From contig OZ219747.1 in assembly GCA_964291265.2 (NCBI GenBank), positions 2,176,001 to 2,240,000 of the forward strand: a stretch of DNA of 64,000 bases, written 5' to 3'. A program made the position numbers and the translations under genes. The first letter of the stretch is position 1, and every line of letters begins with the position of its first letter. Of the stretch, positions 1 to 64,000 are shown piece after piece. The notes beneath the pieces were generated by a model. The model worked only from the letters and a program-made list of their open reading frames with translations, had not been told where the DNA came from and did not search any database. Source of the stretch: Alphaproteobacteria bacterium. GTDB taxonomy: Bacteria > Pseudomonadota > Alphaproteobacteria > SP197.

Positions 1-1
1 G

Positions 2-940
2 TCGGGTAAGATCGTCAGGATTGGCGGCAAGTACATGGACAGCGACGGCTACGACCTGCTCGGCATCGTCACCGGATCGGAAGGGTTGCTCGGCGTCATC
101 ACCGAAGTGACCGTGCGTATCCTCCCCAAGCCCGCCTCGGTGAGTACCCTTCTGATCGGCTTCGACGAACTCGTTGCGGCGGGGGATTGCGTGGCCCGCA
201 TCATCGCAACGGGAATCATTCCCGCAGGTCTCGAAATGATGGACAGGGCCGCGGTCCATGCGACCGAGGAATTCTGCAAGGCAGGGTATCCCCTTGACGT
301 CGAGGCCCTGCTGATCTGCGAACTCGACGGTCCCGGACCGGAGGTCGCTGAACTGGCTGGCAGGGTCGAGGAGATCGCAGGAGATCTCGGGGCGTCGACC
401 ATCAGGAGGGCGGCGAGCGAGGAGGAAAGGGAGCGCTTCTGGCTGGGCCGCAAGTCGGCCTTTCCGGCGGTCGGCCGGCTCTCACCCGATTACTACTGCA
501 TCGACGGCACCATCCCGCGGCGGCGTCTGGCGGAGGTCCTGACACGCATGGAGGATCTGTCCGCACGCCATGGCCTGGGGGTGGTCAATGTCTTTCACGC
601 TGGCGACGGCAACCTTCATCCCCTGATCATGTACGACATCGACAAGCCGGGCGATCTGGAGAAAGCGGAGGCTCTCGCCCGGGACATTCTCACCCTGTGC
701 GTCGAACTCGGTGGTGTCCTGAGCGGAGAGCACGGGATCGGGGTCGAGAAGCGGGATCTCATGGGGACCATGTTCTCGGACGAGGAGTTGAAACAGCAGC
801 AGAGGGTGAAATGCGCCTTTGATCCCGAGGGCCTGCTCAATCCGGGGAAGGTGTTTCCCGTTCTCCACCGGTGCGCCGAACTTGGACACATGCATGTGCA
901 CAGGGGCCAGGTGCCCTTTCCCGATCTTCCCCGGTTCTGA
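2..940 (+). CDS. glcD: Glycolate oxidase FAD-linked subunit GlcD (5' end outside window)
   Basis: GYDLLG..GSEGLLG, HAGDGNLHP and GEHGIGVEK motifs; followed by glcE and glcF; frame open from the window start. Confidence 0.9.
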   Translation, partial: SGKIVRIGGKYMDSDGYDLLGIVTGSEGLLGVITEVTVRILPKPASVSTLLIGFDELVAAGDCVARIIATGIIPAGLEMMDRAAVHATEEFCKAGYPLDVEALLICELDGPGPEVAELAGRVEEIAGDLGASTIRRAASEEERERFWLGRKSAFPAVGRLSPDYYCIDGTIPRRRLAEVLTRMEDLSARHGLGVVNVFHAGDGNLHPLIMYDIDKPGDLEKAEALARDILTLCVELGGVLSGEHGIGVEKRDLMGTMFSDEELKQQQRVKCAFDPEGLLNPGKVFPVLHRCAELGHMHVHRGQVPFPDLPRF

Positions 941-945
941 CCTCC

Positions 946-2163
946 ATGACCGGGAAGACCTTTCGCCCGGTGGACGAGAAGGAACTCGCCGGCCTCGTGG
1001 TCTGGGCTGCTGCCGACGGTGTATCTCTGGAGATCATCGGCAACGGGAGCAAGCGGGGACTGGGTCACGCAATTTCCGCGGATCACGTGGTCGACATGTC
1101 GCAGCGTACCGGAATTGTCGACTACGAGCCGGCCGAATTGGTACTCACCGTGGAAGCCGGAACGACTCTCGCCTCAATCGAGACACGTCTCGGGGCGGCG
1201 AACCAGCAGATGGCATTCGAACCTCCGGACTACGGTCCCCTGCTGGGTCGGTCGGCCGCCACGGCGACCATCGGCGGAACCATGGCCGGCAACCTCTCCG
1301 GGCCGCGGCGCGTCAGCGCTGGAGCGGCGCGCGATCATGCGCTGGGCGCGGAGGCGGTGACCGGCCGGGGGGAGGTGATCAGGACCGGCGGCCGCGTGGT
1401 GAAGAACGTGACCGGCTATGACATCACCAGGTTGCTGTGTGGATCCTGGGGCACGCTGGCGGTCATCACCCGGCTCTCGCTCAAGGTGCTGCCGGCGCCG
1501 GAGAAGACACGCACTCTCCTCGTGACAGGTCTCGCGCCGCCGGCCGGCTGTCGGGTCATGGGCGAGGTTCTCGCTTCACCGCACGGCGTGTCGGCGGCGG
1601 CCTGGCTGCCGGCCGTCATGGCATCGAGGTCAGCCGTCGACTGCGTGTCATCGTCTGGCACCTCGGTCACGGCGGTCCGGATCGAGGGACCCTCCGCCTC
1701 GGTGCTTGTCCGCCATGACAGCCTGCGGTCCATGCTTGCCGCGCAAGGCCCGGTGGAGGAACTTCATGGCCGCAGTTCCGGAGCGTTCTGGAAGGAAGTG
1801 CGTGACGTGGCAACCTTCGTGTCACCGAACACAGCCGTCATGCGCCTGTCGGTACCGCCAGCCTCGGGAGACGCGGCCTGTGAGCGAATCACGGCATCGG
1901 GCGGAGAGGCCTTTCTCGACTGGGGCGGCGGGCTCGTCTGGTGTGCGTTCACGCCATCGCCGGAGACGGCCGCGACCATCAGGAACATCGCGACGGACCT
2001 TGACGGTCACGCGACGCTGATACGGGCGGAAGAGGAACTCAAGGCCGCGGTGCCCGTCTTCCATCCCCAGCCGGCCGAACGGCGCGACCTCACGCTGCGA
2101 ATCCGTGAAGGATTCGATCCCTGCGGCATCCTCAATCCCGGTCGCATGGCCATGGTGGACTGA
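946..2163 (+). CDS. glcE: Glycolate oxidase subunit GlcE
   Basis: GIVDYEPAELVLTVEAGT, GGRVVKNVTGYD, DWGGGLVW and FDPxGILNPGRM motifs. Confidence 0.9.
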   Translation: MTGKTFRPVDEKELAGLVVWAAADGVSLEIIGNGSKRGLGHAISADHVVDMSQRTGIVDYEPAELVLTVEAGTTLASIETRLGAANQQMAFEPPDYGPLLGRSAATATIGGTMAGNLSGPRRVSAGAARDHALGAEAVTGRGEVIRTGGRVVKNVTGYDITRLLCGSWGTLAVITRLSLKVLPAPEKTRTLLVTGLAPPAGCRVMGEVLASPHGVSAAAWLPAVMASRSAVDCVSSSGTSVTAVRIEGPSASVLVRHDSLRSMLAAQGPVEELHGRSSGAFWKEVRDVATFVSPNTAVMRLSVPPASGDAACERITASGGEAFLDWGGGLVWCAFTPSPETAATIRNIATDLDGHATLIRAEEELKAAVPVFHPQPAERRDLTLRIREGFDPCGILNPGRMAMVD

Positions 2164-2167
2164 AGCC

Positions 2168-3439
2168 ATGCACACGGCGATCGATCTTGCGGCCCTGGCG
2201 AATCCGCAGGTGCGGGAGGCGGAACGCATTCTCAAGACCTGCGTGCATTGCGGGATGTGTCTGGCAACCTGCCCGACCTATCTCCTGCTGGGTGACGAGC
2301 GTGACAGTCCGCGAGGCCGCATCTATCTCATCAAGGGCATGCTGGAGAGCGCGGAGCCTCCGCAAGATACCACGGTCCGCCACATCGACCGCTGCCTGAC
2401 CTGCCTTTCCTGCATGACGACATGTCCGTCGGGGGTGAATTACAGGCACCTTGCGGACCATGCGCGCAGCCATATCGAGACGACCCATCGCCGCAGGCCT
2501 CTCGACAGGTCGGTGCGGCGCCTGCTGGCGTGGGTTCTTCCGTCTCCGCGGCGGTTCCGCCTGGCGCTCGTCGGCGCTCTCCTCGTGCGGCCTGTGGCAG
2601 GGATGTTGCCCCCATTGGTTCGCCGCATGGTGAGAATGGCGCCTGGTTCGTTGCCTTCGCCTTCGTGGAGCGATGTCCCGGCAGTCCATCGCGCCCTCGG
2701 CCAGCGCCGGATGAGGGTCGCCCTCCACACGGGGTGCGCGCAGCAGGTCCTGGCACCGCGCGTCAACGAGGCGACGGTCCGGCTGCTCACTCGTCTTGGT
2801 TGCGAGGTGGTGGTGTCGCCGGGGAGCGGTTGCTGCGGTGCGCTCGGCCACCACCTGGGCCATGTCGAGGATGCGAGGACGGCGGCGCGGCGCAACATTG
2901 CCGCGTGGGAATCCTCAGGCCCCCTTGATGCCGTGGTGAGCAACGCCTCGGGTTGCGGCAGCCAGCTCAAGGACTATGGCGGTCTTCTGGCCGACAATCC
3001 GGAATGGGCCGAACGTGCCCGTGCCCTGGCCTCCAGGGTTGTCGATGTCACGGAAGTCATCGAACCACTGCTCAAGCCATCGCAGCCGCCATCGCAGGCA
3101 CCCGGGATCGCGTGTCATGTTCCCTGTTCCCTTCAGCACGGCCAGAAAATTGGCGACCTTCCTCACCGATTGCTGAAGCGCTGCGGTTTTGTCGTGAAGG
3201 ACATTGGCGAGGGGCACATCTGTTGCGGGTCGGCCGGTACCTACAACCTGCTGCAGGACGGTCTGTCACGCCGTCTCCTGGAGCGAAAGTGCGGGCACGT
3301 TGCCGCCATGGACGCCGATGTCGTGGCCACCGGCAACATCGGCTGCATGGTGCAGCTTGCCCGGGGCACACCATTGCCGGTGCTGCACACGGTGGAGCTT
3401 CTCGACTGGGCTACCGGTGGACCGCCCCCGCCATCATGA
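2168..3439 (+). CDS. glcF: Glycolate oxidase iron-sulfur subunit GlcF
   Basis: CVHCGMCLATCP and CLTCLSCMTTCP ferredoxin motifs, two CCG domains, LLDWATGGP C-terminus. Confidence 0.92.
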   Translation: MHTAIDLAALANPQVREAERILKTCVHCGMCLATCPTYLLLGDERDSPRGRIYLIKGMLESAEPPQDTTVRHIDRCLTCLSCMTTCPSGVNYRHLADHARSHIETTHRRRPLDRSVRRLLAWVLPSPRRFRLALVGALLVRPVAGMLPPLVRRMVRMAPGSLPSPSWSDVPAVHRALGQRRMRVALHTGCAQQVLAPRVNEATVRLLTRLGCEVVVSPGSGCCGALGHHLGHVEDARTAARRNIAAWESSGPLDAVVSNASGCGSQLKDYGGLLADNPEWAERARALASRVVDVTEVIEPLLKPSQPPSQAPGIACHVPCSLQHGQKIGDLPHRLLKRCGFVVKDIGEGHICCGSAGTYNLLQDGLSRRLLERKCGHVAAMDADVVATGNIGCMVQLARGTPLPVLHTVELLDWATGGPPPPS

Positions 3440-3999
3440 GGACCATGTTCCGACTGATATCCGGCCTCATCGTTGCCGGACTTCTTCTTCAGGCCACGCC
3501 GCTCGGCGCGGCGCAGGACGATCCGCGACTCGATACGCTGTTCCGGCAGCTTCATGAAACGATCGATGATCGCCTGGCGCTGCGGCTCCAGCAGGAAATC
3601 TGGAGGGTATGGCTGCACTCGGACGATTCGGGACTCGAAGCCCTGATGCGGGGCGGCAGGGTACTCATGCAGCGCGGTGACCACGCCGGAGCGGTCACCG
3701 TGTTCAGTCGGCTGATCGAGCTGGCACCGGACTTTGCCGAGGCATGGAACAGGCGGGCGACGGCCCTTTACCTGATGGAGCGTTTCGATGACTCCATCGC
3801 AGACTGCATGCGGGTTCTTGAGCTCGAGCCCCGGCACTTCGGCGCCCTCTCCGGGCTCGGACTGATCCATGTGGCGCTCGGCAAGCCTGACGTCGCGCTC
3901 TACTGGTACAGGGAGGCCCTGAAGCAGAATCCTCACATGCCGGCGGTCAGGGAACGGGTGGAGGATCTCGCCGACGAGGTCGAGGGCGAACCCGTCTGA
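3436..3999 (+). CDS. Exported tetratricopeptide-repeat protein
   Basis: Signal-like N-terminus; AEAWNRRAT and LEPRHFGALSGLG TPR pattern; ATGA overlap with glcF. Confidence 0.8.
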   Translation: MRTMFRLISGLIVAGLLLQATPLGAAQDDPRLDTLFRQLHETIDDRLALRLQQEIWRVWLHSDDSGLEALMRGGRVLMQRGDHAGAVTVFSRLIELAPDFAEAWNRRATALYLMERFDDSIADCMRVLELEPRHFGALSGLGLIHVALGKPDVALYWYREALKQNPHMPAVRERVEDLADEVEGEPV

Positions 4000-4015
4000 C
4001 GCCTTCCGATTCCGC

Positions 4016-4525
4016 TCAACCGCGATCCAGGAGACCCTCGTGGCGCAGCAGCCATTCCTTGCGGCTGATGCCGCCGCCGTAACCGGTCAGCGTGCCGTTC
4101 GCGCCGATCACGCGATGGCAGGGATGGACGATGGCAATCGGGTTGCGACCGTTGGCCTGCCCCACGGCCCGTCTGGCACTGGGATTGCCGACTCTCGTCG
4201 CCAGTTCGCCGTAGCTGATGGTCGCGCCACAGGGAATCGTGCGCAGGCACTGCCAGACGGACTCCTGGAACGGGGTTCCCTTTGGCCGTGTGGGAATGTC
4301 CTCGATGGCATCGAGTTGACCGCCAAGATAGGCGGCAAGCCTGTCGGCGATGCCTGAAGGATCCGATGCCGAGCGTCGAATCCCTTCCGGGTACTGCCTG
4401 GCGATCAGGTCGTGGAACCGGCCTTCATCATCCATGAAGTCGAGGACTTCCAACGCTTCGGTGGCAATGAGCATGCCGATGGGGCCGATCGGGCTCGCGA
4501 GTTCAGTCGTGTAGGGTTCGGACAT
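4016..4525 (-). CDS. ogt: Methylated-DNA-[protein]-cysteine S-methyltransferase
   Basis: GTPFQ, RAVGQANGRNP and PCHRV active-site motif. Confidence 0.9.
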   Translation of the reverse strand: MSEPYTTELASPIGPIGMLIATEALEVLDFMDDEGRFHDLIARQYPEGIRRSASDPSGIADRLAAYLGGQLDAIEDIPTRPKGTPFQESVWQCLRTIPCGATISYGELATRVGNPSARRAVGQANGRNPIAIVHPCHRVIGANGTLTGYGGGISRKEWLLRHEGLLDRG

Positions 4526-4674
4526 GGTTGTCACCTTCAGAAATCCGGGATCATCCTACACGCTGGGGCCCGGCCCGACGACAGGCCGGTTGTGGAGGGA
4601 TTCAGAGCGCCAACACCTCTGGAATGAGGGGGCGTGATAGGGTACCTGTCGACTGCGTCAAATCGGGGATCACC

Positions 4675-4869
4675 ATGAGCGTCGAACCGCCTGAAGTCGT
4701 CGAAACCGACTCCCCGAAGGTCTGGTGCGATGGCGGCGGGGTTCTGGGACACCCGCGTGTCTACTATGACCTCAGCGCCCACGGCGCCGTCGACTGCGGC
4801 TACTGCGACAGACGATTCGTCTGGCTGGGATACAAGGGCGCGCAGGGGCGCTCCGGGTCCCGCGAATGA
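4675..4869 (+). CDS. Small zinc-finger (zf-CHCC-type) protein
   Basis: CDGGGVLGHPRVY..CGYC motif. Confidence 0.85.
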   Translation: MSVEPPEVVETDSPKVWCDGGGVLGHPRVYYDLSAHGAVDCGYCDRRFVWLGYKGAQGRSGSRE

Positions 4870-4903
4870 CACCGCGCCGCAGCACGGGGCCGGGGTAAGC
4901 GCC

Positions 4904-7606
4904 ATGGCGCCGTGTCGACACGTGTTCCTGATCGATGCCTCGGGGTTCATTTTCCGTGCTTTCCACGCCCTGCCGGACATGCACCGGTCGGACGGAACAC
5001 CGGTCAACGCGGTCAGGGGGTTCTGCAACATGATCATGAAGGTGATCGGCGAAACCGACGCCGATCACATCGCCTGCGTCTTCGACTACAGTTCCCGGAG
5101 TTTTCGCAACGACATCTACGATCTCTACAAGGCCCATCGCCCGGAGACACCCGAAGATCTGGTACCCCAGTTTCCGCTGATCAGGGAGGCAGCAAGGGCT
5201 TTCAATCTGCAGGTGGTGGAGATGGAAGGCTACGAGGCCGACGACATCATCGCCACCTACGCCCGCATGGCCAGCGAGGCCGGCGCGAGGACCACCATCG
5301 TGTCGTCGGACAAGGATCTCATGCAGCTGGTTTCGGACCAGGTGACCATGCAGGACGGGATGAAGGACCGGGTCGTCGGCGCAGCGGAGGTGGTGGAGAA
5401 GTTCGGTGTGCCTCCCGGCAAGGTGGTCGACGTTCAGGCGCTGGCCGGCGATTCGACGGACAACGTGCCGGGCGTGCCCGGGATCGGACCCAAGACCGCC
5501 GCGTTGCTCATCAACGAATACGGCGACCTCGAGACCCTTCTGCAGCGGGCACACGAAATCAGGCAGCCCAGGCGGCGCGAGAATCTGCTGGCACACGCCG
5601 ATGATGCGCGGATGTCGCTCAGACTCGTGACACTCGATCGCCACGTACCCGATTTGACGCCGCTTGAGGGACTCGCCCGGCAGGAACCCGATGCCGACAG
5701 TCTCATCGGGTTCCTGCAGTCCCAGGACTTCCGGACTCTCATCGGCAGGGCCGAGGCCTGGGTGGGCCAGAGGGCAGGGGCCGGCGCCACCATGGCTGCG
5801 GACACCATTGCCTACGATCTGATCCAGGATCTGGAGGATCTCGAGCGCTGGGTGGCCGAAGCGACGCGCCGCGGCTTCGTGGCCATCGATACGGAAACCA
5901 CGGGTCTCGATGCCATGACCGCCGACCTCGTCGGCATCTCTCTTTCCATGCATCCCGGCACCGGGTGCTACATTCCGCTGGCCCACAGGTCCCCCGGGCT
6001 GATGCACGAGACACCACGGCAGCTGGCGGTCGGGACGGTGTGCGAGGTGCTGGCGCCGTTGCTGGCCGACCCTGCGGTGCTCAAGGTTGGACACAACATC
6101 AAGTACGACTGCCACATGCTTGCCCGCACCGGCATGCCGGTCCATCCGGTGGACGACACCATGCTCCTGTCATGGTGCCTGGACGCCGGCAGGTGGCGCC
6201 ATTCCATCGACGCCCTCGCCGCGGAGCATTGCGGCCGCCAGGTGACCTCATTCAAGGAGGTGGCCGGCCGGGGCAAGTCCCAGGTGACCTTCGATCTGGT
6301 TCCCCTGGACCGGGCCCGCGACTATGCGGCAGAGGACGCCGACGTGACGCTGGACCTTTGGCATCGGCTCAGGCCGCGCCTCGTTCCGGAACGCATCGCG
6401 AGGGTCTACGAGACCATCGAAAGGCCGCTGATTCCGGTCCTCGCCGCCATGGAGCGAGCCGGAATCAAGGTGGACCGGGAGCAACTCGAACGGCTCTCGG
6501 GCGAATTCGGACGGCGCATCCGGGACCTGGAAGACGGGATCCACGCCCTGGCCGGGAGGCCCTTCACCATCGGTTCGCCGAAGCAGCTTGGCGAGGTCCT
6601 GTTCGACGAGATGGGACTGGATGACGAAAGAAAGCGTTCGACGGGCGCTGACGTTCTCGAGGGTCTTGCCGCCCAGGGTCACGAACTGCCCGCCCGGGTG
6701 CTCGAATGGCGCCAGCTGTCGAAACTCAAGAGCACCTACACCGATGCCCTCGTCGAGCAGATCGATCCCGCCACCGGGCGGGTCCACACATCGTTTTCCA
6801 TGACGTCCGCGCCGACCGGGCGTCTCGCCTCCACGGATCCCAATCTCCAGAACATTCCGATCCGCACCGAGGAGGGGCGCCGCATCCGCAGCGCCTTTGT
6901 CGGTGAACCGGGTCATCTCCTGATGTCGGCGGACTATTCCCAGATCGAGTTGCGCCTGCTGGCTCACATCGCCGACATCGCATCGCTCAAGCAGGCCTTC
7001 CACGACGGCATCGACATTCACGCGATGACTGCAAGCGAGGTGTTCGATGTTCCCCTGGAGACGATGGACCCGCTCACAAGGCGCAAGGCCAAGGCCATCA
7101 ACTTCGGCATCATCTACGGTATCAGCGCCTTCGGGCTGGCCCGCCAGCTCTCCATCGACCGCGATGAGGCGAGGGACTACATCGACGCCTATTTCGAGCG
7201 CTTTCCCGGCATCCGCGGTTACATGGACCGCAGCGTTGCCGAAGCCCGCGAGACGGGCCATGTGACGACGCTGTTCGGCAGAAAGTGCCATCTTCCCGAG
7301 ATCAGGAGTTCAAAGGGTCACATCCGCGCCTACAACGAGCGGGCGGCGATCAATGCGCCGCTCCAAGGGTCGGCTGCCGACGTCATCAAGCGCGCCATGC
7401 TGCGCATTCCTGGCGCCCTGGAAACGGGGTGTCTCAAGGGGCGCATGCTCCTGCAGGTGCACGACGAACTGCTCTTCGAGGTGCCCGAAGACGAGGCCGA
7501 TGAGACGGCGCAATGCATCCGTGGAATCATGGAGGACGCCGCTCACCTCGATGTGCCTCTGACAGTGGATGTCGGCATGGGCGCCGACTGGAACGCCGCA
7601 CACTGA
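4904..7606 (+). CDS. polA: DNA polymerase I
   Basis: 5'-3' exo (LIDASGFIFRAFHAL, GDSTDNVPGVPGIGPKTA), DTETT 3'-5' exo, DYSQIELR, KAINFGIIYG, QVHDEL. Confidence 0.97.
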   Translation: MAPCRHVFLIDASGFIFRAFHALPDMHRSDGTPVNAVRGFCNMIMKVIGETDADHIACVFDYSSRSFRNDIYDLYKAHRPETPEDLVPQFPLIREAARAFNLQVVEMEGYEADDIIATYARMASEAGARTTIVSSDKDLMQLVSDQVTMQDGMKDRVVGAAEVVEKFGVPPGKVVDVQALAGDSTDNVPGVPGIGPKTAALLINEYGDLETLLQRAHEIRQPRRRENLLAHADDARMSLRLVTLDRHVPDLTPLEGLARQEPDADSLIGFLQSQDFRTLIGRAEAWVGQRAGAGATMAADTIAYDLIQDLEDLERWVAEATRRGFVAIDTETTGLDAMTADLVGISLSMHPGTGCYIPLAHRSPGLMHETPRQLAVGTVCEVLAPLLADPAVLKVGHNIKYDCHMLARTGMPVHPVDDTMLLSWCLDAGRWRHSIDALAAEHCGRQVTSFKEVAGRGKSQVTFDLVPLDRARDYAAEDADVTLDLWHRLRPRLVPERIARVYETIERPLIPVLAAMERAGIKVDREQLERLSGEFGRRIRDLEDGIHALAGRPFTIGSPKQLGEVLFDEMGLDDERKRSTGADVLEGLAAQGHELPARVLEWRQLSKLKSTYTDALVEQIDPATGRVHTSFSMTSAPTGRLASTDPNLQNIPIRTEEGRRIRSAFVGEPGHLLMSADYSQIELRLLAHIADIASLKQAFHDGIDIHAMTASEVFDVPLETMDPLTRRKAKAINFGIIYGISAFGLARQLSIDRDEARDYIDAYFERFPGIRGYMDRSVAEARETGHVTTLFGRKCHLPEIRSSKGHIRAYNERAAINAPLQGSAADVIKRAMLRIPGALETGCLKGRMLLQVHDELLFEVPEDEADETAQCIRGIMEDAAHLDVPLTVDVGMGADWNAAH

Positions 7607-7723
7607 GGGCCGTTTCGACATCCCGCACGCACCATGGGGGTCTTGGAGTTTGAATCACAAGTCCAGGCATCCTGACCTGATCTCCCGAGGAGGCAGGTCT
7701 GACACCGCGTGATCAAGGCATCA

Positions 7724-8377
7724 TCAATCCAAAGCCTCATCCACAAGAACGCCGTCATCATATTGATTGTAGAGCGTAGTGCCGTCGGCGTGGCGAACGA
7801 CCCATTTGCCGTGCCGCTCGCCGTCGACATAGGAGCCTTCATGGACGGATCCGTCAGCCGCGCGAACGACCCAGTGACCGTGCTGTTTGCCATCGACATA
7901 AAGGCCTTCCCCGACGGATCCGTCACCCGCGCGAATGACCCATTGGCCGTGCTGATCGCCGTCGACATAAGGGCCTCCCCCGACGCCGCCGTCAGTTGCG
8001 CGAATGACCCATTGGCCGTGCCGCTTGCCCTCGACATATGAGCCTCCCATGACGCGGTCGTCATTCTGGAGGACCCATTGACCGTGCCGCTTGCCCCGTA
8101 CCAGCGTGCCCGTGGCCTGGTCGGAACCGTCGGCGGACTCCCGCCCCAAGGTTCCCGGCCCAACGGCGAGGCCGTCCTGGCATTCGCCGAACCAGGTCAC
8201 CGTGTCAGTGGGATCGTAGTAGTGATTGAAAACATAGCAGTCGGGTCGGTCGGCGAGTTCAATCCAGCATTCGGCGCCCTCGCTCATCCCGGCGCATTTC
8301 GGGTTCGGCGCCTCGGCGCCGGCCGACGCGAGCGGGGCGAGGAGAAGCATGAGGAAGGTCGCCCTGAAGCGCAGCAT
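7724..8377 (-). CDS. Secreted MORN-type repeat protein, short paralog (5 repeats)
   Basis: Signal peptide, 4-Cys N-terminal cap, five ~23-aa G-x-Y-V-D-G-x-x-H-G-x-W-V repeats; paralog of 45323-47221. Confidence 0.8.
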   Translation of the reverse strand: MLRFRATFLMLLLAPLASAGAEAPNPKCAGMSEGAECWIELADRPDCYVFNHYYDPTDTVTWFGECQDGLAVGPGTLGRESADGSDQATGTLVRGKRHGQWVLQNDDRVMGGSYVEGKRHGQWVIRATDGGVGGGPYVDGDQHGQWVIRAGDGSVGEGLYVDGKQHGHWVVRAADGSVHEGSYVDGERHGKWVVRHADGTTLYNQYDDGVLVDEALD

Positions 8378-8439
8378 ATGTGATTCTCCGTTCAACCGTT
8401 CGGTCGGGCACGAACAAGTCGTCCGCTGAGGAGTACGAC

Positions 8440-8546
8440 CTGCGGCAGGCCGGAACCACCTCGTCGAGGCTGTTCATGCTGCAGTCGTCGGTGCTGTGCA
8501 GGCGTCGCAGTTCCCGGGCCTGCCGGTCCGACAGCTTCTCAAGCAT
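8440..8546 (-). pseudogene. Possible C-terminal HTH fragment of a serine recombinase/resolvase
   Basis: KLSDRQARELRRLHSTDDCSMNSL resembles resolvase C-terminal segments; no catalytic domain present. Confidence 0.35.
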
Positions 8547-8679
8547 CCCAGGTGCTGGAAGGCGCCCGGGCGTGACCGGACGACACCGGGGTGCGGACCA
8601 GGGTTCATCGGGTTCGCCAGTCGTGTGCTGGGGCTGAGGATGGCGGATTCCTGATCAGCGCGAAGGGTGGTTCCGTCTA

Positions 8680-10266
8680 TTATGGCTGTCGAGGTCCGGC
8701 GCTGCGGACTGCAGCGTCGACGGAGGCGGCGAACGTGGCGAACTGGTGCGTGAAGCGGTTGCAGAGGTCCCTCGCCGTGCCGTCGTGGGCCTCCTTGTCG
8801 TCCCAGGTCCGTCGCGGGTCGAGCAGGTCTTGCGGAACGCTCGGGCAGGTGGTCGGCACCTCGAAGCCGAAGTGGGGGTCCTTGCGGAAGGAGGCCTGTT
8901 TCAGGGAACCGTCGAGTGCGGCGTTCAGCATGGCCCGCGTGTGAACGAGAGGGATGCGGCGCCCGGTGCCGAAGCGGCCTCCCGTCCAGCCGGTGTTGAT
9001 CAACCAGCAGTTGACCTCTTGCCGGCGGAGCCTGTCAGCGAGCAGGCGAGCGTAGACCTCGGGGTGGCGGGGCATGAAGGGCGCCCCGAAACAGGGCGAG
9101 AAGGTCGCTTCGGGATCCTTGCCGACGTCCTGTTCGGTACCCGCGACCTTCGACGTGTAGCCGCACAGGAAATGATAGGTGGCCTGTTCCGCGGTCAGCT
9201 TGGCCACGGGCGGCATGACACCGAATGCATCGGCGGTCAGCAGGATGATGCTGGAAGGATGACCGGCCTGTCCGGTCGTCGAGGCGCCCTCGATGAAATC
9301 CAGGGGATAGGAGGCGCGCGTGTTCTCCGTCAAGCGGCTGTCGTCGAAGTCGATCTCGCGGGTGGTGTCGTCCATGACGACATTCTCCAGCACGGCGCCG
9401 AACCGTCTCGCGGCGGTGTGGATCTCGGGTTCCGTCTCCCGGGAAAGGCGGATCGTCTTGGCATAGCATCCGCCCTCGAAGTTGAAGAGTCCGCTGTCAC
9501 TCCAGCCGTGTTCGTCATCGCCCACGAGACGGCGTTCCGGATCCGCGGAGAGTGTGGTCTTGCCGGTTCCCGAAAGACCGAAGAAGACCGCCGCATCCCC
9601 GCTGCGGCCCACGTTGACGGAACAGTGCATGGGAAGCACGCCTTCTGGGGGGAGAAGGTAGTTGAGGACGGTGAAGACGGACTTCTTGATCTCTCCTGCA
9701 TAGGCCGTGCCCGCGATGAGCGCCAGTCTTGCCGCGAAGTCGATGGCGATCACCGTTGCCGAACGGCATCCGTCGATCCGCGGGTCAGCCTGGAATCCGG
9801 GAGCCTGAATGACGGTGAACTGCGGTTCAAAGCGGTGAAGGGCGGCCGGGGGCGGGGTGATCAGCATGTGGCGGGAAAACAGGCTGTGCCATGCGTGCTC
9901 CGTCACCACGCGAACGTTGAGGCGGTAGTCGGGGTCGGCGCCGGCGTGGAGATCCTGCACGAACGTCTGCCGGGTGCGGAGGTAGTCGAGAATGCGCTGC
10001 CTCAGGGTGCCGAACCGGGCACGTGACAGCGGTGCGTTGAAGGAACCCCAGTTGACCGTGTCACGGGTTTCATCGTCCTCGACGATGAACTTGTCCCTGG
10101 CCGAGCGCCCCGTGTGGGCTCCCGTCAGCACCACAAGGGCACCGCCTTCGGCGATCGATGCCTCGCGCCCGGCAATGGCCCGCTGGTAGAGTTCCGCGGT
10201 TCCGGCGTTGCTCCGGGTCCGGAGCAACGCGTGATCGGCGCCGATGGCACCCGCCAGTCGATTCAT
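8680..10266 (-). CDS. pckA: Phosphoenolpyruvate carboxykinase (ATP)
   Basis: [54 protein letters not shown]. Confidence 0.96.
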
Positions 10267-10430
10267 CCATCGTTCGCCTGTCTCGTCCTTCCATTCAAGG
10301 ACGAGGCTGCGTTCCATGGCAAGGGGCACCGGCAAGATACCTGTGAACAGCGTGGCCGCATGAATGACACATTTGTACCACGTCACTTGTGGCATGATTG
10401 TGCCCTTGGAGAGGGCCGGAGAACGGGATC

Positions 10431-11141
10431 ATGGACGGAAAGACGATCGTCATCGTGGATGACCGGAAAAGCATCCTCGCGGCGTATGGTGAGCTGTTTC
10501 GCAACGAGGGCTACAATGTCCATTGTTATTCCAGCGGCGTGGATCTGATCAACCGGCTGGCGACGCTGGAAGTCGACCTCGTCCTCCTCGACATCGATCT
10601 GGGTCCCGGTCTTGCCGGCTGGCAGGTGCAGGATGTTCTGGCCCGCGAACACCCCGGACTGCGCGTCATCTTCATGACGGCTGTCGCTCTTGACGATGCC
10701 GATGAGGCGCGCGGACTGGAGGCGGGCGCCGCCGACTACGTCCGGAAGGGGAGCGATCCCCGGATCCTGCTTGCACGGGTCCGACGGGAGCTTTCAGACC
10801 GCGGGGGAACGGCGGTACCGGAGACCGGCGACGGCAGGATCATGGCAGGCGACCTCGTCCTCGACGCGTTGTGCCTGTCATGTTCCTGGAAGGGCCGGGA
10901 GGTTCCGCTCACGGTCTCGGAATTCCGCATTCTCCATGAGATGGCCGGATCGCCTGGCCGTGTGAAGTCCCGTGACACGCTTCTTGCGGCGGCAGGGAAC
11001 GAGGAGGATGCGGCTACCGAGCGGGCGGCGGACAGCCACATCAAGCGCATACGTCGCAAGCTTCGCGGTGTCGATGCCGCTTTCGCCGGAATCAGGACTC
11101 ACAGCGGCGCCGGCTATTCCTGGCGTTGTGACGGCCCATGA
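10431..11141 (+). CDS. chvI: OmpR-family response regulator, ChvI-like
   Basis: Receiver domain plus winged helix (DSHIKRIRRKLRGVD); divergent from pckA as in alphaproteobacteria. Confidence 0.75.
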   Translation: MDGKTIVIVDDRKSILAAYGELFRNEGYNVHCYSSGVDLINRLATLEVDLVLLDIDLGPGLAGWQVQDVLAREHPGLRVIFMTAVALDDADEARGLEAGAADYVRKGSDPRILLARVRRELSDRGGTAVPETGDGRIMAGDLVLDALCLSCSWKGREVPLTVSEFRILHEMAGSPGRVKSRDTLLAAAGNEEDAATERAADSHIKRIRRKLRGVDAAFAGIRTHSGAGYSWRCDGP

Positions 11142-11169
11142 GACCAGGGAAGGAAGAGGCTTCCCCGGA

Positions 11170-12864
11170 ATGCTCGTCCGGAAGATTCTTGCCATCAATC
11201 TCGTGCCGCTCGCTCTCTTCCTGGTGGCTCTCTATCTGATTCACGACATCAGGCCCAACCTCGTCATGGCGAAGGTGGAGTCTCTCTCCGCACGTGGCCG
11301 CCTGATTGCCCTTTCCATAGAGAACTCCGCCGTTATGGAGGATCTTGAAACCATCAATCCGGCACGGCTCGACATACCCGACCGGGTGGGGTTCTTTCCC
11401 GCCTCCCAGCTGGGTTACGCCTGGCCCCCGGCCGGCCTGTCGCCCCTCGAGGCAAGAAGGCGGCTGGTTCGCAGCTGGACGGAACATCTCGGCACCCTGA
11501 CGCCTGCAGCAGACCTTGACATCCGGCTTGTCGATCCCCTGACAGGAGAGGATCTCGTCGGTGATTCCCGGGAGTCGGTCGAGATCGAGGCCATGGCTGA
11601 GGGCGGGACATGGCAGATGCCGTCATGGCGCGCCATTCTCGATGACTGGTTCGTGTTCTCAGGAGAGCAATCCGCCGTGGCGGTGGAAGGGTCGGAGGGC
11701 CTTGTCGGCGAAGCGGCGCGGGGCAATGCCTCATGGACGGTTGTCGGGGGAGGCACGAACGACATGGAGTTCGTGGTGGCCGTTCCGGTGAGAAAGAAGC
11801 TCTACCGGACCGTCGTCGGAGTGCTCGTCCTCTCCGCGAAGCCCAGTGATGACGAACTCGACCTGTTGCGCCGTCAGGAAGTGATCATGCTGATGGCGCT
11901 CGTCGCCTTCGCGCTGACGGCCGGACTGTCCGTCTGGCTTGCCCGTGTCATCACCCGGCCCCTGGTGGAACTCGCCGATGCGGCCACGGACGTGCGCCGG
12001 GGCCGCAAGGGGTCACGGGACATTCCCGATCATCGCGCCGGAGACGACGAGATCGGCAGGCTCGCGGAAGCGCTCATCATGATGACGGGATCGCTCGAAC
12101 GGCGAGTCGAGGATGGAAAGGAGATAGCACGCAATTCCGCCCACGAGATACGCAACGCCGTGACCGGAATGGGCGGTGCGCTCATGATCCTGGGGAACAA
12201 CGACGCGGCGGCGAAGGAGAAGATGGTCGCACTGGCGCTGGCGGAAGCCGGACGCCTCGAACGGCTGGCTGATGACATGCAGGACCTCTCCAGGCTCGAT
12301 GACCTGCTGGTGCGGACTCCGACGACGCTTGTCGATGTCGCCCGCCTGCTCAACCTGCACGCGGACCCCGACGTGTGGCTGGAGCGCCACGGCGTCACCG
12401 TGAGGCACGGTCCGGGGCTTGTCGAAGCGGCGAAAGGACGCTGCTGCCTGGTGGACGGCCTGGAAGACCGCCTGGTTCAGGTGGTGCTCAACCTGCTCAC
12501 CAACGCCGTTTCATTCAGCCCGCCAGGCGGTGTCATTACGGTAGATTGTTGCCGGAGAGGAGGGTGGGTCACTCTCTCCGTCACCGACCGGGGGCCGGGT
12601 ATTCCGCAAGGGACCGAAGAGAGGATCTTTGCCTGGCTGGAGCAGTGCCGGGATCCGGCGGCGGATGACGACCACTCGGGCATCGGCCTGACGATTTCGC
12701 GCCAGATCGTCCATGCCTTCGGCGGCGAGATCTGCGCCCGCAATGTCGGTCACGACCCCGATCATCCCGAGGGTGCGTGCTTCACGGTCCGGCTGCCTGC
12801 GGCATCGAGGCGGCGGAGGTGGTTGCGCGATGCCCTGGGGCTTCCGGGAGACCGGGGCGTCTGA
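11170..12864 (+). CDS. chvG: Sensor histidine kinase, ChvG/ExoS-like
   Basis: KILAINL TM1, HAMP, AHEIRN H-box, NLLTNAVSFSP, DRGPGIP, SGIGL; downstream of chvI. Confidence 0.65.
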   Translation: MLVRKILAINLVPLALFLVALYLIHDIRPNLVMAKVESLSARGRLIALSIENSAVMEDLETINPARLDIPDRVGFFPASQLGYAWPPAGLSPLEARRRLVRSWTEHLGTLTPAADLDIRLVDPLTGEDLVGDSRESVEIEAMAEGGTWQMPSWRAILDDWFVFSGEQSAVAVEGSEGLVGEAARGNASWTVVGGGTNDMEFVVAVPVRKKLYRTVVGVLVLSAKPSDDELDLLRRQEVIMLMALVAFALTAGLSVWLARVITRPLVELADAATDVRRGRKGSRDIPDHRAGDDEIGRLAEALIMMTGSLERRVEDGKEIARNSAHEIRNAVTGMGGALMILGNNDAAAKEKMVALALAEAGRLERLADDMQDLSRLDDLLVRTPTTLVDVARLLNLHADPDVWLERHGVTVRHGPGLVEAAKGRCCLVDGLEDRLVQVVLNLLTNAVSFSPPGGVITVDCCRRGGWVTLSVTDRGPGIPQGTEERIFAWLEQCRDPAADDDHSGIGLTISRQIVHAFGGEICARNVGHDPDHPEGACFTVRLPAASRRRRWLRDALGLPGDRGV

Positions 12865-12966
12865 CTTCAGGCGATGCCGTACCGGTTCGTCCTGGCTTCG
12901 AAGGCCCACGGCGGCCGTCCGCTAGGCTCGAAACTGCCTCGGTGCGTTTCGTCGTCGGCGCGCGCC

Positions 12967-13839
12967 TCAGCCCGATGCCAGGTAGGAGTCGATCCACGGC
13001 GAACGGGTTCCGTCCGCGGTCCAGAGGATCGGAAAGTAGTTGTCGTCCATGACGGGGTTGTCGTCAAGGCGCATGTAGCGGCCATACATCGGGCCCGTGC
13101 CGTGCGCGATGTTGCGGGGAACGAAACAGGCCGCGGACGACAGGCAGTGGACGACAAGAGAGCGCCTCGCGGTGCCGCCGTGATTGGCGTTGGAACCGTG
13201 CCAGGTGTTGCCGTGATGAAAGGACCCGCCACCCTTCTTCACGACGACGGGAACCACGTCCGGCTCGTCGATACCCTGGGCCGCCGCCGCTTCCCGCATC
13301 TCCTTCATGTAGTCTTCCGGTCCGTGAAACTGCTCGATGGGTGCCGCAAGCAACCACCTGTGGGAACCTCTGACCAGCTCCATGGTTCCGGCATCGGCCG
13401 AGGTGTCATCGAGAGCGATCCAGCAGCTGATCATTTCGCTGGGGTCGATCCAGTCGAGATAGGCACTGTCCTGATGCATGCCCAGGGGACGGGTGCCGAC
13501 AGGCTTCCACAGGACGTTGTCGACCTTGACACGGGCTCCGGGCCATCCTCCTAGCGTGGCGCAGGCCCGACCGATATCCTCCCTCAGGACCGTTTCGGCG
13601 ACCGTCCTGTCACCCTTCCAGCCGTTGCAGATCTGGCGTGTCAGGCTCGGGTCGCTGACACCTTCCTGCCAGTTGACCTCGTCCGGGCGGATGCCGGTCT
13701 CGAATTCTCCGCGGAACATCCTCTCGTAACGTGCCTTGATCCTCTCGGCGGTTTCGTCGTCGATCAGGTTGTCGACAAGGACGAATCCGTCGCGATGGAA
13801 GGTCTCGATTTCGCGATCCGTCAGTTCGAATGTGCTCAT
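12967..13839 (-). CDS. Phytanoyl-CoA dioxygenase (PhyH) family Fe(II)/2OG dioxygenase
   Basis: FHRDGF, HQD, CWIALDD, HHGNTWHGS, RRSL motifs. Confidence 0.88.
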   Translation of the reverse strand: MSTFELTDREIETFHRDGFVLVDNLIDDETAERIKARYERMFRGEFETGIRPDEVNWQEGVSDPSLTRQICNGWKGDRTVAETVLREDIGRACATLGGWPGARVKVDNVLWKPVGTRPLGMHQDSAYLDWIDPSEMISCWIALDDTSADAGTMELVRGSHRWLLAAPIEQFHGPEDYMKEMREAAAAQGIDEPDVVPVVVKKGGGSFHHGNTWHGSNANHGGTARRSLVVHCLSSAACFVPRNIAHGTGPMYGRYMRLDDNPVMDDNYFPILWTADGTRSPWIDSYLASG

Positions 13840-15311
13840 GGCAGGCAGTCCAGGTAGGTGTTCATGTCCCAGTCGCTGACTTCGGCATTGAACCGGTCCC
13901 ACTCGTCGCGCTTGTATTCATCATAGATCTCGTAGAGCCGTCCGGGAAGCGCGGAGCGCACCACCTCATCGGCCGCGAGCGCGTCCAGTGCTTCACCGAA
14001 GTAGCGCGGCAGGCGCTGAACGATCTTTCCGGCCTCCATGGCCTCGTAGATGTTGCGCTGCTCGGGTTCGCCGGGATCGAGCTGGCGGGTGATGCCGTCA
14101 TCCATCGCCTTCAGAAGGGCCGCAGCCATGAGATAGGGGTTGACCATGGAATCGACTGCCCTGTACTCGAACCGGCCCGGAGCCGACACCCTGAGCGCCG
14201 TTGTCCGGTTCTGATAGCCCCAGTCGGCGTAGATGGGCGCCCACAGACCGAGATCGAGCATGCGCCGGTAGGAGTTGACGGTGGAGGAGCCGATGGCCGT
14301 GAGCGCGGGAAGGTGTTCCATGACGCCGCCGATGGCATGAAGGCCGAGGGGGCCCGGCATCCAGTCGTTCGGGTCGTCGATGAAGACATTGGTGCCCCCC
14401 TTGCGGTGCATGTAGACGTCGTCGACACCGGGCCGCGGATCGCCGACATGGCAGACCATGGAGTCGTCGCCCCCTCTCCACAGGGACATGTTGTGATGGC
14501 ACCCGTTCCCTGACACGCCCATGGACGGTTTTGACATGAAACAGGCGATGAGACCTTCTTCGCGGGCGACCTGGGCGCAGATCTGTCGGTAGGTTGTCAG
14601 CCGGTCGCAGGTTCTCAAGGCGTCGTCGAACATGAAGTTGACTTCGAGCTGGCCCGGCGCGTCCTCGTGATCACCCTGAATCATGTCGAGACCCATCGCC
14701 TGACCATACGAGATGATCCTGGCGTAGACGCGCGACAGTTCCTCGAACTGGTCGATGTGGTAGGCGAGTGGCTTGGTCGGCCCGCCGTCGGGCCGGCCGT
14801 CTTCACCGCGCCTGAGCCAGGCCATTTCCGGTTCACAGCCATGCCGAAGGTGGAGTCCGTCATGGTCGGCCATGAACTGCTGGTGGACGCGCCGCAGGTT
14901 GCCGCGGCAGTCTTCCTCCATGAAGGCTCCCGGATTGTCTCTCTCCTCGCGGGCATGGAACACCGTGCAGTAGACGCGCGCGGCTTCCCTGTTCCACGGC
15001 AACTGGCAGAACGTTTCGGGATCTGGGATCGCCAGCAGTTCATGGGCATTGGCGGGAAATCCGAGGAGGTTTCCCGAGCGGTCGGGGAGGACATTGGTAA
15101 GACCGCCGTACCACGTCTGGATTCCCCTGGCCGCCATGGATTCCCAGTGCGGCGACGGCACGGCCTTGCCCATGATGCGCCCGGTGATCGAGATGTACTG
15201 ATAGTAGATGTAGCGCACATCCATTGCGTCGATCTTGGCCCGCACCTCCCGGATTCGCTCGTCGCGTCCAGTGGCCCCGACATGGCGTTCAATGTCCGTG
15301 GTCATCTCCAT
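13836..15311 (-). CDS. Glutamine synthetase family (gamma-glutamyl ligase-like) protein
   Basis: GCEPE, HEDAPGQLE, FMSKP, GNGCHHNMS, NSYRR, NRTTALR, RFEYR. Confidence 0.88.
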   Translation of the reverse strand: MEMTTDIERHVGATGRDERIREVRAKIDAMDVRYIYYQYISITGRIMGKAVPSPHWESMAARGIQTWYGGLTNVLPDRSGNLLGFPANAHELLAIPDPETFCQLPWNREAARVYCTVFHAREERDNPGAFMEEDCRGNLRRVHQQFMADHDGLHLRHGCEPEMAWLRRGEDGRPDGGPTKPLAYHIDQFEELSRVYARIISYGQAMGLDMIQGDHEDAPGQLEVNFMFDDALRTCDRLTTYRQICAQVAREEGLIACFMSKPSMGVSGNGCHHNMSLWRGGDDSMVCHVGDPRPGVDDVYMHRKGGTNVFIDDPNDWMPGPLGLHAIGGVMEHLPALTAIGSSTVNSYRRMLDLGLWAPIYADWGYQNRTTALRVSAPGRFEYRAVDSMVNPYLMAAALLKAMDDGITRQLDPGEPEQRNIYEAMEAGKIVQRLPRYFGEALDALAADEVVRSALPGRLYEIYDEYKRDEWDRFNAEVSDWDMNTYLDCLP

Positions 15312-15479
15312 CGTTCCCCATCACTCATGACGGCTGGCTCCGTGACTTCCCCGCACCTATGGCGCTGATCAACTGATACAAGGCACTTCATTCCTCTCAT
15401 TTCTGCAAGGCCGGAAGAAAAGGCGATGCCTTCCTTTCCCCAGGGCCGCAGAACACCGGAGGACACACGGCCACACTAC

Positions 15480-15990
15480 ATATCGTCTGGAACCGGGTCG
15501 ATACGCTCAAGCGGGGGAAGGTCATCCCTGGACGTGCGCGATACCGAACCGAAGGGCCTTGGCATCCGCATCATGCCCTCGGGCGCCAGGCGCCACGTCA
15601 TTCACTCCCGGCAACAAGGGCCGGAGAACCTGGATGCCCTTCGCCGATGCCGGCCCGTGACCGTGGCGCAGGCGTGTCAACGGCTGGCGGCGTACAGGAA
15701 TGGAGACCCTGCGGACCCCGGGGTCGGGAAGGAAGCACTCCTCGAGACCGCCGCACGGGAAGTCCTTGTCCACTGCGAACGGCACCGGAAATCCGGCACC
15801 TTCAAGGCCAGGCAAATCCTGCCCTTCTTCGCCGGCCGCATGATCAGCGCCATCACAAGTCAGGGCATTGCAGCATGGTTCCGGTCTCTCCGCGCAACGC
15901 CGCCGGCGGCAAGAGGACAGACCGGCAGCCACGCCCATCAAGGCTCGCCGATCAGGGGGGGCAACCCGCCGGGCCCGGCAAGGACAGTGC
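15480..15990 (+). pseudogene. Degenerate tyrosine integrase N-terminus (arm-binding region)
   Basis: VRDTEPKGLGIRIMPSGARR and QILPFFAGRMISAITSQGIAAWF resemble integrase N-termini; no catalytic domain. Confidence 0.55.
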
Positions 15991-16086
15991 GCAACTCGTT
16001 CCGGCTGTGGAGACGACTTCACCTTGCAGCTGGATGGAAAGTGCATAGGATATCCGCAAGAACCTGTCTATTGCCGGAGTCTATCC

Positions 16087-16317
16087 ATGCGGATCTCGAA
16101 ATGGGGCAACAGCCTGGCGGTGCGGCTGCCCAAAGCACTGGTGAACGATCTGGACCTGAAGGCAGGCGATTGTGTGGAGATTGTGTCCGCTGATCGTGCA
16201 CGCCTCGCGATTGCCAGGGACGAAAGCAGCCTGCGCGCCATAGAACGGATGCGCGCTCGCGCCCTGCCCATCCCTGCCGACTACGCCTTCGACCGGGACG
16301 AGGCCAATGCCCGATGA
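16087..16317 (+). CDS. AbrB/MazE-type antitoxin (VapB-like)
   Basis: MRISKWGNSLAVRLPK..FDRDEANAR; ATGA overlap with the PIN gene. Confidence 0.9.
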   Translation: MRISKWGNSLAVRLPKALVNDLDLKAGDCVEIVSADRARLAIARDESSLRAIERMRARALPIPADYAFDRDEANAR

Positions 16318-16715
16318 CGACATTCTTCGACACCAACGTTCTTGTCTATGCTCAGGGACCGGGCGCAAAGGGCGACGCTGCGCGCCGGGCGCTCATCGAT
16401 GGCGGCGTCATCAGTGTGCAGGTGCTGAACGAGTTCACCAACGTCTTGTGGCGGAAATTCCGGCTGGATTGGGAAAGCGTTGCAGAGGCGGTCGCGGATG
16501 TGCGCGAGTTGTTCGAGTCGATTCGACCTCTCGGTATCGAGACGCATGAAGCCGCCGTTGCACTGGCCGCGGCGCACGGCTTCAGCTTCTACGACTCGCT
16601 GATCGTCGCCTCGGCCCTGCAGGCAGGGTGCGAAACGCTCTTCACGGAAGACTTCCAGGACGGCCGTCGGGTCGACAGTCTCCTTATCGTCAATCCGTTT
16701 GCCCAGGTGGCATGA
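16314..16715 (+). CDS. PIN-domain toxin (VapC-like)
   Basis: FFDTNVLVYA, ISVQVLNEF, FYDSLI, TEDFQDG. Confidence 0.9.
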   Translation: MTTFFDTNVLVYAQGPGAKGDAARRALIDGGVISVQVLNEFTNVLWRKFRLDWESVAEAVADVRELFESIRPLGIETHEAAVALAAAHGFSFYDSLIVASALQAGCETLFTEDFQDGRRVDSLLIVNPFAQVA

Positions 16716-16880
16716 CCCCTCAGTTCATCCTCGCCCCCGCCCGAACCCTGCAGCGTCGATCCCCGGATGCGATGACCGACAGGGCCGGAAAGGGAGCCGG
16801 CGGACCTCGTTCTAATCCCTGGACACCGCAACGGCTCCGGGTTCGGCCGGTCCGACATCCAGGGGCGCTGCCAGCAGGTT

Positions 16881-17219
16881 GAGACGTCCTGACCTCGTGA
16901 GCTGACTTGATCAGTCCGTCCCCACTTTTTCCCAGCACAATGAACGATTTGCCTGGTGTTGTGCTTGACAGCACAGTCGTGTTGCGGTCCAATACAATAT
17001 AATGCTGGTTATGGGATGATCCCGGCCTTGGACACGCTCGCGATGCACCCGCCTGAAGCCCTCCTGATCAGAACCGCGTGCTTCTCCCTTGCCGACATAG
17101 ACGGACCGATCGTCTCCTTCTCGAACTTGGTGCCCTTCGACTGCCAGACAACGCACGCAAACTCCGCCCAGAAGCATCACTCTGATTTGGAAACATCGAA
17201 GCCGATGTCAGGACATCTG
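16881..17219 (+). mobile_element. MITE / internally deleted derivative of the element at 18633-23434
   Basis: Left part homologous to 18633-~18900, right part to ~23365-23434; degenerate TIRs; perfect 5-bp TSD AGGTT (16876-16880, 17220-17224). Confidence 0.88.
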
Positions 17220-17239
17220 AGGTTGAGAAGAACGCTGTG

Positions 17240-17400
17240 CCGTTGTTGTGCGCACCCGGCGACCACTCGAGAGCTGCGGCAGATGGATCAGGTCGTGAAC
17301 CGCAAGCGCCTAGGTGAACCGCCAGTCGACCCGCGCCGCCGTGTCTTCACCCGGCCGATGGTATCATCGCTCCGTTTGAGGCGGATCCGGCTCGCCTGGC
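17240..17400 (-). pseudogene. Probable IS5-family transposase C-terminal remnant
   Basis: ARVDWRFT*ALAVHDLIHLPQL resembles IS5 transposase C-termini, with an internal stop. Confidence 0.4.
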
Positions 17401-19697
17401 AGGCCTTGCTCGCCGAAGTTCGAGCGTCGGCCCGCGGGGCTGCGCGCCACATGCGCCTTGGCGCCGAAGGCCCTGCAGGTCCTTACTGACGACCTCCGCC
17501 GTGTCATGGGCTCTGTCCGCTCAGGCGCTTCATCAGCGCACCGTCCCCCGGATGACTCTCGATACAGACAGGGTGCGGTGGCATCAACGCAATCAACGCC
17601 TGGCTCGGATCCGTCGTCGCCTTCGACCTCTCCTCACATGCGAGAAGGCAACTTGCAGGCTCACGCGCCTGTGCTGTCAAGCTTCCAAGGGATCAACAAC
17701 CCGCCGAACCCAGGACGGCGCCACCGCGACCAATGCCAGCACATAACTCGGATGTGGCGGCATACCCGGGCAGTGACGAATGAATGACCATCCATGATCT
17801 CGTGGAATGTCTGCGCATACCGCCTGCGGAGCCAGATATCGGCCCGATACCCATGTCGTTGTGGTCGCTCTCGTCCTTCGATGAGCCCGGCATGTCCCCG
17901 GATGTCACAATCCGTCGAGGAAATCCTGATCAAGACAACGGGGATACGAGAGACCATTGAACGTGTTGCGGTTGACAGGAGTGGCAAGACACAGCCCCTG
18001 ATCCTGCTACACGACCTCGAGGTAGCGTTCCCGCTCACTGGCGCTGACATGGCGGCGCATGCGCGCATCCTCGTGGAAACGCGTTGCCACGAAATGATCG
18101 ATGAAGGTGTCGCCGAAGAGACTGCGCGCCGCATGGCTCGCATGGAGGCGTTCCGCAGCCTCGGCGAGGCTGCGCGCAAGACGCGGAACGCCGCCTGGCG
18201 TGTCATCGGGTCCGCCCTCCGTGATGGGCATCGGCAGGGCCATGTCCCTCTCGATACCGTGAAGTGCCGCGCCAAGGGTCGCCGCAATGGCAAGGTAGGG
18301 GTTGGTGTCGGCGCCCGGAAGACGGAATTCGATGCGCGCCCGATCTGCCGGTGCGGGCACGGCCCGCACCGCCGCGGCATAGTTCTCGACAGCCCAGGTC
18401 GCCGTCTTCGGCGCCCAGTTTCCAGGCGCCAGGCGGCGGTATGCGTTGACGGTATGGGCCACCAGGGCGGTGAGGTCGCCGGTGAGTCCCACCACGCCGG
18501 CGACGGCCTGGCGCATGGTCGTGCTCATGGCATCCCTTGCTCCGGCGTCGTGGAACAGGGGCTGGCCGGTGGCGCTGTCGGCGAGCGAGAGGTGAACGTG
18601 TCCCGAGAGTCCGGGATGGAAGGCGCCAAACTCAGACGTCCTGACCTCAGTGAGTTGACTTGATCAGTCCGGCCCTCTTTTTTCCAACACAATGAACGCT
18701 TTTCCCAGTTTTTTGCTTGACACCATAGCCGTGGGGCGATCCAATATGATATGACGCCTATATTGGAGCATTCCAGGCCATGAACACGCTCGCAATGCAC
18801 CCTGCCGAAGCCGTCCAGATCGGAACCTCGTGCTTCTCCCTTGCCGACCTCGACGGACAGACCGTCTACTTCTCGAACATGGAGCCCTTCGACTGCCACG
18901 ACGAGGGCGACCGGCCGGCCATGCTGCTGCGGATCGCGAGGTTCGCCAGGCACGGCGTTCCTCAAAGAGACCTGCAGGCGGCCTTCGACGTGAGCCGCGC
19001 GACCGTGCAGCGGGCGGTGAGGAAGCTCCGGGACAGGGGTGAAGCGAGCTTCTACGAGCCACGCAAGGGCCGTGGTCTCAGCGTGATCACAGGCGAGACG
19101 GCAGCCGCGGCGAACCGTCTCCTGGCCGAGGGCATGAACGCCGCGGCACTGGCCCGGGAACTGGGGATCGCGAGATCGACGGCGTACTACAACCTCAGCA
19201 ACGGCTTCATCGGCGGCGGAGAGCGGCCGCAGGCGGCGCAAGTCGACGAGGCCACGCGATGCCCGGACGATCTTCTCGGCCGAGGCGAGCGGGACCGTCG
19301 CGACAGGGTCGCGCCGATGGGGCGCGGCGCGCGCGACAGCGCCGGGCGCGTCGCGGCTTCGACGGGAGCCATGAGCGAAGCGCCTCCGCACTTCGACGAG
19401 CCGCTCTCGGCGGTCGCCGGCGGCGGCGTCCTGGCGGCGCTGCCGGCGCTGCTGAAGGAGGGTCTCCTGGAGCACGCGGACAGGTTCCTGTCGCTGCCGA
19501 AAGGGTACTACGGGCTGACGAGCGTGCTTCTCATGCTCGCCTTCCTGTTCATGGCCCGGATCCGCAACCCCGAGGCGCTGCGCCACGAGGCGCCCGGGGA
19601 ACGGGGCGCGGTCCTGGGGCTCGACCGCTGCCCGGAGGTCAAGACGCTGCGGCGCAAGATCAGGGCGCTCGCGAGCGACCCGCAGCGGGTCCGGGAC

Positions 19698-22044
19698 CTT
19701 TCAAAGGATCGGACTTGTATAGGTGATTCGTTTCGTGCATGCTGCGGGCATGCAGGTTGGTCTCCGCCATTTCGATTCGCAGACGCTTGACTGGTTTGCC
19801 GGCGCGTTGCGCTCCGCCGACGCCACCCGTCACGGTCTGGCACGCGAGCTTTGCGAGCGCACCGGTTGGCGCAACGCGCTCGGCCGTCCGTGCCTGTCGG
19901 CGGCGGCGAAGGTGCTGCCGGCGCTCGCCGAGCGCGTGGGGTTCGAGCTTCCGCCGCCGCGGAGCGTGCCTGATCCGACCGTCGTGCCCGCCGTCCCGGC
20001 CGGTGAGGTCCCCGACACCAAGCTGGTCTGCCTGCTGGAGGATCTCGGCCCGGTCTCGCTCGAACCGGTGGGCGACGCCGACGATCGCCGTCTCTGGGAG
20101 GCGATGATGGCGACGCACCACCCGCTGGGATGGACGCGCTCGCCCGGCGGCCAGGTGCGCTACTGGATCCGCTCGCAGCGCCACGGCACCCTCGGCGGGA
20201 TCGGCTTCGGGTCCGCGACCTGGCAGCTGCGGGCGCGGGATGAGTGGATCGCATGGTCCGCCGACGCCCGTGCCGCCAACATCGAGCGTGTGATCTGCCA
20301 TCATCGGTTTCTCCTGCTTCCCGGCGTTCGGGTCTACGGACTGGCCTCCCGGGTCCTGCGCATGGCGGCGGAGCGCATCGCCGACGACTGGGAGGCCCGC
20401 TATGCGGTGCGCCCGGTGGCGGCCTACACTCATGTCGGTGCGGAGCACAGCGGCTATTGCTACCACTGCGCCGGCTGGACCGTGGCCGGGCGGACCAGCG
20501 GGCGCCGCGGCGAGGTTGGCACGGTGCGGGTCCTGGCCCTGGAGAGCGGCTGGCGGACGGTGCTCCACGGGACACAGCGCCGTCCACTCGGCGCCCTGGC
20601 GGGCGTCTATGACGGCACTGACGCGGACTGGGCGGAGCGGGAGTACGGGCGCACGCGCCATACCGACGGTCGGGTGCGACGACGCATCGTTGACATGGGC
20701 CGGGCCTGGATGAAGAACATGGGGGAGGACCTGCCGATCATCTTTCCCGAGAAGGCGGAGCAGAAGGCCGCTTATCGGTTGCTGTCGAACCCGAGGGTAT
20801 CCATGGAGCACGTTCTGGAAGCGCATGTTGAGGCGACCGTGGAGCGTTGTCGGACAGAGCCTCTTGTCCTTGCGATACAGGACACGACGGCGATCAACTA
20901 CAGCGGCCTGGAGGCCACGAAGGGTCTGGACAAGCTCGGCGGCGGTGGCAAGGGGAGCGTCGGCATCCTCGCCCACGCCGGTCTGGCGGTGACATCGGAG
21001 GGCCGGCCGCTGGGCCTGTTCACGATGGATGCGGCCTTCCGGCAGGAGCCTGGGGAGGACAGTCAGCGCTGGGTCACCGGGCTCGAGCGGGCCCGGGAGC
21101 TCGCGGCGGCCTGCCCGGACACGCGTGTGGTCTCGGTCTGCGACCGCGAGGGCGACTTCCGGGAACTGCTCGCCCATGCCGCGGACGCCGGGGCCGCGCT
21201 GCTGGTGCGTGCGAGCCGTTCGGCGAAACAGCGCGTGCGGACGCCCGACGGCAAAGAGACGTGCCTGTGGAAGCATGTCGCGGCCCGGCCGCTGGTCGCG
21301 GTGACGGAGCTGACGATCCCGGCCGCTGGCGGCCCGCGCGCCCGCAAGGAGCGCGTCGCCCGTCTCGAGATCCGCACGGCACAGGTCGAGGTGGCGCCGC
21401 CGCAAAAGGAGCGCGACGCGGAGCCTGTGTCCATGTTCGCGGTCTCGGCCAGCGAGGCCGGAACCGATGACGGCGACGAGGCCCTGCACTGGCTGCTGCT
21501 GACCACCGAGCGCCCGGCACCAGGGGAGGCCGAGGCCGTGCACGCGGCGACCGTCCTGGGCTGGTACCGGACGCGATGGAGCATCGAGACCTGGTTCCGC
21601 ACGCTGAAGACCGGGACCCGGATCAAGGACCGCCGGCTCGACAGGGCCGACGACCTGAAGACGTGCCTTGCCTTCGACGCCGTCACCGCCGTCCATGTTG
21701 CCGACCTGACCGTGCTTGCGCGCGAGCGTCCCTTGACCCCGGCGAGCGAGGTGTTTGCCGAGGAGGACATCGACCTGCTCGGCACGCTGCTGGAATCCCA
21801 GGGTCACCGGGAGGTCCGGGCGATGGGCGATGTCCGTGCCGTCGTCATCGGCCTTGGGCGCCTTGTCGGGTGGCATCCCACGCCGCGCCAGACGCTCCCG
21901 GGAGCGAAGAAGCTCTGGCAGGGTCTCGAAAGGCTGAACTGGGCGATCCAGGTGCGTGACGCACTTGGCGCAAGAAGGCGGCGCGAAGCACTCGGTGAGA
22001 GAAGGCGGGAGTAACATCCCTATACACGCGTGGGTGGTTGAAAG
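19698..22044 (+). mobile_element. IS4-family (IS50/Tn5-like) element
   Basis: Ends CTTTCAA...TTGAAAG; perfect 9-bp TSD GTCCGGGAC (19689-19697, 22045-22053). Confidence 0.92.
19750..22014 (+). CDS. IS4 transposase with N-terminal DUF4338 (DruA-like) fusion
   Basis: N-terminal ARDEWIAWS..RFLLLPGVRVYGLASRVL; C-terminal WAEREYG, IQDTT, CDREGD, YRTRWSIETWFRTLK (YREK). Confidence 0.88.
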   Translation: MQVGLRHFDSQTLDWFAGALRSADATRHGLARELCERTGWRNALGRPCLSAAAKVLPALAERVGFELPPPRSVPDPTVVPAVPAGEVPDTKLVCLLEDLGPVSLEPVGDADDRRLWEAMMATHHPLGWTRSPGGQVRYWIRSQRHGTLGGIGFGSATWQLRARDEWIAWSADARAANIERVICHHRFLLLPGVRVYGLASRVLRMAAERIADDWEARYAVRPVAAYTHVGAEHSGYCYHCAGWTVAGRTSGRRGEVGTVRVLALESGWRTVLHGTQRRPLGALAGVYDGTDADWAEREYGRTRHTDGRVRRRIVDMGRAWMKNMGEDLPIIFPEKAEQKAAYRLLSNPRVSMEHVLEAHVEATVERCRTEPLVLAIQDTTAINYSGLEATKGLDKLGGGGKGSVGILAHAGLAVTSEGRPLGLFTMDAAFRQEPGEDSQRWVTGLERARELAAACPDTRVVSVCDREGDFRELLAHAADAGAALLVRASRSAKQRVRTPDGKETCLWKHVAARPLVAVTELTIPAAGGPRARKERVARLEIRTAQVEVAPPQKERDAEPVSMFAVSASEAGTDDGDEALHWLLLTTERPAPGEAEAVHAATVLGWYRTRWSIETWFRTLKTGTRIKDRRLDRADDLKTCLAFDAVTAVHVADLTVLARERPLTPASEVFAEEDIDLLGTLLESQGHREVRAMGDVRAVVIGLGRLVGWHPTPRQTLPGAKKLWQGLERLNWAIQVRDALGARRRREALGERRRE

Positions 22045-24155
22045 GTCCGGGACTGGCAGGACGCGCTGGCGAAGGACTGGATCGCGGAGGCGCCGGATGT
22101 CTGCGCGACACTGTCGGTGGACGGGCACGTGAAGGTATATTCGGGCCGCAAGGGTCGCCTGCCGAAGCACTTCGTGTCACGTCAGAAGCTCTGTCTGCCG
22201 GCCTCGACAGGCTATTGGGTCAACGCGCTCGGCGGCCGGCCGCTCCTGTGCCTGCACAAGGACCTCGATCCGACCATGACGCACGCGCTGGAGCACGACA
22301 TCCTGCCCGCGCTGGAGCGGCTCGGCCTGCCGGGGCCGGACGCGCCGGACCTCGCCAGGGGAGAGGCGGTCGCGCCGGGGCTGACGCTGGTGTTCGACCG
22401 CGAGGGCTGGAGCCCGGCGCTGTTCGCCCGCCTCGCTCGGCGCGGGGTGGCGGTGATCACCTGGCACAAGGGGTTCCGGAGCGGTCCCTGGCCACAGGGA
22501 GAGTTCCGCACGGTCCGGGTGCCGCTCCACTCACCAGGTGGCGTCCGCACCGCCGAGGTGCGGCTCGCACAGAGACGGATCACGCTGTCCGGCGGGCCGC
22601 AGGTGCGCCAGATCCGGCGTCTTCTGGACAGCGGCCGGCAGGTGCCGCTGATCACCACGGACATGCACACGCCCATGGAGCGGGTCGCCGGCGCGCTGTT
22701 CTCGCGCTGGTCCCAGGAGAACTTCTTCAAGTCCATGCGCCAGGAGTTCGGCATCGACGCGCTGGCCGTGCACGGCCTTGTCGAGCAGGACCCCGAAGCG
22801 CGCGTCGTCCATCCGCACTGGCGCCGCTGCGACCGCCGCATCCGCCAGCTGCGCCAGAAGCTCGGCACACTGCGCAACCGCGTCGCCGACCTGCTCAAGG
22901 GCGCCCCGTCCGACACCGCCATCACGGCCGCCGCAACGCTGCAGGACAAGATCGTGACGCTCGACGCCGAGCACGAGGCGCTCAAGGTCCGGCGTGCAGA
23001 AATCCCGAAACATGTCACCGTGGCCGAGCTCGACGAGAACGACAGGCTCGACGCCCTGCCCTCCAGCGAGAGGCTGCTGCTCGACATCGTTCGCATGATC
23101 GCCTACCGCGCCGAAACCCGGATGATGGCCGCCGTCGCCCAGGCCCAGGGCGCAAAGCAGCGCCCGCGACGCCCTCTCGCCGAACTGTTCCAGTCGGACG
23201 CCGACATCATCCCCGATCAGGAAAACCGCGTCCTGCGGGTGCGCTTCCTCGGCACCGCCAGCAACGCGCGCGACGCCGACATCGCCGGACTGCTCGACGC
23301 ACTCAACCAGACGCGCACGACCTTCCCAGGAACCGACCTGCGCATGATCTACGAACTGCCAGACAACCCACCCAAACTCGGCCCAGAAGCATCAAACTGA
23401 TTGGACAAATTCATAGCCGAGGTCAGGACGTCTGAAGCTGGGCCATGAAACTCGCTGTCATGCCCTGGCGCCGCGCATGGGCCTTGGTCAGGGTCTTGAA
23501 GAGGACGGCATCGTCGGCGGCCTTCAAGGGGGCGCCTGCTTCGAGAGTCGCTTCGAAACAGCCGGGACCGAGTTCGAGCCCCAGGCTGAAGAGATCGATG
23601 CCTGCCGCGCAGACCCGCCCTTCGAGAGACGTCACGTAGTCGCCGTGGATGGTCGCCGACTGGCTGCCCCAGCAGCGGTTGTCGGCTGCGAAGAGTTCGA
23701 TTCCGTCGCCGAACCCGTTCGCGCGCAGGGATTCAGCCGTCTCCGTGAGGACGTGGAACTCGAACTCCATGGCCGCACGAACGGCGTATCCCGCATCGCC
23801 CGCGCGGGCGACCTGGTCGGCGAGCACCTGACGCGGACTCAAGGCACGGGACGGGCCGTCATAGTCGGCGAAGACGATGAACGAATCCTTCTCGAACGGC
23901 CAGTCGCGTACGCTCGTCCAGTCGAGGACGACAGGCTCGCCCACGAACGGTGGCGTGCCGGTCACTTCTTCGGCGATGTCCCACTTGTGGAGTACGTTGA
24001 CGAAGGTCCCGGATGCAGCAAACGTCGTTGCGATGTCGTCAAGCCTGAGGCGTCGACCCCGCAGGCTGCCATCGAGATCGGGAATGACGACATGACCGAT
24101 ACGCTTGCCTGCCTCGCGCAGCCGCGAAAGAACATCGTTCACTGACGATGGATGT

Positions 24156-24992
24156 TCAGCACCCGAGAGCACGGGCGTGGTGTTCAAAGTGATCGGCGAG
24201 AAAACTCTGGATGAACCAGTAGCTGTGGTCGTAGCCCTCGCGCATGTTGAGCGTCAGCGGTTGTCCGGTATCCTTGCAGGCGGCGGCCAGGGCGTCGGGA
24301 AGCAGGTTGGGAAGGAACTCGTCCTCGGTCCCCTGGTCGGCGAGGATCGGCGTCGTGCGGTGACCGGAGCGGATCAGATCGACGACATCGTAGCGCCGCC
24401 AGGTCTCCCGGTCATCGCCGAGGTAACGCTGCAAGGCGTCGCTCCCCATCTGGCAGCCCATGAGGGAATTCATCGGCGCCAGTGCCGAAACCGAACGGAA
24501 CATGCCGGGATTCTTGAGGGCAAGGGACAGTGCGCCATGGCCGCCCATGGAGTGCCCGAAGATGCTCATCCTCTGCGGGTCGCCGGGAAAGGCATCGGCG
24601 ATGACACCGGGAAGCTCTCGGATGATGTAGCTCTCCATGCGGTAGTGCCGGGACCAGGGTTCGACGGTCGCATCAAGGTAGAATCCCGCTCCCGTTCCGA
24701 AGGCCCAGTCGTCGTCTTCGCCTTCGATGCCGGTGTCGCGCGGGCTGGTATCGGGGGCCACCACGAGAAACCCGGCATCTGCTGCCAGGCGCTGGGCGCC
24801 GGCCTTGATGGTGAAGTTCTCGTCCGTGCAGGTCAGGCCCGACAGCCACAGGAGGATCGGCGCCCTTTCCTGCGACGCTGCCGCCGGCGTGAACACGGAA
24901 AATGCCATGGGAAGGCCGATTTCACGTGAGGCGTGCCGGTAGAACCCCTGCATGCCGCCGTGACACCGGCTGAGCGAGACGGTTTCCACCAT
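24156..24992 (-). CDS. fghA: S-formylglutathione hydrolase
   Basis: WLSGLTC, PDTSPR, GAGFYLDAT, GHSMGGHGAL, GYDHSY. Confidence 0.94.
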   Translation of the reverse strand: MVETVSLSRCHGGMQGFYRHASREIGLPMAFSVFTPAAASQERAPILLWLSGLTCTDENFTIKAGAQRLAADAGFLVVAPDTSPRDTGIEGEDDDWAFGTGAGFYLDATVEPWSRHYRMESYIIRELPGVIADAFPGDPQRMSIFGHSMGGHGALSLALKNPGMFRSVSALAPMNSLMGCQMGSDALQRYLGDDRETWRRYDVVDLIRSGHRTTPILADQGTEDEFLPNLLPDALAAACKDTGQPLTLNMREGYDHSYWFIQSFLADHFEHHARALGC

Positions 24993-24995
24993 GGG

Positions 24996-26105
24996 TCAGT
25001 AGATCACGACGCTGCGGATTGACTCACCCTCGTGCATCAGGTGGAAGGCGTCGTTGATACCCTCGAGTGGCATGGTGTGGGTGATCATGTCGTCGATGTT
25101 GATCTTTCCGTCCATGTACCAGTCGACAATTCTCGGCACGTCCGTGCGTCCCTTGGCGCCGCCGAAGGCCGTGCCCCGCCAGACCCGGCCGGTCACCAGC
25201 TGGAACGGACGGGTGGAGATCTCGGCCCCGGCAGGCGCCACACCGATGATGATGGATTCGCCCCACCCCTTGTGGGCGCATTCCAGCGCCTGACGCATGG
25301 TGGTGACATTGCCGATGCACTCGAAACTGTAGTCGGCGCCCCCTCTGGTCAGGTTCACGAGCCAGGGAACGAGGTCACCCTCGACCTCCTTCGGGTTGAC
25401 GAAGTGGGTCATGCCAAACGCCTTGCCGAGATCCTCACGTGCCGGGTTGATGTCGACGCCAACGATCATGTCAGCGCCGACGAGACGCAGGCCCTGGATG
25501 ACATTGAGGCCGATTCCGCCGAGACCGAACACCACGCAGTTGCTGCCCGGCTCCACCTTGGCAGTGTTGATGACGGCGCCGATGCCGGTGGTCACACCGC
25601 AGCCGATGTAGCAGATCTTGTCGAAGGGGGCGTCCTCGCGGACCTTGGCGACAGCGATCTCGGGAACCACCGTGTGGTTCGAGAACGTCGACGTGCCCAT
25701 GTAATGGAAGATCCTCTCCCCGCCGATCGAGAACCGGCTGGTGCCGTCCGGCATGACGCCCTGTCCCTGCGTCACCCTGATGGCCTGGCAGAGGTTCGTC
25801 TTGCCCGAGGTGCAGTACTCGCACTGCCTGCATTCCGGCGTATAGAGCGGGATGACATGATCGCCCTTCCTGAGACTCGAGACCCCCGGGCCGACATCGA
25901 CGACAACGCCGGCCCCCTCGTGACCGAGTATGGCCGGAAAGATGCCTTCGGGATCGGCTCCCGACAGGGTGAAGGCGTCGGTATGGCAGATGCCGGTTGC
26001 CTTGACCTCGACAAGAACCTCGCCTTCGCGGGGCCCTTCGAGGTCCACTTCCTCGATCGTGAGCGGCGCATCCGCCTTGTGGGCAACAGCAGCGCGGGTT
26101 TTCAT
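24996..26105 (-). CDS. frmA: S-(hydroxymethyl)glutathione dehydrogenase / class III ADH
   Basis: GICHTDAFTLSGADPEG, GHEGAG, TRPFQLVTGRVWRGTAFGG. Confidence 0.95.
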   Translation of the reverse strand: MKTRAAVAHKADAPLTIEEVDLEGPREGEVLVEVKATGICHTDAFTLSGADPEGIFPAILGHEGAGVVVDVGPGVSSLRKGDHVIPLYTPECRQCEYCTSGKTNLCQAIRVTQGQGVMPDGTSRFSIGGERIFHYMGTSTFSNHTVVPEIAVAKVREDAPFDKICYIGCGVTTGIGAVINTAKVEPGSNCVVFGLGGIGLNVIQGLRLVGADMIVGVDINPAREDLGKAFGMTHFVNPKEVEGDLVPWLVNLTRGGADYSFECIGNVTTMRQALECAHKGWGESIIIGVAPAGAEISTRPFQLVTGRVWRGTAFGGAKGRTDVPRIVDWYMDGKINIDDMITHTMPLEGINDAFHLMHEGESIRSVVIY

Positions 26106-26198
26106 GGCATCCTCCCGGTATCGTTGAACCGGATCATGGTGGCGGTGCGCCGGGGACAATGCAAGACGTGGATTCCATGAAGGAAGCCCGCTGCGTCC

Positions 26199-26921
26199 TT
26201 ACTCGGCCAGAAGGTCCGGCAGGTCCGCCACGCTGTCGATGATGACATCGAACCAGGGCTCGAGCTGGTCCCGGGTGGCGCTTCCGGTCAACACGCCGAT
26301 GGCGGCGCCCAGTCCGGCGGCGCGGGCCATTCCGGCATCGGCCGCGGCATCGCCGATCATCGCCACCTCCCAGGGATCGAGCCCGGTGTGCCGGCAGAAT
26401 GCCTCGCCCATGCCAGGACCTGGCTTGCCGCCGAATCCTCCGTCGGAACCGCACACGAAGGTGAGGTGGTCGCGGATTCCCAACTGCCGCACGGCAAGCT
26501 CCGCCAGTTCCGTGTCATCGTTCGTGGCCATACCGAGGCGGTAGCCGACCCTTGCGAGATGGTCGAAGAGGGCGGGCATGTCCGCCGTCGCCACCAGCCC
26601 GTCCAGAGATGTCTCGCGGAAGACCCCGAAGAGCAGGCCTTCGAGGTCGGGAGGCGCGGTCTCCGCGAGGATGGCGTTCCAGCACCGGACGATGTCCTGA
26701 TTGGTGCCACTGGCCAGCATGGAATCGACCTCGAAGATGCCGAGGGACCGGTCGTATCCGGCTTCACGGAGCAGGTGATCGGCGATGTCGGGCTGCCCGG
26801 CGGCTCCGGCGACGCGCGATGCCGCTTCGCAGAACGCCGGAATCCAGGTCTCGTTGAAGGCCACAAGGGTGCCATCCTTGTCGAAGAGGAGGCCCCTGAT
26901 GGCGCGTTTCCCGTCTTTCAT
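26199..26921 (-). CDS. HAD-superfamily hydrolase
   Basis: FDKDGTL, ATND, KPGPGM, MIGDAAAD motifs. Confidence 0.88.
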   Translation of the reverse strand: MKDGKRAIRGLLFDKDGTLVAFNETWIPAFCEAASRVAGAAGQPDIADHLLREAGYDRSLGIFEVDSMLASGTNQDIVRCWNAILAETAPPDLEGLLFGVFRETSLDGLVATADMPALFDHLARVGYRLGMATNDDTELAELAVRQLGIRDHLTFVCGSDGGFGGKPGPGMGEAFCRHTGLDPWEVAMIGDAAADAGMARAAGLGAAIGVLTGSATRDQLEPWFDVIIDSVADLPDLLAE

Positions 26922-27766
26922 GGCGCCGCCAGCCGGCGGCGTCGCCACGCGATCTCGCGGTTCCACAGCGTTTCGTCAGGGGCGCGTCGGCGGCGCACCA
27001 GGCACCAGGCAAGGGACACGGCTAGGGCGACGCGAATCCAGTCCGCCAGGGCCCTCGACTCGCCTTCCATGCTGGTTGCCGCAAGGAGAATCCGGCGTTC
27101 TTGCCCCTCGAGACCGGCCTCCGACGCGAAGTAGGCCGGATCCCACAGCGGGTGGCAGAGAGCCGCATACTCCCAGTCCAGGAAGGTGACGCTGGTTCCG
27201 TCATCGATGATGTTCGCGGCGACGGGATCGACATGGGAAGCGACCGGCGTGGCGTCCGCGGGATGGCAGACATGCCTCAGGGCGTCCACGACGGCCCAGC
27301 CGGCGCCGAAGGTGTCCGGCGCTTCGGGCGAGGTGCACCCCGCGTCGTCAAGATAGGTCTCCAGCTTCTCCCAGGGATCCATCACGCCGGTGAACCCGGT
27401 GGCCTGTCTGAGCTTCCGGAAGGCGCGGCCCAACCTCTGCAGGACAGGTGCGGCGAAGGGGCGTTCCATGGCGTCCAGAAGCCGACCATCCGCGAAACGA
27501 TAGAGAATCAGCCCTCTGCCGGGATCGGCCGCCAGGATGTGTGGCGCGACGCCGAGGGAAGACGCCACCCTCATGTGGTCGCACTCCCGCGAACGGTCGA
27601 CGATGTCCGCGTTCCCGCTCCCGGCAAGACGCAGGACGACATCGTCTCCTGCAAGGAGGAGACGCACGGCCCGGTTCGCGCTTCCGCGATATGTGTCCGT
27701 GATCTGCAGATCGCGCGGATCGCGACCGAGATGTTCGAGGGCACGGGCGATCTCCGGATGGGTCAT
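26918..27766 (-). CDS. Choline/ethanolamine kinase-like phosphotransferase
   Basis: VDRSREC, SHVDPVAANI (Brenner-like), FLDWEYA. Confidence 0.78.
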   Translation of the reverse strand: MTHPEIARALEHLGRDPRDLQITDTYRGSANRAVRLLLAGDDVVLRLAGSGNADIVDRSRECDHMRVASSLGVAPHILAADPGRGLILYRFADGRLLDAMERPFAAPVLQRLGRAFRKLRQATGFTGVMDPWEKLETYLDDAGCTSPEAPDTFGAGWAVVDALRHVCHPADATPVASHVDPVAANIIDDGTSVTFLDWEYAALCHPLWDPAYFASEAGLEGQERRILLAATSMEGESRALADWIRVALAVSLAWCLVRRRRAPDETLWNREIAWRRRRLAAP

Positions 27767-27814
27767 GGCGGCGCACCTTGCCCCGAGGCGCCGCGACTGG
27801 CAAGACTGCCGGTC

Positions 27815-28405
27815 ATGGCCGACAGTCTTGCCATCCTGCTGGAGGAAATCCGCGCCTGTCGCATGTGTGCCGGGGACCTTCCCTGCGGCCCGCGGCCTGT
27901 CATCAGAGCCGAATCGGGCGCCCGGCTGCTGATCATCGGACAGGCGCCAGGCTCCCGTGTCCATGCCAGCGGCATTCCCTGGGATGATGCCAGCGGTGAC
28001 CGTCTGAGAACGTGGATGGCCATCGACAGGACCGTCTTCTACGACACCCGGCGCATTGCCATCATGCCCATGGGCTTCTGCTATCCCGGCAGGGACAGGA
28101 ATGGCGGCGACCGGCCGCCGCGCCCGGAGTGCGCACCCTTGTGGCATGAACGGGTCCTGAAGCGCCTGCCGTCAGTCGAACTCACCCTGCTGGTTGGACG
28201 CTACGCCCAGGCGCGCTATCTGCCGCCGGCAGGGCGCATGACCATGACGGAAACCGTGGCGGCGTGGCGCGTCCACCTGCCTTCCGTTCTTACCCTGCCT
28301 CATCCCTCATGGCGCAACACGGCCTGGCTGCGGCGCCATCCCTGGTTTGCCACGGATGTCCTTCCCGAACTCCGCCGACGGACGGCCGCATTGACCGGTT
28401 CCTGA
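27815..28405 (+). CDS. Uracil-DNA glycosylase family protein
   Basis: IGQAPG, WDDASGDRLR, MGFCYPG, LPHPSWRN. Confidence 0.9.
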   Translation: MADSLAILLEEIRACRMCAGDLPCGPRPVIRAESGARLLIIGQAPGSRVHASGIPWDDASGDRLRTWMAIDRTVFYDTRRIAIMPMGFCYPGRDRNGGDRPPRPECAPLWHERVLKRLPSVELTLLVGRYAQARYLPPAGRMTMTETVAAWRVHLPSVLTLPHPSWRNTAWLRRHPWFATDVLPELRRRTAALTGS

Positions 28406-28421
28406 TCCCCTTGCCGCGGCC

Positions 28422-29057
28422 TCAGGGCAGGAGACTGCCTAGAGCGTAGACTCCGAAGGCAAGGACGACGAGGCCGGAACCGGCGTTGAGCCAGGCCAGT
28501 CCCTTGCCCGTGAAACTGGACCGCATCCACGCACTGATCGTGGCGAGGGTGAACCACCAGGCCGCAGCGCCGGTCAGCACGCCGGAGATGACCACCCAGG
28601 AATCGATGAGACCGTCGATGGCCTCCAGAGCGTGAATGGCCGCAAACAGGGAAACGAAGGCGATGAAGGTGATCGGATTGAAGAGAGTCACCGCAAGGGC
28701 GGTGGCAAAGGCATGCATCAGGGTCTCGTGACCGGTGGCGTGGGCGCGGGAAAGTGTCGCCTGCGAGAGGGTTTTCGACTTCAACACGGCGTGGCTGCCC
28801 AGAACCACCAGAATTCCGCCGCCCAGACCCTGGATGATCATGCGATTCTCGGACAGGAATGTCTCGACGGCGCCGACCGAGAGGACGGCGAGAGCCCCGA
28901 AAACGGTGTCAGCCAGCGTCGCCCCCAGCCCGGTGGCGTAACCGGTGAGGCGGCCGTCAAGCAGGGTCCTCTGGATGCACAGCACGGCAACCGGTCCGAC
29001 GGGAGCGGCGACGAGGAACCCCACGACCATGCCGGTGACGAGGAGCTGGATGTCCAT
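28422..29057 (-). CDS. LysE-family translocator
   Basis: AAPVGPVAVLCIQRTL, TLFNPIT; hydrophobic. Confidence 0.88.
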   Translation of the reverse strand: MDIQLLVTGMVVGFLVAAPVGPVAVLCIQRTLLDGRLTGYATGLGATLADTVFGALAVLSVGAVETFLSENRMIIQGLGGGILVVLGSHAVLKSKTLSQATLSRAHATGHETLMHAFATALAVTLFNPITFIAFVSLFAAIHALEAIDGLIDSWVVISGVLTGAAAWWFTLATISAWMRSSFTGKGLAWLNAGSGLVVLAFGVYALGSLLP

Positions 29058-29063
29058 GGCCGA

Positions 29064-30443
29064 TCAGGCGAAGGGCTTGACGTCGCGCAGTGACACGACG
29101 CGAAAGCGCCAGGCGAGGAGGATGGTGGCGAGTGCGATGCCTCCCACGATCCCCCACATGAGACCCGGAACACCAAGTTCGAGGTGATGGCCGAGGAACC
29201 AGGCCAGGGGAAGCATGACCCCCCAGAACGACATCAGTCCCAGCCAGGTGGCCGGCCAGACATCGGCAGCACCTCTCAGGGCACCGACCAACACGGCCTG
29301 CAAGCCATCGAAGGCGATGAGAAGGGCAGCAACGAAGAGGCCGGTGACGATGATCGCGATGATGACGGGGTCTTCCGTATAGATCGCCGCCAGGGTTTCG
29401 GGGATGAGGGCGACAATGGCCGCCAATGGCAGCATGAGAAGGAAAATCAGGCCGGTTCCCACCCATCCGGCCGTCGCCATGGCGGCCCTGTCGCGCCGCC
29501 CCACGGCATTGCCGACACGGACCGCGGTGGCGGTCGACATGCCTATGGCCATCATGAAGCAGAAGGCGTTGACATTCATGGCAGCCTGGAAGGCCGCCAC
29601 CTGGGGGGCGCCGAGATGGCCGGCCATCATGGTGACAAACATGAAGGCTGAGGTCTCGAAGGCATAGGAGAGACCCATGGGCGTTCCGAGGCGCAGGAAC
29701 CGCCGCTCCAGGCGGCCAAAGCGCCGCAGCGGCCGGAAGAGACCGTAGGCATGCTTGTCGGCCATCAGCAGGATGTAGATGACAATGCAGCCGAACATCA
29801 GCCAGCGCGTGAGGCTCGTGGCCAGAACCGCGCCGGATGCCCCTCCGGCCTCGAAACCGAGGTTGCCGTAGATCAGAACCCAGTTGAGGAGGATGTTGGC
29901 GCCGTTGGCGATGATCATGACGATCATGCCCGGCTTGGTGCGGCCAATTCCCTCGAGAAACATCGAGCACGAGGTGAAGAGGAACACGCCAGGCATGCCC
30001 CAGGCGTACATGGCCATGACGTCGCCGCCGCCCCGCGCCAGATCGGCCTCCTGACCGAAGAGCCACAGGATGAATTCCCCGTTGAAGAGGAGGACGGCCC
30101 AGATGAGCCCCAGCGTCATCCCGTTGAGCATGGCCGTCCACAGGATGTTGCCGCAGTCCTCCCGGCGTCCCGCGCCGTCGGCCTGGGCCACCAGAATGAC
30201 GCATCCGGCCAGCAGACCGAAACCGATCACCATCATGGTGATGTGGGGGGCAAAGCCGATGGCAAGATAGGCCAGTTCGTTGCCGCCGGCGCGTCCCGTC
30301 ATGATGGTGTCCGCCGTCATCATGAGCAGCATGCCGCAGCGCATGATGATCACCGGGACCCCGAGTTTCAGGGTGCGGACGACATGGTCGGCGACGCTCT
30401 GTGGCGGTGGTCCCAGGGACGCCCGGGAGGAAGATGATGCCAT
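29064..30443 (-). CDS. MATE-family efflux transporter
   Basis: DTIMTGR, NILLNWVLIYGNLG, VRVGNAVG, DGLQAV; about 12 hydrophobic segments. Confidence 0.9.
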   Translation of the reverse strand: MASSSSRASLGPPPQSVADHVVRTLKLGVPVIIMRCGMLLMMTADTIMTGRAGGNELAYLAIGFAPHITMMVIGFGLLAGCVILVAQADGAGRREDCGNILWTAMLNGMTLGLIWAVLLFNGEFILWLFGQEADLARGGGDVMAMYAWGMPGVFLFTSCSMFLEGIGRTKPGMIVMIIANGANILLNWVLIYGNLGFEAGGASGAVLATSLTRWLMFGCIVIYILLMADKHAYGLFRPLRRFGRLERRFLRLGTPMGLSYAFETSAFMFVTMMAGHLGAPQVAAFQAAMNVNAFCFMMAIGMSTATAVRVGNAVGRRDRAAMATAGWVGTGLIFLLMLPLAAIVALIPETLAAIYTEDPVIIAIIVTGLFVAALLIAFDGLQAVLVGALRGAADVWPATWLGLMSFWGVMLPLAWFLGHHLELGVPGLMWGIVGGIALATILLAWRFRVVSLRDVKPFA

Positions 30444-30725
30444 CAATCGCGTTCCGACACCGATGCCCGACGATGATACGTGGAGCATGCGCCGGCGTCG
30501 CGATCAACGGCAGTCCGGCGCGGCGCCGTCCCCGGCACAAGATGGTGCAGCCGTCCCCGTCTGTCAAAGAACCGCCGGTGTCCGGTCCGGAGCGGACCGA
30601 CCGGCGCGCCGGACCCGCATCCTCCCCTCGCCCCTGGCCCGGCCGAATCGGAGCGGGTGCTTGTGTGGCGCTGAAGCGGCAGGGGCCATAGACTCCCCCT
30701 GCAGCCGACCACCCGAGGAGATGTC

Positions 30726-31751
30726 ATGTCCGTCTATGCAACCGGTATCACGACCGACATCGAGCTTGACCGTCCCGGCAAGCAGACGGGGCGCCTTCAC
30801 CTGCCTCACTCGGTCACGCGATCGGCCTACGGCGTCATTCCGGTTCCGGTTGCCGTGATCGCCGGTGGCGAGGGACCGACGGTACTGCTCATGGCGGGCA
30901 ATCACGGTGACGAGTACGAAGGACAGGTCGCGCTCGGCAACCTGATCCGGACCATGGATGCCGGGGAAGTCAGGGGACGCCTCATCGTACTTCCCTCGGT
31001 CAACCTGCCGGCCGCCCGCAGCGGGGTCAGGGTCTCGCCCCTCGATGGCGCCAACCTCAACCGGACCTTCCCACCCAGGCCCGAGCTTGGGCCCACCCAC
31101 GAGATCGCGGCCTATCTCGAGAATGCCCTGATGCCGATGGCGGACGTGTTTGTGGATCTCCATTCCGGTGGGGCATCGCTTGCCTACCTGCCCTTCGTCG
31201 CCACCTCCCTCGTCGGTGATGATGAGACGGACCGCAGAGCGTTGCGGTTGATGCGCGCCTTCGGTGGACCTTATGGCCAGATCTGGCATGCGGGGGAGGG
31301 ATCGCGGACAGCATCGGGCGCCGCCGTCCGCCACGGGTGCATCGACATCGGCGGCGAGTTCGGAGGGTCGGGAGTGGTTGATCCGGATCACCTGCGCCTG
31401 GTGGAGCGCGGGATCCGCAACCTGCTTGCGGCGATCGGGGTCTTGTCCGCTCACGATGGTGAAACGGCGTCCGGCATGCGGTTGATGACGAGCGGTCCGC
31501 CGGACCTCTATTCCTTCGCACCCGATTACGGGGTGTTCGTTCCCGATGTGCGGTTGGGGGACGAGGTTGACGCAGGCGACCCTGTCGGCACGATCCACAA
31601 CCTCGAGCATCCGGAACGCGAACCACAGCGGGTCCGCTTCCGGGCGCCAGGCCTGGTCATCTGCCTGAGGGCCATCGGCCGCGTCGAACCGGGAGATTGC
31701 CTTGCTCATCAGGCCGTCGATCTCGAGTTGCCGGAATCCCTGTTGTCGTGA
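30726..31751 (+). CDS. Succinylglutamate desuccinylase/aspartoacylase family deacylase (DoeB-like)
   Basis: GNHGDEYEG, NLNRTFP, DLHSGG. Confidence 0.85.
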   Translation: MSVYATGITTDIELDRPGKQTGRLHLPHSVTRSAYGVIPVPVAVIAGGEGPTVLLMAGNHGDEYEGQVALGNLIRTMDAGEVRGRLIVLPSVNLPAARSGVRVSPLDGANLNRTFPPRPELGPTHEIAAYLENALMPMADVFVDLHSGGASLAYLPFVATSLVGDDETDRRALRLMRAFGGPYGQIWHAGEGSRTASGAAVRHGCIDIGGEFGGSGVVDPDHLRLVERGIRNLLAAIGVLSAHDGETASGMRLMTSGPPDLYSFAPDYGVFVPDVRLGDEVDAGDPVGTIHNLEHPEREPQRVRFRAPGLVICLRAIGRVEPGDCLAHQAVDLELPESLLS

Positions 31752-31799
31752 ACCGGCTTCGGGTTGACTGCCGTACCCCGGACAACAGGAGGGTCAGGT

Positions 31800-32290
31800 C
31801 AGTCCCACGCTGGATTCCGTCCACCACCGCACCGAACCCCGGGTCCGCGCCCACGTCTTCCTGTGCATGCTCGCCACTTGCATCGAGTGGCACATGCGCT
31901 GAGAAACCGAAGCCCATGCTGTTCGACGATGAGGATGCCGAAGGCGCCGAGGCCCGGCGGCCGTTCGTCGTGAGGCCGGCAGAAGTCTCGGCAATTGCCC
32001 GGGCCAGAGCGGCAACGAAGAGGACGCCCGGAGGTCATCCGGTGCACGGCTTCTCCACCCTCATCGGCGATCTCGCGACCATCACCCGCAACACCGTGGC
32101 GCCCCGCCTTGCGGGCGCCGAACCCTTCCATGTCACCACGCGGCCCACGCCGCTCCAGAAAAAAGCCCTGGACGACCTCGGCGTGCGCCTGTAGCATTCC
32201 CGCTAGCAACACACCCGATTCTCGCAAACGTCAATACACTCATGACCGTACGTCTGATCGATACTGGAATGCCCGGTGAGAAGCGCCAAG
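31800..32290 (+). pseudogene. IS1634-like transposase C-terminal remnant
   Basis: HHRTEPRVRAHVFLCMLA, PMLFDDED, PVHGFSTLIGDLATITRN, PTPLQKKAL; stop/frameshift present. Confidence 0.75.
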
Positions 32291-32309
32291 TTGAGGGGGC
32301 GACGATGGG

Positions 32310-32925
32310 GCTCAAGTCCAAGCGATCGTCGCGGCCGTGCCGGCGCATGACGTGTCCATCGAGTGGCACCCGGGAGGCGGCGCAATCATGAAGCGCAAGC
32401 CGTCGGCGTTGCACGGCATCGACCTCAACCGCCGGGCGATCGACACCTTCCGCTGTGACGACCCGGTGGAACGTCACCGAGACTGCGCCCTTGCGTTTTC
32501 TTGAGACCTTCGCCTTCCAGGGCCGCGAGATGGCCTGTTGCGACCTGTTTTGAGTGCAGTCGACGCGCCGGCCGCAGCGTTGCTGCCGCTTCGACTGCAC
32601 GCCGGGCGACCATGTTGCGCTCCTTGACATCCTGACGTCGCTGCCCTGCCAGGTGATGATCTCCGGCTATCCCTCGCGGCTCTGCGCCACGCACCTCGCC
32701 GGCTCGGCATTCGGCCGGGATCCAGGTCAACAACCAGGCCTGCGTTGCCACCGAGAAGCTGTGGTTCAACTTCGCACCGGGCCGGCCGCACGGGCACACT
32801 GGCAGGAACGCGGTCGACCGCCAGCGCATCAGGCGCCTCGCAGAGAACCGTGCGCAGCGCACCCCTGCGAGGCCCGGGCGGGCGGCTCGCGGTGCTGGTG
32901 GCGGTCATGGATCATGGAGGCGCCG
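32310..32925 (+). pseudogene. Frameshifted Dam-like (D12 class) DNA adenine methylase
   Basis: PAHDVSIEWHPGGGAIMKRKP, HVALLDILTSLPCQVMISGYPS, TEKLWFNF pieces in different frames. Confidence 0.65.
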
Positions 32926-33640
32926 TGATGGCGAGCGTGAAAGGCATGTTCCTGCGCCAGGCGTCAAAGGCTTTGCAGAAGCGGTTCCACGATCTCCGCA
33001 AGCGGGGCAAGGTCACCCCGGAGAGCGAGGAGCTCATCCGCAGCCTGCTGAGGCTGATAAAGCTGTTGTTGGCCGTGCTCATGGAGAAGACCACACGCAA
33101 GACGAGCCGGAACTCCGGTCTGCCGCCATCACAAGGACGAGAGCGCAAGGCGCACCGGAAGCAACGGCAGGGGGCCGAAGCCGAACCAGCAGACGGACGA
33201 CAACCGGCGCAAGACCACCGTCGAGGAGACGGTCGCCGTCGAGACCTGTGATACCTGCGGCGTCGACCCCGTCGACCGGGAACGCCGCGTCAATGCCGAG
33301 ATCAGGGAATGCCCGACGTGCCGCGCCCGTGCAGTACGGCGTTGGCATCCAGGCCCTTGTCATCCATCTTCTGTTCGTCCTCATGCCCATCCCTGCGCCG
33401 TGCCGTCGCGCTCGTGCAGGCGGTCTCCGGCGTCAGGCTCTCCGAGGCGATCTGCCTCGGCCATGTCCGGCGCCTTCACGATGCGCTCGCGTCATGGAAG
33501 GAGGCCGTCGTGGCGCATCTCCTGCAAGGCCCGGGCCTGCATGTCGACGAGACGGGCTTGCGGATCGACGGCAGGTCCCCATGGCTCCATGTCGTCACCG
33601 ACGGGACCCCGAGGTGCAAGGTTCCGCACCAAGGAGCATG
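32926..33640 (+). pseudogene. IS66-family transposase remnant
   Basis: KTSRNSGLPPSQ, PVQYGVGIQAL, LHVDETGLRIDG; several frameshifts. Confidence 0.75.
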
Positions 33641-33659
33641 GGGCTTGCTTGCGGCGTCA

Positions 33660-33974
33660 CAACTGGTTGTGACGGAATCGTCGGCCGGTGACCCTGTCGC
33701 CGCGCCCGCCGGCTCCGAGGCGCAGGGGAGCGTTGAACGTCTCGCCGTGAGCCCGGACATCGAACGCCTGGTGAGGGCGCTCTTCGAGCGCGGCGCGGTG
33801 TCGCCCATATCGTGATCGCCGCCAGGTAAACGGTGTCGTGTTGCTGGGGACCTGGAGTTTCCGCCATGTCGCCAATGCCGGGAGACGTGCTCGAATTGAT
33901 GACGCATGCATCCGGGCAGGGTACGATCCTCCGGCCATCCGTACGCTGATCGAGCTCCTGGGAGGCCGCCATGA
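33660..33974 (+). pseudogene. Degenerate PIN-domain toxin
   Basis: TWSFRHVANA..RIDDACIRAGYDPPAIRTLIELL resembles a PIN-family C-terminus; 5' part lost. Confidence 0.55.
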
Positions 33975-34171
33975 CGAAGCGTCTGCCTGACGCGATCATC
34001 GCCGAATTGTGGGCCGTGCGGGATGCCTGCACGGTCCGCCTCGATCATGACGTATCGGCGATGTTCCGCGACCTTCGTGCGAGGCAGGAGGCGTCCGATC
34101 GAGAGCACATCAGCTTGCCGCCCCGCCCGCCGCGTCAGACCGCCGCCGCATGGAATGAGCAGTGTCGTTGA
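33971..34171 (+). CDS. Small hypothetical protein, probable partner of the PIN toxin
   Basis: DAIIAELWAVRD..MFRDLRARQEAS; GGAGG RBS; adjoins the 3' end of the PIN remnant. Confidence 0.55.
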   Translation: MTKRLPDAIIAELWAVRDACTVRLDHDVSAMFRDLRARQEASDREHISLPPRPPRQTAAAWNEQCR

Positions 34172-34598
34172 CCTGAAACGCGGGCGGACCGCCTTATCGT
34201 GTCGCCGGTGGGCGCTTGTCCGCTTCCGCACTGGATTCGCGGCCACAGGCGGTTCGCGGCGGACCCTGTTCAGGAGTCCATCCGGCATCCGAAGCCTCCG
34301 TCCTCTGCCCGTCAACGCACACGTCGACGGCCCGGTCGGACAGCCTCGTCCAGTCCTTGTATGACCCTGTCCACAACACGTACTTGGCGCCTGCCGTCTT
34401 CGACATGTGTCATCGCTGGAGACGGGGTTTTCCGCCAGGCACGAGGCAGCCACCGGGACGAGGTGAGCTCACAACGATTGTCCTTTACGGCAAGGTGTCT
34501 CAGGAAGAGCGTTCGGCAGCCGTCTGCGCCGTCTCGTGAGGTGGGAGCCCGATGCCGGGCGGACCTGCCGGGCGCCGCCGATTCGGGAGGGTGAGACC

Positions 34599-35342
34599 AT
34601 GCATGAAGCCGTGATCGGCGAGCTTCAGAAGCGCCTTGACGCGGTGGCGGATACCGCCAGGAAGGAGTGGTTCGAGGCCTATCTCAAGCATGTGATCGCC
34701 TATCGCGGGGTGCCGATGCCCGAGATCGTGCGCACCGTTTCCGCATGGCGAAGGGAATGCGGGCTCGATGGCCTTGCGAACGCCGATCAGCTCGATCTCG
34801 CCGTCTCGCTCATCGGCTGCGCTCTTGCCGAGGACAAGTTTGCCGGGATCGTCTACATCCAGAAGCACCTGGCAAGACATGTGTCTGCTGACCGGATCCT
34901 GGAAGAGGCCGAGGAGCTGTTCGCGAGGGGCGCCTTCTGCAACTGGGCGACAAGCGACGGCTTCAGCGCGCGCGTGCTCGCTCCACTGGTCCGTCGCGGA
35001 GGGAGCGGGGTGGCCCGACGAATAGCCGGCTGGCGCACCGCGGCCGACCTCTGGCAGCGCCGCGGTTCCATCGTGCCATTCAGGGCGGTGGTGGACGACC
35101 CGTCGTGCCACCCGCTCATCGCGGAGGTCATCGCGGTGCTGGCGAAGGAACGGGAGCGGTTCATCCAGACCGGGATCGGCTGGGTCGTCAGCGACATGGC
35201 GAAGGTTCATCCGGACATAGCGAAGTCCCTGGTGGAGCGGCACCTTGACGAGCTTTCGGCCGAGGTGATCCGGCGCCATACGCGGCATTTCCCGGATCAC
35301 GAACGGTTCAGGGAGATGAAGCGCAGGCAGGAACGCCGATAG
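34599..35342 (+). CDS. DNA alkylation repair protein (AlkD-like HEAT-repeat family)
   Basis: YRGVPMPEI, NWATSD, WQRR, FIQTGIGW. Confidence 0.82.
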   Translation: MHEAVIGELQKRLDAVADTARKEWFEAYLKHVIAYRGVPMPEIVRTVSAWRRECGLDGLANADQLDLAVSLIGCALAEDKFAGIVYIQKHLARHVSADRILEEAEELFARGAFCNWATSDGFSARVLAPLVRRGGSGVARRIAGWRTAADLWQRRGSIVPFRAVVDDPSCHPLIAEVIAVLAKERERFIQTGIGWVVSDMAKVHPDIAKSLVERHLDELSAEVIRRHTRHFPDHERFREMKRRQERR

Positions 35343-35417
35343 CGCGTGAGAGTGACGGGCGTCGTCGGGCGGCGCATGATGGGATGTCAGGCGGTTGCAT
35401 GGGAGGAATGGTGAGGC

Positions 35418-37463
35418 ATGGTCAATCTCGTTGCCGAGGCTGAAGGGCTCGTCGTTCGCCGGTCATTCCCGCACCGCGTCCAGGTGATCGATCACCGATG
35501 GATTCCGCTCACGGACGGGACGAGGCTGGCGGCCCGGATATGGCTCCCTGACGATGCGGTGCGCCATCCCGTGCCGGCCATCATCGAGTACATCCCCTAT
35601 CGCCATCGCGACTTCACCCTGCCGCGCGACGAGATGATCCACCCATGGTTTGCCGGGCACGGCTACGCCGCCATCCGCCTCGACATCCGCGGGTCGGGAA
35701 ACTCCGAAGGGCGGCCCATGGATGAATACGTGGCCCGCGAACAAGACGACATGCTCGAAGCCCTTGCCTGGATCGCCTCGCAGGACTGGTGCACCGGCAC
35801 GTGCGGCATGATCGGCATCTCCTGGGGCGGTTTCAGCGCCCTGCAGACGGCCTTTCGCGGGCCGCCCGAACTCGGCGCCATCATCACGCTGTGTTCGACG
35901 GATGATCGCTATGCCGACGATGTCCACTATATGTCCGGCTGTCTGCTGCGCAACAACCTCGCCTGGGGCGGTCAGGCGTTCGCCTATGCGGCTCGTTCCC
36001 CCGATCCCGCCGTCGTCGGCGATGCCTGGAGATCCATGTGGCGCGAGCGTCTCGACAGCCTGCCCTTCTATGCCGCCGAGTGGCTGTCGCACCAGCGGCG
36101 CGACGCCTACTGGAAACACGGCTCCGTGGCCGAGGATTTCAGTGCCGTCCGCTGTCCGGTCTATGCCGTTTCAGGGTGGGCCGATGGTTACACCAACACC
36201 GTGCTGAAGCTCATGGCCGGGCTCCACGTTCCCCGCCGCTGTCTCATCGGCCCCTGGGCACACGCCTACCCGAACCTCGGTGTCCCCGGTCCCGCTGTCG
36301 GCTTTCTCCAGGACTGCCTGCGCTGGTGGGACCGCTGGCTCAAGGGGATCGACAACGGCATCGACCGCGAGCCCGCGGTGCGTCTGTGGCTGCAGGATCC
36401 GGCGCCGCCGGCAACGCACATGACAAGGCGCTCCGGACACTGGATCTCTATGGCGAACTGGCCGCCGGCAGCCGCCGGGGAGAGGACCTGGTGGCTTGAT
36501 GGCGGGGGAGGTCTGGAGAACGAACCCGGCGACGGCCTTGTGGAGGTGGCGACACCGCTTGTCACCGGCATGATGGCAGGCGAATGGAATCCTCATGGCA
36601 TCGGTCCGGAACTTCCCGGTGATCAGCGCATTGACGATGCCCGTTCCCGGTTGTTCCTGGCGCCGGGCGCCGGCGAGGACCTGGCGATTGTCGGGCGCCC
36701 GCGCCTGTGGCTGCGCCTGGCGTCCAGCAGGCCGACAGGCACCGTCGTCGCCCGCCTGGTGGGTGTGGCAGGCGATGGTTCGTCTGCTCTCATCACATGG
36801 GGGTGTCTCAACCTTGCTCACCGGAACGGACATGAAGACCCCGAGCCCATGGAACCAGGCGTCTTCACCGATGTCGTCGTCACCATGAATGCCATCGCCC
36901 AGGTCGTGCCGGCGGATTGGCGCCTGCGGCTGTCGCTGTCGTGCGGCAACTGGCCCCTGTTGTGGCCGGCGCCCGGATTGAGCCGATTGACAGTCGACTG
37001 CAGCGCCAGTCGTCTCGTTCTTCCGCTGCGAACCGGCGGGAAGGACGGCACCGCGCCGGCGGACTTCGAAGCGGCGGAAATCGCCCCGCGCCCCGACCTT
37101 GACTGGCTGCGGCCGTTCAGCCGGTCGCGCAGGTTCGTCACCGACGTCGAGACCGGCACGACGACCCTGGTGCTGGAAAAGGACGACGGAGCCTACAGGA
37201 TCAACAGCCACGGCCTCGTGGTCGAACAGGCGGGTACGGAGCGCCAGTCGATCACGGAGGGCGAACCGCTGTCCAGCCGCGGCGAGGTGCGCTGGAAACT
37301 GGGGTTGTCGAGAGGCGACTGGCAGACCTCCGTCGATGCCGTCACGACACTGGCCTGCGACGCCGCGACCTTCCTCGTCAGCGCGCAGATCACCGCCCGG
37401 GAAGGCAACGACATCGTCTTCTCGAGGCGCTTCGAGAGGACCGTCCCGAGGGACAATCTCTGA
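35418..37463 (+). CDS. CocE/NonD family hydrolase
   Basis: DGTRLAARIW, EYIPYR, GISWGGF nucleophile elbow, GWADGY, IGPWAH. Confidence 0.9.
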   Translation: MVNLVAEAEGLVVRRSFPHRVQVIDHRWIPLTDGTRLAARIWLPDDAVRHPVPAIIEYIPYRHRDFTLPRDEMIHPWFAGHGYAAIRLDIRGSGNSEGRPMDEYVAREQDDMLEALAWIASQDWCTGTCGMIGISWGGFSALQTAFRGPPELGAIITLCSTDDRYADDVHYMSGCLLRNNLAWGGQAFAYAARSPDPAVVGDAWRSMWRERLDSLPFYAAEWLSHQRRDAYWKHGSVAEDFSAVRCPVYAVSGWADGYTNTVLKLMAGLHVPRRCLIGPWAHAYPNLGVPGPAVGFLQDCLRWWDRWLKGIDNGIDREPAVRLWLQDPAPPATHMTRRSGHWISMANWPPAAAGERTWWLDGGGGLENEPGDGLVEVATPLVTGMMAGEWNPHGIGPELPGDQRIDDARSRLFLAPGAGEDLAIVGRPRLWLRLASSRPTGTVVARLVGVAGDGSSALITWGCLNLAHRNGHEDPEPMEPGVFTDVVVTMNAIAQVVPADWRLRLSLSCGNWPLLWPAPGLSRLTVDCSASRLVLPLRTGGKDGTAPADFEAAEIAPRPDLDWLRPFSRSRRFVTDVETGTTTLVLEKDDGAYRINSHGLVVEQAGTERQSITEGEPLSSRGEVRWKLGLSRGDWQTSVDAVTTLACDAATFLVSAQITAREGNDIVFSRRFERTVPRDNL

Positions 37464-37464
37464 G

Positions 37465-37502
37465 GGTATCGGGGGCCGTCGCCTCCGGCGGTCCCCGATA
37501 CC
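37465..37502. terminator. GC-rich hairpin between convergent genes (possible bidirectional terminator)
   Basis: GGTATCGGGG...CCCCGATACC inverted repeat; no clear U-tract. Confidence 0.5.
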
Positions 37503-37513
37503 ATGAAACTGCG

Positions 37514-39118
37514 TCAGGCGTCGTCGAGCCAGACGTCCTCCCAGTACATCCAGCCGCCGAACCCGTGGGGGTGGCCCTTGAGGTCCTTCACCCGCGTGGC
37601 GTAGGCGTCGAGCCAGTTGGTGAAGACCGGCGTGATGGTCGAACCCTCATCGCGCATGATGATCTGTATCTCGCGGTAGAGCTCGCGGCGCAGGGTCTCG
37701 TCCACCGTCTTGCGGGCTTCGAGGACGAGGCTGTCGAACCTCTCGTGGGACCAGAAACTCTCGTTCCACGAACCGCCCGAGATGTAGGCGATGGCGAGCA
37801 TCAGGTCGGCGGTCGGCCGCCCGTACCAGCTCGAACCGCACCACGGCACCTTCATCCACACGGCGCTCCAGTACCCGTCGGCCGGCACCTTCCTGACGGT
37901 CACGTTGGCGCCCGCCTCGTTCATCAGTTCGGCCATGACGATACTGGCATTGGCGCCGCCGAAATTGTCATCCGAGGCATGGAGTTCGAAGGCGGCATTC
38001 TCCATGCCGGCTGCCTTGAGATGCCAGGCCACCTTGTCCGGGTCCCGTTCCAGGGCCTCGACGTCGGGGGCGAAGAAGGGATCGTGCTGCGGGATCGGGT
38101 GGTCGCGGCCGACCGTTCCGAGTCCGCCCCATCCGAGCTGCAGCATGCGTTCGCGGTCGACGGCGTGCTTGAGCGCCAGACGCACGTTGTTGTCGGTGTA
38201 GGGCGGCGTGTCGGCCCGCATGGGATAGGTCGGGTGGGCCCCGCCCGGCTGGTTCAGCACCTCGGCGTTGTCGGCCTCGTCGACGGAGGAGATGAGCTGG
38301 GGATCCAGCCCGATCATGATGTCGATCTCGTCCGACAGCAGCGCGTTCACCCGGGCCGAATTGTCCGGAATGCCGAAGCTCTCGATCTCGTCGACATAGG
38401 GGCGCCCGGTGCGGTGATAGTTGGGGTGGCGTTCGAAGACGGCGACGATCCCCGGGTCGAACTCCTTCACCATCCAGGGGCCGGTGCCGACGGCCGCGCC
38501 ACGGGCATAGCTGTCGTCGTCGGCGCCTTCAGGCTGGGCCGTGAAGTGGTACTCCGTCAGGAGATAGGGAACGTCCGCGTTCGGCGCCTTCATGCTGAAG
38601 ACGACGTGACCGGGGCCGTCGGCCGTGATGGACTCGACATCGCCGAGATAGGCGTTGGCCGGGGACCCGCCCTCGGGGTCGAGGTGGCGGTTGAAGGAAT
38701 AGGCGACATCGGCGGCGGTCATCGTCTTGCCGTTGTGGAACTCGACGCCTTCCAGGAGTTCCATGGTCCACCGGGTGGCATCGTCGTTCGGTTCCCAGCC
38801 TGTCGCGAGGTTGCCGACGAGTCCCTCGCCGGGGATGAAGTCGATCAGCCGGTTGTAGAGCAGGCCGGAACGGCCGATGTCGCTGCTGGCGACGATCTTC
38901 GTCGGATCAAGGGTATCGCCGGCGCTGCTGGTGGTGAACCCGGCCCGCAGCCTGCCGCCGGTGACGGGTTCATCCGCCTTTGCCTCGCTGATGGCGGAAT
39001 CGACGAATGCGGTCGCCGCGGCAGCCGACAGACCAAAGCCCATGAGGCCGTTCTGGAAATCGCGCCGAGAAACCCTGCCTTTCCGAAATTCCCTGATCAG
39101 GACATCCTTCCCTGTCAC
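37514..39118 (-). CDS. ABC transporter substrate-binding protein, family 5 (peptide/opine/nickel)
   Basis: Twin-Arg-like SRRDF leader; GVEFHNGKTMTAADVAYS, GTGPW. Confidence 0.9.
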   Translation of the reverse strand: MTGKDVLIREFRKGRVSRRDFQNGLMGFGLSAAAATAFVDSAISEAKADEPVTGGRLRAGFTTSSAGDTLDPTKIVASSDIGRSGLLYNRLIDFIPGEGLVGNLATGWEPNDDATRWTMELLEGVEFHNGKTMTAADVAYSFNRHLDPEGGSPANAYLGDVESITADGPGHVVFSMKAPNADVPYLLTEYHFTAQPEGADDDSYARGAAVGTGPWMVKEFDPGIVAVFERHPNYHRTGRPYVDEIESFGIPDNSARVNALLSDEIDIMIGLDPQLISSVDEADNAEVLNQPGGAHPTYPMRADTPPYTDNNVRLALKHAVDRERMLQLGWGGLGTVGRDHPIPQHDPFFAPDVEALERDPDKVAWHLKAAGMENAAFELHASDDNFGGANASIVMAELMNEAGANVTVRKVPADGYWSAVWMKVPWCGSSWYGRPTADLMLAIAYISGGSWNESFWSHERFDSLVLEARKTVDETLRRELYREIQIIMRDEGSTITPVFTNWLDAYATRVKDLKGHPHGFGGWMYWEDVWLDDA

Positions 39119-39284
39119 TGGATCATCCTCCCCCTCGTTGTGGTGACAACCGAGCGAAGTTTAGGGGAACGGGCCCTGCCATGGCAATGCGGTCTTTCGG
39201 GGACGGCCGGCTCCCGGAGGGCCGTTGCTTGTCCCACGAGGGACCTCGGCCTATTGTCGCCAAGGCGCCCCGCTTGACGTCAGG

Positions 39285-40355
39285 ATGTTCATGAAGCTTA
39301 TCCGCGACTGGTTCCACGACACGTTTTCGGATCGTCAGGTCCTGATTCTCACGGTCATTCTGTTGATCGCCGTGGCGGGAATGGTGTTCATCGCGGACAT
39401 GCTGGCGCCATTGATCGCCGCCTTCATCATCGCCTTCATGCTTGATGGGCCGGTTCGCTGGCTGACCCGCAGGAACGTCAACCACGTCGCCGCTGTCAGT
39501 GTCGTGTTTGTCGGCTTCTTTGTGGCCGCGTTGCTCTTTCTTCTCGGACTGCTGCCGGTGCTGCTCCGCCAGATGGGCCAGTTTGTCGCCAGTGTTCCGG
39601 AGATGACCCAGGAACTCCAGGATCACCTCGTGGCGTTGCCGCAGCGCTATCCCGACATGATCTCCGAGGACCAGATCAGCGGTTTCATCAAGGAGATCGG
39701 CTCCGCCATTGTCGCGACGGTCTCGTCCCTGCCGTCCTTCGCCGGCGCTTCCGTGGTCGGACTGCTGACCGCGATCGTCTACCTCATACTCGTCCTGGTG
39801 CTGGTCTTCTTCATGATCAAGGACAAGCGAACGATCGTCGCGTGGCTGGTCACATTCCTGCCCCGCGACCGGGAACTGACGAGCACCGTGTGGAGCGAGA
39901 TCACGGCGCAGGTCTACAACTATATGCGCGGCAAGGTCTGGGAGATTCTCATTGTCGGCGTGGTGACCTACGTGGTGTTCGCGCTCCTTGGAGTCGAGTT
40001 TTCGATCCTGCTTGCCGTCATCACCGGACTGTCGGTGCTGATTCCCTATGTGGGCGCCGCCGCGGTGACGGTTCCTGTCGCCGTCATCGCCTTCCTTCAG
40101 TACGGCATGACCTGGAACTTCGGCTATGTGGTGATCGCCTACGGAATCATCCAGGCTCTCGACGGCAACATCCTGGCTCCTCTCCTGTTCAGCGAGGTGG
40201 TGAATCTCCATCCCGTCGCCATCATTGCCGCCATCCTTGTCTTCGGCGGGTTGTGGGGTCTGTGGGGTGTCTTCTTTGCCATTCCGCTGGCCACGGTGGT
40301 GCAGGCGGTGTTGCGCGCGTGGCCGCGCACCACGCCCTGGCGGCGCTCGGGCTGA
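39285..40355 (+). CDS. AI-2E family transporter (PerM-like)
   Basis: YMRGKVWEI, LIPYVG, QALDGNILAPLLFSEVVNLHP, GGLWGLWGVFFAIPLA. Confidence 0.88.
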   Translation: MFMKLIRDWFHDTFSDRQVLILTVILLIAVAGMVFIADMLAPLIAAFIIAFMLDGPVRWLTRRNVNHVAAVSVVFVGFFVAALLFLLGLLPVLLRQMGQFVASVPEMTQELQDHLVALPQRYPDMISEDQISGFIKEIGSAIVATVSSLPSFAGASVVGLLTAIVYLILVLVLVFFMIKDKRTIVAWLVTFLPRDRELTSTVWSEITAQVYNYMRGKVWEILIVGVVTYVVFALLGVEFSILLAVITGLSVLIPYVGAAAVTVPVAVIAFLQYGMTWNFGYVVIAYGIIQALDGNILAPLLFSEVVNLHPVAIIAAILVFGGLWGLWGVFFAIPLATVVQAVLRAWPRTTPWRRSG

Positions 40356-40360
40356 CAGGC

Positions 40361-41308
40361 ATGTTCAGGCTGATCATCAGACGACTGTTTCTTGGTCTTC
40401 TGACTCTCCTGGCCATCACCGTCCTGGTCTTTCTCGGCACGGAAATCCTCCCCGGGGATGTCGCCCAGGCGATCCTCGGACAATCGGCCACGCCGGAGAC
40501 CGTGGCCGCACTGCGCGAGAAACTCGGCCTCGGCGCTCCGCCCTGGGAACGCTACTTCACCTGGCTCGCCAACACTCTTGCCGGTGATCTCGGCAACTCG
40601 CTCGCCAACGGCGTCCCCGTCGACAGGATTATCGGCCAGCGTATCGTCAACACGATCAATCTCGCCCTCTACGCCACGGTCATTGCACTGCCCCTGTCGC
40701 TGCTTCTGGGCCTGCTGTCGGCGGCCTGGCCGGAGGGGACATTCGATCGCATGACCTCCTCGACCACCGTGTTCTTCATCTCGATCCCGGATTTCGTCAT
40801 CGCCATCATCCTCATCATCGTCTTCGCCCGTGAACTGGGCTGGTTTCCTTCAGTCGTGCACCGGCCGAGATGGGGCGATGTATCGGTGGCCCTGGGCCAG
40901 ACCTTCCTGCCCATGCTGACTCTCGTCCTCACCATCCTTGCCCACATCATCCGCATGACGCGCGCCGCGGTCCTCGACGTCCTCAAGCAGCCCTACATCG
41001 AGATGGCCTTGCTCAAGGGGGCCCCCAAGTCGCGCATCATCATCCGTCACGCCATTCCCAACGCACTGGGACCGATCGTCAACGTGGTGGCCCTCAATCT
41101 CGCTTACCTGGTGAGTGGCGTGGTGATCGTCGAAGTCATCTTCACCTACCCCGGGCTGGGCCGCCTCATGGTGGATTCCGTCGTCTTCCGTGACCTGCCT
41201 CTCATCCAGGTGGCCGCACTCGTGTTTTGTGGCTTCTATGTCGCTCTCAACATCACCGCCGATGTCATCGCCATCATGGCCAACCCGCGCCTGAGGTTTG
41301 CCAGGTGA
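40361..41308 (+). CDS. ABC transporter permease (DppB-like)
   Basis: LPGDVAQAILG, EAA-like YIEMALLKG, YPGLGRLMVD. Confidence 0.9.
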   Translation: MFRLIIRRLFLGLLTLLAITVLVFLGTEILPGDVAQAILGQSATPETVAALREKLGLGAPPWERYFTWLANTLAGDLGNSLANGVPVDRIIGQRIVNTINLALYATVIALPLSLLLGLLSAAWPEGTFDRMTSSTTVFFISIPDFVIAIILIIVFARELGWFPSVVHRPRWGDVSVALGQTFLPMLTLVLTILAHIIRMTRAAVLDVLKQPYIEMALLKGAPKSRIIIRHAIPNALGPIVNVVALNLAYLVSGVVIVEVIFTYPGLGRLMVDSVVFRDLPLIQVAALVFCGFYVALNITADVIAIMANPRLRFAR

Positions 41309-42171
41309 CCGGATTCACGGGTCGTACCCGTTCAAGACGGGCCCGGCCGCGCCCCGACGGATGGGCCTGGGCAGGCATCGTCATTGTCTCGGCCGGCCTC
41401 CTTCTTGCGGTCGCCGGGCCGTTCCTGGCGCCCCACGAGGTCGGCGCCATCATCTCGGAATCCAATTTCGAGGCGCCCGGCATCAACACGATCCTGGGGA
41501 CCGATACGCTGGGCCGTGACATCCTGTCGCGTCTCCTCCATGGTGCCCGCCTGACGGTGGGTGTGGCGCTGGCCGCCACGGCGCTCGGCTTCCTCATCGG
41601 CTTGGCCGCCGGGTTCTCGGCGGCGGAGATCAAGGGTCGCTACGACGACGTCATGCTGTGGCTGGCGGACATGATGCTGTCCTTTCCGCCGCTGTTGCTG
41701 GCCCTGATCGTCATCGCCTCCCTTTCGTCGAGCCTGCCGGTTCTCATCTGCACGATCGCGGTGCTTCACGCCTCCCGCGTGGCCCGTGTCGGCCGTGCGG
41801 TGGCCATGAACGTCGCCGCCCTGGAGTTCGTCGAGGTGGCGCGGGCGAGGGGGGAGGGCCTGGCGTCCATCCTGGTGCGCGAGATCTGGCCTTCGACGAT
41901 TCGTCCCCTGGCCGTCGAGTTCGGACTGCGCCTGACCTACTCGATCCTCTTCCTGTCGAGCCTGAGTTTCCTCGGGCTGGGCATTCAGCCGCCGAACGCC
42001 GACTGGGGCTCCATGGTGAGGGAGAACCTGAACGCCCTGCAGACGGGCGCCTATCCTGCCGTGCTGCTGCCGGCTTTCTCCATCGCCATCCTGACGGTCG
42101 GGGTCAATCTCATCGTCGACTGGCTCGGAGCGCAGTCAGGTCGATCGATTTCCGAAGAGCTCACCGGATGA
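41305..42171 (+). CDS. ABC transporter permease (DppC-like)
   Basis: LGTDTLGRDILSRL, FVEVARARGE, LSFLGLGIQPP. Confidence 0.9.
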   Translation: MTGFTGRTRSRRARPRPDGWAWAGIVIVSAGLLLAVAGPFLAPHEVGAIISESNFEAPGINTILGTDTLGRDILSRLLHGARLTVGVALAATALGFLIGLAAGFSAAEIKGRYDDVMLWLADMMLSFPPLLLALIVIASLSSSLPVLICTIAVLHASRVARVGRAVAMNVAALEFVEVARARGEGLASILVREIWPSTIRPLAVEFGLRLTYSILFLSSLSFLGLGIQPPNADWGSMVRENLNALQTGAYPAVLLPAFSIAILTVGVNLIVDWLGAQSGRSISEELTG

Positions 42172-44705
42172 CGGCCTTTCTCAGAATTGAGGATCTCGTC
42201 GTCGAGGGGCGGCCGCCGTCAGGAGTCTGGGTGGAGACGGTGCATCGTTGCAGCGTGGAGGTGCATCCAGGCGAGGTCGTGGCACTGATCGGCGAATCGG
42301 GGGCCGGCAAGACGACGGTGGCGCTGGCGGCGCTGGGTTATGCGCGGCCGGGAACCCGATTCCGGAACGGCAGGGTCCTTCTCGAGGACCGCGATGTCCT
42401 CGCCATGTCGCTGGCCGAGAAGCGTGACCTGCGCGGCCGCGACATCGCCTACGTTGCACAGAGTGCGCAGGCCTCGCTCAACCCCTCCATTCCCGTGGGC
42501 GAACAGGTTGCCGAAAGTCTGCACCTGCATCGGATCGCCGCCGGTGCCGATGCTGCGCGGCGGATGATCGAGCTGCTCGATCTCCTCGACATTCCACATC
42601 CCGAGATGATTGCGCGGCGCTATCCGCACCAGACGTCGGGTGGTCAGCAGCAGCGCATCATGATGGCCATGGCACTGGCCTGCCGGCCCCGGCTGCTGGT
42701 GCTCGACGAACCGACGACGGCGCTCGACGTGACAACGCAGATCGAGGTGCTCAAGGCGATCAAGTCGGTCACTCGCGACCTCGGTACCGCATCGATCTAC
42801 GTCAGCCATGATCTTTCCGTCGTCGCCCAGGTGGCCGACAGGATACTGGTCATGAACCAGGGGCATGTCGTGGAACAGGGGGACACCTCCCGCATTCTCG
42901 ACGCTGCGAAGGAGGACTACACGCGAACCCTGCTGGGCGCGGTGAAGTCGCCGCCCTCGCCCGGGAGAGGGCTGGTCGACCGTTCCGTGACGCGCGACAG
43001 CGATCCGGCGATCTCCGTCACGCATACCTCGGCCAGCTATGTCCGGCAGGCGCTGTTCGGCAGCATCGAGCGTGAACAGTACGTGCTTCATGACATTGCG
43101 CTCGATGTCTGGCCTCGCGAAGTGCTGGCCGTGGTCGGCGAATCGGGGAGCGGCAAGTCAACCCTTGCCAGGGTCATGGCCGGTCTTCATCCACCCCTTC
43201 CCGGCGCCAGGATCACGCTTGACGGCGATCTCCTTGCCGGCCGGGCGAGGCGCAGGACACGCGATCAGCTTCGTCGCATTCAGATCATTTTCCAGAGCCC
43301 GGACCAGTCACTCAATCCGGAACGGCGCGTCGACGACGCCATCGGCAGGCCCCTCGAACTCTATTTCGGCATGTCGGGTTCCGAGAAGTACGACCGGATT
43401 GCCGATCTCCTCGAGATGGTCGGACTCGACCCCGATGACGCGGGACGCTTTCCCGCCGAGCTGTCGGGGGGTGAGCGCCAGCGTGTCTCCATTGCCAGGG
43501 CCTTTGCCGCCGAGCCTGACGTCATCCTGTGTGACGAAGTTCTCTCCGCCCTCGATACCGTGGTGGCCGCCCGTGTGCTCGAACTGATGAAGGAACTGCG
43601 GGAATCCCAGCAGGTGGCATACGTCTTCATCAGCCACGATCTCTCGACGGTCGCGTCGATCGCCGACCGGGTGGCGGTCATGTATGCCGGCAGGATCGTC
43701 GACGTCGGGTGCACCGACGATGTGTTCGCCCCGCCGCATCATCCCTACACGCAGCTTCTCATCAACTCCGTGCCGGTGCTGCGCCAGGGATGGCTCGAGG
43801 AGGTCATCACAAGCCGCGAGACGGAAGCGGGCATGCGGTGTGCCAGGCGAACTGGCGGAAGGTAGGGGGTGAAAGTCCCCTGGAACGAAGGAGTAACCAA
43901 ACCACGTTTCTCCGCGAGCCGTGCGTCGGTTCCCGCGAGGGGGCAGGCGAAGCGTCGGTAGCGGTACGGATGGGCAGGGCTAATGAGCACCGAAAAAGCT
44001 ATCATCCGGGGTGCCGAGGCTTTCGCATTGGTCGAAGGCAACATCGCAGGCATCGATTTGGTGAGATGTCGGCGAGCCCCGCGGTGTCAGAGAACCCATG
44101 CACGTCCGCACGCCTTCTGTTGGGACCCTGGGAGATCTTCAAACCGTCCCGCCGGTTGTGGCGGGACCGCATGGGGAAGGAGAAAACCGAAGCCTATGAT
44201 GTACGGTTTGAAGAAGTCGGATGAGGCCGTAGTACCTGTGAAGGCGGCGAACAAGGAAGCGTTAGCTTCTGCGGAGTCGCTGGAGGAAAGGGCCTCAACC
44301 AAGGGGAATCCGGGACGCTAAAGCACGCACCGAACGCAGTGTCGGGCAAGCGTGCCACAGGCGGCGGATCGGATACGGGAAGCCGCAGGCTAGTCCAGTG
44401 GTTTGCCGTCCAGTACCCGAGGTAGGAGCCGGATGGATTAACGTCCACGTCCGGATCTGCGCGGGGGGTGCGCAGCAATGCGCATCCCTACCGCGTCTTC
44501 CAATGTCATGCTTCACGACCGCCCGTGTCCCTTTCGCATGCGCTGCCCCCTTGTCATGTCCGGAACCTGCGACAGGGAGCCGGCACCGGCAAGGGAGATG
44601 GCAAACGGGCACATCGTCATGTGCCAGCACGACGAGGCAACCCTCCTCGCGGCGCAGGGCGGGGCCCCGGGGTCGAGGAGGGCAGTCATCTCTCGCGGCA
44701 GGTAG
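42168..44705 (+). CDS. Fused DppD/DppF ABC ATPase interrupted by a group II intron (exons 42168-43837 and 44498-44705; 625 aa spliced)
   Basis: Two Walker A motifs (GESGAGKT, GESGSGKS) and HPYT; exon 2 continues in frame with CPFRMRCP..C..HIVMC. Confidence 0.85.
43838..44497 (+). mobile_element. ORF-less (internally deleted) group II intron
   Basis: 5' GTGTG; closely similar to the ends of 55020-56938; domain V GAGCCGGATGG..CACGTCCGGATC and domain VI retained; 1259 nt shorter than the full copy. Confidence 0.92.
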
Positions 44706-44790
44706 TCGGCGAGCAGTGAAGCGGCGCGATGACGGCTCGGAGACCAGCGCCCGGAACAGCGCATCGTGCCGCTTCGCCGGAAGGTTCCCG
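44650..44790 (-). pseudogene. Rpn/YhgA-like nuclease N-terminal remnant
   Basis: RHDALFRALVSEP and (frameshifted) LLADYLPREMTALLD. Confidence 0.5.
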
Positions 44791-44849
44791 CAGAAGACCC
44801 CCGACGTTCCGACGGACATCCCGCTCACGGGCCGGAAGAGGGGAGGTGG

Positions 44850-45309
44850 TCGACGTGGCGGCACCCTACGCCGGACAGCACCAGGCCGGCAATCGCGGCC
44901 CCGCTACCGGGGATGGGTTGTCGGGTCCAGCCCAGACGCAACGTTCTCGACCCACCACGGAGATATCGACGGCCTTGCCGGGCTGAGCGGAAGCGCACAA
45001 CCTGCACGAACGTTTCGTGAAACACGGGAATTCCGTCCTGCGCTTCATGGGAGACTCCGACGTCAGTGTCACCAACCATGCCGGAGCACGGAAGATCAGG
45101 ATGGTAAGGGTCAAGATCAAGGTGTCTGGATGTTTCCGCATCATGCGCCGCGCAAAAGCATGGCGCCGGGACTCAAGCTACCTCACCCCCATGGCGGCAC
45201 TCGGCTACAATCATCACGTCGCCATCCACATCGCTCTCGACGGAAAGGCCTCAGACATGATCACGTTGCATCACGACCCATCAGAACCCAACAAGGCGTG
45301 AGTAGATAC
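44850..45309 (+). pseudogene. IS66-family transposase C-terminal remnant with right end
   Basis: SVLRFMGDSDVSVTNHAGARKIRMVRVKIKVSGCFR; terminal GTGAGTAGATAC resembles IS66 ends. Confidence 0.7.
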
Positions 45310-45322
45310 CGGAGAACCACAT

Positions 45323-47221
45323 ATGCTGCGCTTCTGGACGACCTTCCTCATGCTTCTCTTCGCTCCGCTCGCGTCGGTCGGCGCCGAGGCGCCGAACCCG
45401 AAATGCGCCGGGATGAGTGAGGGCGCCGAATGCTGGATTGAACTCGCCGAGCGGCCCGGCTGCTATGTTTTCAATCACTACTACGAACCCTCCGAGACGG
45501 TGACCTGGTTCGGCGAATGCCAGGACGGTCTCGCCGTTGGGCCGGGAACCTTGGGGCGGGAGTCCGCCGGCAGTTCCAGCGAGGCCACGGGGACGTTGGT
45601 GCGGGGCAAGCGGCACGATCACTGGGTCTTTCGCTACGCTGACGGATCCGTCGAGGCAGGCCCTTTTGTCGACGGCAAGCGGCACGGCCATTGGGGCGCT
45701 CGCACAGCTGATGGATCCGTCCTTGAAGGCCCATGGGTCGAGGGCAAGCGGCATGGCCACTGGGTCGCTCGCACAGCTGATGGATCCGTCCTTGAGGGCC
45801 CGTATGTCGAGGACAAGCAGACCGGCCATTGGGTCTATCGCTTGGATGGCGGCTATGTCGGGCAAGGCCCATATGTGGACGGCAAGGAGCACGGCCACTG
45901 GGTCTTGCGCGGGCCTAACGGACACGTCAAGGAAGGCCCCTATGTCGAAGGCAAGCAGACCGGCCACTGGGTCATTCGCCACGCTGATGGCACCGTCGAG
46001 GAAGGCCCCTTTGTCGACGGCGAACGGCACGGCGAATGGATCGCTCGCGTGGCTGACGGCACTGTCGAGGTAGGCCCTTATGTCGAGGGCAAGCAGACCG
46101 GCCACTGGATCATTCGCCGGAATGACGGCATCGTCGATGAAGGACCTCTTGTCGACGGCAAGCGGCAAGGCCACTGGGTTTTTCGTGCGGCTGACGGACA
46201 CGTCGGGGAAGGCCCTTTTGTCGACGGCAAGAAGCACGGCCACTGGGTCTTTCGCTACGCTGGCGAATTCGTCGAGGAAGGCCCTTTTGTCAACGACAAG
46301 CGGCACGGCCGCTGGGTCCTTCGCGCGGCTGACGGGTCCGTCGGGGAAGGCCTTTATGTCGACGACAAGATGACCGGCCATTGGGTGATTCGCCACGCTG
46401 ACGGCATCGTTGAGGAAGGCTCCTATGTCGACGGCAAGAAGACCGGCCACTGGGTCATTCGCCTGAATGACAGCGCCGTCGTGCAAGGCCCTTATGTGGA
46501 CGGCAAGCAGACCGGTCACTGGGTCATTCGCCGGAATGACGGCGCCGTCGAGGAAGGCCTCCTTGTGGACGGTATGCGGCACGACCTCTGGATCTTGCGC
46601 TACGCTGACGGATCCGTCCATGAGGGCCCTTATGTCGACGGCAGGAAGACCGACCACTGGGTGATTCGCCACGCTGACGGCATCGTCGAAGAAGGTCCTT
46701 ATGTCGATGGCAAGCAGCACGGCAAATGGGTCATTCGCCACGCTGACGGATCCGTCGAGGAAGGTCCTTATGTGGACGGAGAGCGACACGACCACTGGGT
46801 CGTTCGCTGGCCTGACGGATCCCTCCATGAAGGCCCATATGTGAACGGTAAGAAGACAGGCCACTGGGTCATTCGCTGGCCTGACGGAGACATCGGGGAA
46901 GGCCCTTATGTCGACGGCAAGCGGCACGGTCACTGGGTCTTTCGCTACACTGACGGGTCCGTCCATGAAGGCCCTTATGTGGATGGAGAGCGACACGACC
47001 ACTGGGTCGTTCGCGCGGTTGACGGATCCGTCCATGAAGGCCCTTATGTCGACGGGAAAAAGACTGGCTACTGGGTCGTTCGTGCGGCTGACGGATCCAT
47101 CGACCAAGGCCCCTATGTCGACGGCGAGCGGCACGGCCAATGGATCATTCGCTACGCTGACGGCACTACGGTCCACGATCGTTATGTTGAGGGCTTGCTT
47201 GTGGATGAGCCTTTGGATTGA
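45323..47221 (+). CDS. Secreted MORN-type repeat protein, long paralog (23 repeats of 23 aa)
   Basis: Signal peptide, 4-Cys cap, GGAG RBS; consensus YVDGKxxGHWVxRxADGxVxEGP. Confidence 0.88.
   Translation: MLRFWTTFLMLLFAPLASVGAEAPNPKCAGMSEGAECWIELAERPGCYVFNHYYEPSETVTWFGECQDGLAVGPGTLGRESAGSSSEATGTLVRGKRHDHWVFRYADGSVEAGPFVDGKRHGHWGARTADGSVLEGPWVEGKRHGHWVARTADGSVLEGPYVEDKQTGHWVYRLDGGYVGQGPYVDGKEHGHWVLRGPNGHVKEGPYVEGKQTGHWVIRHADGTVEEGPFVDGERHGEWIARVADGTVEVGPYVEGKQTGHWIIRRNDGIVDEGPLVDGKRQGHWVFRAADGHVGEGPFVDGKKHGHWVFRYAGEFVEEGPFVNDKRHGRWVLRAADGSVGEGLYVDDKMTGHWVIRHADGIVEEGSYVDGKKTGHWVIRLNDSAVVQGPYVDGKQTGHWVIRRNDGAVEEGLLVDGMRHDLWILRYADGSVHEGPYVDGRKTDHWVIRHADGIVEEGPYVDGKQHGKWVIRHADGSVEEGPYVDGERHDHWVVRWPDGSLHEGPYVNGKKTGHWVIRWPDGDIGEGPYVDGKRHGHWVFRYTDGSVHEGPYVDGERHDHWVVRAVDGSVHEGPYVDGKKTGYWVVRAADGSIDQGPYVDGERHGQWIIRYADGTTVHDRYVEGLLVDEPLD
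45596..47182 (+). repeat. Coding tandem array, 23 x 69 bp
   Basis: Strict 69-nt period with no indels; 23 Trp-anchored units counted. Confidence 0.92.
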
Positions 47222-47269
47222 TGATGCCTTGATCACGTAATCTGGTAGATAATCTCTCGCGTCATGCGC

Positions 47270-47941
47270 TTGCGGCACGATCTTTGGAGGCTGGTTTGAA
47301 CGAAGGCCGGGGCGCGTGCCTGGAGGCGTTCTGTGAAGCGCTCTCCGGTATTCGCTGTCGAGGCGTTCAGCGGCTCGGCCTCCGGCGAAATCGGCGGCGA
47401 AGGCGACGAGGGTGCGCTTTGGCGCCCAGGCTTCGGCCCATTTCGCAAGGCACCGGGTAACGCCGGCGGTTGGCAGGATCGCGGTTCCGGGACGGCGACA
47501 TTCCTCGATGCCCCAGGAAGAGACGGTGTCGATTGCGCGTCAGTCCTCGGGCCGGTCCATCGACAGCCAGAGACTTCCGTCGGCGCGTCAGCACCTAGTG
47601 TTCAAGAAGACCGTCGAGGCGAAGCCTGTTGTCAGGGCTGTGGAAGCTGCGGTCGAGCTGCACCAGCGCAGGTCGGGAAAGCGCGCCTGGGTCTTCTCGA
47701 TCATTGGCTGAGCAGAGTCCATGTCGCTGTCTTGCCACATGATCTCGGGGTGCAGGATGAACCCGTGGTGGTCCTCAAGCACGCATACCGGCACCCCGAA
47801 TTCCACCGGCGTTCCCGCCTTGCCCTTCGAGTTCCACCGTGTGCAACTCTCGAAGATCGAGAACATCTTCTCGTCACGCGGGATCGTCTCGCTCTGGAGA
47901 AGGCGGCGCGCCACCCGGTCGATCTGACGCCTCGCATGGCC
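47270..47941 (-). pseudogene. ISNCY/IS5-like transposase remnant
   Basis: RRLLQSETIPRDEKMFSIFE..SKGKAGTPVEFGVPVCVLED. Confidence 0.7.
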
Positions 47942-48199
47942 CAGACAGAACTCAGGCGGTCACCAACGTACAGGACGGCGCACCACACAAGGCCAGGTCC
48001 CGAAGCGTAGCCTGCGCACGCTCCACAAGGTCCACAAGACCACGGCAGGTCATGTCGGCGGCGATTTAGAACGGCGGGATATTGGCGGAGAACCGCTCTT
48101 TTGGGCGCTGATCGTGTGAGTGGGTGACCACGACAGGAGAACGTGCGGCATTGGACGAAGGTCCGCCCGGTCTTTGTTTTCTGCCTATTGTTGGATCCC

Positions 48200-48560
48200 A
48201 TTGGTCTTGCATTGACGTTGACGATGTCGTTCCGGTCGGCGTTTTCTGGCGTTCGGCGTTTGTGGAACGTGATGTGGGAGGGGAGCTTCAGGCTTTTGCG
48301 CGTGGTTTCGTTCTGGCGTTCTCCGTCCTCGTCGTGGTTCGTCGGGCGGGACGATCTCGAGGCTGGAGAGCTGACGGTTTCTGTTGCGCTGGGCGAAGAG
48401 GCTGCGTGCGTTGCGGTTGCGGCGGCGCAGGGTGCGGCAGGCGTCGAGTGTTTTCGGGCGGATGCTGCGACCTGTGAGCCAGTCCGGCGGCGGATCGGGC
48501 GTTGCTGCGGCTCAGCGGCTGCGGCAGTCTCGTGATGTGGTGTCGTTTGGACGGCCCGGG
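48200..48560 (-). pseudogene. Decayed, internally deleted copy of the toprim gene
   Basis: Aligns by eye to ~49340-49470 and ~49718-49925. Confidence 0.7.
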
Positions 48561-49142
48561 GGTTTCCCGGGGAGGCTGAGAGGCGCGTCGGGGTGAGACG
48601 TTCTCATTCCTGGATGGTAACGCGTGACCGCGTTCAAGGGTCTTGCGAGATTACGTGTCCCTTCCGTAGCCGCGTGGCGGTTCGATGTCCTCGAGAGCCT
48701 CGATGTCGGCATCGGCGACGCTCTGCAGGCGTTCTCCGTAAGGCGTGTCACGGAGGGTTTCGGGGATGCTGTCGAGGCGGTCACGCCATTCGTCCTGCAG
48801 GGTGCGGCAGGCGTCGAGTGTTTTCGGGCGGATGCTGCGACCTGTAAGCCAGTCCGGCCAGCGGCTGCGGCAGTCTCGTGATGCGGTGTCGTTTGGACGG
48901 CCCGGGGGTTTCCCGGGGAGGCTGAGAAGCGCGTCGGGGTGAGACGTTCTCATTCCTGGATGGTAACGCGTGACCGCGTTCAAGGGTCTTGCGGGATCAC
49001 GTATCCCTTCCGTAGCCGCGTGGCGGTTCGATGTCCTCGAGGGCCTCGATGTCGGCATCGGCGACGCTCTGCAGGCGTTCTCCGTAAGGCGTGTCACGGA
49101 GGCTTTCGGGGATGCTGTCGAGGCGGTCACGCCATTCGTCCT
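48427..49142. repeat. Tandem direct repeat (370 bp + 346 bp)
   Basis: 48427-48796 nearly identical to 48797-49142 apart from a 24-bp indel; GCAGGG at the junctions. Confidence 0.88.
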
Positions 49143-49287
49143 GCAGGGCGCGCAGTTCGGCCACGGCGTCGTTCCAGCGTTGCGGTCGCGAGCGCCGGTC
49201 ACGGTGCTTTGGGGTGTGGACGGGAGGGATGCCGGCCTTGCGCCGTTCCCGGTATCGCCGCTGCTTTTCGGCGGGCGTGAGGGGCAT
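48997..49287 (-). CDS. Small hypothetical protein
   Basis: MPLTPAEKQRRYRERR..PPRGYGRDT; AGGAG RBS upstream. Confidence 0.7.
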   Translation of the reverse strand: MPLTPAEKQRRYRERRKAGIPPVHTPKHRDRRSRPQRWNDAVAELRALQDEWRDRLDSIPESLRDTPYGERLQSVADADIEALEDIEPPRGYGRDT

Positions 49288-49313
49288 GAGTGGTCTCCTT
49301 GTGACGGACGTGG

Positions 49314-50207
49314 TCATGATCTCGCTTGTGGTTCTTTGGTCCTGGCGTTGACGACGTCGTTCCAGTCGGCGTTTTCCGGCGGTCTGCGTCTGTGGAACGA
49401 GACGTGGGAGGGGAGCTTCATCTTTTTGCGCAGGGTTTCGGCCTGTCGCTCTCCGGCCTCGTCGTGGTCCTGGGCGAGGACGATGGTCCTGACGTTGGGC
49501 AGGCTGCTTGCGGCGAGGCTGATCTGTTCGTGCTGTCTTCGCGAGGGTGCCCCGGCGGTGGAGAGGAAGGCGTGGCTGGGGGGACATTGGTCGATCTGGG
49601 CCAGGCTGAGGGCGTCGACGGCGCTTTCGGTGATGACGAGGGCCTCGAGGTCCGCGGCGGTTCCGGCGCGGACGGCGAACAGGCTTCGGGTTCCACCGGT
49701 GGCGAAGCGTTTCGGTCCGTCGGGGGGACCGATCTCGAAGCCGGTGAGCTTTCGCTTCCTGTTGCGATGGGCGAAGAGGACGCGTCCGTTGTGGTCGCGG
49801 CGGACCAGGGGGCGGCAGGTGTCGAGGGTCTCCGGGAGGATGCCGCGCCCGGTGAGCCAGTCCGGGGCCGCATCGGGCGTTGCCGCGGCCCAGAGGCTGC
49901 GGAAGTCGCGTGGCGCGGCGTCGGGTGCTGCGAAGCGGGTGCAGATGTCGGCGAAGGCCAGTCCGCGGTTGAGCATGAAGTCGATGACGGTTCCGTTGTC
50001 TTCATCGTTCTGGGTGTTGAAGTAGACCCAGTGTCCGTTGTTGAGGCACTTCGTGACGAGCTTCGGCAGGCCGGGTGCGCACAGGACGGGGTTGGCGCGT
50101 GTCGAGGCCTGTTCGTCGCGGACGTATCCCCAGTCGGCGGCGATGCGTTCGAACGGCATGCGCTTGACGGCGTCGAAGTCGACGCGGCGGGGTTTATCGG
50201 GTTTCAC
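49314..50207 (-). CDS. Toprim-domain / primase-like protein (DUF3991 + toprim architecture)
   Basis: NGTVIDF, WLTGRGI, ITESAVDALS, AQDHDEAG, DWND; start overlaps the istB end. Confidence 0.78.
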   Translation of the reverse strand: MKPDKPRRVDFDAVKRMPFERIAADWGYVRDEQASTRANPVLCAPGLPKLVTKCLNNGHWVYFNTQNDEDNGTVIDFMLNRGLAFADICTRFAAPDAAPRDFRSLWAAATPDAAPDWLTGRGILPETLDTCRPLVRRDHNGRVLFAHRNRKRKLTGFEIGPPDGPKRFATGGTRSLFAVRAGTAADLEALVITESAVDALSLAQIDQCPPSHAFLSTAGAPSRRQHEQISLAASSLPNVRTIVLAQDHDEAGERQAETLRKKMKLPSHVSFHRRRPPENADWNDVVNARTKEPQARS

Positions 50208-50895
50208 GCCTGAGCCGCCAGGAGTCGCTGTCGATGGAGATGAGGGTTGCGTCGTGCATGAGCCGGTCGACGGTGCCGGCGATGCCGGAGGCGCTGGGGA
50301 AGACGCGGTCCCACTGGGCGAAGGCGAGGCTTGTTGTGACCATGGTCGAGCGGCGCTGATAGCGCCGCGAGACGATGGCGTAGAGGATGTCGGCATGGTG
50401 GCTTTCGAGGGTCACGTAGCCGATTTCGTCGAGGACGAGCAGGCGGGGCCTGGCGAGGATCGCGAGGCGGCGGCGCAGCTCGCTGCGCGAGACGGTCTCG
50501 GCGAGTGCCTCGAGCAGTTCCGGCGCCTTCTCGAAGCGGACGGTGTGGCCGTGCAGCAGGGCCTGGTGCGCCACGTTGGCGGCGATCATGGTCTTTCCGG
50601 TGCCCTGCCCGCCGACGAGCACGGCGTTGTCCGCACGGTCGACGAAGCCGAGGCCGAGGAGCGCTTCGACATGAGCCCGGCTGATGTCGCGCGGCCATGT
50701 CCAGTCGAAGTCCGCCAGGGGCTTGAAGGCGGGCAGCCGCGCCGCGGCGCGGCGGCGCTCGTGGCTGCGGGCCCTGCGGGCCTGTTCCTCGCCGCTGACC
50801 ACCTCCTCGATCCATGCGGTCCCGGCGACCTCGTCCCAGCGTTCGACGAGCCCGTGGAGGCCGAGCGCCCGGGCACGCTCCCTGAGCTCGCTCAT
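50194..50895 (-). CDS. istB: IS21 helper ATPase IstB
   Basis: LADFDWTW, GGQGTGKT, LLVLDEIGY, VDRLMHDA, SWR. Confidence 0.92.
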   Translation of the reverse strand: MSELRERARALGLHGLVERWDEVAGTAWIEEVVSGEEQARRARSHERRRAAARLPAFKPLADFDWTWPRDISRAHVEALLGLGFVDRADNAVLVGGQGTGKTMIAANVAHQALLHGHTVRFEKAPELLEALAETVSRSELRRRLAILARPRLLVLDEIGYVTLESHHADILYAIVSRRYQRRSTMVTTSLAFAQWDRVFPSASGIAGTVDRLMHDATLISIDSDSWRLRRETR

Positions 50896-52385
50896 GTCTT
50901 GTTCCTGGCGCTGGCTTCGGGCCTGTCGTAGGCGTCGAGAGCGGTCCCCCGCGGCGTCGTGCCACGGCCGCCGCGGCCGTCGTCGGCGATGCTGAGGGGC
51001 GGCAGGCCCTGCTCCCGGCGGCGCTCCTCGATGATGACGCGCACGGTTTCGGGGTGGCACGAGCCGCGCTCCAGCGCCGTGGCGACAGCCCGGTCGAGAG
51101 CGTCGGCGCCGTGCGCGTTGAGAAGCGTCTCCAGCATCCGGGCGCAGGAGGCCACGTTGCGCCCGTTGGTCCCGGCGCGCGCCAGCATCTCCTCGGCCCG
51201 CGGCACGGTGCGCAGGACCCGGTCGCGGACGCTCATGGAGCGGGCCCGCCGCTTGCCCGCGGCGATCGCCCTGGCATGCTCCGGATCGGTGACGGCCTGC
51301 TTCCTGTCGTAGGAGCGTCGGTGGCGCGCGACCTCGTCGGCGCCGTCGAGGATGCGAACCTCGTCGCGGTCGGCGACCAGCGTCAGCAGGGCCTTGGAGA
51401 AGCTACCCGGAACGCTGTAGTCGTTGGTGTCGAAGCGGGCGTGGCAGGTCTTGTCGATGCGCACCGGGCGGACCTCGTGATGCGGGAAGGGGTCGACGGG
51501 AAGGACGATCAGGTGCTCCCTCTCCCGGGCGAAGGCGTCCCGCACCAGGAGACTGTCGTCGTCCGGCCAGGGCCGCTCCGCGGCGGCGCCGAAGCACCAC
51601 TCCCGAACTGCGGCGTTGAGCTCGCCGAGCGGGACCGTGATGTCGCGCCCGGCGAAGAACCCGGTGCGCGCGAAGCGCACACGGCGTTCCACGCGGCCCT
51701 TCTCCTGCGGGCTCCTGGGCCAGGCGGCGCTCGGTTCGAAGGCATAGTGGGCCGCGAGGCCGAGCAGCATCGGATGATAGGTGACCGCCTTGCCGCGGCG
51801 CGTCACCACGGCACTCTTCAGGTTGTCGTACAGAAGCCTCCGCGGCACACCCCCGAATGCCGCGAAAGCCTCGACATGGCCTTGCAGGAAGCTGGCCATC
51901 CGCGCGTCGTGGAACAGGCTCAGGACAGTCTGGCGCGAGTAGCTGAGGGTGACGAGAAGCCCCATGAGCCTGCGCTCCGCCCGGCCGATGCGGACCTTCC
52001 CGAACTCGGCCCAGTCAACCTGCGCCTGCTCGCCCGGAAGGAAGCTCAGCCGCAGCGACGGCTCGGGCCTCTTCACCGGCCTCAGCCCGAGGCGGCGCAG
52101 GTCGTGACGGAAGTGATCCTCGCCGCCGCGGTAGCCCAGAGCCACGACCTGTCGCCAGAGCGTGCTGGCCGGAAGGTCCGGCGACGCCTCAAGACGCTCC
52201 CCGAGGAAGGCAACGAAGGGGTCGATGAGCTTGGCCCGCGGCCGCCGCTCCTGCCCCGACGCCTTGAGCGCCCGCGTCACCGTGCCGTGGTGCACGCCGA
52301 GATGCCGGGCAATCGTCCCCACAGCCCAGCCCTCGGCCCGCGACAGCCGCACGATCGTCGCCCGCGTGTCCTCGTCGATCGCCAT
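50892..52385 (-). CDS. istA: IS21 transposase IstA
   Basis: N-terminal HTH; PGEQAQVDW, LYDNLKSAV, EKGRVER, FDTNDYSVP. Confidence 0.92.
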   Translation of the reverse strand: MAIDEDTRATIVRLSRAEGWAVGTIARHLGVHHGTVTRALKASGQERRPRAKLIDPFVAFLGERLEASPDLPASTLWRQVVALGYRGGEDHFRHDLRRLGLRPVKRPEPSLRLSFLPGEQAQVDWAEFGKVRIGRAERRLMGLLVTLSYSRQTVLSLFHDARMASFLQGHVEAFAAFGGVPRRLLYDNLKSAVVTRRGKAVTYHPMLLGLAAHYAFEPSAAWPRSPQEKGRVERRVRFARTGFFAGRDITVPLGELNAAVREWCFGAAAERPWPDDDSLLVRDAFAREREHLIVLPVDPFPHHEVRPVRIDKTCHARFDTNDYSVPGSFSKALLTLVADRDEVRILDGADEVARHRRSYDRKQAVTDPEHARAIAAGKRRARSMSVRDRVLRTVPRAEEMLARAGTNGRNVASCARMLETLLNAHGADALDRAVATALERGSCHPETVRVIIEERRREQGLPPLSIADDGRGGRGTTPRGTALDAYDRPEASARNKT

Positions 52386-52417
52386 GAACTCCCTCCCTTT
52401 GGTTCCTCAACGCCGCA

Positions 52418-52894
52418 TCACGGGTCCCTCAGCACCACATGCGTCACGACCCGTCCGCATCTGGCGCACCGAAGCGGCGATTCGCGCCGCTCTCGCGCCT
52501 TCACAACCGCAGGTAGGGAGGTCGGCAGCAGTCGGGAAGGGTGGTCCGTAACGATTTCTTCAGAACCGGCGTCTCCAGACACCGCCGGAACGTCGCCAAG
52601 CAGCACCACAGCAGACGTCTGCGTGTCCATGATCTCGGCAACCATCGCCGCCCTGGCCTTCAACGCACGCGCCTCCTCCGCCTTGCGGAGCCGGTAACGC
52701 CGCTGGCGGTGACGGCCCGTCTCACGGCCCTTCAGCGTGCTCTGGTAGCGACGACGCGACGCGCGGCGCCGCTCGATCCGGGACCGCTCCCTGCACTCCT
52801 TGGAGCAATACACATGCCCCCGGTCACACGACCGGCAGAGAACAACCTGCCGCTGACACCGCCTGCAGTTGAACAGTCGTCCTGTCGTGCACAC
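52418..52894 (-). CDS. Cys-rich basic (zinc-finger-like) protein upstream of istA; start uncertain
   Basis: CRRC..CRSCDRGHVYCSKEC, Arg-rich helix, C-terminal CARC. Confidence 0.65.
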   Translation of the reverse strand: MCTTGRLFNCRRCQRQVVLCRSCDRGHVYCSKECRERSRIERRRASRRRYQSTLKGRETGRHRQRRYRLRKAEEARALKARAAMVAEIMDTQTSAVVLLGDVPAVSGDAGSEEIVTDHPSRLLPTSLPAVVKARERRESPLRCARCGRVVTHVVLRDP

Positions 52895-53212
52895 CGTCCG
52901 TCTCGAGAGCGGGGGTGGACCCGGACGCAAAATGGCTCGACAATACACGGGAGTTCGGTCCCCCGTGACCGGCTCGTCCGGGTGCTGCGCCGGGGGGCGT
53001 CACAACTCCGCCCGGCATCGCATCGCTCTTTCTCTTGATGCCGATCTAGCATCCACCCGGGGCGGCGGCAAAGACGCCGCCCCGGGACCGGACAACGCGA
53101 CCCGCCCACAGGGAAGACAGACGATCCCGCGAGTGCCTCGGAACCGGAACCCTCCCGGCAACCGTCACCAAGACCGAAGCAGAGGTCGACGGAACCCGAA
53201 CCGGACCAAAAC

Positions 53213-53304
53213 GACAATAGGAAAAGACGGCGGCGCTCGGGGAGACAACCAGCCGAACACTCAAACCACGACAACAGGACGTGACAATAGGACCTGACAA
53301 CAGG
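53213..53304 (+). repeat. GACAAYAGG direct repeats, three at 13-bp spacing
   Basis: Copies at 53213, 53270, 53283 and 53296. Confidence 0.7.
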
Positions 53305-53899
53305 GAAGAAACACGACCCTGACAAAGCGCGGCAAATCGCCGAAATCCCGCCGTTCTATGCAGCCATCAACAGGTCAGGATGTCTGAACTTCTGGTCTTG
53401 GATTTTCGCGACGGTAACGGTGCATGCACAGGCAGTGAGCGGAACCACAGGGCTTTTCTTTTGTCGTCCCGGCGCTCGGCGCACGCAGGATTCTGGGGGT
53501 GGACATCCCGTTTTCGCCGTGGCAGTGTGCCGGCATGACGACGCTTGTGACCCCAGATTCCCCTATCGACCTTCACGAGGTGACGGTGCGCCCGACCCGT
53601 GGCGCACGTGAGCACCGGCTCTGGGATCGTCTGGTCAAGGAGCATCACTACCTGCGGTTTCACGGCATCATCGGCAAGGGCCTGCGCCATGTCGCCCTGC
53701 ACGGCGAGACCTGGGTGGCGCTGGTCGGCTGGCAGCCGGGCTCGTTCAAGCTTGCTGCACGCGACCGCTGGATCGGCTGGACTGCGGAGCAGCAGTTCCG
53801 GCGCCTGCATCTGATCGCGAACAATTCCCGGTTCGTCATTCTTGGCCCGAGGTAAGCGTTCGGCCACGCGGTGATTGTTGGTGATATTCACCGGTTGAG

Positions 53900-54195
53900 G
53901 ATGCGTTTGGGAGGCGCACCACGTGGCGGTTCGCTGTTGGGTCCGAAGACGATGGGTCCGGGTCGGGTTGCTCGTCGTTGGGGTGGCGGCAGGGTGATGA
54001 GGCCGTCGCGGTGCATGGCCAGAAAGGCGACATTCGCCATCATGTTCTTGAGGCCCCGTCGGGCTTGTATCAGCCGGTCTCGCGGCAGAAGGCGCGGGCG
54101 ATGGCCGCACGGGTGGGGTGCTGGGTGATCAGGGAGCGCAACAGCGCCATCTCGTGCGCGGTGAAGTCACGGCCGTCGTAACGGCACTCGATCAC
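53900..54195 (-). pseudogene. N-terminal fragment of a DUF4338-type protein inside IS66
   Basis: RYDGRDFTAHE..ARAFCRETG*YKPDG / LKNMMANVAFLAMHRDGLITLPPP; stop and frameshift; GTGA overlap with the tnpC stop. Confidence 0.6.
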
Positions 54196-55019
54196 CCCGG
54201 TTCCATGAGGTCCCGTCGGCGCTCCGGGGTCATCGACCATGGCAGCCACGGGTCGAGGTCATCCGGCGGCTTGCCGCCGTTCTGCGCGCAGGCCTCAAGC
54301 CACTCATGAAGCCAGCGCCGAACATTGATGTTGTTCATGGCAAGGGTGCCGATGACCGAGTACATGATGGCGGTGAAGGCGGCGCCTTCCTCGCTGTCGG
54401 AGCCGAAGCTCAGCTTTCTCGCGGTCACCGCACCCCGGAGGGTTCTCTCGGCCAGGTTGTTGTCCATGGGCACCTGGGGATGGTCGACAAAGACGCACAG
54501 TCCCTCGCGGTGACGGATCAGGGAACGCAAGGGCTTCGCTTCGCGTGCACCCTCGGGCAAGGCGTCGAGTTCCTCCTGAGCCTGCCTGAACAGCGCCTCG
54601 ACAGCCGCACGAAGGTCCTTCTGCAGGGCATTGAACCTCGCTGACTGACGCTTGCGTGCGGGATCGTAGTGCTTCAGCCGTTGCCCATTCAGTGTGTAGA
54701 TCAGCGCGATCCTGTCGAGCCACTTGTCGCACCACTCTTCCAGCCCCTCTTGGCCTGCCGCAGCCTCGATCACATCGCGCCTGGAGTGCGCCCAGCAAAG
54801 GCAGAGGATCACCTTGCCATCAAGCTCACGCTCCAGTTTCCTGTAGACCACGTAGCGGTCGCAGACAAGGAAGACGGTGCCTTCGGTGGAGGCGAACAGC
54901 ACCATGGCCACCCGGGTGCTGCGTGACGGGTCGATAAGGAAGAAGACGGAGTCGGCGCTGACCGCGGTCCACAGCCAGGCCTTCTGCGAGCGCCCCGAGG
55001 CCTTGAGGGACTGGATGCG

Positions 55020-56938
55020 GTGTGCCAGGCGAACTGGCGGAAGGTAGGGGGTGAAAGTCCCCTGAAACGAAGGAGTAACCAAACCACGTTTCTCCGCGAG
55101 CCGTGCGTCGGTTCCCGCGAGGGGGCAGGCGAAGCGTCGGTAGCGGTACGGATGGGCAGGGCTAATGAGCACCGAAAAGTCCGTTGTTCGGGGTGCCGAG
55201 GCTTTCGCATCGGTCGAAGGCAACATCGCAGGCATCGATTTGGTGAGATGTCGGCGAGCCCCGCGGTGTCGGAGAACCCATGCACGTCCGCACGCCTTCT
55301 GTTGGGACCCTGGGAGGTCTTCGAACTATCCCGCCTGTCGTGGCGGGACCGTGTAGGGAAAGGAGAAAGCCGAAGCCTATGAGGAACGGTTTGAAGAAGT
55401 CGGATGGGGCCGTAAGACCGGTGAAGGCGGCGAACAAGGGAGCGTCAGCTTCTGCGGAGTCGCTGGAGGAAAGGGCCTCAACCAAGGGGAATCCGGGACG
55501 CCAAAGCACGCACCGAACGCAGTGTCGGGCAAGTGTGCCACAGGCGGCGGACCGGATACGGGAAGCTGCAGAGAGGAACCCGAAGGAGCGTCTCACTGCA
55601 CTCTTCCATCACATTACGCCGGACGCGCTCCGGGCGGCCTACTTCGGTTTGAAGAAGGAAGCCTCGGCAGGTGTCGACGGCGTGACGTGGGCGGCGTATG
55701 GCGAGGGTCTGGACGAGCGCTTGCTTGATCTGCACTCGCGCCTGCATCGTGGGGGAGCGTACCGGGCGCCGCCGGTTCGGCGGGTTGAGATACCCAAGCC
55801 GGACGGCGGGACACGACCGCTCGGGATTGCCGCACTGGAGGACAAGATCGTCCAGAAGGCGGTTGTGGATGTGATCCTGACACCGATTTATGAGGTGGAG
55901 TTCCTTGGCTTCAGCTACGGGTTCCGACCGGGCCGAGGGGCGCATGACGCTCTCGACGCCCTGGCGTTCGGGATCGAGCGGCGCAAGGTCAACTGGATAG
56001 TCGACGCGGACATTCAGGGGTACTTCGACACAATCCCGAGGGATTGGTTGATCAAGTTCCTGGAGCATCGCATTGGCGACAGGCGGGTGATCCGTCTGAT
56101 CCGCAAGTGGCTGAACGCTGGCGTCATGACCGACGGATCATGGAGCGACACCGGTGCGGGCACGCCTCAGGGCGCCATTGTCAGCCCCTGCCTGGCGAAC
56201 GTGTTTCTGCACTACGTGCTCGATCTGTGGTTTCACAAGGCATGGCGTCCGAAGGTTCCGAACGGTAAAGCGATCATTGTCCGCTACGCGGACGATATTG
56301 TGGTCGGGTTCCAGCATAAGCGGGATGCGGAGACATACCTTCGCGACGTTCGGGAGAGGCTGGACCGCTTTGGTCTCACCCTTCACCCGGACAAGACCCG
56401 TCTCGTTGAGTTTGGACGGTTTGCCAAGGCGAACCGGCGATCTCGCGGGGCGGGCAGGCCGGAGACGTTCGACTTCCTGGGCTTCACGCACTTCTGCACG
56501 GAGACCCGGAGAGGACGCTTCAGGCTTGGTCGCAAGCCGGTCGCAAAACGGGTCGCAAGGACCCTGGCGCGCATCGAGGAGGTGCTTCGCAATCGACGGC
56601 ATCACGACATATGGGAGGTCGGCATGTGGCTTGGGCGAGTTGTCAATGGCTGGTCCAACTACTTCGCCGTTCCGGGGTCGACCCGATGGCTGCGCACGTT
56701 CCGCCAAAGGCTGCAACGCCTATGGCTGCGAGCGATCCGCCGCCGCTCCCAGCGCCACTGCTTTGACTGGAAGCGATTGGAGCGCATGACCGAGCTTCTT
56801 TGGCCGCGCGTCTCCATCCGCCACCCATGGCCGGACCAGCGGTTTACCGTCAAGCACCCGAGGTAGGAGCCGGATGGATTAACGTCCATGTCCGGATCTG
56901 TGCGGGGGGTGCGCAGCAATGCGCATCCCTACCGCGAC
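55020..56938 (+). mobile_element. Full-length bacterial group II intron (1919 nt)
   Basis: 5' GTGTG, 3' CCCTACCGCGAC; domains V/VI at ~56866-56938; no TSD; flanks rejoin tnpC exactly. Confidence 0.95.
55535..56866 (+). CDS. ltrA: Group II intron reverse transcriptase/maturase, no endonuclease domain (start uncertain)
   Basis: GVDG, IPKPDGGTRPLGI, SYGFRPGR, DADIQGYFD, GTPQG, RYADD, FDFLGF, GWSNYF. Confidence 0.95.
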   Translation: MPQAADRIREAAERNPKERLTALFHHITPDALRAAYFGLKKEASAGVDGVTWAAYGEGLDERLLDLHSRLHRGGAYRAPPVRRVEIPKPDGGTRPLGIAALEDKIVQKAVVDVILTPIYEVEFLGFSYGFRPGRGAHDALDALAFGIERRKVNWIVDADIQGYFDTIPRDWLIKFLEHRIGDRRVIRLIRKWLNAGVMTDGSWSDTGAGTPQGAIVSPCLANVFLHYVLDLWFHKAWRPKVPNGKAIIVRYADDIVVGFQHKRDAETYLRDVRERLDRFGLTLHPDKTRLVEFGRFAKANRRSRGAGRPETFDFLGFTHFCTETRRGRFRLGRKPVAKRVARTLARIEEVLRNRRHHDIWEVGMWLGRVVNGWSNYFAVPGSTRWLRTFRQRLQRLWLRAIRRRSQRHCFDWKRLERMTELLWPRVSIRHPWPDQRFTVKHPR

Positions 56939-59900
56939 CCAGCTGGTCTCGTCGCCGTGGCGCACCGTCAGCCGGTTCTGATGATCGAGGATGGCCTGAG
57001 CGAGAGGCGCGAACATCGGCGTCATCTTCTTCATGCCGCCAGCGATCGTTCCCGGCGCCATCGGCAGTCCCTGGTCTTCCAGCCATCGCGAGACCCGGCG
57101 CAGGGGACGCAAGCAGGCGAAGCGCTCATAGAGCACGCATTCCCAGACACTGATGCCGAAGGGGGTATTCGCAAGCAAGCGCAAAGGTGGCGGCGCGATG
57201 ATCTCCGCAGGCGCCGACGAACACTGACAACCACGGCGCCAACGCCCACGTTCAATCCGCCGGATATGAGCCTTGACATGGACCTCCATGATCGAGGTCT
57301 CGTGGCTGCCGTTGGCCACATAGGGCTCGCCGCAACACGGGCACGTGCGCTGCGATGCCGGTGGATCATGGCGTTCGTGCTTCTCCTTGAGCTTCGGACG
57401 CGGAGTGCGCCCGTGGCCGCTCTTGCCGGGTTGCTGACCCCGCTTGTTCCCGGTGCCTTCCTTCTTCTTCCGTTTCTCGCTCTTCGACCCGAAGCGCGCC
57501 GTCGCGTGCTTGGCACGCGTCCCGCGGAGATTCCTCAGCTCGCTCGCCTGTTCAGCGTTCTTGAGCTTCAGAGCGTCCCTTTCCTGCTCCAGCGCCTCCG
57601 CTCGGGCCTGTCCACGCTTCACCTCCCGGCGAGCCTCCTTGAGCTGATCACGAGTGCGGTCGAGATGAAACTTGAATGTGCCCGCACGGGCACGGGCAGA
57701 ATTCTTCGCACGGCGCAGGTCACGCATACGCGCTTCCGCCGCATCCGCACGAACCCGCTCCGCCTCATAGAGCGCACGCCAGTCAGGCGCCTCGCATGAC
57801 AAGGCCACTGACGCCCGACATAGGCCGTCACCACCTCCCGTCAGCTGCTGTGTCGCTCCGCGCGTCTCGGCAAAAGTCTTCATGGCCTCGACCATAATCG
57901 AGACCAAACGAGTTTACCAGCTCTTTCTCAGACGATAGTCAGCAAGACCCAAACCAACCAAAATCAGCCATCACCGAACGGCCGAACGCTTACGGCCCGA
58001 GAGGGGTGCCGAACCTGGCGTCCCGCGTGCTCGGCCTGAGCCTTCGGCGGCTGTCCGCCGACATCGAGGCCACGCACGGATACCCAGTGTTCCTCGCGGA
58101 GACGTTCGTCGACATCAAGCGCTTCGCCGGAACCTGCTATCGCGCGGCGAACTGGCGCTCGCTGGGATTGACGCGCGGCTTCGGTCGCAAGCCCGGCGGC
58201 ACCGCACGCTTCCGTCACCACGGCCAGCCCAAGGAGATCTTCATGTACGAACTGACCGACGGCGCCGCCGAGGCGCTGAGCCGGGACGCGATCCCGGAGA
58301 GCTGGAACGCGGAGCAGCACGACCAAGCCGGACCGATGGCCGCGTCCGGGCTGCGCAGTCTGTTCGCCTGCCTGGGCGAGGTGCCCGAGTGCCGCAAGCC
58401 CCGGGGCAAGCGCTATCCGCTGAGAACCATTCTCGCGATCGCCGTCGCAGCCCGGCTCGCCGGCTACCGCGGCGTGAGCGCATTCGCTCAGTTCGCCGCC
58501 CTGCTCACCCAGGAACAGCTGGCGGCGGTGGGTGCGTTCTACAGCCCGTCGAAGAAGCGCTACACGGCGCCCACGTCCACAACCTTCCACAGCATCCTCG
58601 CCAACCTGCCGCCCGAGACCCTGGACCACGCCATCGGCCTGTGGACGGCCCAGCAGGCCGGTGCAGACACACCGCTCGCCATGGACGGCAAGGACATCCG
58701 CGGCGCCTCCAGGCAGACCAAAAACGGGCGGCGGATGATGGTCGCAGCGGTCGAGCACGGAACCGGCATGGTCCTCGGCCAGGTCGAGGTCGACGCGAAG
58801 AGCAACGAGATCCCCGCCGTGCGGGACCTCGCCAGCAGCATCGACGTCACGGGCCGCATCGTCACCCTGGACGCGATGCACGCTCAGCACGAGACCGCGC
58901 AACGGCTTCTCGAGCGCCGCGCCGACTATGTCATCACGGCGATCAAGGATAACCAGGAGACCATGCTCGACGACCTCAAGGCCATCGACTTCAAGGGCGC
59001 GGCTTCGTTCGAGACACTCGACAAGGGGCACGGACGCATCGAGCGCCGCCGCTGTGCCGTGGTCGACATCTCCGGCGCCGAGTGGGACGGCTACGCCGCT
59101 CTCCACGGTCGCCACCAAGCCATCCGCATCGAGCGCGAACGCGAGATCTGCAAGACCAAAGAACGCAGTGTCGAGACCACCTGGTGCCTCACCTCGCTCG
59201 CTCCCGAACGCGCCGGACCCGAGATGCTTCTGGCCCTCGTGCGCGACCACTGGGTCATCGAAAATCGACTCCACTACGTACGCGACTTCACCTACGACGA
59301 GGACCGCTGCAGGGTCCATGTGCGCCATCTGCCACGCAACCTCTCCTGCCTGACAAACGCCGCCATCGCCATCGTGCGCTGCGGCGGACATTTCGACTAT
59401 ATGCCCGAAGCCAACCGGCACTACGCCGCCCGCGCCCAGGACGCACTCGACGCTATCCTCATCCCGCCCGGCGGATGAACCTTCGCTCCTGACCCCGCGC
59501 CACAAGCCGGGAACGCGCCGCCTGACGGCGCAACAGGACAGCTCTGTTCGCACACTCGAAAAAACGTGCCTAGTGAGCCCTGATGCACCAGCAGTGCCCA
59601 CTGAAACCAGCCCACAGCGAACCCGGGCGCCTCAACCATGCCGGTCCCTGTCACATCAACAATCCACAGGACTGAAAAAAGAATGGTCCTGAGCGGAACC
59701 ACACAGATCTTGATCTTTGCCATCAACATCAACCCCTGTGGTCGGACATCCATGCGTTGTACGCCATGCCGCACCATCGGCCTCAGGCAAAGACGTGCCG
59801 GACCTGCGCACATTCCGCCTGCCTTGGGATCGGGCGCCTGCAACTATGCGATCCGCCGTCCACACCACATGGCAGCCTGGGATACCGGAGCCGCCAGTTC

Positions 59901-59955
59901 CCAAGACGACCATCTCGCCAAGCTGGCGGAGAATTCGTCAATGCTCTAACATTCA

Positions 59956-60620
59956 CCTTTGGAACATCAAGACGCCGTCAGGCTGAAGGCCTCGCGCCTC
60001 TCCGATAGGGTTTGCGATTGCGGCGTACCACCAACAGTTGGACGGGCGGATACGCGCCGTAGGAGTGAATGGAAGATGCAGAACCCGGAAGAGCATGGAG
60101 CATGTATCGAGACGAAGGGTAAGCTCATGTGGGCGACCTTGATCCTGTTCATGGGAATGATGGCGGGGAGTGATTGGGCGCGAGCTGCCGTTATCGCATC
60201 ATGCGGCCCGTGGACCGGGTACACCTTTGTCTACGAAAGCGAGTTGCATGACCAATCGGGTTGGATTGCGGATGCTATCGAGTCGACCACCATCTTCACC
60301 GGCACCGACAGTGAAGAAGTATCCGATGTAATCATCGAGAGAAAAGGTTTGGATGGCAATAACTTGACCCAGCGTGCCAGCGACTACGGTCATGTGATCG
60401 AGGTGCACAAGGCGGGCCCGATCCGCCATGTGATTGTCTTGTGGGGTCCCGTGACGGAGCTTTATCATGTGAACACAGAGGCCAAGAAGGCATCTCTCTT
60501 AACCACCAAGTCCGGCCCTATCGAGTTGACGCATGCCTATAGTGGAGAGTGCGAGTGAACATGAGTGCTTCCGGGGACGCCCGCGTCTTGCAACTTGACG
60601 GCGTCTTGACGTTCCAAGGG
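59956..60620. mobile_element. Non-autonomous cassette bounded by inverted repeats, carrying one gene
   Basis: 59956-59985 matches the reverse complement of 60591-60620 at 26/30; no transposase and no clear TSD. Confidence 0.6.
60127..60558 (+). CDS. Hypothetical secreted protein (143 aa, two Cys)
   Basis: Signal-like MWATLILFMGMMAGSDWARA; visibly lower GC than the flanks. Confidence 0.65.
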   Translation: MWATLILFMGMMAGSDWARAAVIASCGPWTGYTFVYESELHDQSGWIADAIESTTIFTGTDSEEVSDVIIERKGLDGNNLTQRASDYGHVIEVHKAGPIRHVIVLWGPVTELYHVNTEAKKASLLTTKSGPIELTHAYSGECE

Positions 60621-60852
60621 AACAGCTCGTCGATAAGGTCGCTCGGATCGCCTGTAGCGAGTGCCTGTCAGAAGGCCCTTTCTCAAGCGATGACACGTGT
60701 CGATGTGGCAGGGCTGCGCCTCTGATGCGCCCCCGCTTTTGTCTCATGTCAGGTGATACCTCACGCTCTGAACGGTTCATTGTGCCGTACCCAGCGTGAT
60801 CGTCCCGGCCGTTGTCATGCTTCGGACAAAGGCTCCCCTTCCCGCCCTTATG

Positions 60853-61102
60853 CTTTCACCGTCCCACATGCATATGGGGATCTCGTTTCCGTTTTCTTTC
60901 ACCGGGTGCTTCGCTTCGTCTCCCCTCGCCAGGCGAGTCACGCACCTGGATCGCCCAGTTCAGCCTTGCGAGACCCTGCCAGATATTCTTCGCTCCCGGG
61001 AGCGGCCGACGTGGCGTGGGATGCGACCCAAGGAGGCGCCCGAGGTCGATGACGACGGCACGGACATCGGGCATCGCCCGGACCTCCCGGTGACCCTGGG
61101 AC
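60853..61102 (-). mobile_element. 3' end of a DUF4338-IS4-like element, interrupted at 61103
   Basis: Homologous to ~21795-22044 (LPGAKNIWQGLARLNWAIQVRD); end CTTTCAC at 60853. Confidence 0.78.
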
Positions 61103-62555
61103 CTTTCAACCAGACACTGTTGAATCCATCTTTTTCAGCATATCGAGTTCCTGCAGTTTCCGCATATTTCGGTGATGTTCGACGAAGGTGAGGAGGATTT
61201 CGTATCCCTGCCAGAGTTTCTCAGTCCCCGGCAGGGGTTGACGTTTTCTGGGAATGAAGCCCGCCAGGCGTGCGACGTCGACGGCGAAGGCTGCGATGGT
61301 CGGTTCGGGATCGGGAGGTCCACGCGGCGTGCGCTGTCGGCTGACCTTATAGATGTTCAGGACCGTGATCTCGTCGCGGTGGACGATGTGGCTTGCCGGG
61401 GTGTCTGGTGCCGAGCGTGCGAGGCGCTCGACGGTCATGACGCGGCATGCGGTGATGGCGTCGAAGGCCAGACACTTCCTCAGATCGTCGACCTGGTTGA
61501 GGCGCCGGTCCTTGATCCGGGTGCCGACCTTCAGGGCCTTGAAGTACTCTTCGATCCACCATCGCCTCTCGTAGAAGGAGACGGTCTTGAGGGCATCGTC
61601 TGCGGTGACGTCGCCTTCGGTGGTGAGCAGCATCCAGTCGAGAGGATCGCGGCCTGGCGGTGGGGCGGGTTCCGTGACCCGCACGGCCATCATGGAGAGC
61701 GGCGGCGTTGTCTGAGGCTTCTTGTCCGGCGGAGCCAGGTCGACCCTTGCCGCACGGACTTCGAGGCGTACGCCCTTGCGCTCCTTGCGACGACGCGGCC
61801 CTCCGCAGGCCGCGATGTCGATCTGCTTCGTTGCGATGCACGGCTCGTCCGCCATGTAGTCCCAAAGGTCCCGGCAGGCGCCCGTTGCGGTGACCACGCG
61901 GCGCCGTGTCGAGCGCCTGACGCGCACCAGCAGACCGGCCTCGTGCTCCGGGCCAGCAGGTCCCAGATGTCGCCTTCACGGTCACAGATCACCAACACCC
62001 TTGTCGAAGGACAGGCAGCGGCCAGTTCCACGGCCTTGTCGTACCCGTCGAGCCAGCGCCGGCTCTCCTTGTCGTCTGGCTCGTCCTTCTTCTGATCCGG
62101 CTTGAGACGGAAGTCGGCGTCGAGATGGAACAGGCCGAGGGATGAGCCGCCTTCGCTGAAGGCAACCCCGGCATGGGCCGCCATGCCAAGGGCGCCCGAG
62201 CCGCCGCCGCCGATGTCAACAAGACCCTTGGTCGCCTCCAAGCCATTGTAATTCAAGAACGTCGTGTCCTGGATGGCAAGAATCAGGCGCTGCGAACGGC
62301 AGCGTTCCACCATCGCTTCCTGGTGCCCCTCAAGGATATGCTCCATCGTCACCCTCGGATTTGACAACAGGCGGTAGGCCGCCTTCTGCTCCGCCTCGCC
62401 GGGGAAGATCACCGGCAGGATCGCGCCGGGACGATCGTTCCACGCCCGGCCCATGGTGACAAGGCGCTCGCGGATGCGCACGTCACTGTGGCTGCTGCGG
62501 GCGTACTCCCTCATCGCCCAGTCGGTCCTGTCATCACCGACAAGGGGCGCCGCCT
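61103..62555 (-). pseudogene. Second IS4-family transposase, frameshifted near 61950 and interrupted at 62556
   Basis: IQDTT, CDREGD, YERRWWIEEYFKALK; end CTTTCAA at 61103. Confidence 0.85.
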
Positions 62556-64000
62556 CTTTCAAAGGGTCGGACTTGTATAGGTGATTCGTTTCGTGCATGC
62601 TGCGGGCATGCAGGTTGGTCTCCGCCATTTCGATTCGCAGACGCTTGACTGGTTTGCCGGCGCGTTGCGCTCCGCCGACGCCACCCGTCACGGTCTGGCA
62701 CGCGAGCTTTGCGAGCGCACCGGTTGGCGCAACGCGCTCGGCCGTCCGTGCCTGTCGGCGGCGGCGAAGGTGCTGCCGGCGCTCGCCGAGCGCGTGGGGT
62801 TGGAGCTTCCGCCGCCGCGGAGCGTGCCTGATCCGACCGTCGTGCCCGCCGTCCCGGCCGGTGACGTCCCCGACACCAAGCTGGTCTGCCTGCTGGAGGA
62901 TCTCGGCCCGGTCTCGCTCGAACCGGTGGGCGAGGCCGACGATCGCCGGCTGTGGGAGGCGATGATGGCGACGCACCACCCGCTGGGATGGACGCGCTCG
63001 CCCGGCGGCCAGGTGCGCTACTGGATCCGCTCGCAACGCCACGGCACCCTCGGCGGGATCGGCTTCGGGTCCGCGACCTGGCAGTTGCGGGCGCGGGATG
63101 AGTGGATCGCATGGTCCGCCGACGCCCGTGCCGCCAACATCGAGCGTGTGATCTGCGGTCATCGGTTTCTCCTGCTTCCCGGCGTTCGGGTCTACGGACT
63201 GGCCTCCCGGGTCCTGCGCATGGCGGCGGAGCGCATCGCCGACGATTGGGAGGCTCGCTATGCGGTGCGCCCGGTGGCGGCCTACACTCATGTCGGTGCG
63301 GAGCACAGCGGCTATTGCTACCACTGCGCCGGCTGGACCGTGGCCGGGCGGACCAGCGGGCGCCGGGGCAAGGCCGGCACGGTGCGGGTCCTGGCCCTGG
63401 AGAGCGGCTGGCGGACGGTGCTCCACGGGACACAGCGCCGTCCACTCGGCGCCCTGGCGGGCGTCTATGACGGCACTGACGCGGACTGGGCGGAGCGGGA
63501 GTACGGGCGCACGCGCCATACCGACGGTCGGGTGCGGCGACGCATCGTTGACATGGGCCGGGCCTGGATGAAGAACATGGGGGAGGACCTGCCGATCATC
63601 TTTCCCGAGAAGGCGGAGCAGAAGGCCGCTTATCGGTTGCTGTCGAACCCGAGGGTCTCCATGGAGCACGTTCTGGAAGCGCATGTTGAGGCGACCGTGG
63701 AGCGTTGTCGGACAGAGCCTCTTGTCCTTGCGATACAGGACACGACGGCGATCAACTACAGCGGCCTGGAGGCCACGAAGGGTCTGGACAAGCTCGGCGG
63801 CGGCGGCAAGGGGAGCGTCGGCATCCTCGCCCACGCCGGTCTGGCGGTGACGTCGGAGGGCCGGCCGCTGGGCCTGTTCACGATGGATGCGGCCTTTCGG
63901 CAGGAGCCCGGGGAGGACAGTCAGCGCTGGGTCACCGGGCTTGAGCGGGCCCGGGAGCTCGCGGCGGCCTGCCCGGACACGCGTGTCGTCTCGGTCTGCG
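62556..64000 (+). mobile_element. Second, near-identical copy of the DUF4338-IS4 element (runs off the window; CDS from 62608)
   Basis: Starts CTTTCAAAGG..GACTTGTATAGG; only scattered substitutions versus 19698 onward. Confidence 0.93.

Follow-up and report, generated by a model that had tools for sequence, protein, structure and literature searches.

A DUF4338 domain borne by insertion sequences of several families, with a predicted GNAT fold resembling phage Mu Mom

Why should an insertion sequence (IS) carry, ahead of its transposase, a domain labelled as a Druantia defence protein? The question is raised by the window analysed here, a stretch of 64,000 nucleotides from an alphaproteobacterial genome, in which a complete IS50/Tn5-type insertion sequence (lineage A) lies at 19698-22044 on the plus strand, bounded by imperfect inverted repeats (CTTTCAA...TTGAAAG) and a perfect 9-bp target duplication (19689-19697 and 22045-22053). 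Its 754-aa fusion ORF (19750-22014, plus strand; ATG start, frame open from 19723) runs from a helical domain through a DUF4338/DruA GNAT domain to a Tn5-type DDE transposase; the Pfam DruA match (PF14236, E 5e-24) stands upstream of the Tn5-type Tnp_DNA_bind and DDE domains, and a score of 272.5 bits against NF033590 (cut-off 160) places the protein in the IS50/Tn5 subgroup of the IS4 family. With that subgroup it has in common the DNA-binding, DDE and dimerisation domains, the short inverted repeats and the 9-bp duplication; it differs by about 290 extra N-terminal residues, none of which IS50 itself is known to possess. The DDE triad (D378, D465, E613) is kept in 103, 101 and 96 of 104 homologs, respectively. 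In the predicted model, residues 1-72 (19750-19965, plus strand) form three helices and a hairpin that, judged by eye, look like a winged helix-turn-helix, and residues 100-275 (20047-20574, plus strand) form the GNAT domain, which retains H124, R186, S200 and Y238 and has P125 and G230 at the positions corresponding to the iron ligands of the phage Mu protein Mom.

Lineage A is represented in the genome by nine near-identical copies, eight of them with perfect 9-bp duplications, and the copy at 19698 interrupts a Transposase_29 (PF21804) element (18632-23435, plus strand) of which eight empty copies occur elsewhere in the genome. A second, incomplete relative of this poorly described family lies just upstream (16956-17489), and genes resembling those for glutamine synthetase, S-formylglutathione hydrolase and class III alcohol dehydrogenase, recognised by translation only, sit alongside at 23423-26159. 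The other lineage-A copy in the window (62556-64000, plus strand; ATG 62608) is cut by the window end and intact in the genome; it is 98.6% identical to the first and has inserted exactly between the GNAT and transposase parts of lineage B, a further IS50-type fusion lineage (50% identical) whose transposase half occupies 61103-62555 on the minus strand and whose GNAT half, parted from it by the insertion, lies beyond the window. An N-terminal fusion of DUF4338 to an IS4-type transposase in two copies (19750 and 62608), as the initial annotation had it, is thus borne out by the PF14236 and NF033590 matches. A metagenome search confirmed no relatives of the lineage-A window protein.

The same annotation placed a like fusion on an ISAs1 transposase at 53535-59478, and the fusion itself is there, but not as a single open gene, since it is split by an IS66-family element that is itself split by an intron. 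The ISAs1-family element (lineage G; 53448-59691, plus strand) has inverted repeats and a 10-bp target duplication, and its fusion gene persists in the window as two pieces, 53535-53851 and 57994-59478, with intact copies elsewhere in the genome, on one of which the ISAs1 transposase was scored (NF033564, 204.9 bits; cut-off 70). It shares with the ISAs1 family the DDE_Tnp_1_assoc and DDE_Tnp_1 domains, CAGG ends and the 10-bp duplication, and differs in its N-terminal GNAT, which comes without the helical domain. The interrupting IS66-family element (53852-57993, minus strand; GTAAGCG ends, 8-bp duplication GGCCCGAG) sits inside the GNAT/DruA domain of the fusion gene, carries tnpC only, and holds, antisense within tnpC, a group II intron (55020-56938, plus strand) with an RT/maturase gene at 55280-56866. 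Its PF03050 transposase, GTAA ends, 8-bp duplication and freedom from tnpA and tnpB match the tnpC-only organisation of IS66 (ISBst12 group); the canonical three-gene IS66 layout, with tnpA and tnpB upstream of tnpC, was not found, and in an uninterrupted 2,224-bp copy the tnpC frame begins 80 nt from the end. The full element differs from a tnpC-only IS66 in adding a Mom-like gene after tnpC, and deletion derivatives revert to tnpC-only. An N-terminal segment had also been reported to follow tnpC, and it does (53888-54195, minus strand), yet it is what remains of a stand-alone gene belonging to this same family and contains no DUF4338 domain. Of that separate gene, which encodes 288 aa, only the N-terminal domain is left, or the first ~97 codons, disrupted by a frameshift and by a stop at codon 42; the GNAT was lost by a 558-bp deletion. 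Of the "three unrelated IS families" once proposed as carriers, IS66 is indeed distinct, whereas "unrelated" is too strong for IS4/IS50 and ISAs1 because both have the DDE_Tnp_1 fold.

Several other mobile elements were seen in the course of this work. One group II intron family hits IS66 at two sites, tnpC position 1055, where it is the full RT-encoding form in antisense, and position 271, where about a dozen copies of a 660-nt RT-less derivative lie in the sense direction; several copies also have an IS110 element placed 8 nt in from the 5' end of the group II intron. An IS21-like element of ~5.3 kb (window 48970-53372, minus strand) carries istA, istB, a Toprim/DUF3991 gene and a small Cys-rich ORF, and with 39-47 occurrences of its ends is the commonest element in the genome.

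How common, then, is the pairing of domain and transposase? An iterated profile search of the genome gave 116 hits at 100 loci, including 53 whole domains, 32 of which run in frame into a transposase-length tail, and a separate check with the Pfam DruA family found 85 matches here and none in 14 control genomes, so that this abundance is not chance. Ten lineages are present, namely six IS50-type (one known from degenerate copies only), one other IS4, two ISAs1 and one IS66 partner gene, and the domain lies directly upstream in 63 of the 72 IS50/IS4/ISAs1 transposase starts found in the genome; the nine others comprise six split by nested insertions and three fragments. Farther afield, the profile matched 13,158 representatives (clusters at 50% identity) at E 0.001 and 7,582 at 1e-10. 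The best 150 representatives include 95 longer proteins; domain architecture was scanned in 81 of these, and 58 of the 81 bore a transposase domain: 39 Tn5-type, 12 other DDE_Tnp_1, 4 IS66 with the module fused C-terminally, and one each of IS630-type DDE_3, ISAzo13 and ISAs1-associated. The module is found fused to at least six transposase families. The window protein was matched in 10 of 40 related genomes and the Pfam family in 15 of 200 genomes sampled from the phylum, where the loci retrieved comprised IS66, ISAs1 and IS50 contexts together with four long proteins of true DruA type. Among annotated phages there was no match to the domain, and among 72,556 plasmid records there were two, both from Candidatus Thiodictyon. 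In one Candidatus Thiodictyon sequence (NZ_CP020372.1; L158:3980-7182) an integrase and an IS91-family transposase directly follow a stand-alone DUF4338 gene, a neighbourhood that hints at a link to a non-DDE element. As a separate curiosity, the lineage-H ISAs1 transposase (L007:475-2577; G000:C2:3249774-3251876) contains a tandem 8-aa repeat in its DDE region, whose copy number varies by 24-nt indels between copies.

The partnership is also old. A tree of 32 domain sequences groups them by transposase family (support 100/100 for ISAs1, 100/100 for the IS66-downstream genes and 100/99 for IS4, with IS50 in two clades), and in 36 IS50-type fusions there are 11 GNAT splits with good support, ten of which are found again in the tree of the transposase, with no conflicts, while GNAT and transposase distances correlate at 0.89, the GNAT being the slower (ratio 0.80). 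GNAT and transposase have co-diverged, and with trees and distances concordant the partnerships are here old and co-inherited rather than recent captures. A stable association with several transposase families is upheld by tree, domain scan and co-divergence alike: the pairing is real, conserved and widespread, and these are IS elements with a putative accessory enzyme.

The literature searched yielded no description of a DUF4338 or Mom-like domain linked to insertion sequences, two likely sources from the Aravind laboratory falling outside the search. Iyer et al. are said to survey Mom homologs in mobile elements (2009, Cell Cycle; 2013, NAR) and may pre-empt the IS link. DUF4338 is called a GNAT, in DndF fusions (PMC10853773), Mom systems are described without transposases in passages of PMC7824862 and PMC4738411, and DruA-like phage proteins are noted (10.1101/2025.08.05.668817); a term search of PMC13639185, PMC12458937 and 10.64898/2026.05.13.724313 returned nothing relevant.

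What kind of enzyme might this be? A GNAT/Mom-like fold had been suggested, and it is now supported by both structure searches made with predicted models. The window domain (pLDDT 84) and an IS66 partner (pLDDT 92) are both modelled as GNATs, and VIA-align ranked Mom (8bv8) first of 48,161 chains for each (Z 15.1, rmsd 2.8, 156 aligned, next chain 13.2; and Z 14.9, rmsd 3.2, 163 aligned, next chain 12.3), both searches being dominated by the GNAT part of the models. Foldseek put Mom 24th by E-value, after spermidine acetyltransferases, yet with the best query TM-score among the matches listed. Sequence comparison is fainter: profile-profile alignment gives only a weak match to Mom (probability 6.8%, E 0.005, 48 columns); the PHROG "Mom-like DNA modification protein" was matched by all nine lineages scanned at E values up to 1 (best 5e-5); Pfam Mom (PF25680) reached two homologs at 25.9 and 27.6 bits (cut-off 27.1), with no stretch passing alone, and did not match the window proteins; and a nine-lineage profile run against the sequences of solved structures returned nothing meaningful. 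A viral library gave mainly uncharacterised phage GNATs, several of them on endonuclease-like proteins and one named Mom. The domain is thus predicted to adopt a GNAT fold with Mom as its closest structural match.

The fold is accompanied by counterparts of several Mom residues. Karambelkar et al. described six functional residues in Mom, with a numbering that agrees with the Mom sequence fetched here, and described R101 as Mom-specific and likely substrate-binding (10.1101/861617). Counterparts of H48, R101 and S114 are nearly invariant, in 148, 149 and 146 of the best 150 representatives, all distant, where S114, D139 and Y149 were equated by hhalign and H48/Y49 by MAFFT, and the R101 equivalence is drawn from motif and strand position, MAFFT having placed it differently. 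Those of Y49, D139 and Y149 are mostly kept in the stand-alone, IS4 and ISAs1-G versions. In lineage A, H48, R101, S114 and Y149 have counterparts in 104, 103, 104 and 103 of 104 homologs, but Y49 is replaced by P in 101 (P125 of the window protein) and D139 by G, A or S in 100 (G230), so that the 754-aa window protein has lost two of the six Mom residues, namely both iron-ligand positions. Among the best 150 representatives, Y49 is kept in nine of 39 Tn5-type fusions, nine of 12 IS4, all four IS66 fusions and 37 of 55 short proteins; within the genome, lineages G and E, like the IS66 partner gene, retain all six positions, Y49 and D139 included, and lineages C, D, F and H are missing the tyrosine at Y149. 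The Tn5-type fusions, the window protein included, therefore have altered Mom iron ligands, a new observation, and the mark they make would likely be another or a weaker one, unless they do no more than bind. The IS domains also differ from Mom in being only 12-15% identical to it, in an extra RDxWIGW insertion and N-terminal helical domain, and in being borne by insertion sequences, often fused to the transposase.

The IS66 elements offer a natural experiment on what the domain is for. In the genome, 33 copies bear the start of the partner gene, and 27 of these are missing the GNAT core through two independent deletions, one of 558 bp that removes the whole GNAT (20 copies, two with a further small deletion and one interrupted) and a separate one of 513 bp at a 7-nt microhomology (seven copies); the remaining six are four full-length copies, two of them open, and two truncated ones. 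Perfect 8-bp duplications flank 18 of the 22 deletion copies with both ends paired, and median identity is 99.8% for 16 copies of the 558-bp deletion against 97.7% for full-length IS66, so that GNAT-deleted copies are the most numerous and youngest in this genome, which is likewise new. The GNAT is accordingly not needed in cis for IS66 copying here, because copies without it multiplied with perfect duplications, and the idea that it marks the element's own ends in cis is weakened as a required role. Elsewhere the gene is held fast: in four related genomes the whole partner gene was kept in 18 of 19 fetched tnpC loci, the 19th being a tnpC fragment, and the Mom-like gene tightly adjoins the 3' side of tnpC in 75 of the 76 loci found with one. 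A gene retained across genomes and yet lost within one is what would be expected if its benefit were reaped between hosts or in trans, although the deletions were seen in a single genome and a self-limiting regulator fits their pattern equally well. Since one IS family kept multiplying after GNAT loss, the GNAT probably serves as an aid, either shared or of use on a change of host, and not as a component of the transposition machinery.

The reading that I favour, while giving it somewhat less than an even chance, is that a Mom-like, DNA-modifying GNAT on IS elements shields element DNA from restriction upon a change of host, or acts in trans. From fold to function I infer each step: the GNAT fused to or beside the transposase, predicted to fold like Mom, would bind CoA and take DNA as its substrate, and so would likely use acetyl-CoA to modify adenines; the adenine mark would shield element-bearing DNA from restriction on entry into a new host; and the function could probably be supplied in trans. 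Restriction pressure is plausible because the host genome encodes a DruE-like helicase and, at two loci, DISARM-like drmA/drmB (L162:10905-15161, L163:9746-15087, L164:1839-11154), one of these two with a DrmMI/type IIG methylase. However, with the transposase scarce, a domain joined to it could mark only a small amount of DNA, and the very fact of fusion to the transposase points to a local role. Mom overexpression is toxic (10.1101/861617). Six-mer depletion in the genome followed the usual palindrome avoidance, with no motif attributable to the enzyme. A bolder version, which I consider possible but doubtful, would have an IS family of 13,158 clusters at 50% identity write its own Mom-type mark as a public good, with "cheater" IS66 elements, amid donors that saturate the genome, deleting the enzyme twice independently and outgrowing the full elements, and Tn5-type fusions re-tuning the chemistry. 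If the domain does modify DNA, insertion sequences would encode a base-modifying enzyme on a large scale and offer abundant material for the study of Mom-type chemistry, for which this genome holds matched natural variants in full versus GNAT-deleted IS66 and in iron-ligand-intact versus altered fusions.

The same IS66 data suit a rival nearly opposite in sense, one that I would call unlikely and still take seriously, whereby the GNAT marks or binds the ends or promoter of its own element and damps transposition, its loss producing a burst and an evolutionary dead end. Dam methylation damps the transposition of IS10 and IS50 in just this manner. The abundance and youth of the GNAT-less IS66 copies would follow, as would the fact that a 600-codon tnpC without interruption survives in just two copies, both with a GNAT deletion, and N-terminal fusion with the extra helical domain would tether the GNAT to its element. 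Yet the ends of the ten lineages have, by eye, no obvious motif in common, the ISAs1 fusions do without the helical domain, and no GNAT-less in-frame derivative has spread in the fused lineages, in which 63 of 72 transposase starts are preceded directly by the domain and six of the nine exceptions are nested splits.

Rather unlikely, in turn, is that the domain acylates proteins or small molecules, or is a catalytically dead acetyl-CoA sensor, with the transposase or a host factor as its target, and so ties transposition to metabolism. Generic GNATs do come next in the structure searches at Z 12-13, the CoA-contacting Ser is kept where the iron ligands of the Tn5-type fusions vary (Y49 in 9/39), at least six transposase families have been joined to the domain, and a DUF4338 GNAT-DndF fusion is suggested, perhaps, to target proteins (PMC10853773). 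Against this, Mom leads the other GNATs by ~2 Z units with either model, H and R of Mom type hardly ever vary, and all six positions are mostly kept in the stand-alone, IS4 and ISAs1 versions.

Could the domain instead be what its label says, a Druantia-like anti-phage cargo that benefits the host? In Druantia type I, DruA is encoded in a druA-E operon. DruA proper (PF14236, PADLOC PDLC00001/2) and the IS-borne domain belong to one Pfam family and are homologous, with common G..lRY and RD.WI.W motifs (E 1e-11 to 1e-13), and the genome does have a DruE-like helicase gene. However, the DruA1 model, which reaches E 1e-179 to 1e-210 in three other genomes, has no match at E 1e-30 in this one, where the best IS-borne domain scores E 3e-6; the single DruE-like gene lies ~16 kb from the nearest copy; no druA-E operon surrounds the IS-borne copies, which lie inside IS ends; and the domain has co-diverged with transposases. 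Furthermore, DruA proper is a protein of 400-700 aa with other active-site residues, and it is without the H, Y, R and S positions of Mom, that is, most of the Mom residues, the motifs before strand 4 being common to both; this, too, is new. An adenine mark without a known methylase is reported for Druantia type I hosts (10.1101/2024.04.14.589459) and could be taken to favour such cargo; as support for DNA modification it was given little weight because the DruA active site differs. A Druantia-type defence role, as earlier proposed, is thus not supported for want of a druA-E operon and of a shared active site, and I regard it as very improbable. Most DUF4338 matches examined are in insertion sequences, and defence annotation by DUF4338 can therefore mislead.

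Least of all, and with next to no probability left to it, could the domain be neutral hitch-hiking or decayed cargo, as fewer than half of the profile hits being whole (53/116) and its shedding by IS66 might suggest, since it is conserved as strongly as the DDE core (104 homologs), evolves more slowly than the transposase and is under purifying selection, with pN/pS of 0.14 for the GNAT (10 N, 26 S; p 1e-8), 0.27 for the N-terminal part and 0.20 for the transposase (22 open-frame copies in five lineages, somewhat biased by the choice of open frames and by gene conversion) and a median dN/dS of 0.18 for the IS66 partner genes (231 pairs among 22 genes, 21 picked from the 76 loci and one from the present genome). 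The comparison of copies that had been suggested at the outset consequently speaks for selection and not for neutral decay.

Shared frameshifts were considered as proof that GNAT-broken fusions transpose, and were rejected, because they are a recurrent scar, found at one and the same codon in each of three lineages, in copies that are mosaic. The scar is itself worth recording: two nucleotides are replaced by TGA or TAA, nearly always then followed by G. It accounts for 46 of 123 distinct 2-to-3-nt replacement rows, or ~29 sites when merged by eye, 26 of them with G next, and seven sites are in GNAT domains, which make up 4.4% of repeat bases. Examples are C2:575020, 902380, 903080 and 1441405, homologous to window positions 20348 and 20412; the codon struck in three lineages comes immediately after the conserved Ser, and one scar recurs in a contig of run X2. 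TAAG and TGAG correspond to the two ends of a 5.16-kb integrase-plus-ATPase element, and my guess is that the scar is the footprint of abortive transposition.

Follow-up and report, generated by a model that had tools for sequence, protein, structure and literature searches.

The ATPase gene of a peptide/nickel-type ABC transporter in an alphaproteobacterium (GTDB lineage SP197, assembly GCA_964291265.2) contains a group II intron that lies in sense, has lost its reverse transcriptase (RT) gene, and would restore the protein if spliced out. The question arises as to whether such an intron has become part of the host gene's expression, or whether the gene is one target among others of a mobile element. 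The window analysed is the whole stretch of 64,000 nt at positions 2,176,001 to 2,240,000 of contig OZ219747.1 (forward strand), and bare coordinates below refer to it. We consider it quite probable that the intron is a non-autonomous element, present in 16 copies, which spreads on the protein of sister introns 94% identical to it; the ATPase gene would be a tolerated site in a transporter that is losing constraint, and the two siblings would split one IS66 family between them. The features on which the argument turns are the following.

37514..39118 (-), substrate-binding protein gene of the same transporter cluster
40358..42171 (+), two genes for permeases belonging to this transporter
42168..43837 (+), first exon of the ABC ATPase gene (peptide/nickel-type, two domains fused), in which the Walker A and signature motifs are all intact
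43838..44497 (+), group II intron of 660 nt (GUGUG...UC) without an ORF; the genome has 13 identical copies, this one included
43996..44000 (+), EBS2, from covariation across intron variants; it pairs with the ATPase exon at 3 of 5 positions, and equally so at the IS66 sites
44024..44029 (+), EBS1; it pairs with the ATPase exon at 5 of 6 positions, and equally so at the IS66 sites
44089..44089 (+), EBS3, an A opposite T at position +1 of exon 2 (in the sister, G opposite C)
44352..44393 (+), remnant of the RT ORF, 13 codons, in the retained start of domain IV, from comparison with the sister
44426..44457 (+), domain V with its AGC triad, from the RF00029 match and the fold
44460..44495 (+), domain VI with its bulged A at 44490, the 8th base from the 3' end, in a register read by hand from the predicted fold
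44498..44662 (+), native part of exon 2 with a four-Cys motif, from congener orthologues
44663..44705 (+), extension of foreign, repeat-derived DNA in place of the native stop, adding 12 codons
53851..57993 (-), IS66 copy carrying the full-length sister; on its sense strand, the short intron's site is unoccupied
55020..56938 (+), full-length sister intron, 1919 nt, ending GAC, antisense in the IS66 transposase gene
55535..56866 (+), RT/maturase ORF of the sister, 443 aa with an inferred start, TIGR04416

Downstream of the ATPase gene, the window encodes at 45323-47221 (+) a 632-aa MORN-like repeat protein with a signal-peptide-like start, which is single-copy among mobile DNA and matches NF033566 (LIC20035 family adhesin) below the cut-off. 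From 48053 to 64000 follows dense mobile DNA, with an IS21-family element (about 37 copies), IS66, ISAs1 and an IS4-like transposase; a similar transposase with an N-terminal DruA-like match is found at L001:2581-4872.

The short intron is real, recently active and non-autonomous. It begins with GTGTG at 43838 and ends with CCGCGTC at 44497. The Rfam model RF02005 matches 43872-44096 with 170 bits (cut-off 49), the predicted fold of the whole element beats 20 of 20 shuffles (z=-5), and domains V and VI match RF00029 at 44424-44496 with E=1e-4, although at 33.6 bits, under the cut-off of 40. Against the 1919-nt sister, identity is 94% for its first 551 nt and again 94% for its 3' 101 nt; nucleotides 552 to 1809/1810 of the sister are gone, a deletion of 1259 nt that removed the RT ORF and whose junction falls at 44388/44389. 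The 5' GUGYG, the domain I core, the domain V triad and the domain VI bulged A are all in place, as is pairing of EBS1 and EBS3 with the exons; the 3' end is UC instead of the canonical AY, which we filed as a variant. An initial annotation had described an ORF-less, non-autonomous group II intron that keeps the start of domain IV and domains V-VI, and these observations bear it out in each respect. We regard 43838-44497 as a confirmed IIB-type intron without an RT gene of its own, whose splicing is predicted from the sequence.

The same annotation had pointed to a full-length sister with an intact maturase at 55020-56938, and rightly so: the ORF matches TIGR04416 with 356 bits (cut-off 300). 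No endonuclease domain was found in the sister protein, in which Pfam gives only RVT_1 and GIIM. The genome contains 11 copies of the 1919-nt sister, 9 of them identical; most are antisense insertions in the IS66 that the short intron also uses, some 785 nt away from the latter's site. RT-encoding sisters that could act in trans are therefore at hand, as had been supposed, and spread of the short intron by borrowing their enzyme is likely. A specific helper role for the sister at 55020 was rejected as unnecessary, since any of the 11 copies could serve. In a phylogenetic tree, the short intron clusters with the sister of its own genome (97/94). No 660-nt copy was found in 22 congeners (at best 89-90% across the first 551 nt), and a scan of metagenome contigs for the ORF-deletion junction gave 0 hits.

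On OZ220465.1, a related intron has 730-nt ORF-less units with the same 5' breakpoint as the short intron and a different 3' one; a single origin of the two deletions is unsupported, as each groups in the tree with the full-length copies of its own genome, but gene conversion could mask a common origin. The OZ220465.1 loci (L042, L044, L046, L047, L048, L050 and L052) hold this relative, of 85% protein identity, adjoining a domain V-like sequence of another intron, in head-to-tail arrays of full-length and 730-nt ORF-less units, and the L052 units end in CC. Two sister copies at G000:C2:1918148-1926586 have a common non-IS 3' flank, and the 3' exon of one holds a short repeat of its own 5' exon sequence. 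Further variants of this intron, with other EBS1 and EBS2, lie at G000:C2:1375030, 1565520, 1430301 and 3954247, mostly as fragments or twintrons; several of the variant introns break around intron nt 390-395, where a second intron apparently has its target.

Seen from the window, the short intron seemed an isolated case, and this has to be corrected. The search for other copies with the same deletion, which the initial annotation had proposed, gave 16 TC-ending 3' junctions in the genome. Fourteen belong to copies inserted in sense at one site of a 2.2-kb IS66, and two to copies at the ATPase site, one in the window and one in a partial ATPase duplicate. All 16 copies are ORF-less and end in TC at precise junctions; 13 are identical (the window copy and 12 in IS66), one lacks 5 nt and another is split by an insertion. 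The two kinds of site resemble each other: the uninterrupted ATPase site of congeners equals the IS66 site at 17 of 18 bases (9/9 orthologues). This IS66 itself gives only a 70% match in congeners, in 1 of 22. A strict target motif, derived from the occupied sites themselves, has 28 hits, all in IS66 or the ATPase gene, and a looser one has 47, the 19 extra ones being unoccupied.

EBS1, EBS2 and EBS3 covary with the exons across intron variants. Pairing is perfect for the sister at its IS site and for a third intron variant at its own site (in both cases EBS1 6/6, EBS2 5/5), whereas the short intron has EBS1 5/6, EBS2 3/5 and an EBS3 A opposite T at the ATPase gene and at both IS66 alleles. 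One EBS1 mismatch and two EBS2 mismatches at every occupied site count against the explanation that we prefer.

How stable is the insertion in the ATPase gene? The exon-intron junction is absent from all 22 congeners, in which three pattern hits have no intron. Four runs from one study were compared, each in the form of contigs. In run X3, a contig of 8426 nt joins 43837 directly to 44498, and 30 other letters differ from the window. We read this contig as a DNA allele lacking the intron and near-identical to the window, because contigs of X3 reach 169 kb in length and its allele is not the same as that of the window; if X3, whose library type is not on record, were RNA, the contig would be a spliced transcript instead. 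Fourteen ATPase differences were classified, among 19 listed of the 29 in the contig's first piece: the congener-majority residue is in X3 at six amino-acid sites and in the window at one, two sites are ambiguous and five differences are silent. In X1, which may be the source sample, there are contigs that stop precisely at 43837 and others that start precisely at 44498, a pattern to be expected from coexistence of the empty allele with the occupied one. In X2, the 3' end of the intron is present on exon 2: a contig starts at 44466 and runs unbranched into the exon at single-copy depth (18.9 versus 22.4), as expected if the ATPase copy is the sole TC-ending copy there. These X1 and X2 readings are both indirect, being taken from contig ends in a graph of 31-letter words. 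In a further, high-depth contig of X3, the 3' end of an AC-ending intron is followed immediately by the 5' end of an intron (window 44495 to 43838), which would correspond to circles or tandem copies; RmInt2 is reported to occur in head-to-tail copies (PMC4615759).

The ATPase duplicate (G000:C2:2242062-2249134, or L001:6062-13134) gives some indication of the order of events. It covers window 43265-44662, lies 21.4 kb downstream across DNA that is 88% multi-copy, and keeps the native stop and the downstream amidase. Its exons differ from those of the window at 9 of 738 bases, and the same site holds a TC-ending, ORF-less intron of 657 nt with a different, poorly matching EBS, interrupted by a nested element of 5678 nt with group II intron-like ends. 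This intron looks chimeric, and gene conversion evidently occurs. Since such an intron also occupies this position in the diverged duplicate, the TC end and the insertion into the ATPase gene both seem to predate the identical copies in IS66. We lean slightly towards the ATPase copy being older than the IS66 burst, which it may have seeded, given the duplicate and the X2 reading; the same observations could also result from gene conversion or from a second insertion.

Two patterns bear on how the IS66 copies arose. The G-rich strand of a bacterial chromosome is its leading strand, and GC skew places the origin near 0.72 Mb, an approximate position (dnaA is at 0.65 Mb), and the terminus near 3.29 Mb. 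Relative to these, 14 of the 16 TC-ending copies are co-oriented with replication (p=0.004; 15 of 16 if the origin is put at 0.8 Mb), and one of the two that break the rule is close to the uncertain origin. For AC-ending relatives the count is 14/17 (p=0.013), and for probes of other multi-copy elements 38/70, 20/35, 9/11 and 6/11. The second pattern is the partition of IS66. Among its 27 copies, the short intron is alone in 13 and the sister alone in 10, the two occur together in 1 and are missing from 3, so that 24 are occupied by at least one intron; double occupancy was expected in 5.7 copies (p=0.0003). Overall, 16 IS66 copies are co-directional with replication and 11 head-on, and the occupants sort accordingly: 12 of the 14 short-bearing copies are co-directional, and 9 of the 10 sister-only copies head-on. 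These copies are not fully independent, as IS copies recombine and a few sister copies have common nested arrangements; they have differing flanks, and identical IS66 haplotypes, read by eye, are seen with and without the short intron. Insertion of endonuclease-minus introns biased to the lagging-strand template has been reported (PMC4615759), and a genome-wide strand bias is known for class D, E and ORF-less introns (PMC8919778). The bias here, together with haplotypes common to intron-free sites, points to separate retrohoming events, and therefore to a TC end that is probably not fatal to the intron.

This is of some consequence, given the annotation's caveat that a TC end may impair the second splicing step. 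AY is the consensus 3' end of group II introns, not a strict requirement. At 76 related RT-bearing loci, ends were called for 37, all AY, the pattern having missed the other 39; ends read by eye are AC, with CC in one tandem array. RmInt1 is reported to end in CC and yet be mobile, and in vitro a penultimate U is among the changes most damaging to its second splicing step (PMC4238363). The caveat thus stands for RmInt1 in vitro, and a lower efficiency of forward splicing is plausible by analogy; it is countered here by 16 copies that all have TC at precise junctions. Insertion that is precise at multiple sites argues that the UC ribozyme would be able to run the reverse of the second step.

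Two other accounts of the IS66 copies have to be weighed. The intron could be a splicing-dead passenger, its ribozyme killed by the UC end, its copies produced by IS66 transposition and gene conversion, and the ATPase gene reduced to a pseudogene. The step-2 defect of the penultimate-U mutant of RmInt1, the AY ends of the 37 called relatives (with 39 of 76 loci missed by the pattern), the accumulation of twelve identical copies in one IS site and the gene conversion visible in the chimeric-looking duplicate intron would all fit. We nevertheless hold this account to be improbable, as it predicts no replication-strand bias and a single IS clade, both of which are contradicted, and the window copy is the same exact element at a non-IS site, without IS flanks; since passive carriage by the IS agrees with neither pattern, the short-intron copies would have moved on their own. 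The avoidance between the two introns could also result from selection or interference instead of fork polarity, doubly occupied IS copies being removed or one intron blocking the other. That both introns are found in only 1 of 27 copies, the short one there with its 5-nt deletion, is in keeping with this possibility, but it leaves the co-directional and head-on sorting of the occupants unexplained, and we give it only a very slight chance.

What does the insertion mean for the host gene? Removal of the 660 nt in silico gives an open 625-aa frame with Cys567, Cys573, Cys581 and Cys599, and the splice sites are right, since all 9 congener orthologues inspected are uninterrupted there. These nine are 91-93% identical (the whole orthologue set, 83-93%), measure 612-613 aa and have the four-Cys tail, so that the motif is seen in 10 of 10 sequences; none of the catalytic motifs of the ATPase is broken. 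The annotated 625-aa frame is thus restored with its four cysteines, but the natural protein has 613 aa, its native stop having been lost after 44662, where repeat-derived DNA contributes the last 12 codons. Unspliced, the frame stops at 43865 after 565 aa, without the Cys motif, as annotated. In E. coli DppBCDF, loss of the cluster cysteines is reported to disassemble the complex (PMC12136057), and for this reason we consider the protein made without splicing more likely to be defective than to serve as an isoform.

Private substitutions suggest that the gene is also less constrained than its orthologues. Non-synonymous to synonymous counts are 22:21 for the ATPase versus 25:86 in nine orthologues (p=0.0009), and 47:58 for the pooled transporter genes versus 68:290 in seven congeners (p=3e-7). 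Eight family-verified neighbour genes, which served as controls and are less sensitive because less conserved, give 67:101 versus 258:446 (p=0.48); left out were two ORFs at 26918-28405 in which coding and shadow stretches are mixed, a further ORF that is a shadow frame, and four for which there were <5 orthologues. The ratio of odds ratios between transporter and controls is 3.0 (p=0.0002), and the difference persists against the long-branch congener G012 alone (p=0.0003). By gene, against the seven congeners, the counts are 12:10 versus 36:105 for the binding protein, 6:12 versus 4:44 for permease B, 4:10 versus 8:50 for permease C (not significant alone, p=0.23) and 24:25 versus 15:87 for exon 1. 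The annotation had proposed decay of exon 2 as a check; exon 2 has 1:1 versus 5:4, too few changes for power on its own, and the excess sits in exon 1 and the partner genes. A binding-protein orthologue, L113 in G013, is likewise rich in private amino-acid changes (24:25). The transporter has the look of a host in decay, under relaxed constraint, although the amino-acid excess could be older than the intron or mark a substrate shift, and relaxation may have either followed or permitted the insertion.

The initial annotation had read the locus otherwise, as a partly domesticated intron on which a host gene depends: the host would need splicing in trans for an Fe-S-bearing ATPase, and the unspliced 565-aa product would possibly be a second isoform. 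The sense orientation, the exact restoration of the frame, the four cysteines kept and the intact catalytic motifs invite this reading, and the intron has persisted for some time, being found at the site in the window, in the diverged partial duplicate and in run X2. A tail-less protein is also conceivable, as a solved fused DppD of 548 aa, aligned over residues 27-536, has no space left for a Cys tail. However, the intron is not fixed at its site, given the empty X3 allele, and the junction occurs in 0 of 22 congeners; its mobility appears not to have been lost, as it is identical to 12 IS66 copies and the copies follow replication; and in place of purifying selection maintained on the host we see a transporter with relaxed constraint and a lost native stop. 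The E. coli complex, which falls apart without its cluster cysteines, speaks against a tail-less isoform. Neither the domestication nor a useful dependence of the host gene nor the two isoforms finds support in the comparison, and we regard them as very improbable.

We thus return to a mobile intron that uses the ATPase gene as a tolerated target, not as a partner. ATPase transcripts would be spliced with the help of the sister's maturase, and the spliced mRNA would restore the protein, although probably inefficiently because of the UC end. The excised intron RNA would insert into the lagging-strand template at replication forks. As the two siblings read opposite strands of IS66, the orientation of each IS copy would leave it mainly open to one of them.

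Among known systems, the closest is that of the TeI3 introns of Thermosynechococcus elongatus, ORF-less elements mobilised in trans by TeI4 proteins (PMC2882425). As reported there, one ORF deletion is common to all copies with ORF remnants on both sides, ORF-less copies outnumber ORF-bearing ones, changed EBS open new targets, twintrons occur, and some copies lie in host genes (PMC2882425). The present element likewise has an ORF deletion with remnants, the start of domain IV, an intact relative in the genome and precise, EBS-matched insertions. Unlike the sister protein, in which none was detected, the TeI4 protein has an endonuclease domain; here the copies follow replication polarity, the siblings insert into opposite strands of a single IS, and UC is the 3' end of the ORF-less family. 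More generally, a review describes bacterial ORF-less introns as rare and nearly always accompanied by RT-encoding relatives (PMC4424553).

The second parallel is with RmInt1, RmInt2 and Sr.md.I1 of Sinorhizobium (class D, IIB), reported as endonuclease-minus and IS-targeting, with a lagging-strand template bias and partly interchangeable proteins, Sr.md.I1 sitting in an IS66 (PMC4615759, PMC4238363). RmInt1 shares a non-AY end with the short intron, which differs in having a penultimate U, among the most damaging of the RmInt1 substitutions tested (PMC4238363). The absence of a detected endonuclease domain and the co-orientation with replication of both TC- and AC-ending copies are of this type. 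The Sinorhizobium introns bear ORFs, and RmInt2 reaches both orientations through inverted repeats (PMC4615759, PMC4238363), whereas here two siblings, one of them non-autonomous, reach both orientations of the IS.

From protein features, the short intron and its sister may be of class E. The diagnostic domain V loop of that class has 5 nt; in the predicted fold the loop has 4 nt closed by U-G. Class E and F (IIE/IIF) ribozymes are described as small, 450-700 nt without the ORF, with an EBS2 pairing that is dispensable for splicing (PMC3753933), which the 3/5 EBS2 match fits. As to the host, the Cys spacing of its putative cluster site, CX5CX7CX17C, is close to the CX5CX6CX17C of E. coli DppD among the [4Fe-4S] ATPases DppD, DppF and OppD (PMC12136057). 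The ATPase differs from DppD and OppD in being a fused two-domain protein, and in having its Cys domain severed in this genome by the intron unless spliced.

ORF-less introns that depend on a sister's protein are therefore an arrangement already published; what is unusual here is the UC end and the strand-wise split of one IS by two sibling introns. A literature survey by title and abstract opening, which took in few subscription papers, gave no multi-copy UC-ended intron and no siblings splitting one IS by orientation; supplementary intron tables could list other non-AY ends.

These observations carry several implications. A sense, in-frame, ORF-less intron inside a host gene is not in itself evidence of domestication. 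The UC-ended intron appears to have retrohomed repeatedly, and offers a natural, many-copy test of whether mobility in vivo depends on the conserved penultimate A; together with its sister, it offers another of how sibling endonuclease-minus introns share a target. More speculatively, and with considerable doubt, the transporter gene may have been the refuge of the UC-ended intron, from which it burst into an incoming IS66 that mimicked its site, the two introns then locking the IS family by fork polarity. If so, head-on IS66 copies would be knocked out, and co-directional copies would make transposase only via slow trans-splicing by the sister's maturase. In this genome, the siblings split one IS family by orientation relative to the fork, a partition that can be read from a single genome.

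Follow-up and report, generated by a model that had tools for sequence, protein, structure and literature searches.

We propose that the open reading frame P0001 (632 aa; 45323-47221, + strand), taken from the ORF list of the 64,000-nucleotide stretch of DNA analysed here (the window) and assigned by fold matches, encodes a predicted secreted solenoid of a MORN-variant type. We consider it fairly probable that this protein forms a rod whose groove has been diversified by selection and which, like an adhesin, binds a single extended chain outside the cell, probably a host or microbial protein.

Architecture of the gene and its repeat array

The 1.9-kb frame has no internal stop codon and is preceded by a GGAGA motif resembling a ribosome-binding site (45311-45315, +), whose sequence is common to both closest paralogs. 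Residues 1-21 (45323-45385, +) read by eye as a predicted Sec signal peptide, with a basic start, a hydrophobic core (hydropathy of 2.3 across 11 residues) and V-G-A ahead of the presumed cut, in agreement with the secretion suggested by a first-pass annotation of this DNA. The following all-β N-terminal cap (45386-45592, +) comprises four cysteines (C28, C37, C47 and C66), which are invariant in alignment A1, and a degenerate canonical MORN hairpin; a loose form of the cap motif is present in 119 of the 120 listed homologues. The repeat units, delimited by TRF, manual cutting and entropy, occupy 45593-47179 (+), and the protein ends with closing C-terminal strands and the stop codon (47180-47221, +). 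Homology to the paralog stops 16 bp past this codon.

TRF described the array by a period of 69, 22.6 copies, 74% matches and a score of 1250, and manual cutting resolved it into 23 units of exactly 69 bp without a single indel, just as initially claimed. The unit consensus is PYVDGKxHGHWVxRxADGxVxEG, and positions are numbered here from the tryptophan of its GHW, with W as zero. The framework is nearly constant, as annotated, with V at W-8, W itself and R at W+3 identical in 23/23 units, and every residue set that had been listed for a variable position proved correct. Entropy across the units is highest at W+4 (2.98 bits, nine residues), followed by W+10 (2.52 bits, seven residues), W+8 (2.49 bits, eight) and W+2 (2.32 bits, six), and then by W-4 (1.86) and W+5 (1.79). 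These four sites, singled out at the outset, are indeed the most variable, but the hypervariable 'di-residue' named beside them comes down mostly to W-4, because W-3 is essentially two-state (H in 13 units, T in 9 and Q in 1). Mean unit identity over the framework is 59%, and the best between-repeat identity over 100 aa is 75%.

One unbranched contig from run X1 spans 45540-47700 with 0 differences and 0 gaps; as X1 may be the source sample, this match checks the assembly only, and contigs drop rare variants. Pieces from runs X2 and X3 match the cap and the short paralog, but coverage is sparse or absent across most of the long array, a gap that proves nothing.

Past the signal peptide, no membrane helix is predicted and no catalytic domain was detected with Pfam, and the mature chain is acidic and His-rich (net charge -33, 42 His). 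These properties would suit a decoy released in soluble form, which would sequester phage fibres or the cationic defence peptides of a host without attachment to the cell, but the peptidoglycan-binding domain found in 13 of the 120 listed homologues would hold such proteins at the cell, and we regard a decoy as highly improbable.

Predicted fold and facing of the variable positions

Pfam matches of P0001 to MORN_2, SET7_N and Tcp10_C are all below threshold; for MORN_2 (PF07661), the score is 19.5 bits against a gathering score of 29.6. Among the 120 listed homologues, 18 have a precomputed PF07661 match. The top sequence matches are solved MORN proteins (MORN1, E 7e-19), and Foldseek matched MORN1 crystal structures at a target TM of 0.80-0.85. 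A model of the cap plus five units, built with 67 sequences (pLDDT 96.6, pTM 0.87), again matches MORN1, and the ESM Atlas returned MORN clusters alone (0.85-0.88), which we treat as a lead only. The MORN-type β-hairpin fold that had been recognized from the repeats is thus borne out by sequence and by predicted models.

P0001 has in common with canonical MORN proteins (MORN1, 6T6Q, 6T4R, 6T69 and 6T4D; junctophilin-2, 7RXQ; MORN4-Myo3a, 6JLE) the 23-residue period and, as predicted, a twisted single β-sheet with a groove. The canonical Gly at hairpin position 10 is found in 21 of the 23 units, and both the aromatic residue at the Trp position of YEGEW and R, K or Q at position 10 of the 14-residue motif are retained. 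In contrast to the canonical GxG, however, the second position is W in 23/23 units and the first is G in 18 and D in 5, and instead of YEGEW the units read x-E-G-P-Y, with seven different residues at the Tyr position. The invariant Trp is predicted to lie on the floor of the groove, where canonical MORN repeats carry Gly.

A gap-free alignment to Toxoplasma MORN1 fixes the register: W corresponds to the second G of GxG, W+2 and W+4 to LxY, and W+10 and W-9 to the Y and W of YEGEW. The LxY and YEGEW residues are described as lining the MORN groove (PMC7725318), R10, equivalent to W-4 here, as stacking with groove residues (PMC8916002), and positions 2, 4, 13 and 15, which correspond to W+11, W-10, W-1 and W+1 of the P0001 units, as ridges of the convex face (PMC8916002). 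In a solved MORN complex, the peptide sits on the concave side (PMC8916002). Register and cited structures therefore map three of the four hypervariable sites to the groove. We predict that W+2, W+4 and W+10, together with W-9 and W-4, are groove positions and that the back face is conserved; this facing derives from the sequence register, not from model coordinates, and W+8 is assigned to the groove solely via its inferred hairpin pairing with W+4. The suggestion that the variable positions share one face accords with this assignment. Scaled from 80 Å per nine repeats, the rod is predicted to be ~200 Å long. According to the S11 Fig legend of PMC7725318, the groove is the conserved surface of TbMORN1, whereas it is the variable one in P0001, which is also predicted to be secreted and Cys-capped.

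Variation across the family

The homologue search scored 7997 candidates and found 1329 homologues, 120 of which are listed; the family profile was taken from the 65 listed homologues that have at least eight units. Mean heterozygosity in this set is 0.75-0.83 at W+2, W+4, W+8 and W+10, 0.66 at W-4 and 0.34 at W-3, the variability profile follows that of P0001 (Spearman 0.82), and each position draws on a residue set that recurs across phyla. The groove side is more variable than the back in 58 of the 65 homologues. P0001 is the longest, with 22 units detected compared with at most 13 in the other listed homologues, a comparison made within a length filter of 347-1106 aa and among assemblies that, if built from short reads, can collapse arrays.

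Close relatives occur in genome records including Candidatus Poriferihabitaceae, Latescibacterota, Acidobacteriota, Gammaproteobacteria and Alphaproteobacteria. Several of these lineages are sponge-associated, so the source organism may itself live in association with a host. Within the genus, 13 of the 22 other genomes match a query of the cap plus two units and 7 match a seven-unit stretch (E 1e-10), with none of these matches extending beyond about six units; no second carrier of the P0001 gene appears among the matches listed.

Besides the peptidoglycan-binding domains, fusions among the 120 listed homologues involve Ser/Thr kinases (8), FGE-sulfatase-like domains (10) and caspase-like domains (4). 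The order in seven of the eight kinase fusions is kinase, predicted membrane helix, cap plus array, which fits the layout of a receptor ectodomain; an array placed outside the membrane on receptor-type kinases would thus fit a binding role. The best curated model for P0001 is the LIC20035 adhesin (NF033566, E 5.5e-36), yet the score of 124.3 bits against a cut-off of 250 leaves P0001 outside that family, and the match spans the repeats only. Leptospira LIC20035 is, according to a review, surface-exposed and binds collagen and chondroitin sulfate (PMC10927737). It is because of the kinase-fusion layout and of LIC20035 as the best match that we favour an exported binder.

A separate group of sequences, L071-L073, lies on one 115-kb viral contig, which is low in GC and phage-like and carries several small adjoining MORN-variant repeat genes. 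Variable positions are present in these genes, and no signal peptide was seen by eye.

Probable selection at groove-side codons

In units 2-22 of P0001, where pS is 0.32, the four sites have a pN of 0.61 and a dN/dS of 2.98, compared with 0.12 and 0.32, respectively, for the back face. The ratio is 2.41 at four literature-defined groove sites (half-sample range 1.64-3.34) and 1.31 over all eight groove-side positions, the fixed W and G included. Because the four sites had been chosen after seeing the data, neutral simulations were run. The observed value for the top four sites was reached in 0/150 star-tree simulations and in 31 of 106 simulations with coalescent trees and rate variation; P0001 alone therefore does not prove selection. 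With positions fixed beforehand, five of nine other arrays lie above the stricter of the two nulls, whose simulations reach the observed value in 0-2 of 150 cases, and the remaining four are not significant (13, 26, 34 and 91 of 150). The repeat-level dN/dS excess that had been anticipated hence replicates in part of the family but fails in P0001 itself after post hoc correction. Two saturated arrays gave dN/dS values of 0.61 and 0.27.

Pooling of nine other arrays yielded pN of 0.48-0.63 at W-9, W-4, W+2, W+4, W+8 and W+10, all six of which are groove-side by register, with a mean pS of 0.25; pN is 0.06-0.31 on the back face and 0.17 at W-3. The simulations, in which terminal units were trimmed, omit L022 (a near-copy of L021), L003, L081 and L093 (whose DNA is that of L080 or L027), L018 (from the source genome itself), the saturated L024 and L027, and three four-unit arrays, namely L030, L082 and the first one of L040; for the pooled pN/pS table, the first L040 array was added and the saturated L043 dropped. 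L021 and L041 seem to be relatives and do not count as two entirely independent arrays.

A neutral reading would hold that the groove sites are merely exposed to solvent and free of constraint and that homogenisation mimics selection, the protein being a spacer or stalk, or else a silent relic in transposon debris. The non-significant corrected test in P0001 is in line with it, as is a synonymous divergence that differs greatly from one codon column to the next (pS 0.00-0.65), and if the framework were homogenised, dS would fall and dN/dS would be inflated. Yet both faces of the sheet are exposed and only one varies in the 58 homologues noted above, and six units of L040 carry just 1 extra synonymous allele but 25 extra amino-acid alleles, of which 12 fall at the four sites. 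We judge the neutral alternatives unlikely, if far from negligible, and selection for binding is the likely cause of the amino-acid excess at groove sites.

The second L040 array and L080 are very young, with next to no silent divergence and many amino-acid alleles at groove positions; these two arrays are the best material for a selection test. In units 2-22 of P0001 (45662-47110), a third-base T is kept at W+5 (21/21), W-9 (20/21) and W+2 (19/21), and the first and second bases of these codons vary. T-ending codons are rare genome-wide (GCT makes up 9% of Ala codons before G). The retained T fits an amino-acid change that outruns silent change, though it is not fully explained by it.

Possible code-like reading and exchange between units

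TALE proteins consist of near-identical helical repeats of 33-35 aa with one variable di-residue, and one repeat recognizes one ligand unit. Like TALE and VLR arrays, P0001 combines gap-free tandem units and a fixed frame with variable surface positions. Each hairpin might accordingly read a short peptide or glycan piece by a transferable rule, a notion that gains from the 21 different four-site combinations in 23 units, from the residue sets recurring per position across phyla and from solved MORN proteins, which hold peptides along the groove (PMC8916002, PMC7725318). However, P0001 is an acidic, predicted exported chain of 23-aa β repeats in which variation spreads over six positions, units are 59% identical and neighbouring hairpins share the groove. 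No di-residue is privileged: family-wide heterozygosity at W-3 is less than half that at the four sites, and its pN in the other arrays is the 0.17 given above. The TALE-like di-residue code first put forward thus finds no footing, and modular reading of any such kind appears very unlikely. The net charge of -33 together with the predicted export also argues against DNA or another nucleic acid as the ligand.

Recombination-driven shuffling had been envisaged as well, by analogy to VLR repeats. VLR-type assembly uses a donor cassette library outside the gene, and DGRs depend on a dedicated reverse transcriptase, a template repeat and adenine-specific change. A repertoire actively reshuffled by a VLR-, DGR- or HET-E-like process would vary within the population. 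Pointing towards it, 54% of the informative site pairs in P0001 are tree-incompatible, the PHI test at the nucleotide level gives p 0.006 at window 3 (partly through within-codon linkage), unit-to-unit similarity decays within ~46 nt, and exact 20-26-nt matches are common to P0001 and its paralogs. The PHI values are, however, 0.07-0.43 at the codon level and 0.03-0.18 at third positions, and Sawyer-type conversion-tract tests are null in four of four phases (p 0.48-0.92). Support for recombination in the P0001 array is weak.

The sub-blocks reported to recur in new combinations are present, but the longest exact in-register DNA match between units is merely 30 nt and the closest pair of units differs at 6 of 69 nt; recurrence of this kind would be expected from a small pool of alleles per position. 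T at W-3 travels with I at W+2 (p 0.007), and this association marks two unit lineages. Multi-base codon changes, also noted early on, do occur between pairs of units, but only 3 of 35 distinct codons are at least two changes away from the nearest codon for a different residue. Exchange of whole-codon cassettes is unneeded, as 32 of the 35 four-site codons are joined by single steps, although where a column holds many alleles, short steps are more likely to arise by chance. Higher-order duplication of two or three units was rejected too, since neighbouring units are uncorrelated at lags of 69-138 nt.

An nhmmer search of the genome for donor units gave matches confined to three paralogous genes and a single isolated stretch resembling a unit, so that, in contrast to VLR systems, no donor cassette library was found. 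A DGR origin, prompted by the conserved third bases at W+2, W+5 and W-9, was discarded: neither a template nor a distinct reverse transcriptase was detected in a search with one reverse-transcriptase query, which could miss a very distant enzyme, and the first and second bases at the variable sites are not adenine-dominated. Of 19 reverse-transcriptase matches in the genome, 18 are at least 70% identical to the group II intron enzyme of the window and the 19th reads as another maturase-like N-terminus.

Four ortholog pairs of homologues were compared, and units were reordered in none. L021 and L022 agree in all 10 units apart from 3 amino-acid changes; L028 and L029 are ~92% identical in DNA, with 2 of 20 groove codons changed; L043 and L052 have the 3' units in common, L052 being without the 5' part; and in L045 and L047, 7 of 12 groove codons are changed in a gappy alignment. 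Arrays therefore diverge from unit to unit and, once formed, change little for the most part. In view of these pairs and of the single unbranched X1 contig, with the caveat on rare variants already given, we attach only minimal probability to active reshuffling, and neither the shuffling proposed at first nor any VLR- or DGR-like generator was supported.

Genomic context and paralogs

Upstream of P0001 lies the 3' end of an IS66-family remnant (44990-45310, +; NCBIfam NF033517, E 2.9e-7, below cut-off), which has more than 20 genomic copies at 82-88%. It ends 12-13 bp before the ATG, leaves the ribosome-binding motif intact and replaces an upstream region of ~165 bp that is common to two paralogs; the P0001 copy may therefore be poorly expressed. 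No sigma-70-like site was found in 44900-47700, where 0.3 are expected, and no RNA data set carrying the gene appears among those listed; both results are uninformative on expression. An ISNCY-family transposase fragment follows downstream (47591-47914, -; NF033593, E 4e-25, below cut-off), and the flanks of P0001 consist to 88-94% of multi-copy DNA. Such flanks and the loss of the native upstream region are what the relic variant of the neutral reading would predict, but against it stand the intact 1.9-kb frame and the preserved ribosome-binding motif.

A short paralog of 217 aa with five units and the same signal peptide and cap (7724-8377, -) is 82% identical to P0001 in nucleotides over 601 bp; across the first 103 codons, pS is 0.117 and pN 0.073. 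Three further paralogs, at G000:C2:3299531-3304197 and G000:C1:127884-129191, are extended by a further domain at the N-terminus and also contain a segment that by eye is SH3-like, and an ankyrin-like ORF adjoins the C2 pair. A single GxW unit at G000:C1:267548-267639 (-) is embedded in an unrelated-looking frame and is a possible remnant. Elsewhere, an ORF on G000:C2 near 1338000-1338665 (-) contains RTX-type calcium-binding glycine-rich nonapeptide repeats (named by eye).

From 43800 to 64000, the window is a dense nest of mobile elements. In addition to the ISNCY fragment, it includes an IS21 pair (50194-52385), a Toprim-domain ORF (49314-50396), a 346-bp duplication (48508-49152) and a DruA-like fragment (53499-53855). 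The group II intron reverse transcriptase/maturase (55280-56866, +) is flanked by IS66 transposase pieces (54192-55235 and 56879-57907), and its 18 genomic tblastn matches at 70% identity or above point to a strong expansion.

Discussion

In the model that we favour, P0001 would be exported through the Sec pathway and its cap held by disulfides. The units would have arisen via unequal crossing-over, after which point mutations were favoured at six groove-side codons and the V, R, E, V, P and H of the back face were conserved, and each finished array would then have changed rather little. Binding specificity would reside in the composite surface as a whole and not in a code of one letter per repeat.

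Fusobacterium MORN2 (PF07661) proteins are described as carrying predicted signal peptides in 87% of cases, as variable in repeat number, as located near IS elements and as proposed adhesins (PMC4222103). P0001 is likewise bacterial, predicted to be exported and close to IS elements, but it scores below the PF07661 cut-off. PMC4222103 is not known to present a position-level selection analysis, and the term 'positive selection' occurs 0 times in its main text. In a literature survey of titles and abstract starts, subscription journals and supplements excluded, we found no account of a Cys-capped GxW family.

In fungi, the WD40 repeats of HET-D/HET-E (HNWD) proteins and ANK/TPR repeats are described as under diversifying selection at a few binding-surface positions; repeats of this high-internal-conservation type share more than 85% identity across 100 aa, and their number is polymorphic (PMC1805685, PMC4986451). 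P0001 stays below that 85%, with 75% at best and 59% on average between units, unit order is stable in ortholog pairs, and the protein is predicted to be extracellular and has no NOD domain. By analogy, the P0001 family may work like a MORN groove binder that evolves in the HNWD manner, exchange aside. The surprise is limited, because this evolutionary pattern is already known from fungal WD40, ANK and TPR repeats.

A bolder extension, which we consider quite unlikely, is that the family forms a natural multi-phylum library of secreted and receptor-linked binders, each hairpin of which uses six groove residues to read one piece of an extended peptide. If so, the 23-unit protein could be programmed to read peptides along a long chain of the host, and the family as a whole would be a repertoire for extracellular recognition in prokaryotes with an output into Ser/Thr kinase signalling.

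MORN2-type proteins are common in bacteria and are exported, and no function has been assigned to them. For the favoured exported binder, the analysis provides a map that can be tested, in which the back face is conserved, a groove Trp is invariant and six positions on the groove side outpace silent sites. This conservation pattern is reversed relative to eukaryotic MORN1 and indicates where ligands should bind, and the module appears to be reused, since it occurs both alone, as an exported protein, and on receptor-type kinases, where it forms the outer domain. Should a ligand be found, a β-hairpin family would join the repeat-based recognition proteins of host-associated bacteria and would offer a simple scaffold for engineered binders.

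Follow-up and report, generated by a model that had tools for sequence, protein, structure and literature searches.

The window, a stretch of 64,000 nucleotides from the genome of an alphaproteobacterium (contig OZ219747.1), carries an IS21-family transposon of 5,320 bp at positions 48053-53372, and the transposon is present in many copies. It begins with TGT at 48053, ends with ACA at 53372, and is directly flanked by GGTCA on both sides. All of its genes lie on the minus strand, in the order Cys-rich ORF, istA, istB, a gene for a DUF3991/Toprim_2 protein (hereafter toprim), and a small ORF, followed by a degraded tail. The features are as follows:

48048-48052, no strand: target-site duplication GGTCA, left copy, repeated at 53373-53377
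48053-48102, minus strand: downstream terminal inverted repeat, starting with TGT on the plus strand; this limit is common to 30 copies
48213-48996, minus strand: degraded tail, not noted in the first-pass annotation, made up of duplicated fragments, some from a second toprim gene and some partly repeating the small ORF
48997-49287, minus strand: small ORF, 96 aa, a passenger without assigned function
49314-50207, minus strand: toprim, DUF3991/Toprim_2 protein, 297 aa (Toprim_2, E 3.5e-13; DUF3991 under the cut-off, E 5.6e-4)
50194-50895, minus strand: istB, AAA+ helper ATPase, 233 aa (PF01695, E 3.6e-50, 171 bits, cut-off 24; Walker A at 95, Walker B at 152)
50892-52385, minus strand: istA, IS21 DDE transposase, 497 aa (NF033546, 222 bits, cut-off 160; D124, D187, E233)
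52418-52894, minus strand: Cys-rich (zinc-finger-like) ORF, 158 aa, present across the IS21 subgroup with or without toprim
53323-53372, minus strand: upstream terminal inverted repeat, with ACA at its end on the plus strand
53373-53377, no strand: target-site duplication GGTCA, right copy

The genome contained 30 full-length copies with identical start and end bases, and 26 of them were flanked by a duplication of their own (5 bp in 21 copies, 6 bp in four, and 7 bp in one; none in four). As 30 copies share these ends and 26 carry duplications, the limits are not a product of chance, and the first-pass annotation, which had placed an IS21-type transposon here from the inverted repeats and target-site duplication around a co-directional unit, was confirmed. 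The inverted repeats are imperfect, with 34 of the 50 outermost bases matching and a 35-nt arm pair being 77% complementary. The element occupies about 197 kb of the 4.8-Mb genome, and toprim is intact in 29 of the 30 full copies. In run X1 the element had a read depth of about 2,000 and the left flank one of 44, a ratio close to the number of assembled copies of any part (36-39); since depth is not copy number, this says nothing about amplified circles. No target motif was found in 21 insertion sites, and a sigma-70 promoter scan returned 0 sites. Self-targeting was not in excess: repeats make up 19% of the genome and received 17 of the 30 copies, five of them within the element itself, which accounts for 21% of the repeats. 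TnsE-type fork targeting leads to one insertion orientation relative to replication. The 29 copies on C2 had no such bias (14 co-oriented, 15 head-on), which speaks against a TnsE-like fork-targeting factor.

The istB start overlaps the istA stop (ATGA), and toprim has a GTG start that overlaps the istB end by 14 nt, an overlap already noted in the first-pass annotation. IstB scored 191 bits against NF038214, slightly below the cut-off of 200. The Cys-rich ORF matched no family above cut-off in profile searches, only unnamed clusters, and a search of a defence-gene library gave only a weak DnaG-like domain match. The element resembles the IS21 family (IS21, IS5376) in its coupled istA and istB genes, which encode an IstA DDE transposase and an IstB AAA+ helper, in its TG…CA ends, where the inverted repeats are imperfect, in the predominance of 5-bp duplications, and in the lack of a target motif. 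Unlike that family, the element is 5.3 kb long, has the Cys-rich ORF upstream, and carries a primase-fold gene that is under selection and coupled to istB. IS21 is described with two ORFs, and its IstB is a target-capture ATPase (PMC10122671); nothing was found in support of IstB as a replication initiator. Since the element has more than two intact ORFs (four, plus a dispensable fifth), it is a variant and not a canonical IS21 member.

The istA-istB-toprim order recurred in other genomes. All 61 toprim loci that were at least 50% identical and kept the N-terminus, from 18 other genomes, had istB directly upstream, and eight genomes contained sister elements 4.0-4.7 kb long that had TGT…ACA ends and were flanked by 5-6 bp duplications. 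Starting from the transposase, five of five full-length close IstA genes among 151 genomes were followed by toprim. A set of 61 relatives gave 10 IstA loci other than the element's own, eight of which had toprim behind them, one of the eight being truncated. All intact close relatives inspected carried the gene. The median pairwise dN/dS was 0.43 for toprim, 0.42 for istA, and 0.36 for istB (77 of 78 pairs each), values that are rough in absolute terms as dS is compressed by a GC3 of 0.85-0.89. Six of the 10 splits of the toprim tree were common to istA and seven of 10 to istB, and each toprim split with a bootstrap of at least 78 was matched in the istA or istB tree. Because toprim co-descends with istA and istB and is equally constrained, it is not decaying cargo, and the comparison supports it as a fixed, selected part of this lineage.

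Neutral cargo, captured once and carried without function, is accordingly a very improbable reading. The element does hold junk in its degraded tail and roaming small ORF, and distant relatives manage without toprim. However, the toprim frame has stayed open and its catalytic motif invariant across elements whose IstA proteins are 49-87% identical, third codon positions are the most diverged in the toprim comparisons, and a second capture (below) is likewise under selection. The dN/dS values, co-descent, and invariant motif residues largely refute this reading.

Distant relatives were found on plasmids, namely Aromatoleum aromaticum EbN1 plasmid 1, Mesorhizobium huakuii p_1, Paraburkholderia PGU19 p3, and Methylotuvimicrobium MEALZ_p. 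These members of the Cys-rich-ORF IS21 subgroup resemble the element in the Cys-rich ORF, in istA (42-48% identical) and istB (43-50% identical), and in having an extra ORF coupled to the istB stop, but the slot behind istB holds an ORF of 63-73 aa and no toprim in all four inspected. One genomic relative (IstA 47% identical) also lacked toprim. With five distant relatives lacking the gene, IS21-type transposition needs no toprim in general. Of 7,998 scored proteins, 4,721 fell into the wider IstA subgroup at E<=1e-60, against about 50 close toprim clusters.

The nearest toprim homologues outside the clade were 30-40% identical and lay in ICE-like, conjugative, or mobilisable contexts, some of them fused to MobV relaxases, which supports a probable origin of the gene from plasmids or ICEs. 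Metagenomes gave 265 toprim loci, of which the 80 best were without exception distant (30-40% identical) and had no istA, istB, or ExeA neighbour. The proposal that toprim is captured plasmid cargo stood as to its source, and such an origin is compatible with a function; the gene is neither recent nor decaying cargo.

A separate toprim clade was found inside three other transposon designs, each of which pairs a DDE transposase with an AAA+ helper. A single clade for all transposon-borne toprims was rejected (AU p 1e-10), and by this phylogeny the toprim family was captured by transposons a second time, independently. The dN/dS of the second clade was 0.28-0.57 in eight of eight pairs. In 17 of 20 wide loci, the toprim of this clade had a neighbour that was either a DDE transposase or an AAA+ gene, the other three being remnants or contig ends. 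The clade occurred with unrelated transposase-ATPase pairs, even head-to-head with istB. The ATPases of designs B and D are of the AAA_22 type, and in one or two designs an AAA_25 gene (RepA-like) lies just before toprim; the AAA_25 protein of design D had no match among plasmids at E 1e-20. IS21 ends carry two tandem sub-repeats each (L1/L2, R1/R2); these are clear in design C, and by eye the ends of the window element show only part of a second repeat. Near-identical element designs occurred in several host families, evidently through a real horizontal spread of these designs.

Such spread would also suit a gene selected for something other than transposition, either establishment after conjugative transfer, as with the plasmid homologues, or a benefit to the host. 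Its nearest homologues sit in the ICE-like and conjugative or mobilisable contexts described above, and primases of this type are tied to transferred single-stranded DNA (PMC5512222). We consider this explanation unlikely. Between its ends the element has neither a relaxase nor a coupling protein nor any transfer gene, 30 intact copies are more than a benefit to the host would require, the second clade keeps company with DDE transposases or AAA+ proteins, and toprim was not seen within the IS66, ISAs1-type, or IS110-type elements of the host.

The predicted model of the toprim protein (pLDDT 92) has two domains, a zinc-binding-domain-like fold without zinc ligands (residues 1-95) and a primase RNA-polymerase domain (residues 97-290), with the motif residues E194, D198, D247, D249, and DWND at 281-284. 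The model matched the T7 gp4 primase (1nui) with a Z of 15.7 and an rmsd of 3.2 over 177 residues and Aquifex DnaG with a Z of 13.5, at a sequence identity of 18-20% to T7 gp4 primase, DnaG, and Twinkle. The top three structural matches of the N-terminal domain were all primase zinc-binding domains (Z 6.2, 5.6, and 4.6), the best of them a middling score (rmsd 3.9 over 84 residues). This domain gave no Pfam, PDB-sequence, or Foldseek match, and an Atlas lead pointed to PF01807 at 0.90 only. Taken as a model, the structure supports a primase fold with its acidic motif. The T7 gp4 primase fragment, DnaG, and Twinkle share the RNA-polymerase domain and the zinc-binding-domain-like N-terminus, whereas the toprim protein has neither zinc ligands nor a helicase or helicase-binding domain. 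The DUF3991/Toprim_2 primases of conjugative plasmids and ICEs (TraC1/SogL-type role, MobV-toprim fusions) are alike in fold, acidic motif, and DWND (DaN-) signature; unlike them, the toprim protein belongs to an element without a transfer system, has lost the basic residue that corresponds to R124 of T7, and is often N at D198 across its clade.

We propose that, when the element moves by replicative or copy-out transposition, toprim acts as the primase for the strand that is displaced, a reading to which we assign a probability of roughly 0.4. IstA of IS21 nicks and joins the ends, and copy-out/paste-in was still termed proposed in a structural paper of 2024 (PMC11208146). IstA of the window element would make a branched or figure-eight intermediate, a host polymerase would displace one strand, and the toprim protein would lay a primer on the displaced single strand, so that the copy could turn double-stranded without waiting for PriA-DnaB-DnaG. 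Toprim would raise the yield of transposition and would not be essential for it. Toprim_2-type primases with the DaN- signature prime transferred single-stranded DNA (PMC5512222; further literature, PMC7780238). Self-priming of the replicative step, suggested in the first-pass annotation, thus has a selected gene, a primase fold, and an acidic motif in its favour, and against it the distant IS21 relatives without toprim and the host's priA and dnaG. As both of these genes are present, toprim fills no obvious host gap, and a gene supplying a missing host priming function was rejected. For the circular intermediate also suggested there, no end-to-end junction (circle or tandem) was found in the assembly or in the contigs of three public runs from one study, although contigs lose rare molecules and this is no evidence of absence.

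The residues around the active site bear on whether primers are made at all. We take R84, K122, R124, and K128 of the T7 primase to form a basic ridge beside its active site. In a sequence alignment, R121 of the toprim protein corresponds to R84 and R/K166 to K128, while K122 is replaced by E158 and R124 by G160. A basic residue at the R124 position was present in 27 of 27 ICE-type (K/R) and eight of eight plasmid homologues, and in none of the 28 clade members or the 24 members of the second transposon clade. Both losses are consistent with a primase-derived protein that serves transposition without making primers by binding or processing single-stranded or branched DNA, for instance, shielding the displaced strand, passing the intermediate to the host replisome, or aiding target capture. 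D198, kept in the window protein and in 15 of 28 clade members, is N in the other 13, and Cys/His zinc ligands are not conserved in the clade (H59 alone is), which points the same way. The shifting of the second clade between unrelated transposase-ATPase pairs also fits action on DNA and not on one partner. Nevertheless, E194, D247, D249, D281, and R121 are invariant in 28 of 28 members, as are N283 and the DWND motif, and R/K166 (27 of 28) together with R167 (28 of 28) could compensate for the lost basic residue. A TnsE-like form of this role would predict an orientation bias; neither such a bias nor a target motif was found here. We regard the non-priming role as rather unlikely on balance, though close behind priming of the displaced strand.

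Other transposons combine a transposase with an ATPase. Tn6049 of Cupriavidus metallidurans CH34 is described as a compact transposon of many copies that has TGT ends and encodes a GspA/ExeA-like ATPase (PMC2864759, PMC4739549). By this description it resembles designs B and D, whereas the window element has IstB and no ExeA-like ATPase; the accessible parts of the two papers make no mention of a primase. Phage Mu and Tn7 with TnsE likewise pair a DDE transposase with an AAA+ helper and have a step at fork-like DNA (PMC5778457, PMC8649781). Mu replicative transposition borrows the host PriA primosome (PMC5778457), unlike the priming proposed here, and the window element differs from Tn7 TnsE in lacking an orientation bias. 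No description of an IS21 element with a primase or toprim was found in the open-access library searched, where the DUF3991 papers concerned conjugation and the match for IS21 with a primase dealt with RP4 conjugation.

A broader and more tentative reading is that bacterial DDE transposons with AAA+ helpers domesticated a conjugative primase at least twice, in some cases alongside a RepA-like AAA_25 protein, and use it as a self-encoded minimal priming module when they transpose replicatively. Replication of the strand-transfer product in IS21-type and other copy-out elements is poorly resolved, and known models use host factors. A selected primase-fold gene in one IS21 lineage and, by independent capture, in three other ATPase-assisted designs from these hosts directs attention to that step and offers a clean handle on it in one gene with mutable acidic residues and natural relatives without toprim. 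If true, these insertion sequences would carry a primosome of their own and not depend on PriA-DnaB-DnaG from the host, and the pairing of IS21 subgroups with and without toprim would allow a direct test of the replication step of IS21. Even if the protein no longer makes primers, a basic residue lost in parallel in both captures would identify it as a new accessory of transposition, in elements that are major genome shapers.

The 96-aa small ORF is probably a dispensable, roaming passenger. It has a stop at codon 12 in three of the 30 copies and is missing from most sister elements, and its homologues lay next to another transposase gene in the same genome (78%) or behind an unrelated istB in genome G005 (71%). 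The toprim pieces of the degraded tail are 81-83% identical to 49343-49484 and 49714-49923 of the intact gene, and the tail is among the most variable stretches across the copies.

The element at window positions 48053-53372 starts with TGT, ends with ACA, is flanked on either side by GGTCA, and carries imperfect terminal inverted repeats (34 of 50 bases matching). These ends and flanks and five minus-strand ORFs bore out the first-pass annotation, which had described a co-directional gene unit enclosed by inverted repeats and a target duplication:

Cys-rich ORF, minus strand, 158 aa
istA (DDE transposase), minus strand, NF033546 above cut-off
istB (AAA+ helper ATPase), minus strand, PF01695
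Toprim_2 protein ("toprim"), minus strand, 297 aa, GTG start overlapping the istB end by 14 nt
48997-49287, minus strand, 96-aa ORF, no family
last 0.8 kb of the element, a second toprim gene and the 96-aa ORF in duplicated, degraded fragments

The element is a variant of the IS21 family, not a new type of system. Its insertion point is the border of a degraded, transposase-like repeat (47500-48052), which has 74-83% relatives at other places in the genome; a search for the exact empty site found none.

The host genome (4.83 Mb, two contigs) contained 30 full-length copies, 98-100% identical and with identical limits, besides interrupted and partial copies. Target duplications were 5 bp in 21 copies, 6 bp in four, 7 bp in one, and absent from four; istA and istB were intact in all 30, toprim was intact in 29, and the 96-aa ORF had an early stop in three. 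The element transposes as a single unit. At least two of the four copies without a duplication had flanks in common with other copies, which suggests inter-copy recombination. No target motif was found at the host-genome insertion sites, no orientation bias relative to the replichores defined by GC skew (14 against 15 copies), and no excess of self-insertion among the genomic copies. Sequence repeated three or more times accounted for 19% of the genome.

With a single genome scanned for each species, 179 toprim relatives were retrieved, and the best 76 loci were examined for the istA-istB-toprim synteny proposed earlier as a check. Among these 76, istB was directly upstream at all 61 loci with at least 50% identity and a retained N-terminus (in 18 genomes, most with Paracoccaceae or Alphaproteobacteria MAG titles, one of them supplying 25 loci); it was not at five N-terminally truncated remnants and 10 distant homologues (33-37%). 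Sister elements delimited in eight genomes were 4.0-4.7 kb long, ran from TGT to ACA, and were flanked by duplications of 5-6 bp. When the search started from the transposase, toprim was present at eight of 10 non-self IstA loci among 61 relatives (one truncated), the other two being a broken element and a locus (IstA 47%) without toprim. In 151 other genomes, it accompanied all five full-length close IstA, and the sixth match was a contig-end fragment; the toprim-first and transposase-first genome sets overlap, and related genomes are not independent. The toprim gene is a fixed component of this lineage. A 2.7-kb contig titled Acidimicrobiales (L146) also carried istA-istB-toprim of this clade (44-53% identical), reflecting either cross-phylum transfer or a binning error.

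Of 7,998 candidates scored, 4,721 proteins belonged to the large IstA subgroup (E<=1e-60). By comparison, close toprim clusters numbered about 50 of 83 matches. Four of the 58 plasmid records with related IstA were opened, and all four elements consisted of a Cys-rich ORF, istA, and istB, with a 63-73 aa ORF in the slot of the toprim. The toprim is therefore a derived addition in one clade, and IS21 elements in general do not need it. The host genome has both priA and dnaG.

Across 13 elements, toprim had a median pairwise dN/dS of 0.43, istA of 0.42, and istB of 0.36 (77/78 pairs each); as high GC3 compresses dS, the comparison between genes counts more than the absolute values. The two stops counted in the codon analysis were natural gene ends. 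Toprim shared 6/10 tree splits with istA and 7/10 with istB, compared with 8/10 between istA and istB, and splits conflicting with the toprim tree had bootstrap values of 64 or less. The toprim is under selection and co-inherited with istA and istB. Set beside this result, neutral cargo is highly improbable, even with toprim-less plasmid relatives on its side. Selection unrelated to the transposition reaction is unlikely.

Transposons captured a toprim gene on more than one occasion. Three other transposon designs in the same hosts contain toprims of a second clade:

Design B, 4.0 kb: Cys-rich ORF, rve/Mu-C transposase, ExeA-like AAA_22 ATPase, toprim; 15 copies in genome G005, e.g., locus L049:2647-6652, ends TGTTG…CAACA; also in G002, G009, G010, G013, G071, G111, G112, G114
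Design C, 3.4 kb: unrelated IS21 (IstA 31% identical) with toprim head-to-head with istB; five copies in G061, e.g., L253:1401-4824, classic-looking, of another subgroup, 6-7 bp duplications; also in G010, G070, G071
Design D, 5,160 bp: Cys-rich ORF, rve transposase, AAA_22, AAA_25, DUF3991-toprim; ends TAAGCG…CGCTCA, 5-bp duplications; four intact and two interrupted copies in the host genome, one at G000:C2:460796-465955 (L317); also in G010, G061, G112, G114

The toprim of L253 starts about 110 bp inside the far end and is directed inward, and the window element interrupts two of the six host copies of design D. In 17 of 20 wide loci of the second clade, the neighbours included a DDE or AAA+ gene, and the other three were remnants or contig ends; dN/dS in this clade was 0.28-0.57 in eight pairs. 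An AU test on a quick tree (56 rows) rejected a single clade of all transposon-borne toprims (p 1e-10). In a design B variant (L319), an AAA_25 gene separates the ATPase gene from toprim; such AAA_25 proteins, as in design D, are presumably RepA-like helicases. The 96-aa ORF roams among element types (48997-49287 in the window; G000:C2:3033246-3033536; L052:10409-10696): homologues follow an IS110-like transposase gene in the host genome (recognised by eye) and istB in G005, and in the G010 version of design C one separates istB from toprim.

The nearest non-transposon homologues came from two settings. One was ICE-like regions on soil contigs of Myxococcota type, where the neighbours were a topoisomerase, a transglycosylase-like gene, and a tyrosine integrase, identified by their sequence and not by family scan. 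The other was plasmids, conjugative or mobilisable, where some homologues are fused to MobV relaxases. With such homologues and selected retention, capture from plasmids and service to the element both fit, and the data are compatible with capture followed by retention; thus, the earlier idea of captured plasmid cargo stood as to source but not as an alternative to serving the element. In the ICE-like contexts (L200:1483-2364 and 40 similar metagenome loci), a second gene directly follows toprim; its N-terminal part resembles the toprim N-terminal domain, and it has no catalytic part.

The predicted toprim structure (pLDDT 92) best matched a T7 gp4 primase fragment (Z 15.7, rmsd 3.2, 177 residues), followed by Aquifex DnaG and Twinkle, and a profile search agreed on a T7-type primase (E 7e-9). 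Modelled alone, the N-terminal 95 residues gave primase zinc-binding domains as the top three matches at middling Z (6.2, 5.6, 4.6), and a single His is conserved in this domain. In the profile-search alignment, E194, D198, D247, and D249 correspond to T7 E157, D161, D207, and D209. Across 28 clade members, E194, D247, D249, D281, N283, and R121 were invariant, and D198 was replaced by N in 13. The position of T7 R124 was K or R in 27/27 distant and 8/8 plasmid homologues and in 0/28 clade members; the second clade had likewise lost it (basic in 0/24). R/K166 and R167 were present in the clade and absent from the distant group. Such basic residues are taken to matter, in part from work on the DnaG basic ridge (PMC7367122). 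With the acidic residues kept and the basic one lost, the toprim may still work as a primase in altered form, or it may be a derivative that has given up synthesis.

Copy-out/paste-in has been proposed for IS21 (PMC11208146), figure-eight intermediates of the copy-out type are converted by host replication (PMC7780238), and Mu depends on the PriA primosome (PMC5778457). A copy-out or Mu-like route would expose an element-length single strand in need of priming, and the toprim could prime this displaced strand, the same job that such primases do for transferred DNA; on this analogy, we tentatively favour priming during transposition (probability roughly 0.4). A role at that intermediate without primer synthesis, for which the lost basic residue speaks and against which the kept acidic residues speak, is somewhat less likely. 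The suggestions of IstB as an initiator and of an autonomously replicating circle gained no support: IstB is described as a target-capture ATPase (PMC10122671), and no element circle junction was found in the assembly or in contigs of three public runs, which lose rare molecules.

No description of such a toprim-bearing IS21 was found in the open-access literature searched. Among named elements, Tn6049 comes closest to designs B and D, judged from its published description (PMC2864759, PMC4739549); the Tn7-like core genes listed in such passages include no primase (PMC8649781), and those on DUF3991 place it solely in a conjugation setting (PMC13055273, PMC4073490). New here are tests of selection and of co-descent, two captures independent of each other, loss of a residue in parallel, and a design with AAA_25.

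Other features were observed in the window:

45323-47221, plus strand, protein of 632 aa: likely signal peptide, 23-aa repeats in a long array (69-nt period), weak MORN_2 match below cut-off
near 43983-44860, more intron-like remnants
53499-53855, DruA/DUF4338-like fragment, start of a repeated element
54192-57907, minus strand, split IS66 transposase (pieces 54192-55235 and 56879-57907)
55280-56866, plus strand, group II intron reverse transcriptase between the IS66 pieces
58006-59478, DDE_Tnp_1 transposase, N-terminus weakly DruA-like
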